The notes: generated by a model not told the origin, from the letters alone. Shown: positions 1 to 64,000, counted from the first letter of the stretch. The stretch: 64,000 nucleotides of DNA from an uncultured delta proteobacterium (GCA_963737905.1 CAVTUQ010000037.1:160001-224000), one strand, 5' to 3'. Program-made: numbers and translations.

Positions 1-583
1 GAAGTTTCTGTTGCGAAAAATACGCGACAAAGATAATTGCCATCGGCAAAAGAGCAACCAAAGGCAGGGCAAAGATTTTGAAAGTGAAATCCATCGAAAT
101 AAATGTAATCGCGATGCCCGCCAACGCCGATAGCAAAGCGGCTCGCGGCGTGACGCGGCGTACGCTCTCCGCGATGAATGCACAGAGGATCTCGATGACT
201 CCGTTGAGAAAGCAAGCAACGAGCCCGACCTTCCACGCCCAGACCGGATCTTTGGTCTCCTGATAGATCGGCAGCATGATGAAGAAAACAAAAGCGAAGA
301 GACTCACTGTGTTGATGCCGTAGGGAAGCGCGGTTACGTCTTCACGCCCCGTCTCCCGGGCAAGCTGCCGTGCCTGCCAAGCATAGAAAAAATTGCCAAC
401 CAGAATCGAAATCGCCGCCCCCGGCAGAATGCGCCCGAAAATGTAGCTGTCCGGCAAATGGATAAGCTCCCGGCAGAGACTGACGATGAGAATCAGTTGG
501 ATCAGGTTATCGATCATGAGACCGAAAAACCCATCCAGATCTTTACGGACAAACCACGGTGGATTCATTAAGTGTTGCGACAT
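1..583 (-). CDS. NCS2/AzgA-like (xanthine/uracil/vitamin C) permease, 5' part; runs off the window start
   Basis: Manual minus-strand translation MSQHLMNPPWFVRKDLDGFFGLMIDNLIQLILIV...EDVTALPYGINTVS; multiple hydrophobic segments; GGAG upstream of ATG at 583; absent from ORF track because truncated. Confidence 0.75.
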   Translation of the reverse strand, partial: MSQHLMNPPWFVRKDLDGFFGLMIDNLIQLILIVSLCRELIHLPDSYIFGRILPGAAISILVGNFFYAWQARQLARETGREDVTALPYGINTVSLFAFVFFIMLPIYQETKDPVWAWKVGLVACFLNGVIEILCAFIAESVRRVTPRAALLSALAGIAITFISMDFTFKIFALPLVALLPMAIIFVAYFSQQKL

Positions 584-852
584 GGAAACAGCTCCGCGTT
601 GTCGAATTCGACAGAATGTAGCCGCCCTCACTCTTCCCTGTCAAACCGAGAAAGGCCTACGGATCGTTGAGCCTTTGGTCCTTTGCCCCTTTGCACGGCG
701 ATCAAAATCGTGCACCCAATGCTTAACAAGTCGTCATCATTTCCAACCCCACCCTGGCCAAGTTTCGTCTGCTACGGCCACTTTTGTCACTGAGCAAGGG
801 GTTCCTCAATATTGAACCCGTAAAAGAACGATAATTGTGACAAGGCCCTAGC

Positions 853-868
853 TGGCCTTCTCATTGCA
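853..868 (+). promoter_or_regulatory. candidate sigma54 (-24/-12) promoter of the lipoprotein gene
   Basis: TGGCCTTCTCATTGCA = GG-N10-GC, about 40 nt upstream of ATG 907. Confidence 0.5.
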
Positions 869-906
869 TTTCATTTACGGAGAGCAACCAAAATAAGGAG
901 GGGGTA

Positions 907-1437
907 ATGTTCGATTCGAAACAATTGTGTATGCTACTGCTTCTCGGATTTCTGCTTCCATTAACCACAGGCTGCGGCTCTTCATTCAGAAGCAAGTCGG
1001 AATCTAAGACCGCTTCCACGGTTCCTGAGACCAAGATCTTACGTGACAAAGTCGAAGTGATTCCATCACTCGACGCCAGTCTGACTAAGCTCACATTTTT
1101 TAGCAGCAGCGCTTCCGACATCGCACCTCTTAAAAACCCGACGTATAATAGTCGGTTTGCCCATGCGGTCACTAACCGAGTTTATCCGGAAATCCACCTC
1201 GAGTATCCGCGGCCCGGAAAGAGGGTCTATTTCACAATGACCGTCCAAATCCGCGAGAACCAAAAAACGTTCAGAATTGTGGACTATGAAACCCGGATAG
1301 AACCGAACTGGACTTCATCTTACCACTCGGTGGGCATAGGGGTATTGGGTCCAGGAAACTGGCGTCCCGGTGCTTACGAGGCGGATGTCTACATCAACGG
1401 CGAGAAAATAGCGATGGGTTCCTTTGAAGTTTACTAA
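907..1437 (+). CDS. hypothetical lipoprotein
   Basis: Hydrophobic N-terminus ending LTTGC; AAGGAG RBS; beta-rich C-terminus (WRPGAYEADVYINGE). Confidence 0.65.
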   Translation: MFDSKQLCMLLLLGFLLPLTTGCGSSFRSKSESKTASTVPETKILRDKVEVIPSLDASLTKLTFFSSSASDIAPLKNPTYNSRFAHAVTNRVYPEIHLEYPRPGKRVYFTMTVQIRENQKTFRIVDYETRIEPNWTSSYHSVGIGVLGPGNWRPGAYEADVYINGEKIAMGSFEVY

Positions 1438-1774
1438 TCTCGAAGCGATCCGAGAGTTCAGCCGTGAGATTCGGCGATATGTTTTCGTTTTCTCTCTGCT
1501 CCGCGATTTACCCGGCGCAGAGAACTTACAACTTTTGTTGGCGTGAAAGTCCCTCTCGGTAGCGAATAGTCTTCCTTTGACAATCCTGCGGTCGGAAATC
1601 AGGTCCGTTTGGGTTCAGCTCCAGACCTTTGACGAGCCTTTCCATTCTTTTTCTGGAGATGTTGGACCCCTTTGCGTTCTCATGCTCGCAACATCTGATG
1701 AGTACGCATTCTGGACGCCGGATAGGCGACGTAGATTGCTAACTTGAAAGATCGGAGCATGGACGATAAGAATA

Positions 1775-2503
1775 ATGCAAGGGATGTTTAAGTTGTTTTA
1801 CACCGATTTGGGCCGGACGGGTTATCCCGCAGCGCTGGCGCTGCAGGAGAGAATTGTAGAGCTGAAACAACGGGAGCCTTCGGCCGACGTGATACTTTTC
1901 GTCGAACATCCCCACGTTTATACCCTCGGTCGCGGCGGCAAGTCATCCAATCTCCTCGCTCCGCAGGAAGTTCCGGTCGTTAGGACAAGCCGTGGCGGGG
2001 ACGTCACCTACCATGGACCGGGCCAGCTGGTGATCTATCCGCTTATTGATCTACGCTCGAAGTTACGCAAGGACGTACACCGCTACCTTAGAAATTTGGA
2101 GATGAGCGTCGTCCGCACCCTGAAGGATTTTGGTCTCGACAGTGTGCAGCGCCCGCCCTACAGCGGAATCTGGATCGAGAATAGAAAAATTGCCGCTATC
2201 GGGATCGCCGTGCGTCGCGGTATTACTTTTCACGGCCTGGCTTTGAATGTGAACACGGACCTCTCCTATTTCAGTCGGATTATTCCATGCGGACTGACAT
2301 GGGCCGAAGTCACCTCGATGTCTAGGGAACTGCGGGTGGAACAAGATCAAAGTAAAGTGAAAAACAGATTTCTCCATCACTTCGCTGAACTGTTTAGCTA
2401 TAGGGATGTTAAAGAGAGTGACTCAGCCGAGGATGCGGGATGGAAGATGGAAGATGGCAATTCTCGATCCTCGATCATCAATCCTCGACCGGAAGCGTAT
2501 TAG
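1775..2503 (+). CDS. lipB: lipoyl(octanoyl) transferase LipB
   Basis: EHPHVYTLGR, RGGDVTYHGPGQLV, KIAAIG, HGLALNV, IIPCG motifs; adjacent to lipA. Confidence 0.95.
   Translation: MQGMFKLFYTDLGRTGYPAALALQERIVELKQREPSADVILFVEHPHVYTLGRGGKSSNLLAPQEVPVVRTSRGGDVTYHGPGQLVIYPLIDLRSKLRKDVHRYLRNLEMSVVRTLKDFGLDSVQRPPYSGIWIENRKIAAIGIAVRRGITFHGLALNVNTDLSYFSRIIPCGLTWAEVTSMSRELRVEQDQSKVKNRFLHHFAELFSYRDVKESDSAEDAGWKMEDGNSRSSIINPRPEAY
2429..2488. repeat. heptamer tandem repeats in inverted arrangement (GAAGATG / ATCCTCG type), inside the lipB 3' end
   Basis: gaggatgcgggatggaagatggaagatgg ... tctcgatcctcgatcatcaatcctcga. Confidence 0.7.
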
Positions 2504-2506
2504 AAA

Positions 2507-3355
2507 ATGCCCCGCCGACATCCAGACTGGATCAAAGTCAAGCCTCCAGGTAACCCCAACTATCTTCGCCTGAAACGCATCCTGCGGGAGAAAAAGCTTC
2601 ACACGGTTTGCGAGGAGGCACGCTGCCCGAATATCGGCGAGTGCTGGGGCAACAAGACTGCGACCTTTTTGATCCTGGGTGACACGTGCACGCGCGGCTG
2701 CCGTTTTTGCGCCATCGACAAAGGCAAGCCTCTGACGTTGGATCCGGAAGAACCGCGTAACGTCGCTTTGGTTGTAAAAGACCTCGGACTTGATCACATC
2801 GTCGTCACCTCCGTCAATCGCGACGATCTTCCAGACGGCGGTGCCAATCATTTCGCCAAGACGGTATTTTGGATAAAAAGCCTCAACCCCGGAATCCGCG
2901 TTGAAGTGCTGATTCCAGATTTTGAAGGTAACCTTGGGGCACTTGAGACAGTCGTCAATTCAGGAATCGAGGTCCTCAACCACAATATTGAAACCGTGCC
3001 CAGGCTCTACGGCAAAGTGCGTCCGGGTCACAGCTATGAGTGCTCGCTAAGTATTTTACGGCAAGCCAAGAATGTTCGCGGCGATGTACTGACCAAGTCG
3101 GGATTCATGGTCGGCGTTGGCGAATCCTACGATGAGGTGAAAAGCACATTACACGACTTGAGGGAAAACGACGTCGATATCGTCACCATCGGACAATACC
3201 TGCAACCCTCGAACCGGCAATTGGGCGTCGAGCGCTACGTGACACCTGACGAATTCAAAGAATTCAAAACGGAAGGCGAAAAACTTGGCTTTCGCCACGT
3301 TGAATCCGGCCCCCTCGTTCGCAGCTCATACCATGCTTGGAGCCATGTCAGTTAG
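2507..3355 (+). CDS. lipA: lipoyl synthase LipA (radical SAM)
   Basis: CEEARCPNIGECW, CTRGCRFC and RSSYHA motifs. Confidence 0.97.
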   Translation: MPRRHPDWIKVKPPGNPNYLRLKRILREKKLHTVCEEARCPNIGECWGNKTATFLILGDTCTRGCRFCAIDKGKPLTLDPEEPRNVALVVKDLGLDHIVVTSVNRDDLPDGGANHFAKTVFWIKSLNPGIRVEVLIPDFEGNLGALETVVNSGIEVLNHNIETVPRLYGKVRPGHSYECSLSILRQAKNVRGDVLTKSGFMVGVGESYDEVKSTLHDLRENDVDIVTIGQYLQPSNRQLGVERYVTPDEFKEFKTEGEKLGFRHVESGPLVRSSYHAWSHVS

Positions 3356-3357
3356 AG

Positions 3358-3423
3358 TCGAGGATAGAGGATCGACAATGGAGGATAGAATTTTTCAATC
3401 CTCGATCTTCCGTCTTCTATCTT
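3358..3423. repeat. heptamer tandem-repeat hairpin (GAGGATA / ATCCTCG type)
   Basis: tcgaggatagaggatcg...gaggatag ... aatcctcgatcttccgtcttctatctt; same family as 2429-2488. Confidence 0.7.
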
Positions 3424-3468
3424 AGGATGATCAAGACGAGCGATTGTAAATCACAAAAGGAGGTTGCC

Positions 3469-3834
3469 ATGAAGGTATTGCGCATGCGCTCATGGAATTT
3501 TCATGCGGATAAATTAGACGAAATGACGCGCTTCTATCAGAACGCGTTAGGCGCAGAGGTGCGCACCCAACACAACGTCGGCGGAGTTAAAGTGACGCGC
3601 CTGCGCGCTGGTGAGACCGGGCTCGGTCTCTTCGACGCCTCGGAGAAGCGGGCACCGCAAGTACCCCATCACACCTTTGATATCGAAGGACCCAGCGATC
3701 CGAAAGAGTTGATCAAAGAGCTGGAAGGGAAAGGGATCAAAGCGGATGAGATACGCATTCATGGCGAAGGCCCAGGCTACTCGGTCTACGTCGTCGACCC
3801 CAGCGGAAATCGGCTCGAGTTATCCAAGGACTAG
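3469..3834 (+). CDS. VOC/glyoxalase family protein
   Basis: RFYQNALG and YVVDPSGNRLEL motifs; AAGGAGG RBS before ATG 3469. Confidence 0.85.
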   Translation: MKVLRMRSWNFHADKLDEMTRFYQNALGAEVRTQHNVGGVKVTRLRAGETGLGLFDASEKRAPQVPHHTFDIEGPSDPKELIKELEGKGIKADEIRIHGEGPGYSVYVVDPSGNRLELSKD

Positions 3835-3898
3835 CGCAAGACCCTGCGCGTAAATCCACCGCATACTTGTTCCAGCCCGATTTGTCGGACGATTAGGT

Positions 3899-5242
3899 CT
3901 AGCTCGTCGCGATCCGGGCGGCGAGCCAGCGGGCTGTGCGCAGAAGACGAGCGTCGCCGTTCCGCGGGCCGACCAGTTGAACGCCGATGGGTAGTCCGCT
4001 CGCGCTCTGCAGAAGCGGCAAGCTGATCGCGGGCATACCGCAAAGCGTCCACAAGGTGCAGAAGACCGGATCCCCGGTCGAGGAAAGGCCTTTGGGTGCT
4101 GCTCCAGTCGCAGCCGGCGTCAGGATAGCGTCGTAGCGCTGCTCGAAAAGCTCGACGAAGCTTTCGTGGATGGGCGCGATCCGAGAGCGCGCGCGCTGGT
4201 AGTCAATCGCGCGTACGTTATGCCCGCGCTCCAGCTGCGCCCGCAGTTGCTCCGAGAGACGGTCGTATCCCTTGTCCCACTCCCGCTTGAGGTTCGCCGC
4301 CATCTCGGCTTCCATGATCGTCCGGTGCAAATCCCACGCGTCGATCGCCGACGGCAAAAGCGCGACCTCTTCGACCTGTTTGCCCAATCGCTCGACCAGC
4401 TCGGCAAAACCCTCCTTGGTGTCTTCGTCCACGCGCTCCCAATGCGGGGTTTTCACGAACCCAAACATCGGAGGCAGCGGCGGCTCTTCGACCGCGACTT
4501 CAACGAACGGTATGCGGGCTCGTAGACGCGTGTCAGGATCATTTTCATCGTAGCCGACCAACCGCTCGGCAAGCAACGCGATATCGTCAATGGAGCGCGC
4601 GAACAGCCCGACATGATCGAGCGTGCCCGATAGGGCGAATACTCGGTGGCGCGAAATTAGTCCATGCGTCGGCTTGAAACCGATACAGCCACAATATGCC
4701 GCCGGGCGAATTGTCGAACCATTGGTCTGGCTGCCGAGCGCCAATGGAACCATATTCGCGGCCACCGCTGCGGCTGAACCGCTCGACGAACCGCCGGGCG
4801 TGTGCTCGGAGTTGTGAGGGTTGCGTGTTTTACCAGGAGAAAAATACGCAAACTCGGTCGTCACAGTCTTGCCCATGATCACCGCACCCGCCGCACGGAG
4901 CATAGCCACCGCGGCGGCATCATGCGACGGTGTGCGACCAGCGTAGATCACTGATCCGTTTTCGGTCGGCATGTCGGCGGTGTCGAAAATATCTTTGATG
5001 CCGATCGGCACGCCGTGCAATGGGCCAATCCGTTTTCCTTCGAGACGAAGCTGATCCAGAGCGCGCGCCTGCGCGAGCGCGTGATCGGGATCTAGGAACG
5101 TCCACGCCTGGATTTGCCCATCGACCTCACGAATTCGTGCCAGACAGGCTTCCACGAACTGCTCCGAGCTGACAACGCCGTCGCGGATCAAGCGGGCCGC
5201 TTCGGAGGCGGAAAGCGAGTGGAGATTTGTCGGATGCATCAT
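3899..5242 (-). CDS. amidase signature family protein
   Basis: GPLHGVPIGIKD, PGGSSSGSAAAVAA, GSQTNGSTIRPAAYCG; start placed at MMHPTN because the upstream extension overlaps a repeat. Confidence 0.92.
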   Translation of the reverse strand: MMHPTNLHSLSASEAARLIRDGVVSSEQFVEACLARIREVDGQIQAWTFLDPDHALAQARALDQLRLEGKRIGPLHGVPIGIKDIFDTADMPTENGSVIYAGRTPSHDAAAVAMLRAAGAVIMGKTVTTEFAYFSPGKTRNPHNSEHTPGGSSSGSAAAVAANMVPLALGSQTNGSTIRPAAYCGCIGFKPTHGLISRHRVFALSGTLDHVGLFARSIDDIALLAERLVGYDENDPDTRLRARIPFVEVAVEEPPLPPMFGFVKTPHWERVDEDTKEGFAELVERLGKQVEEVALLPSAIDAWDLHRTIMEAEMAANLKREWDKGYDRLSEQLRAQLERGHNVRAIDYQRARSRIAPIHESFVELFEQRYDAILTPAATGAAPKGLSSTGDPVFCTLWTLCGMPAISLPLLQSASGLPIGVQLVGPRNGDARLLRTARWLAARIATS

Positions 5243-5245
5243 AGG

Positions 5246-5271
5246 CCGTTGAAAAAGGCTCATCTGCTTCG
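5246..5271. repeat. partial copy (one end) of the dispersed element at 33908-34026
   Basis: ccgttgaaaaaggctcatctgcttcg matches the reverse complement of 34001-34026 at 24/26. Confidence 0.7.
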
Positions 5272-5371
5272 ACAGCGGAAAGGCCACGATGATCTCAATC
5301 GATTCTGTGTTGCGCTTCTGTCATGCCACCGTTGCCTACGGTACGTAGGGGTGGCCAGGACACTTATTCTA

Positions 5372-5496
5372 AAGCCGCAACCCGAGGGACCGAGCAGCAC
5401 GAGAAATTCTCCATCCCTGGTGAGCAGATCTATACCGTTCACTGCGGCGACGTCGCCGTAATATTTCTTGACCCCGCGTGTCTCTACAGTCGCCAT
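5372..5496 (-). pseudogene. truncated sugar ABC ATP-binding subunit (MalK/UgpC-like N-terminal stub)
   Basis: MATVETRGVKKYYGDVAAVNGIDLLTRDGEFLVLLGPSGCG, then similarity stops inside Walker A before the Lys. Confidence 0.8.
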
Positions 5497-5545
5497 GCGT
5501 TTTGTAAATTTCCGGGGTCACGCTGTGTGCCGCGGAGATCCGGTC

Positions 5546-6918
5546 CTACATGAGCTTTCGCTCGCGCCACTTCTCCCAGATGCGGCGGCATTCGAACTCG
5601 GCTTCTTTGACCGAATCCTCGGGGCTCAGCACGCCTTGAGCGGCCTTGGCAAACATGACGTTGATGACCCATTTCTGATAGACCTCGTCGATGGCGGCGT
5701 TGGCATAGCCAGGGTAGCCGATGTTGGTGGCCCAACTCAGCACGTCTTCCAAGACTTTGTACTTGTCAGATGGTTTAGCCTTGCTGTCGTTGGTGAGCAG
5801 TTGCTTCAGGTCCGGCACGGTGCGCTGAAAGCAGGGGAAGTCATAGAATTCACCGTTACAACGCCTGGCAAAAAATGCACATAGCCACGAGAAACTTCTT
5901 GGCGCCGTCGATATTTTCGGCGAACTTCCAGATCGACGTACACGTCCATCACATGTTCCAGGCCGATCCGGCGCACCGGGCCGGCGGCTGCCTTGGCGAG
6001 GTGGATCTTTTCTGTGAACTTCGGATTGTCCTTCTCACCGGTGCTGGTGATGGAGATGGCGTTGAGCGCCAGTGAAATGGTGCCCGCCAGCATGGCCCGG
6101 TTGTTGGAGGAGGGATCCCAGGTGAAGACTTCCGGGGTCATGGTCTCTTGAAACAGAGCCTTCACAAACTTCACGGCCTCGACGGTGTTCTTGGAGTTCA
6201 AGGTCAGATAGCCGGCGGCGTCCTGCTCATGGGCGCCGAACGAGTACATAATGGTGCGCATGGCCATGGCCGTATCGAGCTCCTGAGCCAAACCGATGCC
6301 CACCGGGATGTTGTGTTTTTGCTTTATCTTGCGGCCGCCGTCGAGGATCTTATCCCAGCTGTAGGGCACGACCCCGACATCATCCCACAAGTCCTTGCGC
6401 CAGTTTATGGGGTCCGGTGTGAAGGAGGGAGAGAAGCCAAAGTACTTCTTGGTTTTTGGGTTGTAGGTGCTCTTGATGGCGAGGTCGATGGGCTTGCCGT
6501 GCTTCTTCTCGCACTCCGCATAAACGTCCTTCATGTCTATGGCCTGCTCCTCGTAGAACGGAGGCGGCCAGTTGAAGAGAAACAGGTCGTGGCCTTTCTG
6601 GGCGGATACCTCAGCGGCGGCGCGGGCGCTGATGCCGGGGAGACCGATGTTATCCACGGTGACTTCGGTGTTGTTTTTCTCGCCCCACTGCTTGACGTAT
6701 TTCTCGTTAAACCATTTGTCGAAGGCCGGGACGAAGTGCACCCACTGAAGAATCTTCAGGCTCTTCTTGGCGCTGGCGCCGTAGGAGCGCTGCGGGACAA
6801 TAAAGGGCACGCCTAACCCTGTTGCCAGCGCACCCGCAGCCGTTGTCTTAATGAAATCACGCCGATTGAACCGAAGAGCCTTGGGGCTCTGCCTGCGCCA
6901 ATTATCTATATAAGACAT
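5546..6918 (-). CDS. Tat-exported ABC solute-binding protein (carbohydrate family), frameshifted near 5800-5940
   Basis: RRDFIK twin-arginine signal; SBP_bac_1-like sequence split over ORFs 5806-6963 and 5546-5818. Confidence 0.8.
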
Positions 6919-8221
6919 TAGGAAACCAGAGGATGATCTCGGGAAAAATGATGCAGAGTGCAAGGCCGATTAACTGCAAGGCAATGAAGGGGATCGCAGA
7001 CCACCAAATTTCCCGCGTGGTGATGCCGAGCCGCACTCCTATGGCTCCTGCAAGATAGAAGAGTGCATAGCCAAACGGCGGGGAGAGAAAAGAAATTTGC
7101 ATGTTCACGGCGTAAAGCACGCCGAACCAGATCGGGTCGAAGCCTAGCTTCTTGATGATCGGGACAAAGATAGGAACGCAGAGCATCAGGATGCCGACCC
7201 AGTCCAGGAAGCAGCCGAGGAAAAGCAAGATTAGCTGCATAAGGAACAGAATTCCCCATGGGCCCAGACCGGAGCCAAGAAGAGAATCTTCGACGAATCT
7301 GCCGCCGCCAACCGCCACGTAAAGGGCGACAAAGAGATTGGCTCCGAAGATGGTCCAGAGGACCATGGAGGTGGCCTTGAGCGTGTTTTCGCACGCCTGG
7401 TAGAGCTTCAACCAACTGAACTTTCGCTGAAGAGTGACAATTAGAATCGCCCCAAAGGCACCGACTCCGGCGGCCTCGGTCGGCGATGCGATACCGGCGA
7501 ACATAGTTCCTAGCACCACCACAACGAGAACCATGGGGACAAGGACGCCACGCGCGATCTTGAGTTTCTGAACGAAGGACATCCGCTCCTCGAGGGGAAC
7601 CGGCGGACCCATCTCGGGCCGGACCCAGCAGCGCACGGTGATATAGGCGATGTAGAGACCGGACAAGAGAAGGCCGGGTAGAAACGAGCCGGCGTACAGC
7701 TGGCCGATCGACTCGTTGGCCACCAGGCCGTAGACAATCATGAGGACGCTGGGAGGTATCAGAATCCCGAGAGTCCCTCCTGCGAGAACGGCTCCCATCG
7801 CCAGACGTTTGTCGTAACCGCGTTTGAACATTTCAGGCAGCGCGATCATGCTCATCGTAGTCTCGCTGGCGCCGATCACGCCTACCATAGCGGCAAGAAT
7901 GGTGCAGGCAACCACCGTCGCTGATGCCACGCCCCCACGGACCCCACCCATCCAGCGATAGATAACCTCGTAGAGCTCCTCCATGATCCCGCTGCGCTCG
8001 AGGATCGCAGCCATGAAAATAAAAAGCGGGATGGCGGCCAATAGATAATTGTTCATCAAGGTAAAGGTGCGCACCACGCCGAGGCTTGCTCCAGAGGGGC
8101 CGAGCAGAAAAAGGGTAAAGATCATGCCAATGCTGCCACAGGCGAACGCCACCGGCATACCCGCTAGAAGCACCAGCAATAGGGAGCCGAACATCAGGAA
8201 GGTGATCCACTCGATGTTCAT
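6902..8221 (-). CDS. dctM: TRAP transporter large permease
   Basis: AIPLFIFM, GGTLGILIPPS, TEAAGVGA, PPFG motifs; highly hydrophobic. Confidence 0.93.
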   Translation of the reverse strand: MNIEWITFLMFGSLLLVLLAGMPVAFACGSIGMIFTLFLLGPSGASLGVVRTFTLMNNYLLAAIPLFIFMAAILERSGIMEELYEVIYRWMGGVRGGVASATVVACTILAAMVGVIGASETTMSMIALPEMFKRGYDKRLAMGAVLAGGTLGILIPPSVLMIVYGLVANESIGQLYAGSFLPGLLLSGLYIAYITVRCWVRPEMGPPVPLEERMSFVQKLKIARGVLVPMVLVVVVLGTMFAGIASPTEAAGVGAFGAILIVTLQRKFSWLKLYQACENTLKATSMVLWTIFGANLFVALYVAVGGGRFVEDSLLGSGLGPWGILFLMQLILLFLGCFLDWVGILMLCVPIFVPIIKKLGFDPIWFGVLYAVNMQISFLSPPFGYALFYLAGAIGVRLGITTREIWWSAIPFIALQLIGLALCIIFPEIILWFPNVLYR

Positions 8222-8730
8222 TTAAGCTCGCTCCCCGTTACAGCGAAGTAAAAGTCACGAATGAAGTTGGCGCCACCCTGTAACAGGAGGAGCAGCGAAC
8301 CGAGGAACACTGTGAACTTCACGGGGTAGAGAGGTGGACCCCAATCGGTGAACGACAGTTCCCACATTTTCTGAGAGTCCCAGTAGAAGAACCAACCGGT
8401 ATAGGTCATCACCCCCACATAAAGGAAAAACAGGAGAGCCGTTAGCGCGTCCATTCGGGCTCTGTTGCGCGGCGAGAGAGACTGATAGACAACGTCCACG
8501 CGGACGTGAGATTTTGAGTAGTGAGCAAAGGCGCCAGAGAGGATATACTGCATGCCGAAGATGAGGGTCATCGACTCATGGGCCCAGTTGGTCGGACGGT
8601 CAAAAACATACCGCGCGATAACCTCGAAGGTGATGATCAAAACCGCTAGAAGCGTCCACCACGCGAGGATCCTTCCTGAAACCAAACTGGTCTTATCAAT
8701 CCAACGAACGATCTTCTCCAAATGTTCCAC
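8218..8730 (-). CDS. dctQ: TRAP transporter small permease
   Basis: 4 TM segments, EVIARYVF..PT.WA.E and HVRVD motifs; between dctP and dctM. Confidence 0.9.
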   Translation of the reverse strand: MEHLEKIVRWIDKTSLVSGRILAWWTLLAVLIITFEVIARYVFDRPTNWAHESMTLIFGMQYILSGAFAHYSKSHVRVDVVYQSLSPRNRARMDALTALLFFLYVGVMTYTGWFFYWDSQKMWELSFTDWGPPLYPVKFTVFLGSLLLLLQGGANFIRDFYFAVTGSELK

Positions 8731-8833
8731 AGATGCTTTCGATTAAACCTGCTCGCCACAGCGCCAAGGCAGAACCGCGTGGGTGCTGCCTCCGCCCCCA
8801 TTGAGTTACACTACCGAGATGCTGATGATTAGA

Positions 8834-9986
<1,153 letters not shown>

Positions 9987-10130
9987 AGTCCTCCTCCTTT
10001 TGTTAGAGCACGGGGACAGCGATACCCGGCCTATATACCTTTACTCGGGGATTTGCGTCAATCTTTCTTTCTTGCACCCCTCGTTGTCCTCAGATAGGCT
10101 AGGCTCGCTTCATAAAACAGCCGCCTGATT

Positions 10131-11602
10131 ATGGCTATCACTCCACAAGTGCAACGACCCGATGGGAAGAACAATCACGCTCTCATAATGGAGCTGCGTG
10201 CGATTGTAGGTGAGTTCTACGTTCTCTTCGAGAAAGAAGACGTCATCGTCTACGAGCAGGATGGTTCGATCTTTCAAGTGATGCCGGAAGTGGTGGTCGT
10301 TCCCGGGGACGTGCAGCAGGTAGCCGCGGTCGTCAAGGCCGCGAAGCGAGCCAATGTGCCGATCGTTCCACGCGGCTCCGGGACCGGACTTGCCGGCGGC
10401 GCCGTTCCAGCCGAAGGGGGTATTGTCCTCTCGTTAGCGCGGCTAATCGCATTCTGAAAATCGATCTGCAAAATCGCATGGCCATTGTCGAACCCGGTGT
10501 GATCAATATCGACGTCACGAAAGCGGTGGCCGGGGACGGTTACTTTTACGCACCCGATCCCAGCAGCCAGGTCGCCTGCTCCATCGGTGGCAATGTCGCC
10601 AACAACTCGGGCGGGCCGCACACCCTCGCCTATGGGGTAACGACGAACCACGTCCTAGGCGTCGAAGCGGTGTTGGACGATGGGCAGATCGTCTGGCTCG
10701 GCGGCGAGGTTCCAGACGCCCCGGGCTACGATCTTTGCGGACTCTTTGTTGGCTCCGAAGGAACCATGGGAATCGTCACCAAGGTCGCAGTGAGACTCAT
10801 GCAGACTCGCGAGTCCGTGCGCACGTTGCTGGCGATCTTCGACGCGATGGATATAGCGACTCGGACGGTCGTCGATATCACGGGTGCGGGGATCATCCCC
10901 GCGGCGCTGGAAATGATGGACCGGACAACGATAGAGGCAGTGGAAACCGGTTCCCCCGTCGGTTTCCCTCGCGACGCCGAAGCCGTGCTGATCGTGGAAG
11001 TCGAAGGTATCCTTGAACAGACCGAGCGTTCACTGAATCTCGCGCGCACGGTCTGCGAGCGCAATGGCGCTCGGGAGGTGCGAGTTGCCAAAGACGACGC
11101 CGAGCGACAACTGCTCTGGAAGGGCAGAAAAGGCGCTTTCGGAGCCATGGGCGCTTTGGCGCCGAACTATTATGTTCAAGACGGCGTTGTGCCGCGCAGT
11201 AAACTGCCGGAAATGATGAAACGCGTGGCCCAAATCAGCAAACAATATAACCTTCGGATCGCCAATGTCTTTCATGCCGGCGACGGCAACCTTCATCCAA
11301 ATATCCTTTTCGATATGCGGATACCGGGCGAACTGGATCGCGTCATCGAAGCAGGAGCAGCCACGCTGCGCGCTTGCATCGAGCTCGGCGGCAGCATCAC
11401 CGGCGAGCACGGCGTCGGACTGGAGAAAAAAGCTTACATCGGACTCCTGTTCAACGAAGCCGATCTCGAAGCCATGTCCCGGGTTCGACGAGCCTTCGAT
11501 CCCGATGGACGATTCAACCCCGCAAAACTGTTCCCAACGCCTATCAGTTGTGGCGAGATGCGCCGGCAACCAGCCAATATTCCGGCGGGATTGTGGATCT
11601 AA
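10131..11602 (+). CDS. glcD: glycolate/lactate oxidase FAD subunit GlcD; frameshift near 10445
   Basis: PRGSGTGLAGGA, PDPSSQVACSIGGNVANNSGG, HAGDGNLHP, GEHGVG. Confidence 0.9.
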
Positions 11603-11610
11603 AAGAAAAA

Positions 11611-11678
11611 GGTCTCGGGTTTCAGGTTTCGGGTTTCGGGTTGAGAACGCGAGACTCCAAACTCAAAGGCTCGAAACT
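11611..11678. repeat. heptamer tandem-repeat hairpin (GGTTTCG / CGAAACT type) between glcD and glcF
   Basis: ggtctcgggtttcaggtttcgggtttcggg ... cgagactccaaactcaaaggctcgaaact. Confidence 0.7.
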
Positions 11679-11683
11679 GGGAG

Positions 11684-13013
11684 ATGACTGCCTTGAATCA
11701 CGTCGACCAGAATCAAAACCCAACTGATCGGCCAAAAATCGCGGCGCTGGACCTCCCAGAACTCTATCAATGCGTCCATTGTGGACTGTGTCTGAATCAA
11801 TGCCCGACGTACCGGGCACTGCGGTTGGAGCCAGAATCGCCGCGCGGCAGAATACATCTGGTCCGCGCCGCCGCCGATGGGCGCATCGAGCTCAACCAAC
11901 GCTTCCAGGATCACTTGTATCTCTGCCTGCTCTGCCGTGCCTGCGAGACGGCTTGTCCTTCCGGAGTCCAGTATGGACGCATTGCTGAAACGGTGCGGGA
12001 GATCATCGGCCCGCCGGGATCGAAGCTTACACGCGCCGCTTTAAACTTCTCCTTTACCCAACTACTCCCCTATCCCCGACGCTTGAGACTGGCGGCTGCG
12101 CTCTTGCGATTATACCAGCGCAGCGGATTGCGACGAGCGATCCGCCCATTGTTACCGGAGCGGTTGCGGACAATGGAGTCGATGTTGCCGCCAATCTCAC
12201 AACGTTTCTTTACGCCGGATGCGGGTATTTTACCTGCCATCGGCGCCCGCCGAGCTACAGTCGCCATGCTTAACGGCTGCGTCATGCCGCTGATGTTCAG
12301 CGACGTGAATGAAGCTACCGTGCGCGTGCTGCGACGTAACGGTTGCGACGTTGTCTTTCCCCGAAATCAGATTTGCTGCGGTGCGCTCAACGTTCACAAC
12401 GGTGAAAGCGTGGCGGCGAAACAGATGGCCCGGCGCAACATCGATGCTTTCCTCGACGCCGGCGTTGATACAGTCATCGTCAACGCCGCCGGTTGCGGCG
12501 CGGCCATGAAAGAGTACGACCATCTGCTGCGCGATGATCCGACTCTATGCGGAGAAGGCGAAACGATTCAGTTCTATCGTCAAGGATGCCGCGCAGTTTC
12601 TCGGCGATCTCGGCCTTGTGGGTAAGCTCGCGCCCTTGAAAATGACTGTTACTTATCAAGACCCCTGTCATCTCGCGCATGGCCAGCGTGTGCGCAACCA
12701 ACCGCGGAATTTGTTGAAATCGATTCCCGGACTGCAAGTCAAAGAGATGGATGGCTCGGATCGGTGCTGCGGCAGTGCCGGGATATACAACATTACCCAC
12801 CCCGAAATGTCACAACATCTTCTTAGAGAAAAAATGCAATCCGTGGCCTCAACCGAAGCCGATTCGGTGGTCGCGCCCAATCCCGGCTGCATGCTCCAAC
12901 TCCGCTACGGCTCGCAACGATACGGACCCGAGGTAAAAGTCTATCATCTCATGGATCTCCTCGACCGCGCCTATAGCGAGGCCGAAGCTTCGTCAGCAAA
13001 AAATGAAGTCTAG
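11684..13013 (+). CDS. glcF: glycolate oxidase Fe-S subunit GlcF; frameshift near 12540
   Basis: CVHCGLCLNQCPTY, CLLCRACETACPSGV and two CCG domains split across ORFs 11684-12625 and 12534-13013. Confidence 0.9.
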
Positions 13014-14311
13014 CGGCGATCGACTCGCGCAATTGCTCGAAGGGGAGCTCGGCGCTGGCGCTGTCATCAACGAGCCGTCTTTACTCGCGGCCCACAACAT
13101 CGATGGCAGAGAGCCGGCGGTTCTCTGTTTTCCCGGCAAACCCTGAACAGGTCGCCGTCGCATTACGCCTCTGCTCCGAGGCGAGCGCCACCGTTACTCC
13201 GTGGGGCAGCGGAACAGCCATGAGAATCGGTAATGAGCCTCGGCGAGTCGAGGTCGTCATCGGATTGGAGCGGCTAAACCAGTTAGTGGAACATGATCAA
13301 GCCAATCTGACGGCAACCGTCCAGAGCGGGCGCACGTTGACCGCTTTGCAAGAAGTCCTCGCGCAGCACAATCAATTCTTGCCTTTCGATCCTCCCGCGG
13401 CCGCGCGCGCAACCGCCGGCGGGATCGTGGCAACGAACTTGAACGGACCGAGACGCAGTTATTACGGCAGCGTACGCGACTTGGTCATCGGCATGAAGAT
13501 CGTGCTCGCGACAGGCGAGCAGATCAAGGCCGGCGGCAAGGTGGTAAAAAATGTCGCCGGTTACGATATGTGTAAACTCTTTGTCGGCTCCCTCGGCACG
13601 CTGGGAATTATTACCGAAGTCACTCTGCGAATGGCGCCGATTCCGGATACCGAAGCGACGATCATCGCTTCCGGGACTTTGCCGGAAGTAGGGCAATTTA
13701 CCGAAGAACTATCTCGTTCGAAGCTACTGCCATCGGCGGTTTTTCTTTTGAACGCCCAGGCAAGCAAAGCAACCGATCCTGCGCCGAGCGATTGGCGCGT
13801 TGCCGTATGGTGTGAGGGGTTCGAAGAAACCGTCGCCCGTCATCTCCGCGATGCAACGTCGATGGCTCAAAAGATTGGCCTTGCCACCGTGATTCTACGA
13901 GAAAAGGATCACCGCCGATTTTGGGAAGAGATGCGTGATTTTCCGCTTCAAGTCGATCGAACGGTTTATCGCGTAACGGTGCCGCGTTCATCGGCGGCGG
14001 ACGTCATAGAGACGGTGCATAACCGGTCACAAGCAGAAGTTCGCCCGGAGATAGTCAGCGACGCCGCTATGGGAACAGTCTGGATATCTTTGGGTGTCGA
14101 CGACCTGGCAGCTCAGTGGTTCGCCAAACTGATTGACGAAGCCCGAGCGCATCGGGGTCATGCAATTGTTCTTGCCGCGCCAGCCCATTTGAAACGAGGT
14201 ATCGATGTCTGGGGACCGCCTCCTCCGACGCTTCCATTGATGCGCGAGATCAAGCGCCAGTTCGATCCCAAGGGGTTACTCAACCCGGGTCGGTTTGTAG
14301 GAGGTATTTGA
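13003..14311 (+). CDS. glcE: glycolate oxidase FAD subunit GlcE; frameshift near 13132
   Basis: GGKVVKNVAGYDMCKLFVGSLGTLG, FDPKGLLNPGRF; probable N-terminus MKSSGDRLAQ from ATG 13003 overlaps the glcF stop. Confidence 0.88.
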
Positions 14312-14335
14312 CCTTGAGCGCGTTACCGCAGAGCC

Positions 14336-14839
14336 TTAGAAGAGACGCACAACCCACTCGCTCATAAGATTATCCAAGCCGTAAGCCCCTGATCCCCGGA
14401 CCGTGAAGTAAAGAGCTGCGGCCAAGAAAACAAGATTGTCGCGCAGCCCTACCTCGTGGGCATGAAAGGCTTGTCGATCAAAGCTTCGAAAGTAGTTCTG
14501 TGCTTTATCATCGCCAATGGCGTTTTTGACCACCGGAACCATAGTCGGTAAAACCTTGAGCCAATAGAAGTGCAAGTTGAAGGTCGGAATCAAGAAGATG
14601 ATCAACATAAGCGAACAGATCTGGGTCTGAAAGCCACTCGCCACACCCAGACCGCCGACAACCATCAGCACGGTCGCGATGAAGCCGAAAAAGGGCGCGC
14701 CTTTGGGGAACAGGATACAGGCGGTCTGCACGGGATTCGGCCAACGACGGATGTTGCTAAGGCCGCTGATCAAAAAACGCCAGCCTAAAATGATCCGAAG
14801 AACTGCCTCAGCCATCGATACTAGGTATGTGGGCTCCAA
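14336..14839 (-). CDS. DoxX family membrane protein
   Basis: LRIILG..FL.SG and GSGAYGLD motifs; AGGAGG RBS. Confidence 0.75.
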   Translation of the reverse strand: MEPTYLVSMAEAVLRIILGWRFLISGLSNIRRWPNPVQTACILFPKGAPFFGFIATVLMVVGGLGVASGFQTQICSLMLIIFLIPTFNLHFYWLKVLPTMVPVVKNAIGDDKAQNYFRSFDRQAFHAHEVGLRDNLVFLAAALYFTVRGSGAYGLDNLMSEWVVRLF

Positions 14840-15029
14840 AGTTTTCCTCCTAGCGGTTCGTCAAACAAATGACGGGGAACTATAGTGATTCGGTGGCTTG
14901 CCGTCAATTACCTCCAGAGTTCTCATCCGTAGTCTATTCCTTGCCAAATTTGTCACACAAACGGCTCGAATTCGATTGTTTCTGCCTTAGAAATTATTTA
15001 CAATGCGGCACTTATGAATTCCAAGTTCA

Positions 15030-15045
15030 TGGCATGCGAGTTGCT
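15030..15045 (+). promoter_or_regulatory. sigma54 (-24/-12) promoter of the mltD-like gene
   Basis: TGGCATGCGAGTTGCT, near-consensus GG-N10-GC, about 20 nt before the start. Confidence 0.65.
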
Positions 15046-15065
15046 CGATACGGCTCTCAATTGAG

Positions 15066-16289
15066 GTGACGATGAAGCACGCCCCACGATGGCTCCTCTC
15101 ACTTTTAGTTTTTTGGGTGGCATTCTCGCCAGGGAACACACAGTCCCAAATCAAACCGGGCACTGAAGACCCGTTTCCGCTGCTGCCGGGTCTGGAGAGC
15201 TCTGTTGAGTTCTGGAAAAAAATCTTCACCGAGTATTCCAGATCGCAATTGGTCTATTTCGATCCCCTCGACATGAGCAGGATCTACGAAGTCGTGGACG
15301 TGGGTGAGGACAACCGCACCGATGACTATATCAACGCAGAGCGACAACGGATTGCGGCCGTTAATGGCGTCGATATCGAGCGGATTAAAGCTCAGAGGGG
15401 AATCAAAGAGCGGACGGCTGCCGGTCTGAAACGCTCCGGTCGACACATCGCACAGATGCAGCAGATCTTCAGGGATCGCGGGCTGCCGGTCGAACTGACT
15501 TATCTTCCCGTCGTTGAATCCTCGTATGATATTAACGCTCGATCCAATGTCGGCGCTTTAGGCATGTGGCAATTCATGCACACCACGGGCAGACAATACA
15601 TGCGCGTCGACCGGTCCATTGATGAAAGAAGGGACCCCATCGAATCCACGCGCGCCGCCGCCTTATTTCTCCAGCAAACCTATGACACTTTAGGGACTTG
15701 GCCCCTGGCGATCACCGCATACAACTTCGGACCCGGCGGTATGGCCCGAGCGGTCGCGGCAATCGAATCGGACAACTTGGTAGAACTCATCAGTCAATAC
15801 AATCATCCCTATTGGGGTTTTGCCCCCAAGAACTTTTACGCGGAGTTCTTGGCCGCGGTAGAAATAGGAAAGAATGTCAACCAATACTTTCCTGAGCTAG
15901 AGCTTGACTCACCCGTGGCCATTAAGGAGATCGAGGTAAAAAACAGCGTGTCGGTGGCTGCCCTTGCCAAAAGCACAGGGTTGACGCGAGATCAGCTCTT
16001 GGGATGGAATCCTGCCCTGAGCACGCAGACCCGACTGGTTCCTGCCGGCTACCGAGTGAAGGTGCCAGTCGATTCAAGAATGGAGCCCGTCATCGAAGTC
16101 GCTCAGCGCCAGCCGCAGCCACAGGAACAAAAGCCGCAGGTGGTCCGCCATCAGGTCAAACGCGGCGAAACACTTTTTCAAATTGCCCGGCGTTACGGGG
16201 CGTCTGTGGAGCGAATTCTCAAGGTAAACGGCATGGGAAAAAGCCATCGTCTCCAGGCTGGAACAACGCTGTTGATTCCCAAACTTTAG
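15066..16289 (+). CDS. lytic transglycosylase with C-terminal LysM (MltD-like)
   Basis: LPVVESSY, GALGMWQFM, AYNFGPG SLT motifs; HQVKRGETLFQIARRYG LysM; signal peptide. Confidence 0.9.
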   Translation: MTMKHAPRWLLSLLVFWVAFSPGNTQSQIKPGTEDPFPLLPGLESSVEFWKKIFTEYSRSQLVYFDPLDMSRIYEVVDVGEDNRTDDYINAERQRIAAVNGVDIERIKAQRGIKERTAAGLKRSGRHIAQMQQIFRDRGLPVELTYLPVVESSYDINARSNVGALGMWQFMHTTGRQYMRVDRSIDERRDPIESTRAAALFLQQTYDTLGTWPLAITAYNFGPGGMARAVAAIESDNLVELISQYNHPYWGFAPKNFYAEFLAAVEIGKNVNQYFPELELDSPVAIKEIEVKNSVSVAALAKSTGLTRDQLLGWNPALSTQTRLVPAGYRVKVPVDSRMEPVIEVAQRQPQPQEQKPQVVRHQVKRGETLFQIARRYGASVERILKVNGMGKSHRLQAGTTLLIPKL

Positions 16290-16431
16290 CCGTCTGTTTT
16301 TTTCAAGCTCCCGGCGATAAGCGCCCGTCAACTGCCAATTTCTTGGTCATCTTATCGCTCCCCAACCTCAAGATGCGATAAACAGCCCCATTCCGCGGCC
16401 AGCCCGAGTCTTGTTGTTTCTTGTCACTTGG

Positions 16432-16461
16432 TTGACAAACTTTTTACGTGCGGCTTATAGT
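16432..16461 (+). promoter_or_regulatory. sigma70-type promoter
   Basis: TTGACA-N18-TATAGT upstream of 16481. Confidence 0.55.
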
Positions 16462-16480
16462 CGCGCCGTGGTAATGAAGT

Positions 16481-17467
16481 TTGCAAGAAGTCGACTCGCT
16501 ATTCGCCGTACCTGCGTTCTGGTTTGCCACCGTTGCCCTTTTCTCGTGTCTTTTGCGGCTCACGGTTCCGTCTTTTGCTCAAGAAGGCAGAAAAACGCGC
16601 ATGGCCTATTCCGCTTTCAGCGTATCGTTCTTGAATATCTTCGTCGCCCGTGACGCAGGGCTTTTTAAGAAACACGGTCTCGACGTCGAGCTCATTCAGA
16701 TGGCCGGGCCGTTGCCGATAGCCGCCCTATCCGCAGGCGAAATCGACTACTTAACCGGCTATACGACGGGATTGGTCGCGGCAAGCCAGGGGGCGCCATT
16801 GAAGGGTCTCATCGTCACCATGAGAAAACCGCCCTTCTACATCGTGTCGGAACCTGCCATTCAAAAACCGGAGGACCTTGCCGGCAAGAGGTTCGCGGTA
16901 GATAGGATCGGCAGCCTCCAGCATCTGGTCGCACGGGTATTTCTCAAAACCAAAGGGATGAATCCGGAAAAAGTCATCTTTACTCAAACCGGATCGGTAT
17001 CCAACACGGTCACGAGTCTCGGTCAGGGGGCAGTCTCGGCGGCGCTGCTTTCGGGTCCCCATAATGTCATCATGGTGCAAAAGGGCTTCAGGCAGATCGG
17101 TGGCGCAGATGAACTGCCCGTAAATTTTCCCACCAGCGGCCTCGTGGTTCATGAAGCCAAAATCAGGAGTGATGCCAATCGAATCAAGACCGTTATACGA
17201 GCGATGCTCGATTCCCTGACCTTCAGCCAGCGGGAGAGGGCATGGATGATCAATTACGTCAAAGACAAATGGAAACTGGACACGAAAGTCGCCGAAACCG
17301 TGTATGAACAATGGCTATCGACTCTGGCTCCTGATGGGAAGGTAAATCTCAAAGAACTCCAGGATTATTTCGACTTAGCCTATAGCTTCAAGCAGATTCC
17401 TGCTCCGGTTCATGTGCCTGCGGTGACAGACTACACTCTGCTCGATCAGGTTTTGGCCGGAAAATAG
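16481..17467 (+). CDS. NMT1/SsuA-like ABC substrate-binding protein (orphan)
   Basis: GLFKKHGLDVELI, AALSAGEID, DLAGKRFAV pattern; signal peptide. Confidence 0.85.
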   Translation: MQEVDSLFAVPAFWFATVALFSCLLRLTVPSFAQEGRKTRMAYSAFSVSFLNIFVARDAGLFKKHGLDVELIQMAGPLPIAALSAGEIDYLTGYTTGLVAASQGAPLKGLIVTMRKPPFYIVSEPAIQKPEDLAGKRFAVDRIGSLQHLVARVFLKTKGMNPEKVIFTQTGSVSNTVTSLGQGAVSAALLSGPHNVIMVQKGFRQIGGADELPVNFPTSGLVVHEAKIRSDANRIKTVIRAMLDSLTFSQRERAWMINYVKDKWKLDTKVAETVYEQWLSTLAPDGKVNLKELQDYFDLAYSFKQIPAPVHVPAVTDYTLLDQVLAGK

Positions 17468-17513
17468 CGACCTAGTAAATCATAGCGTGAGCAAACTAAG
17501 TTTTAACCAAAAC

Positions 17514-17568
17514 GTCTCGATCTCTGGTCTGGTGTTAACTCGAGACCCGAAACCCGAGACTCGAAACT
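17514..17568. repeat. heptamer tandem repeat (CGAAACC/CGAGACT type)
   Basis: aactcgagacccgaaacccgagactcgaaact with a degraded left arm. Confidence 0.6.
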
Positions 17569-17590
17569 GTTAAAGCGAAGGAGCTAATTT

Positions 17591-18259
17591 ATGGATGGCA
17601 AAGCAATCGTTCAATCGGTAATTAAGGAAATCGTCCAACCCGGCATACAACGTCTCATGGAGAGCCGCTATTTCTCCGAGTTGCGCGATGGAAAGCTTTC
17701 GACCCGAAGACTGCAAGGATGGGCCATTCAGCATTATTTGCACAATAAGGCGATTCTCAAATCGTTCGCCCTCGGCATGGTTAAGAACGCTCACGACCAG
17801 GAGTTGTTCAATTATTACACCTACCAGTTCAACGAGGAGCAGACCCATCCCGATCTGGCAAAAAAGTTCGGGCTCGCGCTGGGGCTCAAAGAAGAAGATT
17901 TTGCCGACGCAACCCAGATCTTCGAGTGCCAGATCCATTCCGCGCGCACGATTTACAACACGCTAATTGGCGGTGGCCCGCTGAGCCGCGCATCGGCGCT
18001 GACCAGCGAAAGCATGGTTTGCCGCTATTCCGAGGAGTTCAATACCTATCTACGCAAGAATTACGGCCTAAACGACGACGCGCTCACGTTCTTCACGGTG
18101 CACATGGTCGCCGACAAAGAGCACACCGCTCAATCCGCCGAACGAATCGCACTGGCCGTGAAAACGCCGCGCGACGAGCGAGTGGTGCGCGAGAACGCGC
18201 AATACATGGTGCGGATCAAGCTGGGCAAATTTGAAGGAATTTACCAGGCATACGCTTGA
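17591..18259 (+). CDS. heme-oxygenase-like diiron protein (TenA/PqqC/CADD superfamily)
   Basis: FNEEQTH, ES and FFTVHMVADKEH (HxxxDxxH) ligand pattern; predicted helical. Confidence 0.75.
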   Translation: MDGKAIVQSVIKEIVQPGIQRLMESRYFSELRDGKLSTRRLQGWAIQHYLHNKAILKSFALGMVKNAHDQELFNYYTYQFNEEQTHPDLAKKFGLALGLKEEDFADATQIFECQIHSARTIYNTLIGGGPLSRASALTSESMVCRYSEEFNTYLRKNYGLNDDALTFFTVHMVADKEHTAQSAERIALAVKTPRDERVVRENAQYMVRIKLGKFEGIYQAYA

Positions 18260-18286
18260 CCACGCGGGAGATACCTTGGCCGGTTG

Positions 18287-20425
18287 CTATAGTGTCGGGT
18301 CCACGGAAAATCCTGGCGCGTACATCCAATCTGCATACTGCTTAACCATGCGACGGGCGCCAAAACGGGGCATGGTCGTGCGGATCGCTTCCTTCACCAA
18401 CTGAAGCCAACGTCGTGGTACTTTGTTGACATCGCGATCGTAAAAGGCTGGCACAACTTCCTCTTCAAGAAGCTTGTAAAGGGCTTCCGCGTCGGTTGCG
18501 TCTACAGCGGCCGGATCGCTCGCCGCATCATCCCCCTCAATTAACCACCCGTTTGATCCCGTGTGGCCTTCTGCCCACCAGCCGTCTCCGGTGCTCAGAT
18601 GAAGCGCGCCATTGATGGACGCTTTCATCCCGCTGGTTCCGCTCGCTTCGAAAGGCTTGCGCGGAGTATTCAACCAAACGTCACACCCTTGCACTAGGAA
18701 GTGGGCAACGTAGAGGTCGTAGTCCTCCACAAAGGCGATTCGACCCCCGAACGCAGGATCGATAGCACGACTGAAAATATTCTGCAGGTGATGCTTTCCG
18801 GGGTGATCCAGCGGGTGGGCTTTGCCCGCAAAGACGATTTGAACGGGGCGTCTAAACGCTGTCAGGATGCGCGCCAACCGCTCAGGATTATGAAAGATCA
18901 GCTCCGGACGCTTATAGTCGGTAAACCGCCGGGCGAATCCGATGGTGAGCGCCGCTGGATCCAGTAGCGTACCCGCCGCTACCACCCGAGCGGCCGTCAC
19001 CTGCTTTTGCGTCCACAACTGACGGGCGCGCTCTCGAATGAATGCGATGAGATAGCTTCGAAGTGCCTCGCGAACAGCCCACAGCTCTTCGTCCGGGATC
19101 ACCGCGATTCCGTCCCAGAAGCCTGCCTCATCGTGTTCTTCCTTCCAGTTTATCCCAAGATGGCGCTCGAATAGTCTGGCCATATCAGGCGCGATCCAGG
19201 TGGGGACGTGAACGCCATTCGTAACACTTTTCAGCGGACATTCTCTGTCAGCAACACTTGGCCATAGCCGTGCCCACATATCCAAGGTGACCCGTTCGTG
19301 GGTTTGACTGACAGCGTTGGTGGCGCTAGTGCTGCGAATGGCCAAGGCGGTCATGTTGAACATCGGCCCATCGCCGATGTCGTAAGTCCCAAGCCGCAAA
19401 CACTCGTCACGGTATAACCCGTCGTTACCCCAGGTCCCCGAGAGGTAGGATTCGACAAGGTTAATATCGAACGCATCATGTCCGGCAGCTACCGGAGTGT
19501 GCGTTGTAAAGATCGTGGACCGGCGTACTTTCTCAAGCGCCGCATCGAAGCCTTCGCCTCGGTCCACCAGCTCACGCATTCTCTCAAGAGTTACGAAGGC
19601 CGTATGCCCCTCGTTCAGATGCCAGACCCTAGGATGGTAGCCCAGCACGCGCAGCGCCCGGACACCGCCGACACCCAATAGGATCTCTTGCTTGAGTCTT
19701 GTTTCGCGATCGCCGCCGTAAAGTCGCGCTGAAAGCTCGCGATCCGCCGGCTCATTCTCCTTAACGGACGTATCAAGTAAGTAAATCTTTACGCGGCCCA
19801 GGCGGACGCACCATAACGTAACATGCACAGTCCGATCGCCTATTGCAACGGACAAAATACAAGGCTTGCCGTCTTTCGTGAACACTTGCTCAACCGGCGC
19901 GTGTTGCCATTCTAGGTATTCGTATATCTCCTCCTGTTGCCCCTCTGAATTGATTTTCTGGTGAAAGTATCCCTGCGGGTACATGAAACCGACCCCGACG
20001 AGCGGAATCCCCAAATCGCTCGCTTCCTTACAGTGATCTCCGGCTAAGACCCCAAGGCCGCCAGCATAAATGGGTAGCGACTGGTGCAAGGCAAATTCAG
20101 CAGAAAAGTAGGCGATCGGACGATTCGGCAGACCCGGGTAGGTTCGAGCCCACCACGATTCCTTAGAGGTTAAGGCACGCCCAAGCCCCTCGATAGCAGC
20201 ATCATAGAGAGCGACAAACGCCGGATCCCGCGCCGCCTGCTTCAGCTGTTGCCTCGTTATCAAGTGAAGCATGCGGACCGGGTTATGCGAGGTTAGGCGC
20301 CAGAGCGGGTAGTCGAGACGCCGAAATACCTCGCGCGCCTCCTGATGCCAAGTCCATCGGAGGTTAAACGCCAGTTGCCAGAGTCCGCTAATCCTTTCCG
20401 GTAGAGAACGGCGCTCGGTTTCCAT
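18287..20425 (-). CDS. glgP: alpha-glucan phosphorylase
   Basis: YAGGLGVLAGDH, HLNEGH, FARRFTDYKR, FAGKAHP, EASGTSGMKA PLP motif. Confidence 0.95.
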   Translation of the reverse strand: METERRSLPERISGLWQLAFNLRWTWHQEAREVFRRLDYPLWRLTSHNPVRMLHLITRQQLKQAARDPAFVALYDAAIEGLGRALTSKESWWARTYPGLPNRPIAYFSAEFALHQSLPIYAGGLGVLAGDHCKEASDLGIPLVGVGFMYPQGYFHQKINSEGQQEEIYEYLEWQHAPVEQVFTKDGKPCILSVAIGDRTVHVTLWCVRLGRVKIYLLDTSVKENEPADRELSARLYGGDRETRLKQEILLGVGGVRALRVLGYHPRVWHLNEGHTAFVTLERMRELVDRGEGFDAALEKVRRSTIFTTHTPVAAGHDAFDINLVESYLSGTWGNDGLYRDECLRLGTYDIGDGPMFNMTALAIRSTSATNAVSQTHERVTLDMWARLWPSVADRECPLKSVTNGVHVPTWIAPDMARLFERHLGINWKEEHDEAGFWDGIAVIPDEELWAVREALRSYLIAFIRERARQLWTQKQVTAARVVAAGTLLDPAALTIGFARRFTDYKRPELIFHNPERLARILTAFRRPVQIVFAGKAHPLDHPGKHHLQNIFSRAIDPAFGGRIAFVEDYDLYVAHFLVQGCDVWLNTPRKPFEASGTSGMKASINGALHLSTGDGWWAEGHTGSNGWLIEGDDAASDPAAVDATDAEALYKLLEEEVVPAFYDRDVNKVPRRWLQLVKEAIRTTMPRFGARRMVKQYADWMYAPGFSVDPTL

Positions 20426-20479
20426 ATGCCCTATTTTAATCGCTCCACCTTGGGCAAACAAACGCAGATCAAAACCAAC

Positions 20480-20648
20480 CTAGGGGTTTCTCGGCGCCCC
20501 TCGTATAGGCCGCCATATCACGGTGTCATTGAAGGTGGCCGGGCGAGGGAGACGTCGCGGAGCATATTTCTCCGCCAAGTCTTCCCATATCGCCAGACGC
20601 CAGGATCATGTGAGCATCTGCATCATAAACGCGATATCTTCCCAGCAT
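20480..20648 (-). pseudogene. N-terminal remnant of an amidohydrolase_2 gene
   Basis: GGAGG RBS, then MLGRYRVYDADAHMIL and, after a frame change, IWEDLAEKYAPRR; resembles N-termini of the intact paralogs (DADTH..MWE..RRP). Confidence 0.6.
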
Positions 20649-20817
20649 GACGCACCTCCCCTTTCTGACTTTGTGCGCCTGTTAACATCGTCGCTGCTTC
20701 TTTGTCAATCCTGGAACAAGACATCCTAGAAAAAAGAGAGTGACTTATGTTGCTGCCTCCAGTCACGAGAAGGTAATATAAGCCGGATCTGCAAAATAAC
20801 AGTGAAAGGAACACACA

Positions 20818-21723
20818 ATGGCGAATCCTATCATCGGTTTCATCGGTCTCGGTATCATGGGCAAACCCATGGCGCGCAATCTCATGAAGGCGGGTTATCC
20901 GCTTGTCGTGCACAACAGGAGCCGCGCGGCGGTGGATGAGTTGAGCAAAGAAGGCGCACAACCGGCCGCGAGCTCACCGGAGGTTGCCGCCGCAAGCGAG
21001 ATAGTTATCACCATGCTTCCCGACTCGCCGGATGTGGAACTCGTATACGCCGGTGAAAACGGCATTTTCACAGGCGCCAAGGCGGGCATGCTTCTGATCG
21101 ACATGTCGAGCATTTCGCCGGTAGTCGCAAGGAAGCTCGCCGGGGAAGCGGAAAAACGCGGTCTCGACATGATTGACGCGCCGGTGAGCGGCGGCGAAGC
21201 AGGAGCGATAGGCGCGACGATTTCGATTATGATCGGGGGCAAGGCGACGGCGGTCGAGCGAGCCATGCCGATTTTTCAGGCCTTGGGTAAGAACATCGTT
21301 CATGTCGGCGATGCCGGCGCCGGCCAGGTAACCAAGGCCGCAAACCAAATGGTGGTTGGAACAACTATCGCGATCGTCGGCGAAGCATTGGTGCTCGCCG
21401 CCAAAGCCGGAGTCGATCCCGCCAAAGTGAGTCAGGCGCTCCTCGGGGGCTTTGCCCAGTCAAAGATTCTCGAAGCCCACGGCCAGAAAATGCTGGAACG
21501 CAACTTCAAGCCCGGCTTTCGCATCCGCTTGCACGAAAAAGACATGAAGATCGCGCTGGCGACAGGTTCTGAGTACGGCGTGCCGCTGATGGTCACAAGC
21601 CAGGTGGCTCAAATGATGACCGCTATGAAATCAATGGGCAACGGCGATTTGGATCACTCAGGGTTAGTGAAGTTCGTTGAGGAACTGGCGAAGATCGAAT
21701 TAATTCAAAAACCGGCGAGTTGA
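20818..21723 (+). CDS. 2-hydroxy-3-oxopropionate (tartronate semialdehyde) reductase, GarR/GlxR family
   Basis: GFIGLGIMGKPMARNL, DAPVSGGE, KAANQ, FKPGFRI.LH.KD. Confidence 0.88.
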   Translation: MANPIIGFIGLGIMGKPMARNLMKAGYPLVVHNRSRAAVDELSKEGAQPAASSPEVAAASEIVITMLPDSPDVELVYAGENGIFTGAKAGMLLIDMSSISPVVARKLAGEAEKRGLDMIDAPVSGGEAGAIGATISIMIGGKATAVERAMPIFQALGKNIVHVGDAGAGQVTKAANQMVVGTTIAIVGEALVLAAKAGVDPAKVSQALLGGFAQSKILEAHGQKMLERNFKPGFRIRLHEKDMKIALATGSEYGVPLMVTSQVAQMMTAMKSMGNGDLDHSGLVKFVEELAKIELIQKPAS

Positions 21724-21749
21724 TCTCTAGCCACGTGCGACCATTATCC

Positions 21750-21778
21750 TTGACAACCCGATGCGAGTTGACTAGCGT
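21750..21778 (+). promoter_or_regulatory. sigma70-type promoter
   Basis: TTGACA-N17-TAGCGT. Confidence 0.4.
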
Positions 21779-21838
21779 AACGGCAATTCAGCCGATACCA
21801 CAGGTAGGCTATTCATTGTCCAATTCAGGAGGTCATCG

Positions 21839-22942
21839 ATGACAAACACGAAGCAAATAGTTGATGCGGATACTCACATTGCCGAGTCTGAACGGATGTG
21901 GGAGCTATTCGACCAGGAGATGTACAAGCGGAGACCGGTTCTGGTATCCGTCCCCGACGACACTCTCTATGGAGAGCGTAACGCTTTCTGGCTGATCGAT
22001 GGAAATATTTTCCCAAAGCCGGCCGGCAAAGGGGGATTCAACTTGATCACACCTTCCGCAGCGAAGCGCCAGCAGGTGAGAACCGATATCGCCGTCGGTT
22101 GTCGTGACCTGACCGATCCAGAAACGCGCCTGAAAGACATGGATCGGCTGGGCTTTGACGTCCAGGTGATCTACCCGACATTGTTTCTCATCTATCTGAC
22201 CGACGACGTCGCCCTCGAAGTCTCGTTGACGCGCGCATACAACCGGTTTCTCGCCCAGGCCTGTTCTAAAGCAAATGGCCGCCTAAAGTGGGTAGTCATT
22301 CCACCGCTCCGATCCATTGAAGAATCGGTAAAGGAAATCCGTTGGGCGAAAGAAAATGGCGCGGCTGGAGTTTTCTTCAGGGGTATCGAGGGAAATCTCA
22401 CGCTCGATAATCCGTACTTTTTTCCAGTCTACCAATTGGCCAGCGACCTTGATCTGCCGATCTGTATCCATCAAGGTTCCGGTTCTCCGACGTTTATCAA
22501 CTTTTTCAATCTGGAGCGTAACCGGCAATGGTCTCACTCGGCGGTTCTGCCGCTGTTTGCGTTCAACGATATAGTAAACAACAAAATCCCTGTTCTGTTC
22601 CCGCGTCTCAAATTCGGCTTCATCGAGGCCTATGCCAGTTGGGTTCCGTATCTACTACATTCCTTTAAGCGCCAGTTTCGTGGCGAATGGAAGTACTCAT
22701 CGAGCGCGGATCTCTTCCGCGACTACAGAATTTACGTGGCTTGCGAAACCGAAGAAAATCTACCGCTGCTGGCTGACTGTATCGGTGAAGACAATCTGCT
22801 GATTGGTTCCGACTATGGGCACAACGACCCCTTCGAACAGCGCAATTTTCTTCCGACGCTTCGGTCACAAAACGGCATACCGAGCCGCGTCGTTGAAAAA
22901 ATGGTGCGTGACAATCCCTGCGCTTTCTACGGCATTCATTGA
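21839..22942 (+). CDS. amidohydrolase_2 family (ACMSD/LigI-like) metal-dependent enzyme
   Basis: DADTH, PICIH, FIEA, GSDYGH motifs. Confidence 0.88.
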   Translation: MTNTKQIVDADTHIAESERMWELFDQEMYKRRPVLVSVPDDTLYGERNAFWLIDGNIFPKPAGKGGFNLITPSAAKRQQVRTDIAVGCRDLTDPETRLKDMDRLGFDVQVIYPTLFLIYLTDDVALEVSLTRAYNRFLAQACSKANGRLKWVVIPPLRSIEESVKEIRWAKENGAAGVFFRGIEGNLTLDNPYFFPVYQLASDLDLPICIHQGSGSPTFINFFNLERNRQWSHSAVLPLFAFNDIVNNKIPVLFPRLKFGFIEAYASWVPYLLHSFKRQFRGEWKYSSSADLFRDYRIYVACETEENLPLLADCIGEDNLLIGSDYGHNDPFEQRNFLPTLRSQNGIPSRVVEKMVRDNPCAFYGIH

Positions 22943-23082
22943 TCGTCAACGTAACAACATAGGTCATTCGCCAGATCCTAAATACGGCGAAAACGATTTC
23001 ACGCCACCGCGCCTGCGATTTTCGCTTTGCTCGCGAAGCCGACCGCCAGCTCAGCCAGTCAGGCTGGCGCCCTTGAAAACTA

Positions 23083-24102
23083 TTACGGCTTCCACCCCGC
23101 CTTATTCAGCTGCTGATCCGCTTCCTGTGCGAAGCTGAAGTCGTAGGCCTTTGCAGTCGGGACTGCTTCGCTAGCGTTTACGACTTGACGGATAATGTTG
23201 AGATCGTTTCGCTGTGTTTCCTCGTCGACAAACCCGTTTCTCGTAAACGTCCCGATGAGGTCATCGTACACGCGGGTGGCTTGTTCGCGTGAGACACCAG
23301 AAAATTTCACCAGCGCCGCGATCGTACCCTCCTTGTCCTGCCGAACGTAGCGCAACGCCTTGATCGTCGCCCGGACGAAGCCGCCAACCATTTTTGGATT
23401 CTCTTTAATCAGCTTGTCAGTGGTCGCGAGTGTCCCCCAAGAATTCTTCACTTCACTGCCGAAAAAAAACATTTCCTTCATTCCCTTGTCGAGCCCGACA
23501 TAACGCTGCTCCACGCTCAAGATGGCAGCATCCATGGCACCCGCGAGCAGGGCCGGCAATTGATTTCCCGAGCCGGTATCGAGATAGATGGGGTCTTTGT
23601 TGCCATCTAGCCCATGTTTGGTGAGGATCTGTTTGAGCATAAAGGTTGCAATGGCCCCAGCTCCCGTGGTGGCGATCTTTTTTCCTTTGAGATCCTTAGG
23701 ATTGGTGATGTTCGGTCGGGTGAGCAGCCACTGAAGAACCCGGTCATTGGTCGCGACAACCACCTTTAACGGTGTATTGGCTCTCGCGATACTCACTAGA
23801 GCACTTGTGCCCGCACCGGTAAACTGAACATCGCCACCCAGCATTCCCTGAATACTCGTCGTCGGCGCGATGTAAACAACTCGCAGGTCGATTCCCTCTT
23901 CTTTCATGTAGCCCCGCTCACGTGCCATGGGATAAATGACCATCTGAAAACTCTTCGAGGGAATCGCCATATTGACGGTCTGGAGGGATTGAGCGCTAGA
24001 AAAGGGTGGCGAAAGCAGCGGCAGGGACAGATTCACGATGAACGGTAATAGAACCAACCAAGACAGCGAGTCCCTCCGATTCACTAGGCTTTCCATGGAC
24101 AA
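23083..24102 (-). CDS. NMT1/SsuA-like ABC substrate-binding protein (orphan)
   Basis: GYMKEEGIDL, DLKGKKIAT, ALLAGAMDAAIL; signal peptide. Confidence 0.85.
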   Translation of the reverse strand: MSMESLVNRRDSLSWLVLLPFIVNLSLPLLSPPFSSAQSLQTVNMAIPSKSFQMVIYPMARERGYMKEEGIDLRVVYIAPTTSIQGMLGGDVQFTGAGTSALVSIARANTPLKVVVATNDRVLQWLLTRPNITNPKDLKGKKIATTGAGAIATFMLKQILTKHGLDGNKDPIYLDTGSGNQLPALLAGAMDAAILSVEQRYVGLDKGMKEMFFFGSEVKNSWGTLATTDKLIKENPKMVGGFVRATIKALRYVRQDKEGTIAALVKFSGVSREQATRVYDDLIGTFTRNGFVDEETQRNDLNIIRQVVNASEAVPTAKAYDFSFAQEADQQLNKAGWKP

Positions 24103-24118
24103 TCCTCCTGTCGAATCA

Positions 24119-24156
24119 CCCTCACCCCTTCTCTCTCCCTCGAGCGAGGGAGAGGG
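24119..24156. repeat. REP-like palindrome of the CCCTCACCC...CTCTCCC...GGGAGAGGG class
   Basis: ccctcaccccttctctctccctcgagcgagggagaggg. Confidence 0.65.
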
Positions 24157-24195
24157 TTAAAGGGCCGATGAGCAGATGCGAGTGCTTGGCGTGCT

Positions 24196-25290
24196 TTAGT
24201 TCAATGGATAAAGAAGCTTCGGATTGTCAAAGAAGATTTTATCCGTAAGCGCCGGCGGAATGTCCTCGCGCGCGCGCATAGCGGCCACGAGCTGGCGCTC
24301 CTCGGATGGATCTTGGTGACCGTAGTCCGAGCCGATGATCAAGTGATCAGCGCCTGTATACTCGGAAATATACTTAACGTCTTCGTCCGCCTCGCAGGCG
24401 ACAAAAATCCGATATTCGCGGAACATGTCCGCGTCCGAGGAAAATTTCCATTTCTCTCGGAATAATCTCTTTATAATGTGCATCATGAACGGCACCCAAC
24501 CCGCGGAGGCCTCGATGAAACCGAACCTGAGCTTGGGGAACTGCTCGGGAATTTTGTTGCCGATCAGATCTCTAAACGCGAAAAGCGGCTGCACTCGACT
24601 GTGGCCGAACGTATGGTTGCGTTCGACGTCGAAAAGCTTGAGAAATAGCGGGCAGCCGGCGCCGGTATGAATCAAGATCGGCAGGTCCGTTTCGCTGGCG
24701 GTTTGGTAGATCGGATTGAAGTATGGATTGTCTAAGGTCCGCTCGCCTTCGATGCCGCGGAAGAAAACGCCGACGGCGCCGTTATCCTTGCCCCATTTAA
24801 TTTCTTTCACCGACTCTTCCACCGAATGAAGCGGCGGCACCACCACCCAGCGCATGCGGCTGCCACCTTTGGCGCAGGCCTGAGCGATGAAGCGATTGTA
24901 GGCGCGGGCCATTGCGATGTCTAAAGCTGCATCGTCGGTAATATAGATCAAAAATAAGGTCGGAAAGACGACCTGGGTATCGACTTGAAGCCTGTCCATG
25001 TCGTTAAGCCGGCTGGAAATGTCGGTCATTTCTCGGCATCCGATGGCGATGTCGCCGCGGGCGGATTCGAGCTTGCTCGCAGACGGGGTGATGAGACGGA
25101 AACTACCCTTGCCGTTAGGCTTGGGAAAAATGTTACCGTCGATCAACCAAAACGCATTACGCGGGCCGTAAAGCGTATCCTCCGGACCTTTCAGCAGCAC
25201 CGGGCGCCGATGGTGCATCTCTTTTTCCATCATGTTCCACATAGCCTCGGATTCCGAAATATGGGTATCCGAATCGATTATGCCTGCCAT
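24196..25290 (-). CDS. amidohydrolase_2 family enzyme, paralog of 21839-22942
   Basis: DSDTH, PILIH, GSDYGH; shares DTLYG.RNAFWLIDGNIFPKP.GKG.F.LITPSA with the paralog. Confidence 0.88.
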   Translation of the reverse strand: MAGIIDSDTHISESEAMWNMMEKEMHHRRPVLLKGPEDTLYGPRNAFWLIDGNIFPKPNGKGSFRLITPSASKLESARGDIAIGCREMTDISSRLNDMDRLQVDTQVVFPTLFLIYITDDAALDIAMARAYNRFIAQACAKGGSRMRWVVVPPLHSVEESVKEIKWGKDNGAVGVFFRGIEGERTLDNPYFNPIYQTASETDLPILIHTGAGCPLFLKLFDVERNHTFGHSRVQPLFAFRDLIGNKIPEQFPKLRFGFIEASAGWVPFMMHIIKRLFREKWKFSSDADMFREYRIFVACEADEDVKYISEYTGADHLIIGSDYGHQDPSEERQLVAAMRAREDIPPALTDKIFFDNPKLLYPLN

Positions 25291-25404
25291 AGAAACCTCC
25301 TATCGTTTGATTCTTTTTTTTATCCACACTGTGCTGCCCGAGATATAGCAAGAAACCACATTTTGAGGTAGTCCCGCGAAACGAGGGGAGAGACCACAGC
25401 CATG

Positions 25405-26319
25405 CTATTCCTTGAGACTCCCTGGTATGATCCATTCGGTTGCCACACCACGCGCCCCACCCGGAGTATCCGGAGCCACTTGCGATAAAAGTTTCTCCAA
25501 CTGCTTGAACTCCACCCTCAGTTCCTCGTCCATGCAGACCAGATATTCATCAAAGATCTTAGCACCCAAAGAAGGCGGATGAGCAAATTGCTTTTCAAGC
25601 ATTCGAATGGTCGCTTCCCGCTGCGTCTTAAGATATCGAATCCCCTCGCGGTGGGCTTGCAAAAATGTAGAAAAATCCTTTCCTCGCTCTCGCAGCAGTG
25701 TCGCGGTTGTTTCAATCGAAATGGGCAGTGGATCATCGACTATGTCGGGCCAGTCCGTGATTCTTTTAAACCCTCGTTCTTCAGCCCAGAAACCATAAGG
25801 TCGGGGCAGCAAAGCCGCGCTAACTTTTCCGTTGACCAAGAGATTGAAAGCCTCCTGATCGCTGTTTGGCAATTGAAAGACCGGGTCTTCGCCAATGCTT
25901 AGTTGCGCCCGCTCTCGGAAAGTGTCCGCGATGGGGTTATTGCGAGAAGGGCCTTCTCGACAAACAATGGTTTTTCCCCTGAGGTCTCTGAGCTGTCGAA
26001 TGACAGGGCTGGCAACAAGATAGTAAGGGCAACTATTCATCGCGCAGCCGAGAATCCTCGTAGTCTTGGAATCCAGAAAGTGCTGCAGGGAAGCTCTCCC
26101 GACAACTAGCGAGATCTGCGCGGTGCCGTCTTCCAATCTTCGATAGCGCTCCTCCGTTCCCTGAACATGATTCCACGATACCTCCAGCCCATGCTTCTGA
26201 TAGATACCGGCCTCGATGGAGAGATAACCGGAGGGATCGCGGGCGAACTTACCTTCGGTTCCTTCGAGGTGGCCATACATTATGCTGAGTTGAACCGGGC
26301 TCATATTCGATCCCTCCAC
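25405..26319 (-). CDS. NMT1/SsuA-like binding-fold protein lacking a signal peptide
   Basis: GIYQKHGLEV, DLRGKTIV, GKVSAALL; no hydrophobic N-terminus. Confidence 0.7.
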   Translation of the reverse strand: MEGSNMSPVQLSIMYGHLEGTEGKFARDPSGYLSIEAGIYQKHGLEVSWNHVQGTEERYRRLEDGTAQISLVVGRASLQHFLDSKTTRILGCAMNSCPYYLVASPVIRQLRDLRGKTIVCREGPSRNNPIADTFRERAQLSIGEDPVFQLPNSDQEAFNLLVNGKVSAALLPRPYGFWAEERGFKRITDWPDIVDDPLPISIETTATLLRERGKDFSTFLQAHREGIRYLKTQREATIRMLEKQFAHPPSLGAKIFDEYLVCMDEELRVEFKQLEKLLSQVAPDTPGGARGVATEWIIPGSLKE

Positions 26320-26430
26320 AATCCGTGCTCAACTGTCTCTATAGTACGCCTCCATTCGACACACAAATGCGACCCGGACTCCGATTTGCTGACAGGACCT
26401 ATAACAAATCTGTGAATTACATCTCGCGTC

Positions 26431-26460
26431 TTGACAAGTTCTCGCCCACCGGAATAAAGT
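26431..26460 (+). promoter_or_regulatory. sigma70-type promoter of the cupin gene
   Basis: TTGACA-N18-TAAAGT. Confidence 0.45.
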
Positions 26461-26507
26461 CGGTTGAAGTTCAAACCAACTTATAACCCAACCAAAAGGA
26501 GGTCACT

Positions 26508-26933
26508 ATGCAGCTCTTGGATGTCTTGGAAATGGCCAAAGGCAGAAAGAAAGGACAGCGACGGATGGATCTGTTCAGGAGGGAGAATCTCGAGACTTGG
26601 ATCCTTACCTTTCCCCCAGGCGACGTTCAGCGGATGCACAACCATCCTTCGGACCGCACTTACTACGTGCTGACGGGTCGGGGAATCATGAAGGGTCTCA
26701 ACGAAAGTCATGAGGTCTCAGCGGGTCAGATCATCAGCATTCCAGCCCATGAGTATTATGAAGGATCGAATCCCTACGATGAGCCGATGATCCTGCTCGG
26801 CAACAGTCACAAAGCCACGCCGGAAGACGTGGCCAAGGCCGGCGGTCAGCGAAACGAAATCGATGAAAAGACCGGCAAGCGAATCATCTATCAACACGGT
26901 GGCGGCCAAGACCAGGGAGTGTTGGCGGACTAA
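26508..26933 (+). CDS. cupin domain protein
   Basis: HNHPSDRTYYVLTGRG and AGQIISIPAHEY cupin motifs; AGGAGG RBS. Confidence 0.82.
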   Translation: MQLLDVLEMAKGRKKGQRRMDLFRRENLETWILTFPPGDVQRMHNHPSDRTYYVLTGRGIMKGLNESHEVSAGQIISIPAHEYYEGSNPYDEPMILLGNSHKATPEDVAKAGGQRNEIDEKTGKRIIYQHGGGQDQGVLAD

Positions 26934-26957
26934 ATCGAAAAGTCGCGAACCGCACCT

Positions 26958-26992
26958 AAGCCCGGCCCGGGGATAACCCGGCCGGGCTTTTT
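26958..26992 (+). terminator. rho-independent terminator
   Basis: aagcccggc...gccgggctt GC stem followed by a T-run. Confidence 0.8.
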
Positions 26993-27097
26993 GTATTTGC
27001 ACATGGACCACGATAGCCGATTTTCGGCATATGCTCCTCCTATCGCAGCCAGCAAAGTAACTATTAAGGTTTATATAATATAGTGACGAAGCATAGT

Positions 27098-27636
27098 TTA
27101 AAACAATTCGGCTTGTTGCCAAAAAGCCGTGATGAGTTTAGGGCGACGACGCATGCGTTTGAGAGCCCGGATGGCATGATAGCTCAGCTCGGTGAACGTC
27201 TTCGGACAGAAGTTGGGAAGCTCATGATGCTTCCAATACCCCCATATGTACTCCACCGGATTGAGTTCCGGAGCATAAGCCGGCAGGTACTCCAGGCAGA
27301 TCGCGCCCTTCTGATCGGTCACAAACTGTTGCACCAGGCGGCTGCGATGGGGTTTGGAGCGATCCCAAATCACCAATAATTTCTTCTTGAGGTGACGCCG
27401 AAGATGGCTAAGAAACTCCACCACCTGGGGACTGCGAATGCTACCCTGATGCAACTGAAAGTAAAAATTCCACCAGGTGATCCCGGCCACCGCCGAAAGC
27501 CTCTTCCAGTTAAAAGAATACTGCAGCACCGGGGTTTGCCCTTTGGGCGCCCAGGTCCGACAGCGGTGCGGCCGTTGGCTCAGCCCGCTCTCATCGATGA
27601 ACACTATCGTGCGTCTTTCTTGCTGGGCTTTTTTTT
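27098..27636 (-). CDS. IS630 transposase DDE part (ORF B, reached by -1 frameshift)
   Basis: FIDES, VIWD and PAYAPELNPVE catalytic motifs; -1 frame is open from the A-run (KAQQERRTIVFIDE). Confidence 0.9.
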
Positions 27637-28107
27637 AAGCCTGGGCCAGCTCCGCTTCTTCCATCGCTCGATGGCCGGTTCATCGCGTTCCCACGCCCGT
27701 CCCGTGGGCCGCTGGCAGCTCCATCCCAGTTTGCCTAACAGCCAGCCCACATGCCCGGGGTGGTACTCCACTCCAAAATCCCGCTCTATCAGCTTAGCCA
27801 CACGTTCCAGAGTCCAGAGGTTGGTTTCATACCCTACGGCTTGGGGCCCCTGCTTGAGGCGGCTCTCTAGCTTTTTCACATCCGCCTCACTTAAACGGGG
27901 CTTGCGTCCCGCTCGACCCGCTTTTTTCAATCCCCCGCGTCCGTGCTTCTCGATTTGTTGGGCCCAGCGATTGACCGACTGGCGGTGCACGCCTACTTGC
28001 CGTGCTACCTCCGCTTCACTGAATCCCTTTTTCAGCAACCGGAAAGCCTCAAAGCGACGATCCTCTAACGCCTCAAAATCTCTCTTGACTCCTGCTGGAT
28101 TTCCCAT
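27604..28107 (-). CDS. IS630 transposase N-terminal HTH part (ORF A)
   Basis: EVARQVGVHRQSVNRW and WTLERVAKLIE HTH segments; ends after the A8G slippery site at 27628-27636. Confidence 0.9.
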   Translation of the reverse strand: MGNPAGVKRDFEALEDRRFEAFRLLKKGFSEAEVARQVGVHRQSVNRWAQQIEKHGRGGLKKAGRAGRKPRLSEADVKKLESRLKQGPQAVGYETNLWTLERVAKLIERDFGVEYHPGHVGWLLGKLGWSCQRPTGRAWERDEPAIERWKKRSWPRLKKKPSKKDAR

Positions 28108-28158
28108 GCAGAATTATTTATCACAAGTGTCACCTTAAGTCACTATATTTTATGAAAT

Positions 28159-29277
28159 TTAATATTTCGCTAGATTCAGAATTTGACTCAGGCGCAGGTG
28201 AATGCGCCGGACCCGTTCCACCTGCCCCTTGGCGGGGAAGCGCTCGTAAAAACCTTCAGCGCGAAACTCTTTAGCCAATTCCGTCCACGGCCGCATGGCT
28301 CCAACAAAGGCGCGGGGCTCGCGACTCTCCTCCCAGACTTGAATGAGTTTGCGGTTCCGGATCAAATCGCCCAATACCCGCAAGAGCGCTTTCAAGGTCA
28401 CGTCCCGGGTGAACATATACCTCTCGTTATCGCCCCAGACGGAATTCATCACTTCCCGCACGGCCTTTAAATAATCCCGAATCAAGGCATAAGCGCGGTC
28501 GGCACGAAGCTGGAACCGTTCGTCAAAGAATCTACGGTTCGCCAGCACGACTTTGTGGATCTCGTTGAAAAGTTCGGATTGGAGAATCCACTTTTCCTGT
28601 CGACTCCGTCCGCCCAGCCGGTTGATGCGATAGCGCAGCGGGGAGTCGGTTTCCTCGTACAGCAAATTGACAACCTTCGCAGCGAACTTTTTCTCCGGCG
28701 TTTCCCAGGACACTCGCTCGTAGAGATCTACCAGATGCGATTTGTTGATCCGGGTATGGGTCGAGTTGATGATGACGAACATCTCCGTGGCGAAATCGGC
28801 ACTTTTGCCGTCGAAGACTACGCATGGAACCTCTACTTGCTCGGCCATCTCCGGATGTTTCTGGCGAAAGAAATGGAGCGCCGCCAACCGATGTTGGCCG
28901 TCGATGACCAGAAACTTGCCGTCCGGCTCGCTTAAAAAACCGATGCTGTCGGAGGCATCTGAGCGGCGAAAACGCAAAGTCTCATCGGTAAACAGAAGAA
29001 CCGTACCCGGAATCAAAGGCTGGCTTACCGCCGTCTCATAGAAGTTAACGATTTGACGGATTTTTCTTCGGTTAAGGATGCGCTGGAACGATTTTTCGCT
29101 CTTTTCGATACCGGCAATGAATCGTGCGACTTCGTCTTCGCCCGGCTCGTCCGCTTCGATCTGTTCTCCTTCAAAATAGTAGCGGCTGGTGAAGCTGACT
29201 CGATCTAAAAGATCTGCGGCTTTGTAGGCGATAAAATAAAACGTTCCATCCTTTTGTACGACACGCGTCGCCAGCAT
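28159..29277 (-). CDS. DGQHR domain protein (DndB/DpdB-like)
   Basis: FQRILN, VIDGQHRLAAL and MFVIINS motifs; GGAGG RBS. Confidence 0.88.
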   Translation of the reverse strand: MLATRVVQKDGTFYFIAYKAADLLDRVSFTSRYYFEGEQIEADEPGEDEVARFIAGIEKSEKSFQRILNRRKIRQIVNFYETAVSQPLIPGTVLLFTDETLRFRRSDASDSIGFLSEPDGKFLVIDGQHRLAALHFFRQKHPEMAEQVEVPCVVFDGKSADFATEMFVIINSTHTRINKSHLVDLYERVSWETPEKKFAAKVVNLLYEETDSPLRYRINRLGGRSRQEKWILQSELFNEIHKVVLANRRFFDERFQLRADRAYALIRDYLKAVREVMNSVWGDNERYMFTRDVTLKALLRVLGDLIRNRKLIQVWEESREPRAFVGAMRPWTELAKEFRAEGFYERFPAKGQVERVRRIHLRLSQILNLAKY

Positions 29278-29569
29278 AGACTACCCTCCCTCTGGGCGAT
29301 TATAAATCCCTCGCTTGGCCTTTTGCCACTAAAAAGAACCCGCAGCGACCGCAAACAAAACCCTTTAGCATTCACCCCTTGAGAGAAAATAAGTTGGGCT
29401 CGAGCCGGACCAAGTGACGGCGGCTCCAAACGAGCAAACCGGGCGAGCCATGACCCCTATTGGACTAAAGTCCAATAGGCACATGGACCTCTTTCAGGCT
29501 ATTTTCATCCCCAAAAGCGACACACGAGAAATTCACATCTGTTTGTGGTATCTTTACTTGGATATCCCG

Positions 29570-32500
29570 ATGGCCAGCAAACCGGTTTCTTTCGATCTGA
29601 CGCAGGCGCTTTCATTTGCCTCCCGTCTTTTTTCTTTTGTCAACAAGAAGCGACTCCAATTCTGGCTCTGGCTGGTCCTGATTGTCTTGATTTTGGTTGC
29701 TTGCGCTTACATCGAGTTTCAAACCTCGCTCCTACAATCGTGGTTCTTTACTCGCACCAATGAGCAACTTTCCTATCAATTAACAAAGGGGCGTAGTGAC
29801 GCCATCGCCTTTCCGCGCTCTGCTCCTTTTGATGACCGTAGGGGCTATTCAAAGCTACCCGGCTTTCAGTCCCGCCTTGAGGCCCAGGGATATCAGGTTA
29901 CACAGCAGGCGCGACAATCGGAGCAGATGGTGAAGCTTATTAAGCGGGGAATCTCACCCCCCTACGTGGAACCGCCAGAAACCGGTCTCGATATCCGTGG
30001 CGCTGACGGCTTGTCTCTTTTTCGCCATGCTCAATCAGAGTTTTTGTTCGCCAAGATGGACGACATTCCTCCCTTGCTGGTGAAAACGCTCCTTTTCCTC
30101 GAAAACCGGGATCTCGACCACCCTGCTTCCCCATGGCAGAATCCCGCCATCGAGTGGGACCGTCTATTCAAGGCCGCAGTGTTCTATATCGCTTCCAAAC
30201 TTTACATCGAAGTGCCGGTACAGGGTGGCAGCACTCTCGCGGTACAATTGGAGAAGTTTCGCCATTCGCCCAAAGGGCGCACAGAATCACCCGTTGAAAA
30301 ATACCGCCAGCTTGTTGGCGCAAGCCTGAAGGCCTACCGCGAAGGGTGGAATACTCGCGCGTGGAGAGAACGGATCGTTGTCGATTATTTCAATACCGTT
30401 CCGCTGGCGGCGGCGCCGAGCTACGGCGAAATTCACGGCCTGGGCGAGGGACTCTTCGCTTGGTTCGGCATGCAGTTGACCGACGTTGTCAGCGCGCTGA
30501 AGGCTCCCGGACTGACTCCCGCTAAAGTGCGTGCTTTCAAGCATTCCCTGGCATTGCTTATTTCAGTACGCGCGCCATCCGTTTTCCTGGTGGATGAGCG
30601 AGCTTCGCTGGAAGAAAAGGTAGACCAGTTTACCCGGTTGATGGCGCGATCGGGAATCATCGATGGGGATTTCGCCGCCGCATTGCAGGAGACCCCGATC
30701 AAGTTCATCCCCGCAGCACCGCTGCCGCCTCAACCTTCCTCGGGCAAAAACAAGGCGGCTAACGCCATTCGCACGACCATGATGGAGTCCCTGGGTACCA
30801 ATAATGTTTACGATCTGAATCGTTTCCATTTGGAGGTTCAGAGCACCATCGATGTCCCGTTGCAGAAAGCGATAACCGATTTCCTCCACAGTTTGGCGAA
30901 TCCGGAAGTGATCAAAGCCCGGGGATTGAACGGCGAGCGACTTCTCGAGAACGCCGATCCTAAAAAAGTAATTTATTCTTTCCTATTGGTGGAGCCCACT
31001 CCGGAAGGAAACCTCGTACGGGTACAGGCGGACAATCTTGCCGCGCCGTTTGATTTCAATAAGAGCGTCAAACTGGAACTCGGCAGTACCGCCAAGCTGC
31101 GCACACTCACGCACTATCTTGAACTCATCGCGCGCGCTGCACAAAGAGCTTGCGACCTTGGATGCCGACGGTCTGAAGACGAAAGCTCAGCAAGCGCGCG
31201 ATCCACTGACCAAGTGGGCTGTTGAGACTTTGCAGAAGGAAAAGAACCTCACTCTGGAAGCCTTTCTCGATCTCGCCATGGAGCGCAAATACTCGGCCAG
31301 CCCCTGGGAAACTTTTTTCACCGGCGGCGGCATTCACCATTTCGAAAACTTCGAACCCGAAGATAACAAGCGCAACCTTGAGCTGCGGGATGCGTTCCGC
31401 AACTCAACGAATCTCGTATTCATCCGTTTGATGCGCGACATCGTGAGCTATCATCGCGCGCGCTTGCAGTACAACTCCGATGCCGTCCTTTCCGATCCGA
31501 CAAACCCGGACCGTAAACGCATGCTTCAGGAGATCGCCGAAGAAGAATCCCGCACTGTTATTGCGTCGAGCCTATCAAGCCTATCACGGGCAGACCGAAC
31601 AACAGATCATTGCTCGATTGCTGGAGACGAAAAAGAACGCAGAGCGGCGACTGGCTATCCTCTTTTTCGCCTGGCGAATCGGCACTGATGAGCAAGCATT
31701 GGCGGCTTGGCTGGAACAGAACCAGATAAAAATTAAGGAACAAGACTTATCCAAGTTGTTCCGCGCTTACCAAAACCCCCGTTTGACCCTGGTGGACTAT
31801 GCTTATCTTCTTTCGCTCCACCCGCTGGATCTCTGGTGTGCCAGCGAATATCGGAGAAATCCCGAGCTGTCATGGGAGAAACTCGTCGCCGACAGCAGCG
31901 ATGCCCGGCGCCAGGGTTCTGCATGGCTCCTCAACCCGCACAACCGAAGGGCCCAGGACCTCCGCCTGCGTATCATCATGGAGAAGGATGCCTTTACCCG
32001 GATGCTGCCCTACTGGCAACGGCTGGGCTTTCCGTTCAAAACTATGGTGCCTTCCTACGCAACAGCGATTGGTAACTCCTCAGATCGACCCGTGGCTTTG
32101 GCTGAGTTAATCGGGATCTTGGTAAACGATGGCGTGCGGCGGCCCAATACGGAGCTGAGCAACATTCATTTCGCCCGCGGTACGCCCTACGAGACGGTCT
32201 TCGAGCGGAAGACAGAGCCAGGACAGCAAGTGCTTGTCCCGGAAGTGGCCCGGGTCGTGAGAAAAACGATGGCCGCTGTGGTGGAGAGCGGAACCGCACG
32301 GCGACTCGCTGGTGTCTTTCGACTGCCCGACGGGAAGCTGATCACGGTCGGAGGAAAAACCGGTTCCGGTGACAACCGAATTAAGACCTTTAATCGATGG
32401 GGCAACGTAACCTCTTCGCGGGCGACCAATAGAACCGCCGCTTTCGTTTTTTATATAGGCGATCGCTACTTTGGCGTCATCACCGCGTATGTGCAGGGAC

Positions 32501-32727
32501 GTGAAGCCGAGCACTATCACTTCACCAGCTCGCTACCGGTAACACTTCTCAAGTTACTCGCGCCGACCATCATCGCAAAACTGGACAAGAATGGGGTCCA
32601 ACACCCTGCGACCCCCAGCGAAGCAATTCAGAGCGAGGTGGATGCTCGCAAGATCGATTTCAAACCTTTGAACTCCCCATCTGAAATCACAGGCCGCCAG
32701 GCCTCGGGCATGTCCAAGGGTCAGTGA
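29570..32727 (+). CDS. large bifunctional transglycosylase/penicillin-binding protein; frameshifts near 31130 and 31560
   Basis: N-terminal TM; QGGSTLAVQLEK GT51 motif; STAK (SxxK), STN (SxN) and KTG spread over three ORFs. Confidence 0.8.
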
Positions 32728-32772
32728 TATCATCTAAATCTGTCATCTGACGATTCTGACGCGCAACGAGGA

Positions 32773-33462
32773 TCAAGTACCACGACGATTACCGAACAGC
32801 TCGATGTGGAGCCGTGGCGTGTAGCCGAAGCCGTACTCTTTGCACAGCTCGATGATCCACTTTATTTTATTCCGTAGCTCTCTCATCGTCTTGCCCTGCC
32901 CCATGATCAAGACCCGAGAGCGGTCCACGTCTTCCAAGCGGCCAAGAATCTCTTGGATCTCATCGAAATCCTCCCTCTGATCCACCACAAACTTTAGCTG
33001 GTAGTCGTAACCATCGATGAATTGCCGCATCACCTCGAAGTTGAGCCGCGCCGTCTCATGCATTTTCGCGAATGTACCCTTGGCTCGTTGCCAAGGCGTA
33101 GAATGAGCGAGCTTTGGGCTCATGGAAACGAGATCACAGGTCACCGGCTTGAACAGGGTCGCCGCAGTTTCAATGGTGATGTGAGCTCCCAAGGCTTTGA
33201 GCTGCGCCGTCAGCTCTTCAATTTCTGCCGCCAGAAGCGGTTCACCTCCCGTCACCACAACGGGCCGACCCGCGTACTTTGCCACCTCATTCAGAATTTC
33301 CCCGACGCTCCACTTTCTTCCCTCAGGTGCCCATGACGTATAGGGTGTATCGCACCAGACACAGCGCAAGTTGCAACCCGACGTGCGGATAAAAACCGAA
33401 GGCATGCCGACGAACCTGCCTTCGCCCTGTATGGAATAGAAGATTTCCGCAATCTGCACCAA
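32773..33462 (-). CDS. queE: 7-carboxy-7-deazaguanine synthase QueE (radical SAM)
   Basis: EIFYSIQGEG, CNLRCVWCDT, TGGEP, SPK, PRLH. Confidence 0.88.
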   Translation of the reverse strand: MVQIAEIFYSIQGEGRFVGMPSVFIRTSGCNLRCVWCDTPYTSWAPEGRKWSVGEILNEVAKYAGRPVVVTGGEPLLAAEIEELTAQLKALGAHITIETAATLFKPVTCDLVSMSPKLAHSTPWQRAKGTFAKMHETARLNFEVMRQFIDGYDYQLKFVVDQREDFDEIQEILGRLEDVDRSRVLIMGQGKTMRELRNKIKWIIELCKEYGFGYTPRLHIELFGNRRGT

Positions 33463-33591
33463 ACCAACATTAACAAAGCCTTGACCGCTAAGAAAGGCGA
33501 CCCGTCGAGCCGGACCGAAGTTGATTCTCGACCTCTAGCTTTGCTTGTGATAAATGTAAAAGGTTGGAATCTTTTGGAAACAACTCGATCG

Positions 33592-33834
33592 ATGAACGCA
33601 AATAAGGAAGCGCTACTGGCAGAGGAACGGAAACTTCGCAGGCTGAGCCGGGCCATGGACATCGCAGCGATATTGCTCTGGGAGGTCGATCTCACTTTGG
33701 AGGAAGCCCAGGAGATCGTAAACCACGCGAAGCACACCGCGCTTCAACTGTTTCCGGACAAAGAAGCGACCTTTGATTTGATCTACGGTCCTCGTTTCCG
33801 GCGCATCCTGGCGGAAAAATATCGCCTGCAATAG
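33592..33834 (+). CDS. small helical hypothetical protein
   Basis: 80-aa ORF with LFPDKEATFDLIYGPRFRRIL C-terminus; fills the gap between queE and uvrA. Confidence 0.65.
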   Translation: MNANKEALLAEERKLRRLSRAMDIAAILLWEVDLTLEEAQEIVNHAKHTALQLFPDKEATFDLIYGPRFRRILAEKYRLQ

Positions 33835-33907
33835 AGCTTTAAACTAAGTTATGAGTGATTTTAACGATACGATGAATAATGCGCTTCTGAAAAACCTTCA
33901 TGGAAGG

Positions 33908-34026
33908 GCGGTCAAAAAGGCCTCAGATGCAAGGCGCGCGATGATCGACAAGCGGAGGCGTACGTAAAATAGTACGTTGGAGCGAGTCGGGCAAGCGCAA
34001 CGAAGCAGATGGGCCTTTTTCAGCGG
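33908..34026. repeat. about 120-bp dispersed palindromic (MITE/REP-like) element directly upstream of uvrA
   Basis: Inverted ends aaaaaggcc / ggccttttt, internal cgtac...gtacg stem; a second partial copy at 5246-5271. Confidence 0.7.
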
Positions 34027-34035
34027 ACTTGAGTC

Positions 34036-37000
34036 ATGAGCCAGAACTGGATCGATATCCGGGGCGCCAAACAAAACAATCTCAAGAATCTTGACTTGCA
34101 AATACCCCTGAACGCTCTGACGGTCATCACCGGCGTGAGCGGGTCAGGAAAATCGACCTTGGCCTTCGACATTCTCTATGCGGAGGGTCAGCGACGGTAC
34201 GTCGAAAGCTTTTCCGCCTACGCGCGGCAGTTTCTCGACCGGATGGACAAGCCCGATGTGGAGAGCATTGAGGGCATTCCGCCGACCATCGCCATCGATC
34301 AGAGCCGGCCGGTCAGAACTTCGCGCTCCACCGTCGGCACGATGACCGAGCTCCACGATCATTTCAAGCTGCTTTTCTCCAAGATCGCCGTGCTCCATTG
34401 CCGCGGCTGCGACCGAATCGTCGAGCGCGACAGCGCTCAAACGGTTTTGGCGAAACTTTCTTCTCTACCGGAAGCCACGCCCATCGTTGTCACGTTTCCG
34501 CTCGCTCCTTCTTCCCTGCCGTGGGACGAAGTAAAAAGCGGTCTACAGCAAGCCGGCTTTCATCGGCTGCTCATGGAGCGAGATATCCATGATCTCATTG
34601 AAATCGGCGTAGCGCCGCCGAGCGATGCAACGTTGGAAGTTATCGCGGATCGAGTCGCCTATCGTCCCGGCAACAAGAAGAGAATTTCTGATTCTTTGGA
34701 GCAAGCCTTTCACTACGGCAAGGGAAGGTTGAATCTTTTCTTCCCGCAAGAAAATTGGCGGCGGGAGCCCATCAGCAACCATCTCCATTGCCCACACTGT
34801 GACATCTCTTATCGTGATCCTGTGGCTAATCTTTTTTCGTTTAACAGCCCATTGGGCGCTTGCGAAACCTGTCGCGGGTTTGGCCGGGTCATCGATATCG
34901 ATTTGGATTTAGTCATTCCGGATCCCGGCAAGTCCCTGAACGAAGGCGCCATCAAGCCGTGGATCAATCGCACCCGTAGAACTCGCCGGCTGTTGGATTT
35001 CTGCGACCGCAAACGGATCCCCACCAAGAAGCCGTTCGGGGACCTTACCGAGAAGCAAAAGCAGCTGATCCTGGAGGGCGACGGCGACTACAAGGGGATT
35101 CGGGGCTGGTTTCGCCGTCTTGAGCGCAAGAGTTATCGCATGCATGTGCGGGTGCTGCTGTCGCGCTACCGCGCCTATCTTCTCTGTCCCGACTGTCAGG
35201 GCAGCCGTCTCAAACCAGACGCGCTTCAGTATCGGATCGAAGGCAAGGATGTCGCGCAAGTCAACGCCATGAATGTCGGTGAGGCTCACCGCTTTTTTAC
35301 CCAACTCAAGCCGGCCGGAGCTAAAGATCAAATCGCGAGCCTGATTCTCGACGAGATTCGCCGGCGTCTCAGTTATCTTGTCGGGGTCGGCCTTGAATAC
35401 TTGACGTTGGACCGCCAGTCGCGGACGCTCTCCGGCGGCGAGTTGGAGCGAGTCGACCTCACCACCGCCATCGGTTCATCATTGGTCAACACGTTGTATG
35501 TGCTGGATGAGCCCTCCATCGGGCTCCATCCCCGCGATAGCCGCCGGCTGGTGGAGATCCTCCATCGTCTGCGAGCGAATCAAAACACCGTCGTCGTGGT
35601 GGAGCACGATCCCGAGATCATCAAAGAAAGCGACTACATCATCGACCTCGGCCCCAAAGCAGGCGAGCAGGGCGGGCAAGTGATGTTCGCCGGCTCCTAC
35701 CATGATCTTCTGAAGAACGAAGAATCGCTAACCGCGGCTTACCTGAGCCAACGCAAGATGATCCCGTTCCCTTCCCGCAACCGTAAGCAGCTCTTGCAAC
35801 GGTCCATCAAGATCACCGGCGCGCATGCGAACAACCTGAAGAATATCGACGTCGAGATTCCGCTGGGTGTTTTTGTCTGCATTACGGGTGTTTCAGGATC
35901 GGGGAAGTCGAGCCTCGTCGATGAAGTCCTTCACCGGAATCTGAAAAAACTCAAGGAAGCTCCCTCCGCAAATATCGTTCACTGTGCGAAAATTGAAGGG
36001 GTGGACAAGATCTCCGAGGTCGTCTTGGTCGATCAGTCACCGGTAGGGACCACGCCGAGGTCTAATCCGGTGACGTACATGAAGGTCTTCGACGCCATCC
36101 GCAGGCTCTTCGCCATCGCCGACCTCTCGCGCATGCGCGGTTACACGCCATCGACCTTTTCTTTCAATGTAGAAGGCGGACGGTGCGAAACCTGCCGCGG
36201 CGAGGGTTTTGAAAAAATTGAGATGCAATTCCTCTCGGACGTCTACACATCCTGTCCGGAGTGTCACGGCAGCCGGTACCGTGAAGAAGTTCTCGAAGTC
36301 ACCTACCGAGGCAAAAACATCCGACGGATCTTAGATCTCACGGTCTCCGAAGCTATGGAGTTCTTCAAGGACCTGCCTGAAATAAAGGAAGGGCTCTATC
36401 CGCTGCGCGCCGTGGGGCTCGAATATGTTCGGCTCGGACAGCCCCTCACGACACTGTCCGGCGGAGAATCGCAGCGGTTGAAATTGGCCGCGCACATGGC
36501 CAAGGCCAAGAAGGCCGGAACGCTTTTCGTTTTCGATGAGCCTACCACTGGTTTACATTTCCACGACATCGACCGGCTGCTTTGGGCGTTCAATGAATTG
36601 ATCGATCAAGGCCACTCCGTCGTCGTCATCGAACATAACTTGGAAGTGGTCAAGTGCGCCGATCACATCATCGACCTTGGGCCGGAAGGGGGCGACGGCG
36701 GAGGCTGCATCGTCGCCACCGGTACTCCGGAGCAAATTTCACGCGTCGAAAGCTCTCACACCGGCGTTTATCTACGGCCTTATCTAAAAAAAGCAGCCCC
36801 CTCTCCTTTCACGCCGCTGCTTGAAAAGCGTTCAAGGATTCAAGAGTTCAGGGGCTCAACGGCAGAGAACGCCATTACGATCGTCGGCGCCAAGGAGCAC
36901 AATCTCAAGAATATCAGCCTCGCCATTCCCCGAGACCGTTTCGTGGTCATCACCGGCTTGAGCGGCTCGGGGAAATCCTCGCTGGCGTTCGACATCATCT

Positions 37001-39717
37001 ACGCGGAAGGACAGCGGCGTTACATCGACAGCCTTTCCGCTTATGCGCGGCAGTTTCTTCAGATCATGGCGAAGCCTAATGTCGATCTGCTCGCCGGTAT
37101 ACCCCCGACGGTCGCTATCGAGCAAAGGCTCAGCCAAGGCGGCAAGAAATCGACCGTTGCCACGGTGACGGAGATCTATCACTACCTGCGGCTGCTCTAC
37201 TCCAAAGTCGGAAAACAGCACTGCGTTCAATGCGGCCGGCAAATTCGGTCTCTCAGTCGCAGCCAAATCTTCGATCGCATCGGTCGTTCCTATCGCGGCA
37301 AAGAGGTGATGATCTTGAGCCCCATCGTGCGCGGGCGCAAAGGTTTCCACAAAGAAGTCATCGCCGGCGCGCGACGGTTGGGTTATCGCAGGGCGCGTAT
37401 CGACGGCGAGCTGCTCGATCTCAGGGCGCCTCAGCTTACCCAGGGTTTGGAGCGGTTTAAGGAGCATGACATCGACATCGTGATCGGCAAAGCGAAAGCG
37501 GGCGGACGCGATGTTGAGGCGCTGGTGGATCAGGGGCTCCGCATTGGGAACGGCGTGATTCATCTCATATCCGAGCGGGGTGAGCAAATCTTCAATCAGC
37601 GCCTTTTCTGTCTCCGGTGCGGCATCGGCTATGAGCCCCTCGATCCGCGGCTGTTCTCTTTCAACAGCCGGCAAGGGGCTTGTTCAGAATGCGGCGGCAT
37701 GGGCTTTCAATGGGACTTCGATCCTGGACTGCTCTTCGCCAATCCGCGGCAGTCGGTCAGCGAAACTTTAAACGGCATTTCCGCTTTCACCTCAGAAAAT
37801 GGAACCAGCCTGCGCCGCTCTATGGAGCGTCTTCTGAAAGAATTGGCGGAAAAGCACAACATCGATATCGATAAGCCTTTCGGACGCCTGGCCAAGAAAA
37901 CGCAAGAACAAGTGCTCTACGGCACCAGTGGCCGTTCCGGATTTGTCGGCTTCATCCCTCATCTGCGAGAGCTATGGCAGAATGGCGAAAAAGACGGAAA
38001 CCAGGATCTCGCAGAGCTTTTGAGCGAATCTCCCTGCGATAGTTGCCATGGGAGAAGACTCAATTCACGGGCTCAAGCCGTGCGCGTGGACGGTAAGTCG
38101 ATTTGGCAGCTCACGGCGCTGTCGGTACAGGAGTCCAAAGACTATTTCGACTCATTGCAGCTCGCCTACGCCGATAATGGCGCTGCGGAACGCGACCGCG
38201 CGGTGGCGGACAAGATTCTTAAAGAAATCCAACAACGACTCACGTTCCTCTCGGAAGTCGGTTTGCCTTATCTGACCCTCGACCGCCGTGCGGACACGCT
38301 GTCCGGCGGTGAGGCGCAGCGCATTCGGCTTGCAGCGCAACTTGGATCGAATCTCCGCGGCGTCTGCTACATCTTGGACGAACCTACGATCGGTCTTCAC
38401 CCGCGCGACAACGCCATGCTGCTGCGCACCCTGCGCCGGCTCGGGGCAGTCGGTAACAGCGTGTTGGTGGTCGAGCACGACGAGGCAACGATTGAATCCG
38501 CCGATCTCATCGTCGACCTCGGACCGGGCGCGGGTGTTCGCGGCGGGAACGTTGTTTCTATCGGATCGCCCACGGAGATCAGGAACAACCCCAATTCTCT
38601 TACGGGAATGTTTCTCAAAGCGGAGCGCAAGCGGCTCGGCCCGACGCGTGAACTTAGTAACACTAATTGGCTCACCATCCGAGAAGCAAAAGCTAACAAT
38701 CTCAAAAACGTCGACGTGCGCTTGCCGCTCGGCATGTGGACCTGTGTCACGGGGATCTCCGGGTCAGGAAAAAGCACTTTGGTCAAGGAAATCCTTTACA
38801 AGGGCCTGAAGACAAAGATCGGCCAATTCGCCGGACGGCCGGGCGCGCACAGGGAGATTATCGGCTGGCAGTCGCTGGAACGAATCGTCGAGGTCGATCA
38901 AACCCCCATCGGCAAAACTCCCCGTTCTGTCCCGGCCTCTTATGTCGGCTTGTTGGACGAGATCCGCAAACTTTACGCGCTCGCGCCGGAGTCTCGGCTG
39001 CGAGGCTACACCTCGAGCCGATTTTCATTCAACGTCCGAGGCGGGCGTTGCGAGGAATGCGCGGGCCAGGGAAAAATTCGCAAAGAGATGAGTTTCTTGC
39101 CGGATGTCTTCGTGGATTGCGAGGTCTGCGGCGGCCAGCGGTTCAATGAAGAGACGCTCAGCATTCGTTACAATGATAAAAATATCGCCGATGTTTTCCA
39201 CATGACCGTAGAAGAGGCCGTGCCGTTCTTCCACGCCATTCCAAAAGTCGCCCGGCCACTCAAGATCCTCGATGACATCGGCATGGGCTACATCACACTC
39301 GGGCAGGCCAGCAACACGCTATCCGGGGGTGAAGCGCAGAGAATCAAGCTTGCCTATGAGTTGGGCAAGGAGTCCCATGGGAAAACCCTCTACGTTTTGG
39401 ATGAGCCCACCACAGGGCTCCACTTTGTCGACGTGGAGAAACTGATTCACATTCTTCATCGTCTGGTGGAAATGGGCAACACGGTTGTCACCATCGAGCA
39501 CAACCTCGACATCGTAAAGGACGCGGATTATCTAATCGACCTGGGACCTGAAGGTGGCGAACAAGGCGGCTACGTCGTCGCCTGCGGCCCGCCCTTGGAA
39601 GTTGCCAAAGATGGTAAGCAATCCCATACGGCTCGATTTCTCCGGGAGTACCTCAATGGCGGGCCGGCGAAATCATCCGGCGACGTTACGACGGTACATC
39701 ATGAAGAAGTAGCATAG
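34036..39717 (+). CDS. uvrA: excinuclease ABC subunit A, double-length (two fused UvrA units)
   Basis: 1893 aa; four Walker A motifs (GVSGSGKST, GVSGSGKSS, GLSGSGKSS, GISGSGKST), four LSGGE signatures, repeated FSFN and Zn-finger motifs. Confidence 0.95.
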   Translation: MSQNWIDIRGAKQNNLKNLDLQIPLNALTVITGVSGSGKSTLAFDILYAEGQRRYVESFSAYARQFLDRMDKPDVESIEGIPPTIAIDQSRPVRTSRSTVGTMTELHDHFKLLFSKIAVLHCRGCDRIVERDSAQTVLAKLSSLPEATPIVVTFPLAPSSLPWDEVKSGLQQAGFHRLLMERDIHDLIEIGVAPPSDATLEVIADRVAYRPGNKKRISDSLEQAFHYGKGRLNLFFPQENWRREPISNHLHCPHCDISYRDPVANLFSFNSPLGACETCRGFGRVIDIDLDLVIPDPGKSLNEGAIKPWINRTRRTRRLLDFCDRKRIPTKKPFGDLTEKQKQLILEGDGDYKGIRGWFRRLERKSYRMHVRVLLSRYRAYLLCPDCQGSRLKPDALQYRIEGKDVAQVNAMNVGEAHRFFTQLKPAGAKDQIASLILDEIRRRLSYLVGVGLEYLTLDRQSRTLSGGELERVDLTTAIGSSLVNTLYVLDEPSIGLHPRDSRRLVEILHRLRANQNTVVVVEHDPEIIKESDYIIDLGPKAGEQGGQVMFAGSYHDLLKNEESLTAAYLSQRKMIPFPSRNRKQLLQRSIKITGAHANNLKNIDVEIPLGVFVCITGVSGSGKSSLVDEVLHRNLKKLKEAPSANIVHCAKIEGVDKISEVVLVDQSPVGTTPRSNPVTYMKVFDAIRRLFAIADLSRMRGYTPSTFSFNVEGGRCETCRGEGFEKIEMQFLSDVYTSCPECHGSRYREEVLEVTYRGKNIRRILDLTVSEAMEFFKDLPEIKEGLYPLRAVGLEYVRLGQPLTTLSGGESQRLKLAAHMAKAKKAGTLFVFDEPTTGLHFHDIDRLLWAFNELIDQGHSVVVIEHNLEVVKCADHIIDLGPEGGDGGGCIVATGTPEQISRVESSHTGVYLRPYLKKAAPSPFTPLLEKRSRIQEFRGSTAENAITIVGAKEHNLKNISLAIPRDRFVVITGLSGSGKSSLAFDIIYAEGQRRYIDSLSAYARQFLQIMAKPNVDLLAGIPPTVAIEQRLSQGGKKSTVATVTEIYHYLRLLYSKVGKQHCVQCGRQIRSLSRSQIFDRIGRSYRGKEVMILSPIVRGRKGFHKEVIAGARRLGYRRARIDGELLDLRAPQLTQGLERFKEHDIDIVIGKAKAGGRDVEALVDQGLRIGNGVIHLISERGEQIFNQRLFCLRCGIGYEPLDPRLFSFNSRQGACSECGGMGFQWDFDPGLLFANPRQSVSETLNGISAFTSENGTSLRRSMERLLKELAEKHNIDIDKPFGRLAKKTQEQVLYGTSGRSGFVGFIPHLRELWQNGEKDGNQDLAELLSESPCDSCHGRRLNSRAQAVRVDGKSIWQLTALSVQESKDYFDSLQLAYADNGAAERDRAVADKILKEIQQRLTFLSEVGLPYLTLDRRADTLSGGEAQRIRLAAQLGSNLRGVCYILDEPTIGLHPRDNAMLLRTLRRLGAVGNSVLVVEHDEATIESADLIVDLGPGAGVRGGNVVSIGSPTEIRNNPNSLTGMFLKAERKRLGPTRELSNTNWLTIREAKANNLKNVDVRLPLGMWTCVTGISGSGKSTLVKEILYKGLKTKIGQFAGRPGAHREIIGWQSLERIVEVDQTPIGKTPRSVPASYVGLLDEIRKLYALAPESRLRGYTSSRFSFNVRGGRCEECAGQGKIRKEMSFLPDVFVDCEVCGGQRFNEETLSIRYNDKNIADVFHMTVEEAVPFFHAIPKVARPLKILDDIGMGYITLGQASNTLSGGEAQRIKLAYELGKESHGKTLYVLDEPTTGLHFVDVEKLIHILHRLVEMGNTVVTIEHNLDIVKDADYLIDLGPEGGEQGGYVVACGPPLEVAKDGKQSHTARFLREYLNGGPAKSSGDVTTVHHEEVA

Positions 39718-39957
39718 CGGGGAATATTCATGAACCCAGGAAAAAGGCACCGCATACTGCAGACCGAGGAACGAGCATCGGAGCGAGCGGGCACAGGAAC
39801 GCAGTGCTCCACTGAGTTTTATGGGCTCAGCCATAAACTTGCCCTTCTTCATCACTCTCCGCTTCGCCATTCAATTTGCAGGCCTCCTCAAGGCACAGAC
39901 CTATTGCCCGCGACCGGAGAGGCTTGCTCCTCGGTCACGTGAACAATGTAGGCTAGC

Positions 39958-40410
39958 ATGTCGAGCAAAATGCTATCGATGCTCGGCGCAGGCCTTCGGC
40001 TCAAGTGTCCACGCTGCGGCGTGGGTCCCTTGTATCGACGCCCTTTCTCTATGAATAGCCATTGCTTCCACTGTGGCCTGAAGTTCGAGCGCGAGCAGGG
40101 TTATTTCGTCGGCGCCATTTATATCAACTACGCAGCCACCGTGGCTATCGCGGTTCCAGGTTTTTTTCTTCTGGATACTTTCACTCATATGACGATTCAC
40201 CGGCAGCTAGCCATCTGGGTTCCCTTCTCGGTGATCTTTCCGCTGTTATTTTTCCATCATTCAAGGAGCCTCTGGCTGGTGCTGGACCACCTATTCAACC
40301 CAGCAGCGAGTCTCTACCCCGTGCCGCCAAAGAAACCGGCTAGTCTTTCTTCCTCTGACAACGAATCGCCGCCTCTGCCCACGCGCCGAGCCGGTCGCCG
40401 TCCTCGATAA
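39958..40410 (+). CDS. DUF983-like Zn-ribbon membrane protein
   Basis: CPRCGVGPLY...CFHCG followed by two TM segments. Confidence 0.78.
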   Translation: MSSKMLSMLGAGLRLKCPRCGVGPLYRRPFSMNSHCFHCGLKFEREQGYFVGAIYINYAATVAIAVPGFFLLDTFTHMTIHRQLAIWVPFSVIFPLLFFHHSRSLWLVLDHLFNPAASLYPVPPKKPASLSSSDNESPPLPTRRAGRRPR

Positions 40411-40660
40411 TCTCCACAGGCACCTGGTAGTAGTTTTTTAGCGTCTGCTTCGGGTTGGGCCGGAAGGGTTTCATTTTTCGCCTGCGATATTCGCCAACCG
40501 TAGATTTATCAACTTTAAAATACAGCTTCCCCTTGTGAAGGATGCCGAAGAAAGTCTCGTCCCGATAGAGCCCGTAGCCGCCGAACATCCGTCGCGCCTC
40601 GACGCCGTCCAGGTCCTGCAACTGATCCAAAACAAAATCCTTGAACGACTCATCCTTCAC
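40340..40660 (-). CDS. TfoX N-terminal domain protein
   Basis: RRMFGGYGLY, LYFKVD, YYQVP motifs. Confidence 0.88.
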   Translation of the reverse strand: MKDESFKDFVLDQLQDLDGVEARRMFGGYGLYRDETFFGILHKGKLYFKVDKSTVGEYRRRKMKPFRPNPKQTLKNYYQVPVEIIEDGDRLGAWAEAAIRCQRKKD

Positions 40661-40695
40661 TTAACTGCTCCCAACCAGCCTAGTATAATGTCGGT

Positions 40696-40736
40696 GAAAC
40701 AGTTTGAACGTTTTGAACGGCTTGAACGTTTGGAAC
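40696..40736. repeat. 9-bp tandem repeat (TTGAACGnn)
   Basis: gaaacagtt tgaacgttt tgaacggct tgaacgttt ggaac. Confidence 0.7.
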
Positions 40737-40864
40737 CGTCTTATCATCCCACCGCCGGCGCCACATAGCTCACCGGCGTAAACTGCATCGCTGTGAGAAC
40801 CAAGATAAGATATAGGAGAGCGGCACAGCAAGACGGTCACGGGCAGATTTTAGAGTCGCTTGAC

Positions 40865-41348
40865 TCAGCGCGCTGTCGGTGCTTGGAACTGAATAGTATC
40901 TCCGACGCGAATGGAGCCGCCCCTGATGATCTCCGCCCTCAAACCACCCCGGTGAACTAACCCTCGCAGCGCCCCTTTGACGGTTAGTTTCTCCATATGG
41001 GCGCACGGCTCGCACAACCGCGTACCGCGGAGAACGACATCACCGATGCGAAATTCTTGTTCGACGAGATGATTGAGCGCAATGCCCCGCGTCACAATAT
41101 TGCGCCTCGACTCGCCCGGATCTAATTGAACCTCATACTCTCTCTTTAGACCCTCGATCGCTTCAATTTCTATTAGAGTCACGTCGCGGCCGGATCCAGG
41201 TTGATTAGAGTAAGTTCCAAGCTTGCTGTAATAGCGATCTCCCTCCAGCTCCTCTGCCGACTATTACTTGCGCATCGGCAACCGACCTCATGGGCGCGGC
41301 CCCGGTGGGCGCAATATGGATCGCAATGACAGTACCTTGTCCCGCCAT
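40865..41348 (-). CDS. MOSC domain protein; frameshift near 41250
   Basis: MAGQGTVIAIHIAP...GLEGDRY, RRNIVTRG, CEPCAHM, RGGLRAEI. Confidence 0.85.
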
Positions 41349-41351
41349 TTG

Positions 41352-42224
41352 TCAGCCCGCCTTCCTTTTTGCGATCAGGGCCGTAATCTCAGGCGTCTGC
41401 ATCCCCTCTTTGAGAGCTGTAATCGTCCCTTTTTCGAGAATTTCCTGCGCTAGCTTTCTTGTGCCACCGATGGCGGCCTTAAGAAAGGCCGAACCATAGC
41501 TGACTCTGGCGACTCCTAGGTCCTGTAATTCGCTCACACTCGGAGCCTGCGGTCCAGCAAGGATGCTAATCGGCGCTTTGACCTCCTTGGCAAGGCGGCC
41601 AATGATCTCGCTCGAATGGACGAACAAGTAGAAGATACAGTCCCCACCGGCTTCTGCGTAGGCGTTGCCACGCCGAATCGCTTCATCCAGCGCTTTTTTT
41701 GGATCGTCAGTCATGAGATGGAATGCATCCACTCTGGCATTGAGAAAAAACTCGCTGTCGAGCGCGCGCTTGGTTTCCATGACGGCCTTGATCTTCCGAA
41801 GCTGTTCTGACAATTCCACTAGACCGCGCGCTCCGCCCGGCTTGCCACCCGCCCCGTCTTCCAGATTCATTCCCGCTACGCCTGCCGCAATCAATCGGTG
41901 GACGGTTTCTTTGATCTCATTCTCATCACCGTAACCCCGTTCACCGTCCGCGTTTAGTGGAACAGAAACCGCTGCGGCGAACTTGCCTGTGATTTCGACA
42001 AACTGGTCCCGACTCATGATCTCGCCGTCTGGATAGCCTAACACAGCGGCGATACCGCCGCTGGTACCCTGGATCGCTTTGAAACCCATCTGTTCGAATA
42101 AAAGGGCGCTCAGTACGTCATACGCTCCCGGCATGACAAGAATTTCCGGCGCGCGAACGAGCTCTCTAAGTCTCCGACTTTTAGCATTGGCCGCTGCTAC
42201 GGTGGCAAGTTTGATCGACTCCAT
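41352..42224 (-). CDS. isocitrate lyase/PEP mutase family protein
   Basis: PGAYDVLSA, ADGERGYG, GMNLEDG, NARVD, AYAEAGGDC. Confidence 0.88.
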   Translation of the reverse strand: MESIKLATVAAANAKSRRLRELVRAPEILVMPGAYDVLSALLFEQMGFKAIQGTSGGIAAVLGYPDGEIMSRDQFVEITGKFAAAVSVPLNADGERGYGDENEIKETVHRLIAAGVAGMNLEDGAGGKPGGARGLVELSEQLRKIKAVMETKRALDSEFFLNARVDAFHLMTDDPKKALDEAIRRGNAYAEAGGDCIFYLFVHSSEIIGRLAKEVKAPISILAGPQAPSVSELQDLGVARVSYGSAFLKAAIGGTRKLAQEILEKGTITALKEGMQTPEITALIAKRKAG

Positions 42225-42354
42225 CGGGTTCTCCTGATGGCAAAATGGGCTAATTTCGCTAACGGCGTGTATCCTAAATCCGAAAAATGAGCGAAGCAAG
42301 CGTGAAAAAACGAGGGCCGAAACGGGTCGATGGGACTGACCAACAGTTTTTAGC

Positions 42355-44036
42355 TCATAGCGAGATAGAAAGAATCCCCGCGGTTTGGAGTGCCTGTGCT
42401 ATAAGCGCGACGCCGAAGACAAGAATAAAAGCCGACGAAGTCAACGGCAGCCACCGGGTCGTTAGCGGGCTATTAGTTTCGAAACGTGACATAAACTCGC
42501 GCGCATAAACCATCAAAAGACCAATGGTAATCAGAACCACAGCTAATCCAACGCTGAATGCGACGATCAAAAGCAACCCAAAGCCAATTCGCCCCATCGA
42601 AACGGCACTCAAGAGTACCACTAGCGCCGCCGGGCAAGGAACGATGCCGCCACTAATACCCAACGTCAAAAGTTCCCGGTAAGACACTTGTCGGTCGCAT
42701 CGTGATCTGATGAAGCTGGCCATGAATGCAATGGCGTGACACGTGATGATGATGGTGATGGTCGTGGTCATCGGGCCATGAGAATGTTTCTATGGTGTTG
42801 GTGATAATGATTCGAGAGCCCGTCCTTGCCTAGATACCTCCGCACCAAGAGGACCGCACCTAATCCGGTGATCAGGACACCGGAAACCACGCCTAGCCAG
42901 GGATAAAGCCGCTCCGGCACGATGTACTGTGAAGCGTACAAGGTCACCCCGCCAAGCAAATATACTCCAGCCGTATGCGCCGCAGTTACAATCAATCCGA
43001 GCAAAAACGCATGCTGCAAGTTCCCACGCGAACCCACAAGATACGCAGCAACTAAAGTTTTCCCGTGACCAGGCTCCAGGGCATGAAACGCGCCAAGGCC
43101 TACAGCAACGCCAAGAGCGATTAAGATAATCCCAGATCCAATTCTCCGTTGCTATCAACTCCGTAAACGAATTCCGTGGCGTCGTCTGTTGATTAGCTTG
43201 TAACTGAACTGCGCTCATTTTCTTTTGTCCGGTCGTATCGGCATCGATAATGGCGGGTTTAGATTATTCGCGTAGGAATGGATTGTTTTACCGGCTCCGA
43301 CCTGCTGGAATCGTGTGAAATCCTGCACGCGTCTATCTGAAGCTTGTTAACCGGGATCGCTTTCTCTCGGGAGCCTCGAATCAACTCCGAGAGCTCGCCG
43401 TTGATGCGACGGCGCAGGCGCAACCGCAGTGCTGAATGTCACATTGGCTTCCAGGTCCTGCGGTGGGCTGTTCAACAGATCGGTGGGATAGTTATTAACT
43501 GGGAGCTGCGATCGAGATCAGGAACCGAGCTGTCCGATATTCTGGCTCCCGGACGCTGCAATCGCGATGATCTCTTTCCAGCCCGCCCGTCCAGGGAAAT
43601 TGCCGTCACGATAGCTGAGTAGATAGTCGGCGGGGTTCGAGTCGCCTATGAGCTTCGCTTTGTACAGAAAACCGACTTTCATTGTCGGCAGACCACCGGC
43701 CCCCGGCGGGAAAATGATCTCCCTGGATTCTGCTCGCAGATCGAGACGTTTACCGTTGACCTCAAGCGCCAAGCCATCGCGAAGCAGTTCGGCCTTGCGC
43801 TGAAGATAAGTGCTTAGACTCGAATCTCCTGTCTTCGGTACAATCCCATTTTCTTGAATCTCTTGAAACGTCGGGATCTCGGCCATATCGATCAGGTAGC
43901 GCAATTCAATTTCATTCCCGCCAATACGGAGCGCGCTATATTGGCTGATGCTAAAGTTGCCGAGCGGATGGGCCGAGCCGCTTTCGGTAAAGGCGAGCAG
44001 CATGAAGGCAAGCAAACCGACAATCAGGAAGCGCAT
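42355..44036 (-). CDS. RcnA/NicO-like Ni/Co transporter fused to an N-terminal extracytoplasmic domain; multiple frameshifts
   Basis: Signal peptide then HPLGNFS; HALEPGHGKT (about 43060-43090), His-rich loop (about 42720-42810) and GISGGIVPCPAALVVLL RcnA signatures in successive frames. Confidence 0.82.
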
Positions 44037-44040
44037 GACC

Positions 44041-45357
44041 TTACCTCCTGTCCAGTGGTTGCCGCAGAGCAGCCACTTGATCTTCGGAATTTTCTAACTC
44101 TACTAAGGTGCGCTTGGCGTTATCGGCGAAAAAAATATGAAAGTGTGGATTGATCGAGAGCGCCCGACGGAGATGCTCCTTGGCTTTTCCTTTCTCCCCG
44201 AGGCGGTGATAAATCATCCCGGCATGGTAGTGAAGCTTCGCGTCTTGGGTGCCTAATTTGAGCGCCTGTCTCACGGCCTCGCGTGCTTCCTCAAATTTGC
44301 CGTTCTTGAATAGGTTCCAGGCCAGGACATCATAGGCATAGATATCGCGCCGGTAGTTTAATTCCCGCTGCGCCAACTCCAGTCCTTGTTGCAGCTTGAT
44401 GTCGTGATCGGCATAGAAATAGGCCAACTCCCGATTGTAGAGAGCCTTATTGAGCGCGCTCAGTTGCCCGATGTACTCCACTAACTCGTATTGCTTGCGT
44501 GCCTCGTTTGGATTTCCGATCTTGGCGTAGACATCGCCTAGCGCAGCGACATATTCAGGCATCGGCACGGTGTTGATCGCTTCTCGATAAAGCTGAATAG
44601 CTTCCGGGAAACGCTCCCGCGCCGATCGCACCTGTGCCAGCCCAGCTAGAGAACGATAATATCCGGGGTAGGTCTCCAGCGCTTGCACGTATTCACTTTC
44701 GGCTTGAGCCAATTTGCCGATGGCATAATATTCCGCAGCAAGCTGCCACTGTGCCCAGGCAATACTTTCCTTCGGCTGGTTTTCTTGTTTGCCTAGTTGA
44801 ATCGCCGTCTTCAAATCAGAGATCGCTCCAGGGGTGTCGCCCTTCAAGCTTTTTATGCCCGATAGCCGGCTGTACGACGAGAGACTTTCCTTTAGAGTCA
44901 TCATCCTCTTGTAGGTTTCTTCCGCTTGCTCATATTTGCCGGTTTCGAGATACGCATCGCCGAGAACGCCATGAGCATCCATGTCGGTTGGGTCCAGCGT
45001 GATCGCCTCTCGGGCTTGGGCTGCGGCAGCCTCAAAATCGTGACGCGAAGCCAATACATGAGCCAAATGGCGCCGAACACCGCTTAGCTGGGGATTGAGG
45101 CTTAAAGACTTTCTCAACGCCTGCTCCGCGAGATCGAGGTAACTGTTATCGCCGCTTTCTCGGGATTTTTGGAGATAGGCGTCTCCCAGTTGGTAATACG
45201 CAATCGGATTATTCGGATTGCGACGAATTTTGAATTGTGATTGAGCAATCGCCCGGTCAGAGGCCGAAGAGGCGGACCAGGCAAGTTGGGGTGACAGCGA
45301 GACGATCAAGAGAAAGAGAAATAGAGTTGGCGTGCTATATTTTGGTCGTTTTTCCAT
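44041..45357 (-). CDS. secreted tetratricopeptide repeat protein
   Basis: Signal peptide; many TPR helices (AYYQLGDAY, AHGVLGDAY, HYHAGMIY); GGAGG RBS before ATG 45357. Confidence 0.88.
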   Translation of the reverse strand: MEKRPKYSTPTLFLFLLIVSLSPQLAWSASSASDRAIAQSQFKIRRNPNNPIAYYQLGDAYLQKSRESGDNSYLDLAEQALRKSLSLNPQLSGVRRHLAHVLASRHDFEAAAAQAREAITLDPTDMDAHGVLGDAYLETGKYEQAEETYKRMMTLKESLSSYSRLSGIKSLKGDTPGAISDLKTAIQLGKQENQPKESIAWAQWQLAAEYYAIGKLAQAESEYVQALETYPGYYRSLAGLAQVRSARERFPEAIQLYREAINTVPMPEYVAALGDVYAKIGNPNEARKQYELVEYIGQLSALNKALYNRELAYFYADHDIKLQQGLELAQRELNYRRDIYAYDVLAWNLFKNGKFEEAREAVRQALKLGTQDAKLHYHAGMIYHRLGEKGKAKEHLRRALSINPHFHIFFADNAKRTLVELENSEDQVAALRQPLDRR

Positions 45358-45422
45358 ATCCCCTCCCGAGCGGTGAAGGGGCAGCCCCGTCGAATCGGTG
45401 AGGCCACCCCCTCGCATTAATT

Positions 45423-47054
45423 TTAGTCCACCGGACAGTCCGTTGCCGCAAAAGGAACGATTGGTTGGGCGCAGCCGGAAGTGCTGGGACTTTGATGCCG
45501 GCTATTGCGGCCACTGTTAGCAAAAGCCACGTAAGGGAACGTTTCCTGATAGGACCTATCGTTGCTATTCACGCCATCGCCGATCCGGTTGTTGGGAAAG
45601 CCGTCGAAAGGGGGGCCGGCTAAAACGCCGACCACGGCTCGCGCCGATATATCGGTCACATCATCGGACACACGACGTCCATTGGGATATCCGGCGAGGT
45701 CTCCGACTAGTACTCCCAAGCGTTTCCGCTGGTCCTGGGGCGTGGGACCTATGCCTGTGTTCAGACGCAGCAAATCGGCGATCGGGCCGGATTGCAGACC
45801 GGAGCATCCGGGGCAAAGCACGGTCGTATATTGCACCAACGGCGCCAAATCTAGCCGTGGCGGAGAAGGGATCGGTACGGCTCCGCCGTAGGCCGCATTG
45901 ATAACCCGTGCCAGAAGTGGATCTAACAAATAGTTGCTGAACTGCGCGTCATCTTCGGGCTCACTCATGCTGAATTTGTCTTTGTCGCCAGTGCCGATGA
46001 TCAACTCGTTGATCAGCGCATTTCCCATCCGCTGAATCTGCACGACGTTCGCCGACAGGACTGACTTTCCACCGGGCGTTCCGGGCAAGGCCTTAACTCG
46101 CGGGCGCGATGTGGTACCGTAGGTGCCGATCAAAGCCATGGGATCGTTCACAGGATGGATCGCGCCATCTTTTGTGAGCATCGCGATCGGCACCTCGATG
46201 GCAATCGAGTTGACATTGAAGCCTGCCACGGCATCCGGGGCGAAGTTCTTGTTGTCGGCCAAGTCCTGATCATCCGTCAGTACTCCCGGAACCCCGGTCC
46301 CAAACGCACTCGGACGGAAATTGAGCGTATCAAAGGCGGCGCCGAGATCGATATAAAATGGATCATCCACTGTGCCAGCAAAAACTCTAACGCCATTACC
46401 AAGGTCGTAGATGCCCTGGCGGGCCACGTAGTCGTAGTTCGGCATCGTCCTAGGACCGACATTTGAGGGAACGGCGATTAATTTTCTACCAGTGCTCAAA
46501 TCGGTCGACCGCCAACGGTTGCCGACCTTTTTCAGCAGCGCGACAGTATAAGTCTGGCGCAGACTCAAGCCTTCCGATCCTGGTCCGTCCAATGCCGTGA
46601 TGGCCGGGGGAATCAGCGGAGTCCCGGGCGGCAGCGGGGATGGCGAGTTTACCGGTGTAGAAACGCCATCGCCGACGCCGACAAACCCGGTGAAAACGTC
46701 AGGCAGTCGTACCTCCGTTTTGAAGCGGAACTGAATCTTGACATCTTCTTTGGCGTCTTGATTGTTATCGATTTTCATTTCGTAGAGAATTTCCGGGTCA
46801 AACGGAAAATAATTGGGCCCGTTGGCCGGCTCCAATAAAGGATCGACGTTCAAAATCATCGTTACCTTGGTTGGGTCGTCATAGCTGACAAAGGCAAACC
46901 AATCGGTGATATCCGCTTTGTTGTCCAAAGCGGTAATCGGTGCCTCTCGATGGTTTGCCGCCCGAGCAACCGGCACTGTTGTCACAACGGTCATCAGGGC
47001 GGTCAGAAAAGTGGCGACACATTGATAGAATGAATTTCTCCGCAAACGTTTCAT
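45423..47054 (-). CDS. DUF4331 family secreted protein
   Basis: ANHREAP, DITDWFAF, FAGTVDDPFYIDL, RMGNALINELII, GYPNGRRVSDDVTD, FPY motifs. Confidence 0.85.
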   Translation of the reverse strand: MKRLRRNSFYQCVATFLTALMTVVTTVPVARAANHREAPITALDNKADITDWFAFVSYDDPTKVTMILNVDPLLEPANGPNYFPFDPEILYEMKIDNNQDAKEDVKIQFRFKTEVRLPDVFTGFVGVGDGVSTPVNSPSPLPPGTPLIPPAITALDGPGSEGLSLRQTYTVALLKKVGNRWRSTDLSTGRKLIAVPSNVGPRTMPNYDYVARQGIYDLGNGVRVFAGTVDDPFYIDLGAAFDTLNFRPSAFGTGVPGVLTDDQDLADNKNFAPDAVAGFNVNSIAIEVPIAMLTKDGAIHPVNDPMALIGTYGTTSRPRVKALPGTPGGKSVLSANVVQIQRMGNALINELIIGTGDKDKFSMSEPEDDAQFSNYLLDPLLARVINAAYGGAVPIPSPPRLDLAPLVQYTTVLCPGCSGLQSGPIADLLRLNTGIGPTPQDQRKRLGVLVGDLAGYPNGRRVSDDVTDISARAVVGVLAGPPFDGFPNNRIGDGVNSNDRSYQETFPYVAFANSGRNSRHQSPSTSGCAQPIVPFAATDCPVD

Positions 47055-47138
47055 GACTGATTTTCCTTTCTGTCTGTTTGTGTACCGATGCAGCCCACCA
47101 GGGCTGGTCACTCCAACCCTGGTGGAGTTCCGCGTCTA

Positions 47139-47789
47139 TTACCGGCTCGCAAAACGCTCGGGAAATTGTTTGACGATCGCGGCCGCGAGCGGGTCGGCGA
47201 TCATCCCCATGTGGCCGGCGGCAGTGCGAATCGCCGTATAGCTCTTGTTCATATCGCCGGCCGCTTGGGCGTCGATCACGTCCTTGAGTGTCAAAACGTG
47301 ATCCTTCACCAAGCCGGCGACGACATCCTTCGGAAGATTCGGATTCGCCGAGGCGAGGAATGCGCCAAAATCTTGCGTGTACTGGACCAAATCGTTGACC
47401 GCCTTGCTTTTCTTAGCATCGTCTTTGGTGGCAACACCGACCGTATAGTCCACGACAAAGCCGATATGCTTGCGCCACAAAGGTAGGAACGCTTGTTCCG
47501 CGCCTTGGCCGTAGACCAAGCCGATGGCTTTGGAGATGTCGACGGAGTTGGCATCAAGCGACCCAGCGGCAGCTTTAAACTCGCCGTCACGGCCAGCCAG
47601 GGCTGCACCCGTAGCTGCTGCTGCCAGGAAGACATGCTCTCGGAACAACGAATTCAGACCGGTTCTCAGATCTGAACTCATCGCTCCGTGATGGTTCAGC
47701 TCCGCTGACTTCACATTCGCCGTGTAGCCAACGCCCAAGAGCGCCACCACTACGGCAGTCCCTACGAATTTTCTTAAATTACTATTCAT
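47139..47789 (-). CDS. secreted His-containing helical protein of unknown function
   Basis: Signal peptide; FREH, LWRKHIG..VDY, KDH, GHM and KQFPERF motifs; AGGAGG RBS. Confidence 0.7.
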   Translation of the reverse strand: MNSNLRKFVGTAVVVALLGVGYTANVKSAELNHHGAMSSDLRTGLNSLFREHVFLAAAATGAALAGRDGEFKAAAGSLDANSVDISKAIGLVYGQGAEQAFLPLWRKHIGFVVDYTVGVATKDDAKKSKAVNDLVQYTQDFGAFLASANPNLPKDVVAGLVKDHVLTLKDVIDAQAAGDMNKSYTAIRTAAGHMGMIADPLAAAIVKQFPERFASR

Positions 47790-47840
47790 TTTCTCCTCCT
47801 ATTGGATTTGTTAATCGGTCGCCGTCATTTTCTGATAACG

Positions 47841-48254
47841 TTACTTGACAAGGATTCGGCCACGCATGGATTGGTGGCGTTCGCAAAAGTATTCGTACTC
47901 ACCCGGGTGATCGAAAGTGAAGCTGGCCGTGGTACTTTTGCCGGAAAGGCTGAGACTCACTGACCCATTCCGGTTTTCCGGTGTACCCAAGGTGACGGTG
48001 TGCTGGATGTCGTCTTCATTGACCCAGGTTACCGTCGTGCCGGCTTTAACCTCCAATTGTGCAGGCTGGTACTGGAAGAGTTGAATCGTAACCGCAGATC
48101 CCGACTGGAAACGTGGGCCCACACTTTCACCGCTCTCAGCACTGGCTGCTTGAGTCTGAAGAATGTCGTCACATTCATCGTGTGCAAGCAGCGGTGAACT
48201 CCCCGCCAAGATTGCCGCGGTTAAGACTGCGGAACTCCGCCAATACCTCTTCAT
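47841..48254 (-). CDS. cupredoxin (plastocyanin/amicyanin-like type 1 Cu protein)
   Basis: GTTVTWVNED..QHTVT and YFCERHQSM give the H,C,H,M ligands; signal peptide. Confidence 0.88.
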   Translation of the reverse strand: MKRYWRSSAVLTAAILAGSSPLLAHDECDDILQTQAASAESGESVGPRFQSGSAVTIQLFQYQPAQLEVKAGTTVTWVNEDDIQHTVTLGTPENRNGSVSLSLSGKSTTASFTFDHPGEYEYFCERHQSMRGRILVK

Positions 48255-48314
48255 GAAACCTCTCCTTGCCTGTCGGTTGTCCGTCAAACTGACCTTGACC
48301 TCTCATGTTTTCTC

Positions 48315-48340
48315 TACGCGTCTGTCTGGCGATTCGGATT
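48315..48340 (-). promoter_or_regulatory. ECF-type promoter driving the cupredoxin-DUF4331 operon
   Basis: Minus strand AATCC-N17-CGTA. Confidence 0.65.
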
Positions 48341-48385
48341 GCCGAAAAGAAAATTTTGTCGATTAAAAAAATTCTTATAAGAGTA

Positions 48386-48411
48386 AATCCAAACCCATCG
48401 GCGCGATCGTA
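48386..48411 (+). promoter_or_regulatory. ECF-type autoregulatory promoter of the sigma/anti-sigma pair
   Basis: Plus strand AATCC-N17-CGTA, same boxes and spacing as the divergent copy. Confidence 0.65.
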
Positions 48412-48598
48412 TTAAGTCTGGGATGTGTTTGCGCAACGGGAATCGATTGGCCTAGAATGCCTCGCGACAAGGGAGAGGCCGTGACTCACGAAGCAGGGGT
48501 AGATCTGCCGTACCTACCCCGAAACGCAAGCTGAGGAAATGTTTCTTGTGCTGATCATGACCTCGACGCGAGGCGACATACGTGCATAGGTACTGTCA

Positions 48599-49159
48599 GT
48601 GACTGCCGATCCAACCATCGCCGTCCGTCTTATCCAGCAGGTCGCGAATCAGGACCGCGACGCCTTCAGCCAGCTTTACGATCGATTCTCGACCCTGGTC
48701 TTTACCATAGCCATGCGGATCCTGAAGGCTCGTTCAGACGCCGAGGATTTACTCCAAGAGGTTTTCGTCCAAATTTGGCGGCAAGCGCAGAACTACAAGG
48801 CCGAGCGGGGCAGTCCGGAAGCATGGATTGTTAATATTGCGCGCAGCCGGGCAATCGACAAAATACGTTCTATACGTAGAATGGAAAAGAGCTTCGTCCT
48901 CACCGACGATCCAGCGCGCGCGGAATCGAGCGACAACGTAGAATCATCAGCGGCGGAGTCGGAGACCCGGTTGACGATGAGCAACGCTTTGGCAGACTTG
49001 CCCGAGGCCCAGCGCAAAGTGCTGGAGCTGGCCTATTTTGCCGGCCTGACCCAGACCGAAATTGCCGAACGCTTGGCAGAGCCTTTGGGCACAGTCAAGA
49101 CCAGGATGCGCTCCGGGATTCAGCGTCTCCGCGAGATACTCGGAACACAGGCGACGTAA
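48599..49159 (+). CDS. ECF sigma factor (SigK-like)
   Basis: DAEDLLQEVFVQIW, AWIVNIARSRAID, PLGTVKTRMR. Confidence 0.92.
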   Translation: MTADPTIAVRLIQQVANQDRDAFSQLYDRFSTLVFTIAMRILKARSDAEDLLQEVFVQIWRQAQNYKAERGSPEAWIVNIARSRAIDKIRSIRRMEKSFVLTDDPARAESSDNVESSAAESETRLTMSNALADLPEAQRKVLELAYFAGLTQTEIAERLAEPLGTVKTRMRSGIQRLREILGTQAT

Positions 49160-49932
49160 TGAGTAACGAACACGAACATTGGCAAGAGCATAGTGAAATC
49201 TATGCCCTCGGCGCACTCGATGGGCAGGAGCTGAAAGAATTTGAAGCTCATCTGGCCTCCGGCTGCGCCATCTGCGAAGCCTACGTCCGGGAGACGCGCG
49301 AGACGCTGGCCGTGCTTCACAGGTCCCTACGTCCGGAGGTGCCGCCGCTAGCCATTAAGGCGCGCGTTCTGGAGCAGATCGCGCCCCAGGCGATTGCGCG
49401 ACCGAGACAGGAAAAAGCTCCACGGTTCAATTGGAATTGGTGGGGTTTAGGTATCGGTGCCGTTGCGACTGCGGCAGTCGCCTTGGTTTTGACTTCCAAC
49501 CTGACACGCACCCAAACCGAGCTTGAAAAGGCTAAAGCGCAACTCGCCGCCGCGCAAATCGAATCGGCGCAAAAAGACGAGCTGCTTCAATTGCTCTCTT
49601 CCCAAGACGTCCGACTGATTGAGCTCAAAGGTCTCGAAGCGGCGCCGGCAGCCAGAGCTAAACTATTCTGGAACCCCGGCGCACGCAGTGGAATCTTGCT
49701 TACCAATGGACTCCCCAAGACGTCAACCGACAAAGCCTACGAACTATGGGGAATCGTGGGCAAGGAACCGGTTCCCGCGGGAGTTTTCCGCGTCGACGAT
49801 CAGGGCCAGGCAAGATTTCGTATGCCGGTCCTCGCCCAAGGAAAACAATTCGACAAATTCGCCGTAACTGTCGAACCTGCGGCCGGCGGGGAAAAACCTT
49901 CCGGCCCGATGGTTTTGTTAGGAAGCCTCTAA
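49159..49932 (+). CDS. RskA-type anti-sigma factor with N-terminal zinc-binding motif
   Basis: YALGALD..E..EFEAHLASGCAIC, single TM, C-terminal YELW and FAVTVEP..G..PSG; coupled to the sigma gene (TAATG). Confidence 0.9.
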   Translation: MSNEHEHWQEHSEIYALGALDGQELKEFEAHLASGCAICEAYVRETRETLAVLHRSLRPEVPPLAIKARVLEQIAPQAIARPRQEKAPRFNWNWWGLGIGAVATAAVALVLTSNLTRTQTELEKAKAQLAAAQIESAQKDELLQLLSSQDVRLIELKGLEAAPAARAKLFWNPGARSGILLTNGLPKTSTDKAYELWGIVGKEPVPAGVFRVDDQGQARFRMPVLAQGKQFDKFAVTVEPAAGGEKPSGPMVLLGSL

Positions 49933-50229
49933 GCCGTCCATCGAATCTTCTCAGCAACTGATAAATCGCCTCCCCCCAAGGCTCATTGGCGAATGAGCAT
50001 TATCTGGACCAGACCGCTGATGAAATCCTTGCAGTCTTCTCATGGACGCGCGTGCGCAAAAATCTACGGGAATGTTGCCTTAGCGAATCCGATAGCTATA
50101 CTCGGGGTGGATTTTAACGTGCATTTAATTCACTTTGAGTTCTCTCTTAGGTCTTTGGGCCAAGAAAAATCAAACGATACACAAGGCACGAGACAAAATG
50201 GGAACACAGTGTTCCAGCTCCAATAGATT

Positions 50230-52415
50230 ATGAGCCTGCTTACTATTATGTGGTCGATCGCTGGGGCGATGTGCCTCACCCTTGCTATCGTGCACGGTGT
50301 GATATGGATCCGCCAGCGACACCACGCCTGGGCCAATTTGCTATTCACTTTTGCAGCGTTGGGTGCCGCGGGCTCGTCGTTCATGGAGCTGTGGGGGCTT
50401 CACGCCGACAGCGTCGAAACATACGTATTGGTGGCTCGATATCAGAATATTTGCGTCTTTGCTTTATTGGTCGCGCTTATCTGGTTCGTCTATGTTTACT
50501 TTGAAACCGCCAATCGATGGCTCGCGCTGGCGATAACCGGCCTGTGGGTTATTTCGATCATTGTCAACTTTCTGTCGCCTCATAGTCTCACCTTCTCGGA
50601 AATCACCAGTTTGAAGCGCATCGCGCTGCCCTGGGGTGAAGACTTTGCGGTCCCCGTCGGCACCACCAACCCCTGGACGTCTGTCGCTAATTTCGCTTCT
50701 GTTTTACTCGTAATTTTCGTGGCGGATGCCTCGGTGCGTTTGTGGCGGCGCGGCGACCGCCGCCGGGCTGGAATTGTGGGCGGAAGCATTCTGTTCTTCA
50801 TCGATTGCTGCTGGCATTCATACCCCTTTGGTCGACGAGGGTATCATCCAGACACCTTACATGATTTCGTTCGCCTTCCTGGCGATTATCTTTGCCATGG
50901 GATTCGAGCTCATCGACGATGTTCTTCGGGCGTCGATCTTGTCGAAGGAAGTTGCAAGCAATGAGCGTCGTTGGCGGGCATTATTGGACAACGTCCAACT
51001 TCTCGTTGCGGGCGTCGATGACCAGGGTAATTACAACTACGTCAATCCGTATTTCTGTTCGACCCTCGGCTATACTCCCGACGAAATACGGCGGCGGCAT
51101 TTCACTGACGTGATCCCATCCACCGCGAGCGAACCCATCGGGCAAGAATTTCAGCATGTAATGGATCAGGAGAAAGCGATACAACCGCGGCGCGATCTTG
51201 TAATGCGTACCAGGGGGGGCGACTTAAGAAAGATCGTCTGGTCGAACGTGACGCTGTATAACCGTGACGGTCGCCCGGCCGGGGTACTGAGCATCGGGGC
51301 CGACGTTACAGTTCAGAGAGAGGCGGAAGAAGGCCTGAAGACAGCCTTGGAGGAGATTCAAGAACTCAAGGAAAAACTTCAAGCGGAATGCCTCTACCTG
51401 CGCGAAGAGATCAATGTCAAAAATAATTTTGGCCGGATTGTTGGCGAGAGCGATGCCTTAAAATATGTGTTGATGCGGGTTGAACAGGTCGCCCCGACGG
51501 AATCTACGGTGCTGCTCTTGGGAGAGACAGGCGTCGGTAAGGAACTGGTCGCCCGTGCGATCCACGATATGAGTCGCCGCTCTCGCGCGCCGCTCATCAA
51601 TTTAAACTGCGCGGCGTTGTCTGAAACTCTCGTTGAAAGCGAACTCTTCGGCCACGAAAAGGGAGCATTTACCGGGGCGGAGCGTCAGCATAAAGGCCGC
51701 TTCGAGATCGCTCACGGCGGCACGATCTTGCTGGACGAGGTAGGCGAGTTGCCGGCGGCCACTCAGGCGAAACTGCTGCGTGTCCTGGAGGAAGGCGAGT
51801 TCGAGCGAATTGGCAGCGGCACCACGCTCAAGGTCAATGTCCGCGTCATAGCGGCAACCAACCGGAATCTGTACCAGGAAGTCGCTGCAGGCAGGTTCCG
51901 GCAAGATCTTTTCTATCGACTCAACGTTTACCCGATCACGATCCCGCCATTGAGACAGCGCCGGGAAGATATTCCGCTGCTGGTTGAGTATTTTGTCCGA
52001 GAAATTGGCACGCGGATGGGAAAGGAATTCAAAGCGGTGCCGGCCGTGGTCCTGCGTGAGCTGATGGAATACCACTGGCCTGGAAATATACGAGAACTGG
52101 AAAACGTAATCGAGCGCGCGGTGATCATTTCGCCGGCCGGGGTACTGCGCTTGCCGGAGCCCCTCGTCCGGGATGAACCAAAGCTACTCCGACGAAGGTT
52201 ACCAAAATGGTACTGCGGAAACTTTACAGAAGGTTGCGACACTGGATGAGGCGGAAAGGCAGCATATTTTGCGCGCTTTAGAGGCCACGGGTTGGCGCAT
52301 CAGCGGCCCCAACGGCGCGGCAGCGATGCTCAAGCTCAATCCCTCTACCTTAAGATTTCGCATGAAGAAGCTCGGTCTAGGTCGAAATCGGAAAAACCAA
52401 GCAGAATACCATTGA
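50230..52415 (+). CDS. membrane-anchored PAS + sigma54-dependent (Fis-family) activator; frameshifts near 50805 and 52185
   Basis: Multi-TM N-terminus, [56 protein letters not shown]. Confidence 0.87.
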
Positions 52416-52489
52416 GTGTTAACGCGCGAAAATCTGGGTGCTGCCCGATCGAATTTTAGTGAAAAGTTCGAAAAGAGAACTGGTACCGA

Positions 52490-53494
52490 ATGAAGACCAA
52501 TTTGGCATTTGTCTTATGGGTCTTGTTGACGGCCACCGGCGCCGCCCATGCAAATTTGACTCGACCGCTGGCAAAGGACGGCCCCACGCCTATTTTCGTA
52601 TCGGTGTACGTTTTGGACATTGATGAAGTGAATAGCGCGGATCAAAGTTTCAAGGCAAACGTCTTCTACCAAATGCGCTGGCGCGATCCAAGCTTGTCGC
52701 ATCGCGGACCCGGCAAAGTGCGCCGGCCGTTAAACGAGGTTTGGCACCCTGGGCTGCAAATCGTCAGTCAGCAGCGGGTCTTCCCCACCTTTGCGGAGCT
52801 GGTGGAGATCGCGCCCGACGGAGAGGTCTTATACCGCCAGCGCGTATGGGGGTCTTTTTCGCAGCCGCTTAACGTGCGCCGATTTCCGTTTGACCGACAG
52901 ATTTTCAATTTGCATTTCGTGTCAGAAGCCTATCGACCCGACGAGGTCGAACTGAGACAAGATACGCAGGTCAAGTCCGGCATTGCCGACGTTCTTTCCT
53001 TCGCCGACTGGGATATTGTGCGCTGGGAGACACGGACAGAGGCCTATCGAACCAATCCGCAAGCTGAACCTATAGCTGGATTTGTCTTATCGTTCGAAGC
53101 CGCGCGACGCTACGGCTATTTCGTGCTGAAGATCATCTTGCCGCTGGTTTTCATCGTCGCCATGTCATGGGCAGTATTCTGGATCGATCCGCACGAAGGA
53201 GCAACGCAAATTTCCGTTTCCATCACCACCATATTGACCCTCATTGCGTACCAATTCTCGATTGGTCATGAGGTTCCTCGTGTGTCGTATCTGACTCGCC
53301 TCGATATGTTCATCCTCGGTTCGACCATCCTCATCTTTGGAAGTTTGGTCGAAGTCATGGTCACCACGGCGCTAGCAAAACGTGGGCAGGCCGAGAAGGC
53401 CCTTTTGCTTGACCAGTGGTCGCGTTGGCTTTTTCCGGCGGCGTTCGCAGTTGTGGTCGCACTGACGGTCCTTCGCGGCTACACAAATACATGA
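52490..53494 (+). CDS. prokaryotic pentameric ligand-gated ion channel (ELIC/GLIC-like)
   Basis: Signal peptide; WRDP, VWHPGL, Pro-loop RRFPFDRQ, M1 KIILPL, M2-M3 PRVSYLTRLD, 4 TM. Confidence 0.88.
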   Translation: MKTNLAFVLWVLLTATGAAHANLTRPLAKDGPTPIFVSVYVLDIDEVNSADQSFKANVFYQMRWRDPSLSHRGPGKVRRPLNEVWHPGLQIVSQQRVFPTFAELVEIAPDGEVLYRQRVWGSFSQPLNVRRFPFDRQIFNLHFVSEAYRPDEVELRQDTQVKSGIADVLSFADWDIVRWETRTEAYRTNPQAEPIAGFVLSFEAARRYGYFVLKIILPLVFIVAMSWAVFWIDPHEGATQISVSITTILTLIAYQFSIGHEVPRVSYLTRLDMFILGSTILIFGSLVEVMVTTALAKRGQAEKALLLDQWSRWLFPAAFAVVVALTVLRGYTNT

Positions 53495-53628
53495 TGGATG
53501 GATGCGTTCGAAACTCGATCCTTAAGCACCCCGTTGGCAGTGCTTAGCTATCCCAACCCCCTTAAATAGCTTGCCGCGTCGTTCGCAATAAATCCTGTTT
53601 GCTCAACCATCTGTTCCGCTTGCCGGGC

Positions 53629-53685
53629 TACCAATATTTCGGCATCTAGTCGCAGCATTTTGCGAGTTCCGCAACATACTACCAG
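53629..53685. promoter_or_regulatory. candidate upstream activator sites for the adjacent bEBP
   Basis: Three imperfect boxes about 20 bp apart (ccaatatttcgg, cgcagcattttgcg, cgcaacatactacc), 100-150 bp upstream of a sigma54 promoter. Confidence 0.4.
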
Positions 53686-53782
53686 CTGCGATCGCGGGTG
53701 TCATATCGTTTGAATTTCACTCCCTCTTGCAACTCCGCAACAAAGCAATTGTTTCGAAGCCAATTAAGAAATCCTTGCAGAG

Positions 53783-53797
53783 TGGCACCAGGGTTGC
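53783..53797 (+). promoter_or_regulatory. sigma54 (-24/-12) promoter
   Basis: TGGCAC-CAGGG-TTGC, consensus boxes and spacing. Confidence 0.7.
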
Positions 53798-53838
53798 CTG
53801 TAGGACCCAATAAGAACGGCGTCATAGCTCAAAGAAAA

Positions 53839-54147
53839 ATGCCAGCAATAGTGATTAAGGCGCAGGTCGACGCTGACCGGCGCTACGAATTGTTTCAGGT
53901 GCTCAAAGGCGCGACGCCAGCAAAACAATTGCCGGTTGGTTGTTTGGACCGTCGGGTTTACGAGGAAGTTCATGATCCCTTACACCTTCTAATGATTGAG
54001 CATTGGTCGGACGAAACGGCGATGAACGAGTATAAATCTTCCACTGGTTTCCGCGCGTTGATTGGAGCCATCAAGGTCCTTGGAACTCTAGAAAAACTTC
54101 TGACGATCGAGGAACGCGTCGATGAGCAGCTAACGACGGAAGAATGA
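53839..54147 (+). CDS. ABM (antibiotic biosynthesis monooxygenase)-like dimeric barrel protein
   Basis: GCLDRRVYE and LMIEHWSD..AM..Y.SS pattern. Confidence 0.65.
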   Translation: MPAIVIKAQVDADRRYELFQVLKGATPAKQLPVGCLDRRVYEEVHDPLHLLMIEHWSDETAMNEYKSSTGFRALIGAIKVLGTLEKLLTIEERVDEQLTTEE

Positions 54148-54226
54148 CCATGACCAAGCGTTTGGGGAGTCTATTACGTTGTATCGATGCGATGAACATA
54201 AATTTATCCGCAAAGGGAGGTAAATC

Positions 54227-54613
54227 ATGAATCGAAAACTAGTGAGCATGTTGTTTTTGATGACGTTTCTCAACGCTGGAGTCGCGGGTGCGGTCACGGC
54301 GGAGGATTTCGAAGTTAAGACCACACAGAGCTTACTAAACTTATGCGCGGTCTCGGCCAATGACCCGTTAGCAAAGGAAGCAATTCAGATGTGTCAGGGT
54401 TATTTGGTGGGGGCGTACGACTATCATATGGCTGAAAACTCGGGGCCCGGAGGACAACCGCTCGTATGTCTCCCCAAGCCCGAGCCGTCACGCAACGAGG
54501 TGACAGCGATGTTCGTCGCATGGGTAAAGGCGCATCCGCAATATATGAAAGAGAGTCCGGTTGAGACGGAATTCAGGTTCTTAACTGAGAAATGGCCGTG
54601 CAAAAAGAAGTAA
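54227..54613 (+). CDS. Rap1a/Tai-like secreted four-Cys protein
   Basis: Signal peptide; LLNLC, CQGYLVG, CLP, WPC pattern; GGAGG RBS. Confidence 0.72.
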   Translation: MNRKLVSMLFLMTFLNAGVAGAVTAEDFEVKTTQSLLNLCAVSANDPLAKEAIQMCQGYLVGAYDYHMAENSGPGGQPLVCLPKPEPSRNEVTAMFVAWVKAHPQYMKESPVETEFRFLTEKWPCKKK

Positions 54614-54636
54614 CCCGATGAATCCAAAGGGAGGAT

Positions 54637-54912
54637 ATGATGAATAAGATTGCAGCGTTTATGGTTGTATTCGTGCTTATCGTAGCGCTCAGCGGATGTA
54701 CGATGTCGGAAACCGGGCAACGAACTGCCAGTGGAAGCCTGATTGGCGCGGGCGCCGGCGGGATCATTGGCGCGATTGCGGGAAACGCAGGAATGGGAGC
54801 GGCCATCGGAGCAGGCCTCGGCGCCACCGGTGGTTTTCTCTACGGTAAGCACAAGGAAAGTGAGCAAGAAGCCTATCAGCGCGGGCGGACGGATGCGAGT
54901 CGGGGTCGGTAG
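54637..54912 (+). CDS. glycine-zipper lipoprotein
   Basis: LSGC lipobox; GAGAGGIIGAIAG..GMGAAIGAGLGATGG. Confidence 0.82.
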   Translation: MMNKIAAFMVVFVLIVALSGCTMSETGQRTASGSLIGAGAGGIIGAIAGNAGMGAAIGAGLGATGGFLYGKHKESEQEAYQRGRTDASRGR

Positions 54913-55005
54913 CTTTGCTTGGGATTTTTACTTGAGCGCGGTGGCGGCGCCACGGTGCGAAGCGATATCTCGACTCCACTCGGGGTCAGCCACGAGTGCC
55001 AACGC

Positions 55006-55851
55006 ATGAGTCGGAGGAGCAAAACCTTGAAACTCGCGTACATCGTCCAGTTTTTTGCCGCGCTAACCCTATTTGTTTTCTTTACAATCGAATCAGCACC
55101 AGCCCAACAAGACGATCTGCGCGCCAAGGCGCAGAACCCGGTTGCTAACCTGATTAGCGTGCCGTTGGAAAGCACGTTCGACTTTGGCGCGCCCAATGGC
55201 AGTGCCTATTTCTTAAACGTTCAACCCGTTATTCCGGTCACAGTCGGGGATTGGAACCTTATCAACCGAATCATCCTGCCGCTCATCTATGTTCCCGGCG
55301 AGATCGCCGGCACGCCGGATATTCCCGCTGGCGGCAAAGGTGGGGCAGCGTTTGGTCTTGGCGACATCAACTATTCGCTCTTCGCATCTCCAGCAAAACC
55401 TGGACAGGTGACCTGGGGGTTGGGTCCGTCGATCAACCTTCGCACCGCGACGGATACGCAGCTCGGTTCGGGTAAGTGGAGTGCCGGGCCAACGGCGGTT
55501 ATACTCACCCAGCCGAAGCCCTGGAGCTTGGGCGTGCTCGTACGAAATATTTGGTCGTTCGCCGGCGACTCCAAACGCGACAAAGTGAACCAGTTTCTGC
55601 TCCAGCCCTTCATAACTTACAACCTCGAAAACGGCTGGTATTTAACGTCTAACCCGGTCCTCACAGCTAACTGGGATGCCGGTTCCAGCAATCGCTGGAC
55701 GGTTCCTCTGGGGGGCGGAGCCGGCAAACTCTTCACGATCGGAAAACAACCGATTAACACAAGAGTAGAATTCTATTACAACGTCGAGCGGCCAGAGCTC
55801 GCACCGGACTGGGCAATGAAGTTCACGATTGCGTTTCTATTTCCGAAATAG
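55006..55851 (+). CDS. outer-membrane beta-barrel (MetA-pathway/phenol-degradation transporter-like)
   Basis: AQNPVANLISVP, GLGDI, LGSGKWSAGP, WTVPLGGG, C-terminal FLFPK; signal peptide. Confidence 0.72.
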   Translation: MSRRSKTLKLAYIVQFFAALTLFVFFTIESAPAQQDDLRAKAQNPVANLISVPLESTFDFGAPNGSAYFLNVQPVIPVTVGDWNLINRIILPLIYVPGEIAGTPDIPAGGKGGAAFGLGDINYSLFASPAKPGQVTWGLGPSINLRTATDTQLGSGKWSAGPTAVILTQPKPWSLGVLVRNIWSFAGDSKRDKVNQFLLQPFITYNLENGWYLTSNPVLTANWDAGSSNRWTVPLGGGAGKLFTIGKQPINTRVEFYYNVERPELAPDWAMKFTIAFLFPK

Positions 55852-56033
55852 AGCCATGAACTTCAGCTCTGATTTGACAAGTGAGACCGTCATTACGCTA
55901 TGAGAGCGCGGCGCTGGAACTCGCCGGTTGCGCTAGCACGGCATTCAAACGACAGAGCTATTGAAAATTTCTGATTAACCGAGTTTGAGATCAAATAAGT
56001 TCAAATCTCAATAGAAAGAAGGGAGAATTGAAA

Positions 56034-57533
56034 ATGGCTCAGGCAGGACAGGAGAAACCTAACATCCTCATACTCTGGGGAGACGACGTGGGGTGGTGGA
56101 ACATCAGCTACAACAGCCGGGGTCAAATGGGTTACCGGACTCCCAACATCGACCGCGTCGGCAACGAAGGCGTGGCCTTCACCGATTACTACGCGCAGCA
56201 GAGCTGTACCGCGGGGCGGGCCGCGTTCATTTGCGGCCAGAACCCGATCCGCACAGGACTGACCAAGGTGGGGATGCCTGGCGCCGACGTAGGCCTTCAG
56301 GCAGAAGACCCGACCATCGCTGAGCTACTCAAACCTTTGGGCTACGCTACCGGCCAATTCGGCAAGAACCATCTGGGGGACAAGGACAAGTTTCTGCCCA
56401 CAAACCACGGCTTCGACGAATTCTTTGGCAATCTCTACCACCTCAACGCCGAGGAAGAGCCCGAGGACCCGGACTACCCGAAGGACCCGGCATTCAAGCA
56501 GAAGTTCGGACCCAGAGGCGTGCTCCACTGCTGGGCCGATGGTAAGGGCGGACAGAAGATTGAGGACACCGGTCCTCTCACTAAAAAGCGCATGGAGACT
56601 ATCGACGAGGATGTTACGGAGCACGCCTTACGCTTCATCGACGACGCGCACAAGTCTAATAAGCCTTTCTTCCTCTGGTACAATACCACGGCCATGCACT
56701 TCCGGACCCACGCCGCCAAGAAGCATGAGGGCAAGAGCGGCCAAGGGTTCTACAATGACGTGATGGTCGCCCATGACGAGAACATCGGCAAGATGCTGGC
56801 GAAGCTCGACGAGTTGGGCATCGCCGAAGACACCATCGTCATGTACTCCACCGATAACGGTCCGCACTTCAACAGCTGGCCGGATGCCGGCATCACCCCG
56901 TACAGGTCCGAGAAGAACACCAACTGGGAGGGCGGCTGGCGGGTACCGGTTTTCGTGCGCTGGCCGGGAAAAATCAAGGCGGGCTCGGTCCTGAACGGCG
57001 TTGTGTCACACCAGGACTGGCTGCCGACCTTCCTGGCGGCCGCGGGAGAACCCGACATCAAGGAGAAGCTCCTCAAGGGCCACAAGGCCGGCGACAAAAC
57101 CTTCAAGGTGCATATCGACGGCCACAACATGTTGCCCTATCTGACCGGCGAGGTAAAAGAGAGCCCCAGGCAGTCCTTCTTCTACATCAGCGATGACGGT
57201 GACGTCATGGCGATCCGAGACGGCGATTGGAAGTTTGTATTGATGGAGCAACGTGCAAAGACTATGCAATGCTGGGTGGAGCCGTTTGTACCGCTCCGCA
57301 TTCCGAAGATATTCAACCTGCGCCGCGACCCGTTCGAGCGAGCCGACGAGAACTCGAACACCTACTGGGACTGGGTCATCTCCCATGTCTTTTTGATCTT
57401 CGGGATGCAGTCGCTTGTAGCGCAGCAGATTGACTCGTTCAAGCAGTTCCCGCCGCGCCAGAAGCCGGCCTCTTTCAATCTGGACGCGGTGCTGGCGCAT
57501 CTGGAGGATGCGGGCGGCGGAGGCAGCCACTGA
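56034..57533 (+). CDS. arylsulfatase (Cys-type)
   Basis: PNILILWGDDVG, SCTAGRAA (CxAxR), GKNHLG, HGFDEFFG, STDNG. Confidence 0.92.
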   Translation: MAQAGQEKPNILILWGDDVGWWNISYNSRGQMGYRTPNIDRVGNEGVAFTDYYAQQSCTAGRAAFICGQNPIRTGLTKVGMPGADVGLQAEDPTIAELLKPLGYATGQFGKNHLGDKDKFLPTNHGFDEFFGNLYHLNAEEEPEDPDYPKDPAFKQKFGPRGVLHCWADGKGGQKIEDTGPLTKKRMETIDEDVTEHALRFIDDAHKSNKPFFLWYNTTAMHFRTHAAKKHEGKSGQGFYNDVMVAHDENIGKMLAKLDELGIAEDTIVMYSTDNGPHFNSWPDAGITPYRSEKNTNWEGGWRVPVFVRWPGKIKAGSVLNGVVSHQDWLPTFLAAAGEPDIKEKLLKGHKAGDKTFKVHIDGHNMLPYLTGEVKESPRQSFFYISDDGDVMAIRDGDWKFVLMEQRAKTMQCWVEPFVPLRIPKIFNLRRDPFERADENSNTYWDWVISHVFLIFGMQSLVAQQIDSFKQFPPRQKPASFNLDAVLAHLEDAGGGGSH

Positions 57534-57593
57534 CCTGCAGTCAAGTAAATTCGACGAATAGGTTTCCCAGGCGGACCCGCGGTTTAATGTACT

Positions 57594-58913
57594 ATGAGCC
57601 AGCGAGGAGAGCACCAGTCGCCACTTTTAGGTGTGGCAGCGGAAGTCCAAGACTTCTACGAACGGTATCCCTATCCTCGGCCGATCGATAGCCTCGAAAA
57701 GTATCGACGGCTCTGGCAGGACCGACAAAGACGCCGTGCGGACTATCATCTGTTTTGGCCTGCCAGATCTTACCGCGAAGACTTATCCATCCTGATTGCC
57801 GGTTGCGGGACATCGCAAGCGGCAAAGCATGCCATGCGTTGGCCTGCGGCTCAGGTCACTGGCATCGACTTCAGCGCAACGAGCGTGCGCTCTACCGAGG
57901 AGCTCAAGCGGAAATACAACTTGGACAATCTCCAAGTCCGCCAGCTTCCGGTCGAGCGTGTAAACGAGTTGGAAACGAACTTCGATCAGATTATCTGCAC
58001 CGGGGTTCTCCATCATCTTGCAGATCCCGATGCGGGGCTCAGCGCTCTGCGCGGCGTGCTCAAACCGGACGGCGCGATGCATCTCATGGTGTATGCGCCT
58101 TACGGACGGACCGGCATCTATATGCTGCAGGAATTCTGCAGACGGATCGGCATCCATGCCAACGACGCGGAGATTCGAGATCTCATCGATGCGCTCAAGA
58201 CGTTGCCACCGGGGCATCCGCTGGAAGGCCTGCTGCGCGAGGCCCCGGACTTCGGGCAAGAGGCAGCACTTGCCGATGCGCTTCTACACCCGCAGGACCG
58301 CGCCTATTCCGTGCCGCAATTATTCGATTTCATCGAAAGGGCAGGCCTGACATTTGTCCGGTGGCTAAAACAAGCACCCTACACCCCTCATTGTGGAGTC
58401 GTAGCAAAGATCCCGCAGGCTTCCCGGCTAAAAGAGCTTTCCGTAGCAGAGCAGTATGCCGCTGTCGAACTATTTCGGGGCACAATGGTTCGCCACAGCA
58501 TGGTTGCCTACCGAGACGACAGTCCCGGCGAGATGCAACCGATAAGTTTCGCCGGTGACGCCTGGCTTCGTTATGTGCCCCTTCGAATGCCAGACACGAT
58601 CTGTGTTCAAGAGCGGCTGCCTCCCAGGGCCGCGGCCGTTCTAATCAACCGGACTCACACCTACAGGGATCTATTCATGCCAATAGATTCAACAGAAAAG
58701 CGTTTGTTCGATGCCATTCACGGGAACTGTAGTATCGGAGTGATCGTCGACAGAACGTTGTCGTCCTCACAAATAAATTCGCAGCTCGACATGGCACGTG
58801 CCTTCTTTGAAAAGCTCTGGTGGTACGATCAGGTCGTGTTCGACGCGTCGCAATGTAGGGACTTGCTGCCAGGGAGAGCGGAAAATGACCGCAACGTTGC
58901 TAAGCTGGCGTGA
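57594..58913 (+). CDS. class I SAM-dependent methyltransferase with C-terminal extension
   Basis: FYERYPYP, ILIAGCGT, GIDFS, CTGVLHHLADP, LKPDG, LHPQD. Confidence 0.85.
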   Translation: MSQRGEHQSPLLGVAAEVQDFYERYPYPRPIDSLEKYRRLWQDRQRRRADYHLFWPARSYREDLSILIAGCGTSQAAKHAMRWPAAQVTGIDFSATSVRSTEELKRKYNLDNLQVRQLPVERVNELETNFDQIICTGVLHHLADPDAGLSALRGVLKPDGAMHLMVYAPYGRTGIYMLQEFCRRIGIHANDAEIRDLIDALKTLPPGHPLEGLLREAPDFGQEAALADALLHPQDRAYSVPQLFDFIERAGLTFVRWLKQAPYTPHCGVVAKIPQASRLKELSVAEQYAAVELFRGTMVRHSMVAYRDDSPGEMQPISFAGDAWLRYVPLRMPDTICVQERLPPRAAAVLINRTHTYRDLFMPIDSTEKRLFDAIHGNCSIGVIVDRTLSSSQINSQLDMARAFFEKLWWYDQVVFDASQCRDLLPGRAENDRNVAKLA

Positions 58914-58994
58914 CGGCGCGGCGATTCGCGGTTTCTGAATTTGGCAAGAACTCCGTTTGCTCTGTGTACTCCTGTTTAAGACCCAAGGAGAGTA

Positions 58995-59831
58995 ATGAAC
59001 CTCCAGCAACTGATCATGCTCTGCCTGCAGGCGAGCATCTTTCTGACGGTGTTCGGTTACGGGTTGCAGGCAACCATGGACGACGCGCTTTATGTGGTGC
59101 GCAGGCCCGCCTTTCTGGCGCGGTCGCTCGTCGCGATGTTCGTGTTCATGCCGCTCATCGCCGTGACCATAACCGCCGTATTCGACTTCCACCCTGCCGT
59201 CGAGATTGCGCTCGTCGCTATCGCGATCTCGCCCATTCCGCCGCTGCTGCCACAGCGCGTGATCAAGGCGGGAGGTGGGGCTTCCTACGCGCTCGGGTTG
59301 ATGGCGACGGCAGCGCTCCTGTCGATTGTCTTTATTCCGTTGGCCGTACATTTCATCGGCCGATTTTTCAATGAGCCCTTTGGGATTGCGCCCGGCGCGG
59401 TGGCGCACCTGGCGCTGCTTACCGTCTTGGCGCCGCTTGCCGCCGGCATGGCGTTTCGGGCGGTGGTGAGCACGATCGCCGACCGCATCCAGAAGCGTGT
59501 TGCGCTCATCGCGATCGCGCTGCTGGCGGTGGGTGCACTGGCGATTCTGATCGCGGCGCTGCCGGAGGTGCTCGCGCTGGTCGGCAACGGAACCATCGTG
59601 GTGATCGTCGCGTTCGTCGTGGTGGGGCTAGCCGTCGGACACGTGTTCGCAGGGCGGGACCCCAACGATCAGATCGTGCTCGCGATCTCCACCGCTTGCC
59701 GTCATCCAGCCATCGCGCTGGCCATCGCAAATGCGACCTATCCGCAGGAGAGACTGGTGGGTGGCGCCATCCTGCTCTATCTGGTGCTCAATATCCTCGT
59801 CTCAATTCCGTACGTTAGATGGCAGCGCTGA
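58995..59831 (+). CDS. bile acid:sodium symporter (BASS)-like transporter
   Basis: Multi-TM; RSLVAMFVFMP, ISP.PP, ST.CRHPAIALAIA. Confidence 0.75.
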   Translation: MNLQQLIMLCLQASIFLTVFGYGLQATMDDALYVVRRPAFLARSLVAMFVFMPLIAVTITAVFDFHPAVEIALVAIAISPIPPLLPQRVIKAGGGASYALGLMATAALLSIVFIPLAVHFIGRFFNEPFGIAPGAVAHLALLTVLAPLAAGMAFRAVVSTIADRIQKRVALIAIALLAVGALAILIAALPEVLALVGNGTIVVIVAFVVVGLAVGHVFAGRDPNDQIVLAISTACRHPAIALAIANATYPQERLVGGAILLYLVLNILVSIPYVRWQR

Positions 59832-59858
59832 TACGAGTGATGTGATGAGACCGTAATT

Positions 59859-60246
59859 ATGAACGAGCCCGGGGTACCCAGCGGAGTCATGGAAGCGGTG
59901 CGCAATGCCATGGAGATTGCAGCGCTGGGAATTGAAGTTATGGCCGTAGCAACCATCGTCGTCGCCACCGTTCATGGAACCTCGCGCTATCTATTTCACC
60001 TTAACCGACAGGTGGGCGATGCTTACCGGCAGTACAAGATCGAGCTTGGCAAGGCGCTACTACTGGCCCTGGAGTTCTTGGTCGCCGCCGACATAATTAC
60101 GACCGTCGTGCTGGAACCGACTTTGGAAAATGTCCTGATATTGGCGGCCCTCGTCATCGTGCGGACATTCCTGAGCTTGGTCGTTGGTGGTGGAGATCGA
60201 AGGTCGGTGGCCGTGGAAAGGAACAAAGAGTGTCGAAGGGGAATGA
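59859..60246 (+). CDS. DUF1622 membrane protein; frameshift near 60178
   Basis: LGKALLLALEFLVAADII.TV, VRTFLS; corrected frame gives WSLVVEIEGRWPW and stop at 60246. Confidence 0.82.
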
Positions 60247-60321
60247 AGTGTCGAGGGTCGAGGGAGTAAGAGTGACGAGCGACGAGCGGAGGCTACTAAG
60301 GAGCAAATAGGTGCAGCCGGC

Positions 60322-60378
60322 GGTGTTCAGGTTTCAGTTGTCGAAAGGTTTGTCTGAAACCTGGCACCCGAAACCTGA
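60322..60378. repeat. inverted repeat of the GGTTTCAG/CTGAAACC family
   Basis: ggtgttcaggtttcag ... ctgaaacctggcacccgaaacctga. Confidence 0.6.
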
Positions 60379-60419
60379 TCCGTTTGTGTCTCGGTGGGGT
60401 GAAAGGAACCAATGTTGAG

Positions 60420-60815
60420 ATGGCAAACCAAACGGCACCAAGCACGATAGATCTCGATACCTCGACAAAACTTGCTTACGATCGTACCCGTCTCGCCTAT
60501 GAAAACACCATGATGGGCTGGGTGAGGACGGGGACGTCGCTGATCACCTTCGGTTTCAGCGTTTACAAGTTCTTCCAGTTCGAAGTGGCGGCGACCGAGG
60601 AGGTCGGACTCCTGATCACGCCGCGCATATTCGGCGTGATAATGATTATCTTCGGCATGCTGTCGTTGCTGGCGGGAACCGTGCAACATGTGATGAGCGT
60701 TCGGCAGTTGAGGTCGCAGTATCCAGCTATTCCCCGTTCGCTGGCCGCAATGCTCGCCGGTTTAATCTCAATCCTCGGGTTGCTGGCGCTGATCGCGGCG
60801 ATTTTTCAGAAGTAA
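60420..60815 (+). CDS. DUF202 (YidH-like) membrane protein
   Basis: RTRLAYENTMMGWVRTGTSLITFGF; 3 TM. Confidence 0.85.
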   Translation: MANQTAPSTIDLDTSTKLAYDRTRLAYENTMMGWVRTGTSLITFGFSVYKFFQFEVAATEEVGLLITPRIFGVIMIIFGMLSLLAGTVQHVMSVRQLRSQYPAIPRSLAAMLAGLISILGLLALIAAIFQK

Positions 60816-60955
60816 CTGATTGCCGCAACACTTACATTAGACGTAGCGCGGGCGATTTATACTCGTTCTCGTCGAGCCATCGGGAAAAAGTAACAGCGAA
60901 TTTGCTTGCCCGGTGCGTCAGTTTGTGGTTTTTTATCAACCCTGGACAATCATGC

Positions 60956-63095
60956 ATGAGTTTATCGGCACAAATATTCCTCGGACTAGGCCTGGGGATC
61001 GCGACGGGTATTTTCTTCGGCGAGATAGCGGCTCCACTGAAACTCGTTGGCGCAGGCTTTGTCCAATTGCTGCAGATGGCCGTGCTGCCTTACATCATCA
61101 TTGCCCTGATCTCAGGGCTCGGTAAATTGAATTACGGCGATGCGGTCAAGCTATCGTTGCGGGTGGGCAGCCTGCTTTTGCTGATCTGGGCGTTGACCTT
61201 GGCAGTCGTCTATCTCTTGCCGCTTAGCTTTCCGCAATGGGAAGCGGTGTCGTTCTTTAGCACGACCTTGCTGGTACAACCCGAGGAATTCAATTTCCTT
61301 GAGTTCATACCCAGCAACCCTTTCTACTCGATGGCCAACAATATCGTGCCCGCCGTGGTGCTTTTCAGCATTGCGGTAGGCCTGGCCCTGATGGGAATCG
61401 AGAGAAAGGATTCTTTCATCAATGACTTGGAAATCCTGGAAGAAGCGCTCAAGCGGGTCATGAAATTCGTCGTCCGGCTCACCCCGTACGGTATTTTCGC
61501 GATCGCCGCGAGCACAGCCGGCACCATGAATGTCGATGAATTGAGCCGCTTGCAGGTGTATCTCATCGCCTATGCTATGGCCGCCCTCTTGATGACCTTT
61601 GCCGTGCTGCCTGCTCTCGTTATGCTGCTGACACCGCTCGGTTACCGCGAGATCCTCGGAGCCACGAAAGACGCGCTGCTAATGGCGTTCGCAACAGACA
61701 ACTTGCTGATCGTGATACCGATGCTGACTGACCACGGAAAGGAACTGCTAAACAAAAGGATGGGCGGCAGCCCAGAATCGGTGTCTAGCGTTGACGTCAT
61801 CGTTCCGGTTTCCTTTAATTTTCCAAACGTTGGCAGACTGTTGCAGCTCGTTTTTATCCTCTTTGCGGCCTGGTTCACCAGTTCAGCCATCAGCCTTGCG
61901 GGGTATTTCGGTTTAACTGTGTCCGGTCTATTAAGCCTGTTTGGCAAACCGGTTGCCGCCATGCCGTTTTTGCTTGATCTGCTTCGCCTGCCGGCCGATA
62001 TGATGCAGCTTTACCTCGCCTCGGGTATTTTCGTCTCCCAACTGGGCACTTTATCCTCCGCGATGCATCTTTTTTCCCTCGCAGTGCTCGGGGGCTTTGC
62101 GATGGCGGGGAGGTTGCGTTTTCAGTGGAAGCGCTTCATTCCAGTGACAGCGCTTGCGGTTGGAGTTGTCGCGATCACGATCGGCGGGGCCCGAGCTTAC
62201 TTCTCATTTGCGGTTGAAAACGCCTACGACAAGGATAAAATCCTCGCGCTTATGCAACCTTTATTCCCTGCCGGCTCAGCCAAGGTTTACAAATCAGCAC
62301 CGCCTCCTAGACCGGTGGAACGGTCTCAGCCCGCATTGAAAAGAATCCACGATCGGGGAGCCATCCGGGTCGGATATTTCACCGATAACCGCCCTTTCTC
62401 CTTTTTGAACACAGAGGGTACCCTCGTCGGCCTGGATGTTGAAATGGCGCATGTTCTTGCCGACTCTCTTGGCGTGGGCCTCGAGTTCGTGCTCGTCGAT
62501 CGCTCCAAGATATCGGAGCAAGTTAAATGAAGGTTACTGTGACATCGTGATGTCGGGGGTTGTGGTCACTCCAGAACGCGCGGAAACCGCCCGACTCTCG
62601 GCGCCCTATTTGGAAATGACCCTGGCTTTTATCGTCCAAGATCATCGACGAAAGGAATTTAGCAGCCGTGAAGCACTGCAGAATCTCAAAGCTCCGAAGC
62701 TAGCCATTTTAGACGTTCCCTACTTTGTCTCTTTTGTCCGAGAGCGCCTGCCCAACGCACAGCTGGTGATTGTGGAATCCGCCGAAGAATTTTTTGAATC
62801 CAAGGGAAAAACTCTTGATGGGTTTATCTATACCGCGGAAGCGGGATCGGCTTGGAGTCTCCTCCATCCGGAATACACCGTTGCGGTGCCGCCACCTCCG
62901 ATCTCGCTACCGCTGACCTATGCGATGGCGCGCGGGGACCACGAACTGACCGATTACGTCAACGCCCTGATCGATCTTAAGAAGAGGGACGGCACCTTAA
63001 AAAAACTTTATGACTATTGGGTCTTGGGTCGATTCGCCGCGAATAGGCAACCCCGCTGGTCCGTCATTCGCGACGTCCTTCATTGGGTCGAATAA
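60956..63095 (+). CDS. dicarboxylate/amino acid:cation symporter fused to a periplasmic amino-acid-binding domain; frameshift near 62522
   Basis: SDF motifs FVQLLQMAVLP, PSNPF, TPYGIFA; then SBP_bac_3 RGAIRVGY..PFSF..GLDVE continuing in ORF 62436-63095 (KRDGTL.KLYDYW). Confidence 0.82.
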
Positions 63096-63135
63096 GCGCG
63101 CTTTCTTTATTAGAGGATGCTTAGGATCATTCTCG

Positions 63136-63223
63136 CGCCAAGACGCCGAGAACGCCAAGTTCGGATTCATTTCCTTTGCGGCCCCTCCGACGCTGCTCAG
63201 GACATGCTTTCGCGGGTATGACG
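63136..63223. repeat. composite of short REP-like repeat fragments
   Basis: cgccaagacgccgagaacgccaag repeats, then ctccgacgctgctcaggac and gctttcgcgggtatgacg. Confidence 0.45.
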
Positions 63224-63292
63224 ATGGGGCGCTCGCTGATTTATAGTGCGAACTTTGGTGCCAGGACACTAGATCTAACATGGGATGAAACG

Positions 63293-63883
63293 ATGAAACA
63301 TTTTTTGGATTTTTTGAAGACGACATTGCTGGGCGGTGCACTCTTTCTGGTGCCGATCGTTCTGCTTGCTTTCGTTGCCTACACTGCGTTGGACATTGTA
63401 GACGATTTCGTCGAGCCGGTGGCCGCCTTGATCCCGGTGGAATCCGTCGGCGGTATCGGGGTGGCGAAGTTACTGGCGGGCGCCGTGATTGTCCTCTGCT
63501 GTTTTCTCGCCGGGCTGCTGGCGAAGACTGCCCTCGCCAAAAACCTGGTCGATTGGCTGGAGTACTCAGTGCTTTGTAACGTTCCCGGTTATGAAGTTAT
63601 CAAGAGCATGGGCGAGAGCATGGTCGGTATTGAGAGAGAAGAGGCACACCAAGCTGTCCTCGCCCGGATAGAGGAAACATGGCAGATCGCGTTCCTGGTC
63701 GAACGCATCGACGGAGGTTTCGTTGCGGTCTTCGTGCCCGATGCTCCGAACCCGTGGTCCGGCTCGGTTTTTTTCATGACCGAAGATCGCATCAAGTCTC
63801 TCGATCTGCCGCGCGCCCAATTGCTGAAGTGTCTGAATCGTCTCGGTGTGGGCTCCAACTCGCTTCTTGCGGGACGGCTATAG
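63293..63883 (+). CDS. DUF502 membrane protein
   Basis: GG.LFLVP, VPGYEVIK, VAVFVP.APNPWSG motifs. Confidence 0.8.
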   Translation: MKHFLDFLKTTLLGGALFLVPIVLLAFVAYTALDIVDDFVEPVAALIPVESVGGIGVAKLLAGAVIVLCCFLAGLLAKTALAKNLVDWLEYSVLCNVPGYEVIKSMGESMVGIEREEAHQAVLARIEETWQIAFLVERIDGGFVAVFVPDAPNPWSGSVFFMTEDRIKSLDLPRAQLLKCLNRLGVGSNSLLAGRL

Positions 63884-64000
63884 CTCTCTGCGCTCCGACT
63901 GTATCGGTGTGTTACGGATTGAGCATGTCTAACGAGCGAGAGGATCTGGCGTTAGCATGAACGGCGAACAAGGTTTGCGAGAAATCGCGCAGTCTCCGGG

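Follow-up and report, generated by a model that had tools for sequence, protein, structure and literature searches.

Introduction

The anglerases Ang-1 and Ang-2 on HupE/UreJ-2 carry a histidine after the signal peptide (His1), followed by a flexible linker and a membrane part of the Ni-permease family, and metal capture has been proposed for them (PMC12537917; PDB 9GCE). According to section 8 of this source, anglerases bind copper with Kd values of 74 and 62 nM and nickel with 220 nM, and the neighbors named there are genes for DUF4198, indigoidine A-like, PfkB, metallophosphatase, and DUF916 proteins, and not for DUF4331, TPR, or ECF sigma proteins. The same source describes anglerases with His tips as having no substantial oxidase activity.

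On the regulatory side, the closest systems are SigK-RskA and ECF18/ECF19, with an RskA-type anti-sigma factor at position +1, promoters of the ATC(C)/CGTA type, and exported regulon members. The relevant passages in the supplement of Casas-Pastor et al. (2021; PMC7826278) describe ECF18/19 members that react to light, redox, and solvents, mention the ECF18 sigma factor RpoP as acting in Ni/Co resistance, and list DUF4331 at +2 of ECF18s13 and near ECF214s1; in these passages, DUF4331 is given no function, and TPR, permease, cupredoxin, or helical proteins do not appear. For C. metallidurans, the part of PMC13492112 on RpoP reports no transcription start at RpoP-predicted promoters under metal stress or starvation, and metal may therefore not be the inducing cue.

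In the main texts of the literature that we searched, DUF4331 and its accessions are not mentioned, and nothing was found on a module of DUF4331, TPR, permease, cupredoxin, and helical proteins. Here, we analyze such a locus in a stretch of 64,000 nucleotides (the window) from an uncultured delta proteobacterium.

Results

The seven adjacent genes diverge from a shared promoter region, with five genes on the minus strand and the genes of the ECF sigma factor and its anti-sigma factor on the plus strand (Table 1). Chance would not produce this gene order by a wide margin, and the seven genes are a conserved, unstudied bacterial module. A preliminary description had listed five co-oriented signal-peptide genes next to an ECF/RskA pair; the genes and, as read by eye, the leader peptides of all five minus-strand products were found again, but the RcnA-like open frame was not.

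Table 1. Features of the locus, in coordinates of the window.
Feature	Position	Strand	Evidence
RskA-type anti-sigma factor	49159..49932	+	PF10099 83.1 bits (cut-off 29.4), NF052375 127.6 bits (cut-off 100)
SigK-like, ECF19-like sigma factor	48599..49159	+	Sigma70_r2 and r4 matches
Predicted ECF promoter AAATCC-N17-CGTA toward sigma	48385..48411	+	Motif in 27/30 related loci
Predicted ECF promoter CAATCC-N17-CGTA toward five-gene operon	48315..48341	-	Motif in 30/30 related loci
Amicyanin-like type 1 cupredoxin, exported	47841..48287	-	PF00127 48.9 bits, PF13473
All-helical exported protein, 216 aa, four His	47139..47789	-	Homologue conservation
DUF4331 protein	45423..47111	-	PF14224 356.9 bits (cut-off 27)
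Exported TPR protein, DUF4331-following subfamily	44041..45417	-	TPR Pfams
His1 extracytoplasmic domain, linker, and RcnA/NicO permease, frame-broken	42355..44036	-	Motifs across frames

The ATG of the anti-sigma gene overlaps the sigma stop codon. In the anti-sigma factor, an H-x4-C-x2-C zinc-finger-like motif marks the N-terminal domain, which is followed by one membrane helix and an extracytoplasmic RskA_C domain; against PF22618, it reached 23.8 bits, which is under the cut-off of 27. The best NCBIfam matches of the sigma factor, PRK12519 (178 bits) and SigK PRK09646 (174.8 bits), were both under their cut-offs (226 for PRK09646). Its ECF19-like label is based on gene context and promoter type and not on ECF-group HMMs: as in the SigK-RskA and ECF18/ECF19 systems, an RskA-type anti-sigma factor with one membrane helix is encoded at +1, and the promoters contain ATC in the -35 and CG in the -10 element. 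Unlike in these systems, the sigma factor lacks the cysteine pair of sigma4, and the locus contains no fasciclin gene. The ECF18 group comprises Proteobacteria only and has two conserved sigma4 cysteines; membership was rejected, as the sigma factor of the window has no cysteine at all.

In the intergenic region, the motif ATCC-N16/17-CG(T/A)A points both ways and agrees with ECF18/19 promoter predictions. Its occurrence toward the cupredoxin gene in all related loci compares with a mean of 2.3 and a maximum of 8/30 in shuffles, and it also lies ahead of the DUF4331 gene in 59 of 79 cases (mean 2.3 and maximum 7 in shuffles). The sigma-facing motif predicts autoregulation of the sigma factor, and the conservation of the motif on both strands supports the ECF control of the operon that had been assumed before. 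A genome-wide scan with the strict motif gave 24 matches before mapping to genes; directly upstream of the second DUF4331-like locus of the same genome, this motif was not found, and shared control of that locus is thus unsupported. Many relatives carry an additional ChrR-cupin anti-sigma factor, and a ChrR-type gene is absent from the locus. A ChrR-type remnant between promoter and sigma gene appeared plausible by eye, but blastn against L131 gave just one 14-base match (E 0.09), which does not support a remnant.

The DUF4331 protein, with a likely start at 47054, matches PF14224 over model positions 2-419 of 421, and its predicted mature end at 46958 is Ala-Asn-His. ATCUN motifs have a histidine at mature position 3, no proline at position 2, and a free N-terminal amine, and they bind Cu(II)/Ni(II) in a square-planar fashion; the predicted mature end is ATCUN-like in its sequence. 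Among 112 representatives that were anchored without use of the His motif, His3 is kept in 109, with a shift of up to 2 residues allowed. It is the sole conserved His, Cys, or Met, besides many conserved Asp and Arg residues. A signal-peptidase-like -1/-3 site precedes His3 in 98 of 101 cases, with the cleavage site predicted by pattern alone. The conservation of His3 supports the earlier view of DUF4331 as a candidate secreted metalloprotein. The family comprises 4923 representatives at 50% identity, and tags for surface display are present on homologues (type IX tail, RTX, SLH, cytochrome c). With 510 residues and many conserved Asp and Arg, the protein is bigger than one would expect of a simple metal carrier.

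The structural model of DUF4331 is confident (pLDDT 93.7). In the fold search, the best neighbor was the CBM74 of Sas6 (7uwu; Z 8.5, rmsd 4.5 Å, 198 of 511 residues, 10% identity), and further neighbors were 1ulv (glucodextranase C-terminal part, 5.6), 4jpq (5.3), EbdC (2ivf_C, 5.1), and CBM9 (1i82, 4.9); antibody domains also came up in this search, with scores of 4-5.6. Foldseek with this model gave no match at E<=0.001, PDB sequence searches with the protein and its alignment gave nothing, and ESM Atlas searches with the homologues P0121 and P0093 returned same-family clusters alone. From the model, DUF4331 is predicted to be a CBM9/CBM74/DOMON-like beta-sandwich with helical insertions. 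Like CBM74 and CBM9, it has Asp-rich loops that may bind Ca; unlike CBM74, CBM9, and DOMON domains, it has large helical insertions and the N-terminal X-X-His. Haem-binding DOMON domains (EbdC, CDH cytochrome) use Met plus His or Lys as axial ligands. Haem binding by DUF4331 was rejected, as no Met column of the window protein is conserved in the alignment. Passages of bioRxiv 10.1101/2022.11.20.514607 describe CBM74 as closest to CBM9 and Ca-rich, with a 100% conserved binding Trp (W373). DUF4331 has no invariant Trp; in the alignment, its position 280 is occupied by Trp or Tyr in 103 of about 115 cases.

The TPR protein likely starts at 45357, its motifs are conserved across 48 homologues, and 54 of 72 DUF4331-anchored loci have a TPR gene close by. 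The permease gene, previously taken as an open RcnA-like fusion, is not an intact frame here: it is split over three frames by at least 9 small indels, with breaks between about 42770 and 43555 as judged against the intact relatives L016 and L018. Contigs of run X1 differ from the window by single-base indels at 43129, 43141, 43376, 43385, 43412, 43496, and 43553, and two further indels lie near 42775-42795. As the indels are absent from the X1 contigs, a locally bad consensus with sequencing errors is the most likely cause; elsewhere in the genome, 2 of 45 tested gene loci are frameshifted. True pseudogenisation was judged less likely, as the indels fall within about 800 of 1680 bases, the matching frames contain no in-frame nonsense codon, and related strains differ at the indel sites.

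RcnA/NicO proteins are marked by HALEPGH, a His-rich loop, and PCP, and the window frames encode HALEPGHGKT, a His-rich loop, and GIVPCP. The intact relative L018 matched PF03824 (NicO) with 48.9 bits (cut-off 27.7) and did not match PF13795; in the window, PRK10019 gave a fragment match (E 7e-16) with a score of 58, far under the cut-off of 195. As RcnA is an exporter, transport could run either way. Like Ang-1 and Ang-2, the permease has His1 after the signal peptide, a flexible linker, and a membrane part of a Ni-permease family, and metal capture is proposed here as well; Ala↓His-Pro is encoded in the window and shared by every listed homologue whose N-terminus is complete, and in these homologues the sequence reads Ala↓His-Pro-(Leu/Met)-Gly-Asn-Phe. 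Unlike in Ang-1 and Ang-2, the membrane part is NicO/RcnA, and the head has no sequence match to solved structures. Anglerase heads are Ig-like beta-sandwiches homologous to RbAng-1a; a phmmer search that started from the L018 head retrieved no anglerase chain at E values up to 10.

The cupredoxin likely starts with the ATG at 48254, and its predicted mature end opens with His. The type 1 Cu ligands His95, Cys135, His138, and Met141 are intact (PF00127 cut-off: 21.2 bits), and C-x2-H-x2-M occurs in every homologue listed. Amicyanin is a PDB sequence match (E 1e-10), and the match to the amicyanin equivalog TIGR02657 (51.4 bits) is under the cut-off of 110.2. The protein shares the His...Cys-x2-His-x2-Met site with type 1 cupredoxins of the amicyanin/plastocyanin kind but differs by an extra N-terminal His-Asp-Glu-Cys tail, and no amine dehydrogenase genes are in view beside it.

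In the helical protein, four His (52, 108, 164, 193) are invariant, together with Glu51 and Met194. The family is unnamed (1806 homologues; databases give members the label 'copper amine oxidase' or 'glycosyltransferase') and keeps the four His down to 28% identity. Searches of Pfam, NCBIfam, and the PDB with the protein sequence were negative, and its alignment likewise found nothing in the PDB. The model, made without an alignment, has a pLDDT of 57, and its fold search returned generic helical bundles alone (best Z 9.8, a designed protein).

DUF4331, TPR, and permease genes recur across several phyla in the same order and with tight spacing, often without a sigma gene nearby, and this retention speaks for a linked core. 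The neighborhood survey of DUF4331 homologues thus confirmed synteny with TPR and permease genes. The earlier view of all five genes as one conserved system held for this core but not for the other two, as tblastn with the window cupredoxin was positive in 0 of 72 DUF4331-anchored loci and the helical gene was present in 1 of 72; 10 annotated plasmid regions also contained no cupredoxin. Judged by gene neighborhoods, the cupredoxin and the helical protein are a family-level add-on outside the cross-phylum core. In the family genomes, 8 of 13 helical-anchored regions contain all five genes plus sigma, four genomes keep sigma, cupredoxin, and helical genes without an adjacent DUF4331, and L016 and L018 have sigma, DUF4331, TPR, and permease genes without cupredoxin or helical genes. 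The window DUF4331 belongs to a subfamily other than that of its own bacterial family, and its pairing with TPR is thus not tightly co-inherited.

The partner after DUF4331 is a 'nickel transporter' in Streptomyces and a TauE/SafE-labelled membrane protein in Nostoc, and HupE/UreJ takes this place in 4 of 11 plasmid regions. Other loci have a TonB receptor, as in Acidobacteriota and Bacteroidota, and a receptor-type ORF cluster is present at 29 of 72 loci. These swaps between NicO/RcnA, HupE/UreJ, and TonB receptor point to a metal. Sortase F or type II secretion genes adjoin some DUF4331 genes, and two roseobacter plasmid copies lie amid genes for type II secretion, where neither a permease nor a TPR gene was seen. 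Neighbors in relatives include the ChrR-cupin anti-sigma factor and a lipoprotein truncated haemoglobin, and the second, DUF4331-like locus of the same genome encodes a cytochrome c, a GMC oxidoreductase, and a haem peroxidase; these genes point to redox stress no less than to metal. The second locus also encodes a His1-HupE/UreJ-2 fusion. Among the top neighbor clusters, with unannotated ones read by eye, no glycoside hydrolase recurred.

Discussion

We see about an even chance that the locus is a self-activating stress regulon of the SigK/RskA type whose exported proteins capture copper, with nickel second, in the cell envelope and hand it on to the permease and to local Cu proteins. An envelope or oxidative cue would free the sigma factor from RskA, in many relatives also from the ChrR-cupin anti-sigma factor, and both promoters would then fire. 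Cleavage by signal peptidase would expose X-X-His in DUF4331 and leave both the permease head and the cupredoxin with a free His1. The DUF4331 tip, on its CBM9/DOMON-like scaffold, would bind Cu(II)/Ni(II) with the TPR protein as adaptor, and the anglerase-like head would feed the metal to the NicO/RcnA domain; in outer-membrane bacteria with a TonB receptor, metal would be brought in from outside. The additions in this bacterial family, cupredoxin and four-His helical protein, may be copper clients or buffers of the regulon. The analogy to anglerases and the type 1 Cu site make copper more likely than Ni/Co, and the family add-ons (cupredoxin, four-His helical family, lipoprotein globin) favor copper and redox stress.

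It is possible but unlikely that DUF4331 is instead a metal-dependent, CBM9/CBM74-like surface redox enzyme with an N-terminal Cu site, a sharpened form of the idea in the preliminary description. TPR protein and permease would mature this enzyme, and its electrons would be delivered or taken up by the cupredoxin, or by cytochrome c/GMC in the case of the second locus. Glycan-binding and haem DOMON-type fold neighbors, the surface-display tags, the adjoining sortase F or type II secretion genes, the redox genes of the second locus, and the many conserved Asp/Arg would fit such an enzyme, but the cupredoxin is missing from all 72 DUF4331-anchored loci and from the 10 annotated plasmid regions, a single His and no Met or Cys is conserved, the fold match is modest, and His-tipped anglerases lack substantial oxidase activity. 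Quite improbable is a far-reaching form, in which DUF4331 would be a new class of copper-dependent oxidative surface enzyme in many phyla, LPMO-like in design but with a different site: a glycan-binding CBM74/DOMON-like sandwich with an N-terminal X-X-His Cu site, loaded by its own anglerase-NicO permease and a TPR chaperone, with cupredoxin (or cytochrome c/GMC) as electron donor, and the four-His helical protein a second new Cu-protein family. The genes could also be separate members of a SigK-type oxidative or envelope stress regulon that share a promoter and no single pathway, with metal binding for detoxification or redox buffering. The mix-and-match contents, including a globin in some of the four genomes without adjacent DUF4331, the position of the helical family by ECF sigmas or sortase F elsewhere, the ChrR cupin and zinc-finger-like anti-sigma factors, which suggest redox sensing, and the cues of ECF18/19 members speak for this; as the core keeps its order and spacing across phyla, often without sigma, we nevertheless regard it as unlikely.

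A glycan-binding surface protein that works with TPR protein and TonB receptor, with a merely structural His tip, would account for CBM74 as the best fold match, the Asp-rich loops, W/Y at position 280, and the TonB receptors in Acidobacteriota and Bacteroidota. This is highly improbable, as sugar uptake is not a known function of NicO/RcnA and HupE/UreJ partners that bear His1 heads, and no glycoside hydrolase recurs among the top neighbor clusters. A plain, rcnA-like Ni/Co efflux resistance locus is hardly credible: the RcnA motifs, the His-rich loop, the PRK10019 E value, and the role ascribed to RpoP agree with it, but the PRK10019 score is far too low, there is no RcnR-type regulator among the ORFs seen, and uptake-type HupE/UreJ and TonB receptors replace the permease elsewhere.

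DUF4331 is widespread and unassigned in function, and the permease family has just been shown to bind copper. If the copper-capture regulon holds true, it would be a natural ATCUN-type metal-capture pathway in bacteria, would extend anglerases to NicO/RcnA permeases, and would give SigK-type sigma factors a metal-handling regulon. The four-His helical family is predicted to be a second unnamed candidate metalloprotein family.

Gene content of the module and the interrupted permease frame

The preliminary description had placed seven genes in this module, and ORF reading together with profile matches recovered all of them at the proposed positions; leader peptides were assigned by eye. The helical protein shares 81% identity with a homologue labelled Candidatus Binatia (P0093), which makes this group the likely source of the window.

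Genes of the module and their positions in the window
Gene	Position	Strand	Remark
RcnA-NicO permease fused to His1 head	42355-44036	-	
TPR protein	44041-45417	-	
DUF4331	45423-47111	-	PF14224, 356.9 bits
Helical protein	47139-47789	-	216 aa; no family match
Cupredoxin	47841-48287	-	
SigK-like ECF sigma	48599-49159	+	
RskA-type anti-sigma	49159-49932	+	coupled to ECF sigma

The permease fusion had been listed as one of five co-oriented genes, but three-frame translation and alignment to the intact genes of two relatives (L016 and L018) showed that its frame is broken in the window sequence, between about 42770 and 43555. Within this stretch, seven single-base indels set the contigs of related strains (X1) apart from the window, and further contigs (X2, X3, X6, and X13) also differ from it at some of these places. 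No indels are seen in the gene's first 480 bases or in its last 415. Of 45 further gene loci checked against relatives, a set that includes some overlapping ORFs, 2 were frameshifted; a regulator gene nearby and a globin gene at another place look split as well. The simplest reading is a locally poor consensus, and a recent pseudogene is less likely. At 50230-52249, a gene for a 7TM, PAS, and sigma54-activator protein apparently occupies two overlapping frames, with no match to a C-terminal HTH.

Conservation of the gene neighbourhood

To delimit the conserved gene set, 72 DUF4331 loci (69 mostly from Acidobacteriota plus those of three family genomes) were searched by tblastn with the window's proteins. 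These searches recovered TPR at 54 loci, the sigma at 25, RskA at 14, the permease head at 11, the helical protein at one, and the cupredoxin at none; some of the loci are short, and tblastn misses distant homologues. An ORF cluster of the TonB-receptor type occurred in 29 of the 72. Plasmid records with DUF4331 numbered 35, and in the 11 examined an annotated TPR adjoins DUF4331 in four, HupE/UreJ follows in four, and a nickel transporter or TauE/SafE-labelled protein follows in two; a TonB receptor is present in one, type II secretion genes surround DUF4331 in two, and one region lacks annotation. These partner counts show that the core of the module is DUF4331, TPR, and a metal permease whose type changes from one lineage to another. 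The proposed synteny thus stood across lineages for this core, but not for the cupredoxin and the helical protein outside the family. In some Acidobacteriota (L042, L057, and L091), the protein with the His1 head and RcnA part carries an additional fused NicO-like domain, which has a motif of the RHSTDPDH type.

The helical protein occurs in 17 of 90 family genomes, this one included, and its neighbours in 50 mostly short loci are the cupredoxin (44), DUF4331 (38), and the sigma (32). Among 13 wider regions from 12 genomes, eight hold all five genes plus the sigma (seven of them also RskA), one shows the five genes and then the contig end, and four combine sigma and RskA with the cupredoxin and the helical protein but lack DUF4331. 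The opposite subset, with the sigma and the DUF4331 core but neither cupredoxin nor helical protein, is found in L016 and L018. From this distribution, two sub-modules under a single sigma make up the full module, and this assembly is conserved at the level of the family.

In many kin, the sigma is preceded by a ChrR-cupin anti-sigma and the permease is followed by a truncated haemoglobin, whereas the window has neither; its short spacer at 48412-48598 is covered gap-free by the X1 and X2 contigs. In the kin, this second anti-sigma (zinc-finger-like N-terminus plus ChrR cupin, PF12973; for example L131:620-1168) lies between promoter and sigma, and two loci (L166 and L169) have two sigma genes in tandem. 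The truncated haemoglobin (PF01152) follows the operon in L016, L127, L132, L144, L151, L158, L162, L167, and L110-L113, and in L016 and L163 its leader is lipoprotein-like; a related globin gene on another contig of this genome (G000:C34) is split over frames. Double-length UvrA-like, TfoX, MOSC, and PEP-mutase-family genes flank the module in several kin, and the window itself has a double-length UvrA-like gene (labelled by eye) of 1893 aa at 34036-39717. Further genes of the window encode a prokaryotic pentameric ligand-gated ion channel (52490-53494; PF02931 and PF02932) and, in a row at 54227-55851, a Rap1a-like immunity protein, a glycine-zipper lipoprotein, and an unannotated probable outer-membrane protein of 310 aa.

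Promoter motifs

The 311-base spacer between sigma and operon contains CAATCC-N17-CGTA toward the operon and AAATCC-N17-CGTA toward the sigma. Among 30 kin that could be scored, all have the pattern ATC(C/T)-N16/17-CG(T/A)A pointing toward the cupredoxin, and 27 have it pointing toward the sigma (shuffle control: mean 2.3, maximum 8). The pattern also lies 60-330 bases before the DUF4331 mature start in 59 of 79 scored loci, many without a sigma nearby; these loci are not independent of each other, 4 of 83 had been dropped as too short or without the anchor motif, and shuffles gave a mean of 2.3 and a maximum of 7. In its strict form, the pattern was missed in most actinobacterial DUF4331 loci. 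Such conservation supports the proposed, and still predicted, ECF control of the operon. The boxes match ECF18/ECF19 predictions in the available parts of the PMC7826278 supplement and PMC13492112, and in the former DUF4331 appears at +2 for ECF18s13 and in the vicinity of ECF214s1, with no function given in that part.

Structure and history of DUF4331

The DUF4331 model (116-row alignment) reached a pLDDT of 93.7 and a pTM of 0.93. Foldseek returned no match for it; a wide fold search gave Sas6 residues 274-579 as best match (Z 8.5, rmsd 4.5, 198 aligned), followed by glucodextranase 782-1020 (5.6), BACUNI_03838 (5.3), EbdC (5.1), and CBM9 (4.9), with antibody domains interspersed. The CBM74 of Sas6 is described, in the part of the preprint available, as closest to CBM9 and as binding four Ca ions (bioRxiv 10.1101/2022.11.20.514607). 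We take the modelled fold as a pointer toward the CBM9/DOMON-like superfamily, short of membership. For the helical protein, a model from the single sequence was of poor quality, and its only matches were generic bundles.

Fusions to a type IX tail (P0140), RTX repeats (P0169), and SLH domains (P0181) indicate that many DUF4331 proteins are, as predicted from their domains, surface-displayed. DUF4331 is also fused with carbonic anhydrase (P0145) and cytochrome c (P0158).

In a midpoint-rooted tree of 31 DUF4331 proteins, the window's copy falls in a cluster with those of Methylococcales and other distant copies (99/97), while 13 copies from the family and close metagenome kin form a separate group (99/98). 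The window's TPR stays with its family in a quick midpoint-rooted tree. This higher DUF4331 identity (67-69%, partial) is shared by L129 and L130. The window's DUF4331 allele was likely exchanged, or there is a hidden paralogue.

Predicted metal sites and possible functions

The proposal that DUF4331 is a secreted metalloprotein gained support as a candidate assignment. Anchoring on residues 9-80 and reading upstream, we found His at mature position 3 in 109 of 112 representatives (150 representatives listed), and a signal-peptidase-like site directly before this tip in 98 of 101 proteins with a leader. An ATCUN site, which binds Cu(II) or Ni(II) with a His at position 3, has this geometry. 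His3 is the only conserved His in DUF4331, many Asp and Arg are conserved, and the alignment of homologues has no conserved Cys or Met. The type 1 site of the cupredoxin is complete, and His52, His108, His164, and His193 of the helical family are kept down to 28% identity. This family also occurs as tandem domains, either beside a class F sortase or in proteins bearing an LPXTG-like anchor (L175, a Planococcus plasmid, and L157); these proteins are labelled 'copper amine oxidase', but no such domain was detected. The permease head begins Ala|His-Pro in every complete homologue, like anglerases, whose dissociation constants according to the part of PMC12537917 available are 62-74 nM for Cu and 220 nM for Ni, and which are proposed there to supply metal to permeases of the HupE/UreJ-2 type.

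We give about an even chance to a system in which the sigma would drive capture of copper, or nickel, on exposed His tips in the envelope, and the metal would be handed on to the permease and local copper proteins. In operation, the module would then resemble an anglerase-permease system controlled by a sigma of the SigK type, while belonging to neither described system. Plain Ni/Co efflux is hardly credible beside it, and glycan capture is improbable. The main rivals, both of which we consider unlikely and to the same degree, are a redox enzyme that uses copper and is accompanied by its maturation genes, and a regulon for oxidative stress whose members are only loosely connected. One observation counts against metal as the inducing cue: in the part of PMC13492112 available, no start site was seen at predicted RpoP promoters of C. 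metallidurans under metal stress or starvation. No paper on DUF4331 or its accessions was found in the openly available main texts searched.

A second DUF4331-like locus

A second, distant DUF4331-like locus is present in this genome (L019:5017-18999; G000:C9, about 81000-95000). It contains an X-Asp-His DUF4331-like gene, TPR, a His1-HupE/UreJ-2 fusion, a 908-aa cytochrome c protein, a second DUF4331-like gene, a 357-aa protein, a GMC oxidoreductase, and an animal-type haem peroxidase. Parts of it recur in two other genomes, G023 and G025 (L020-L022).
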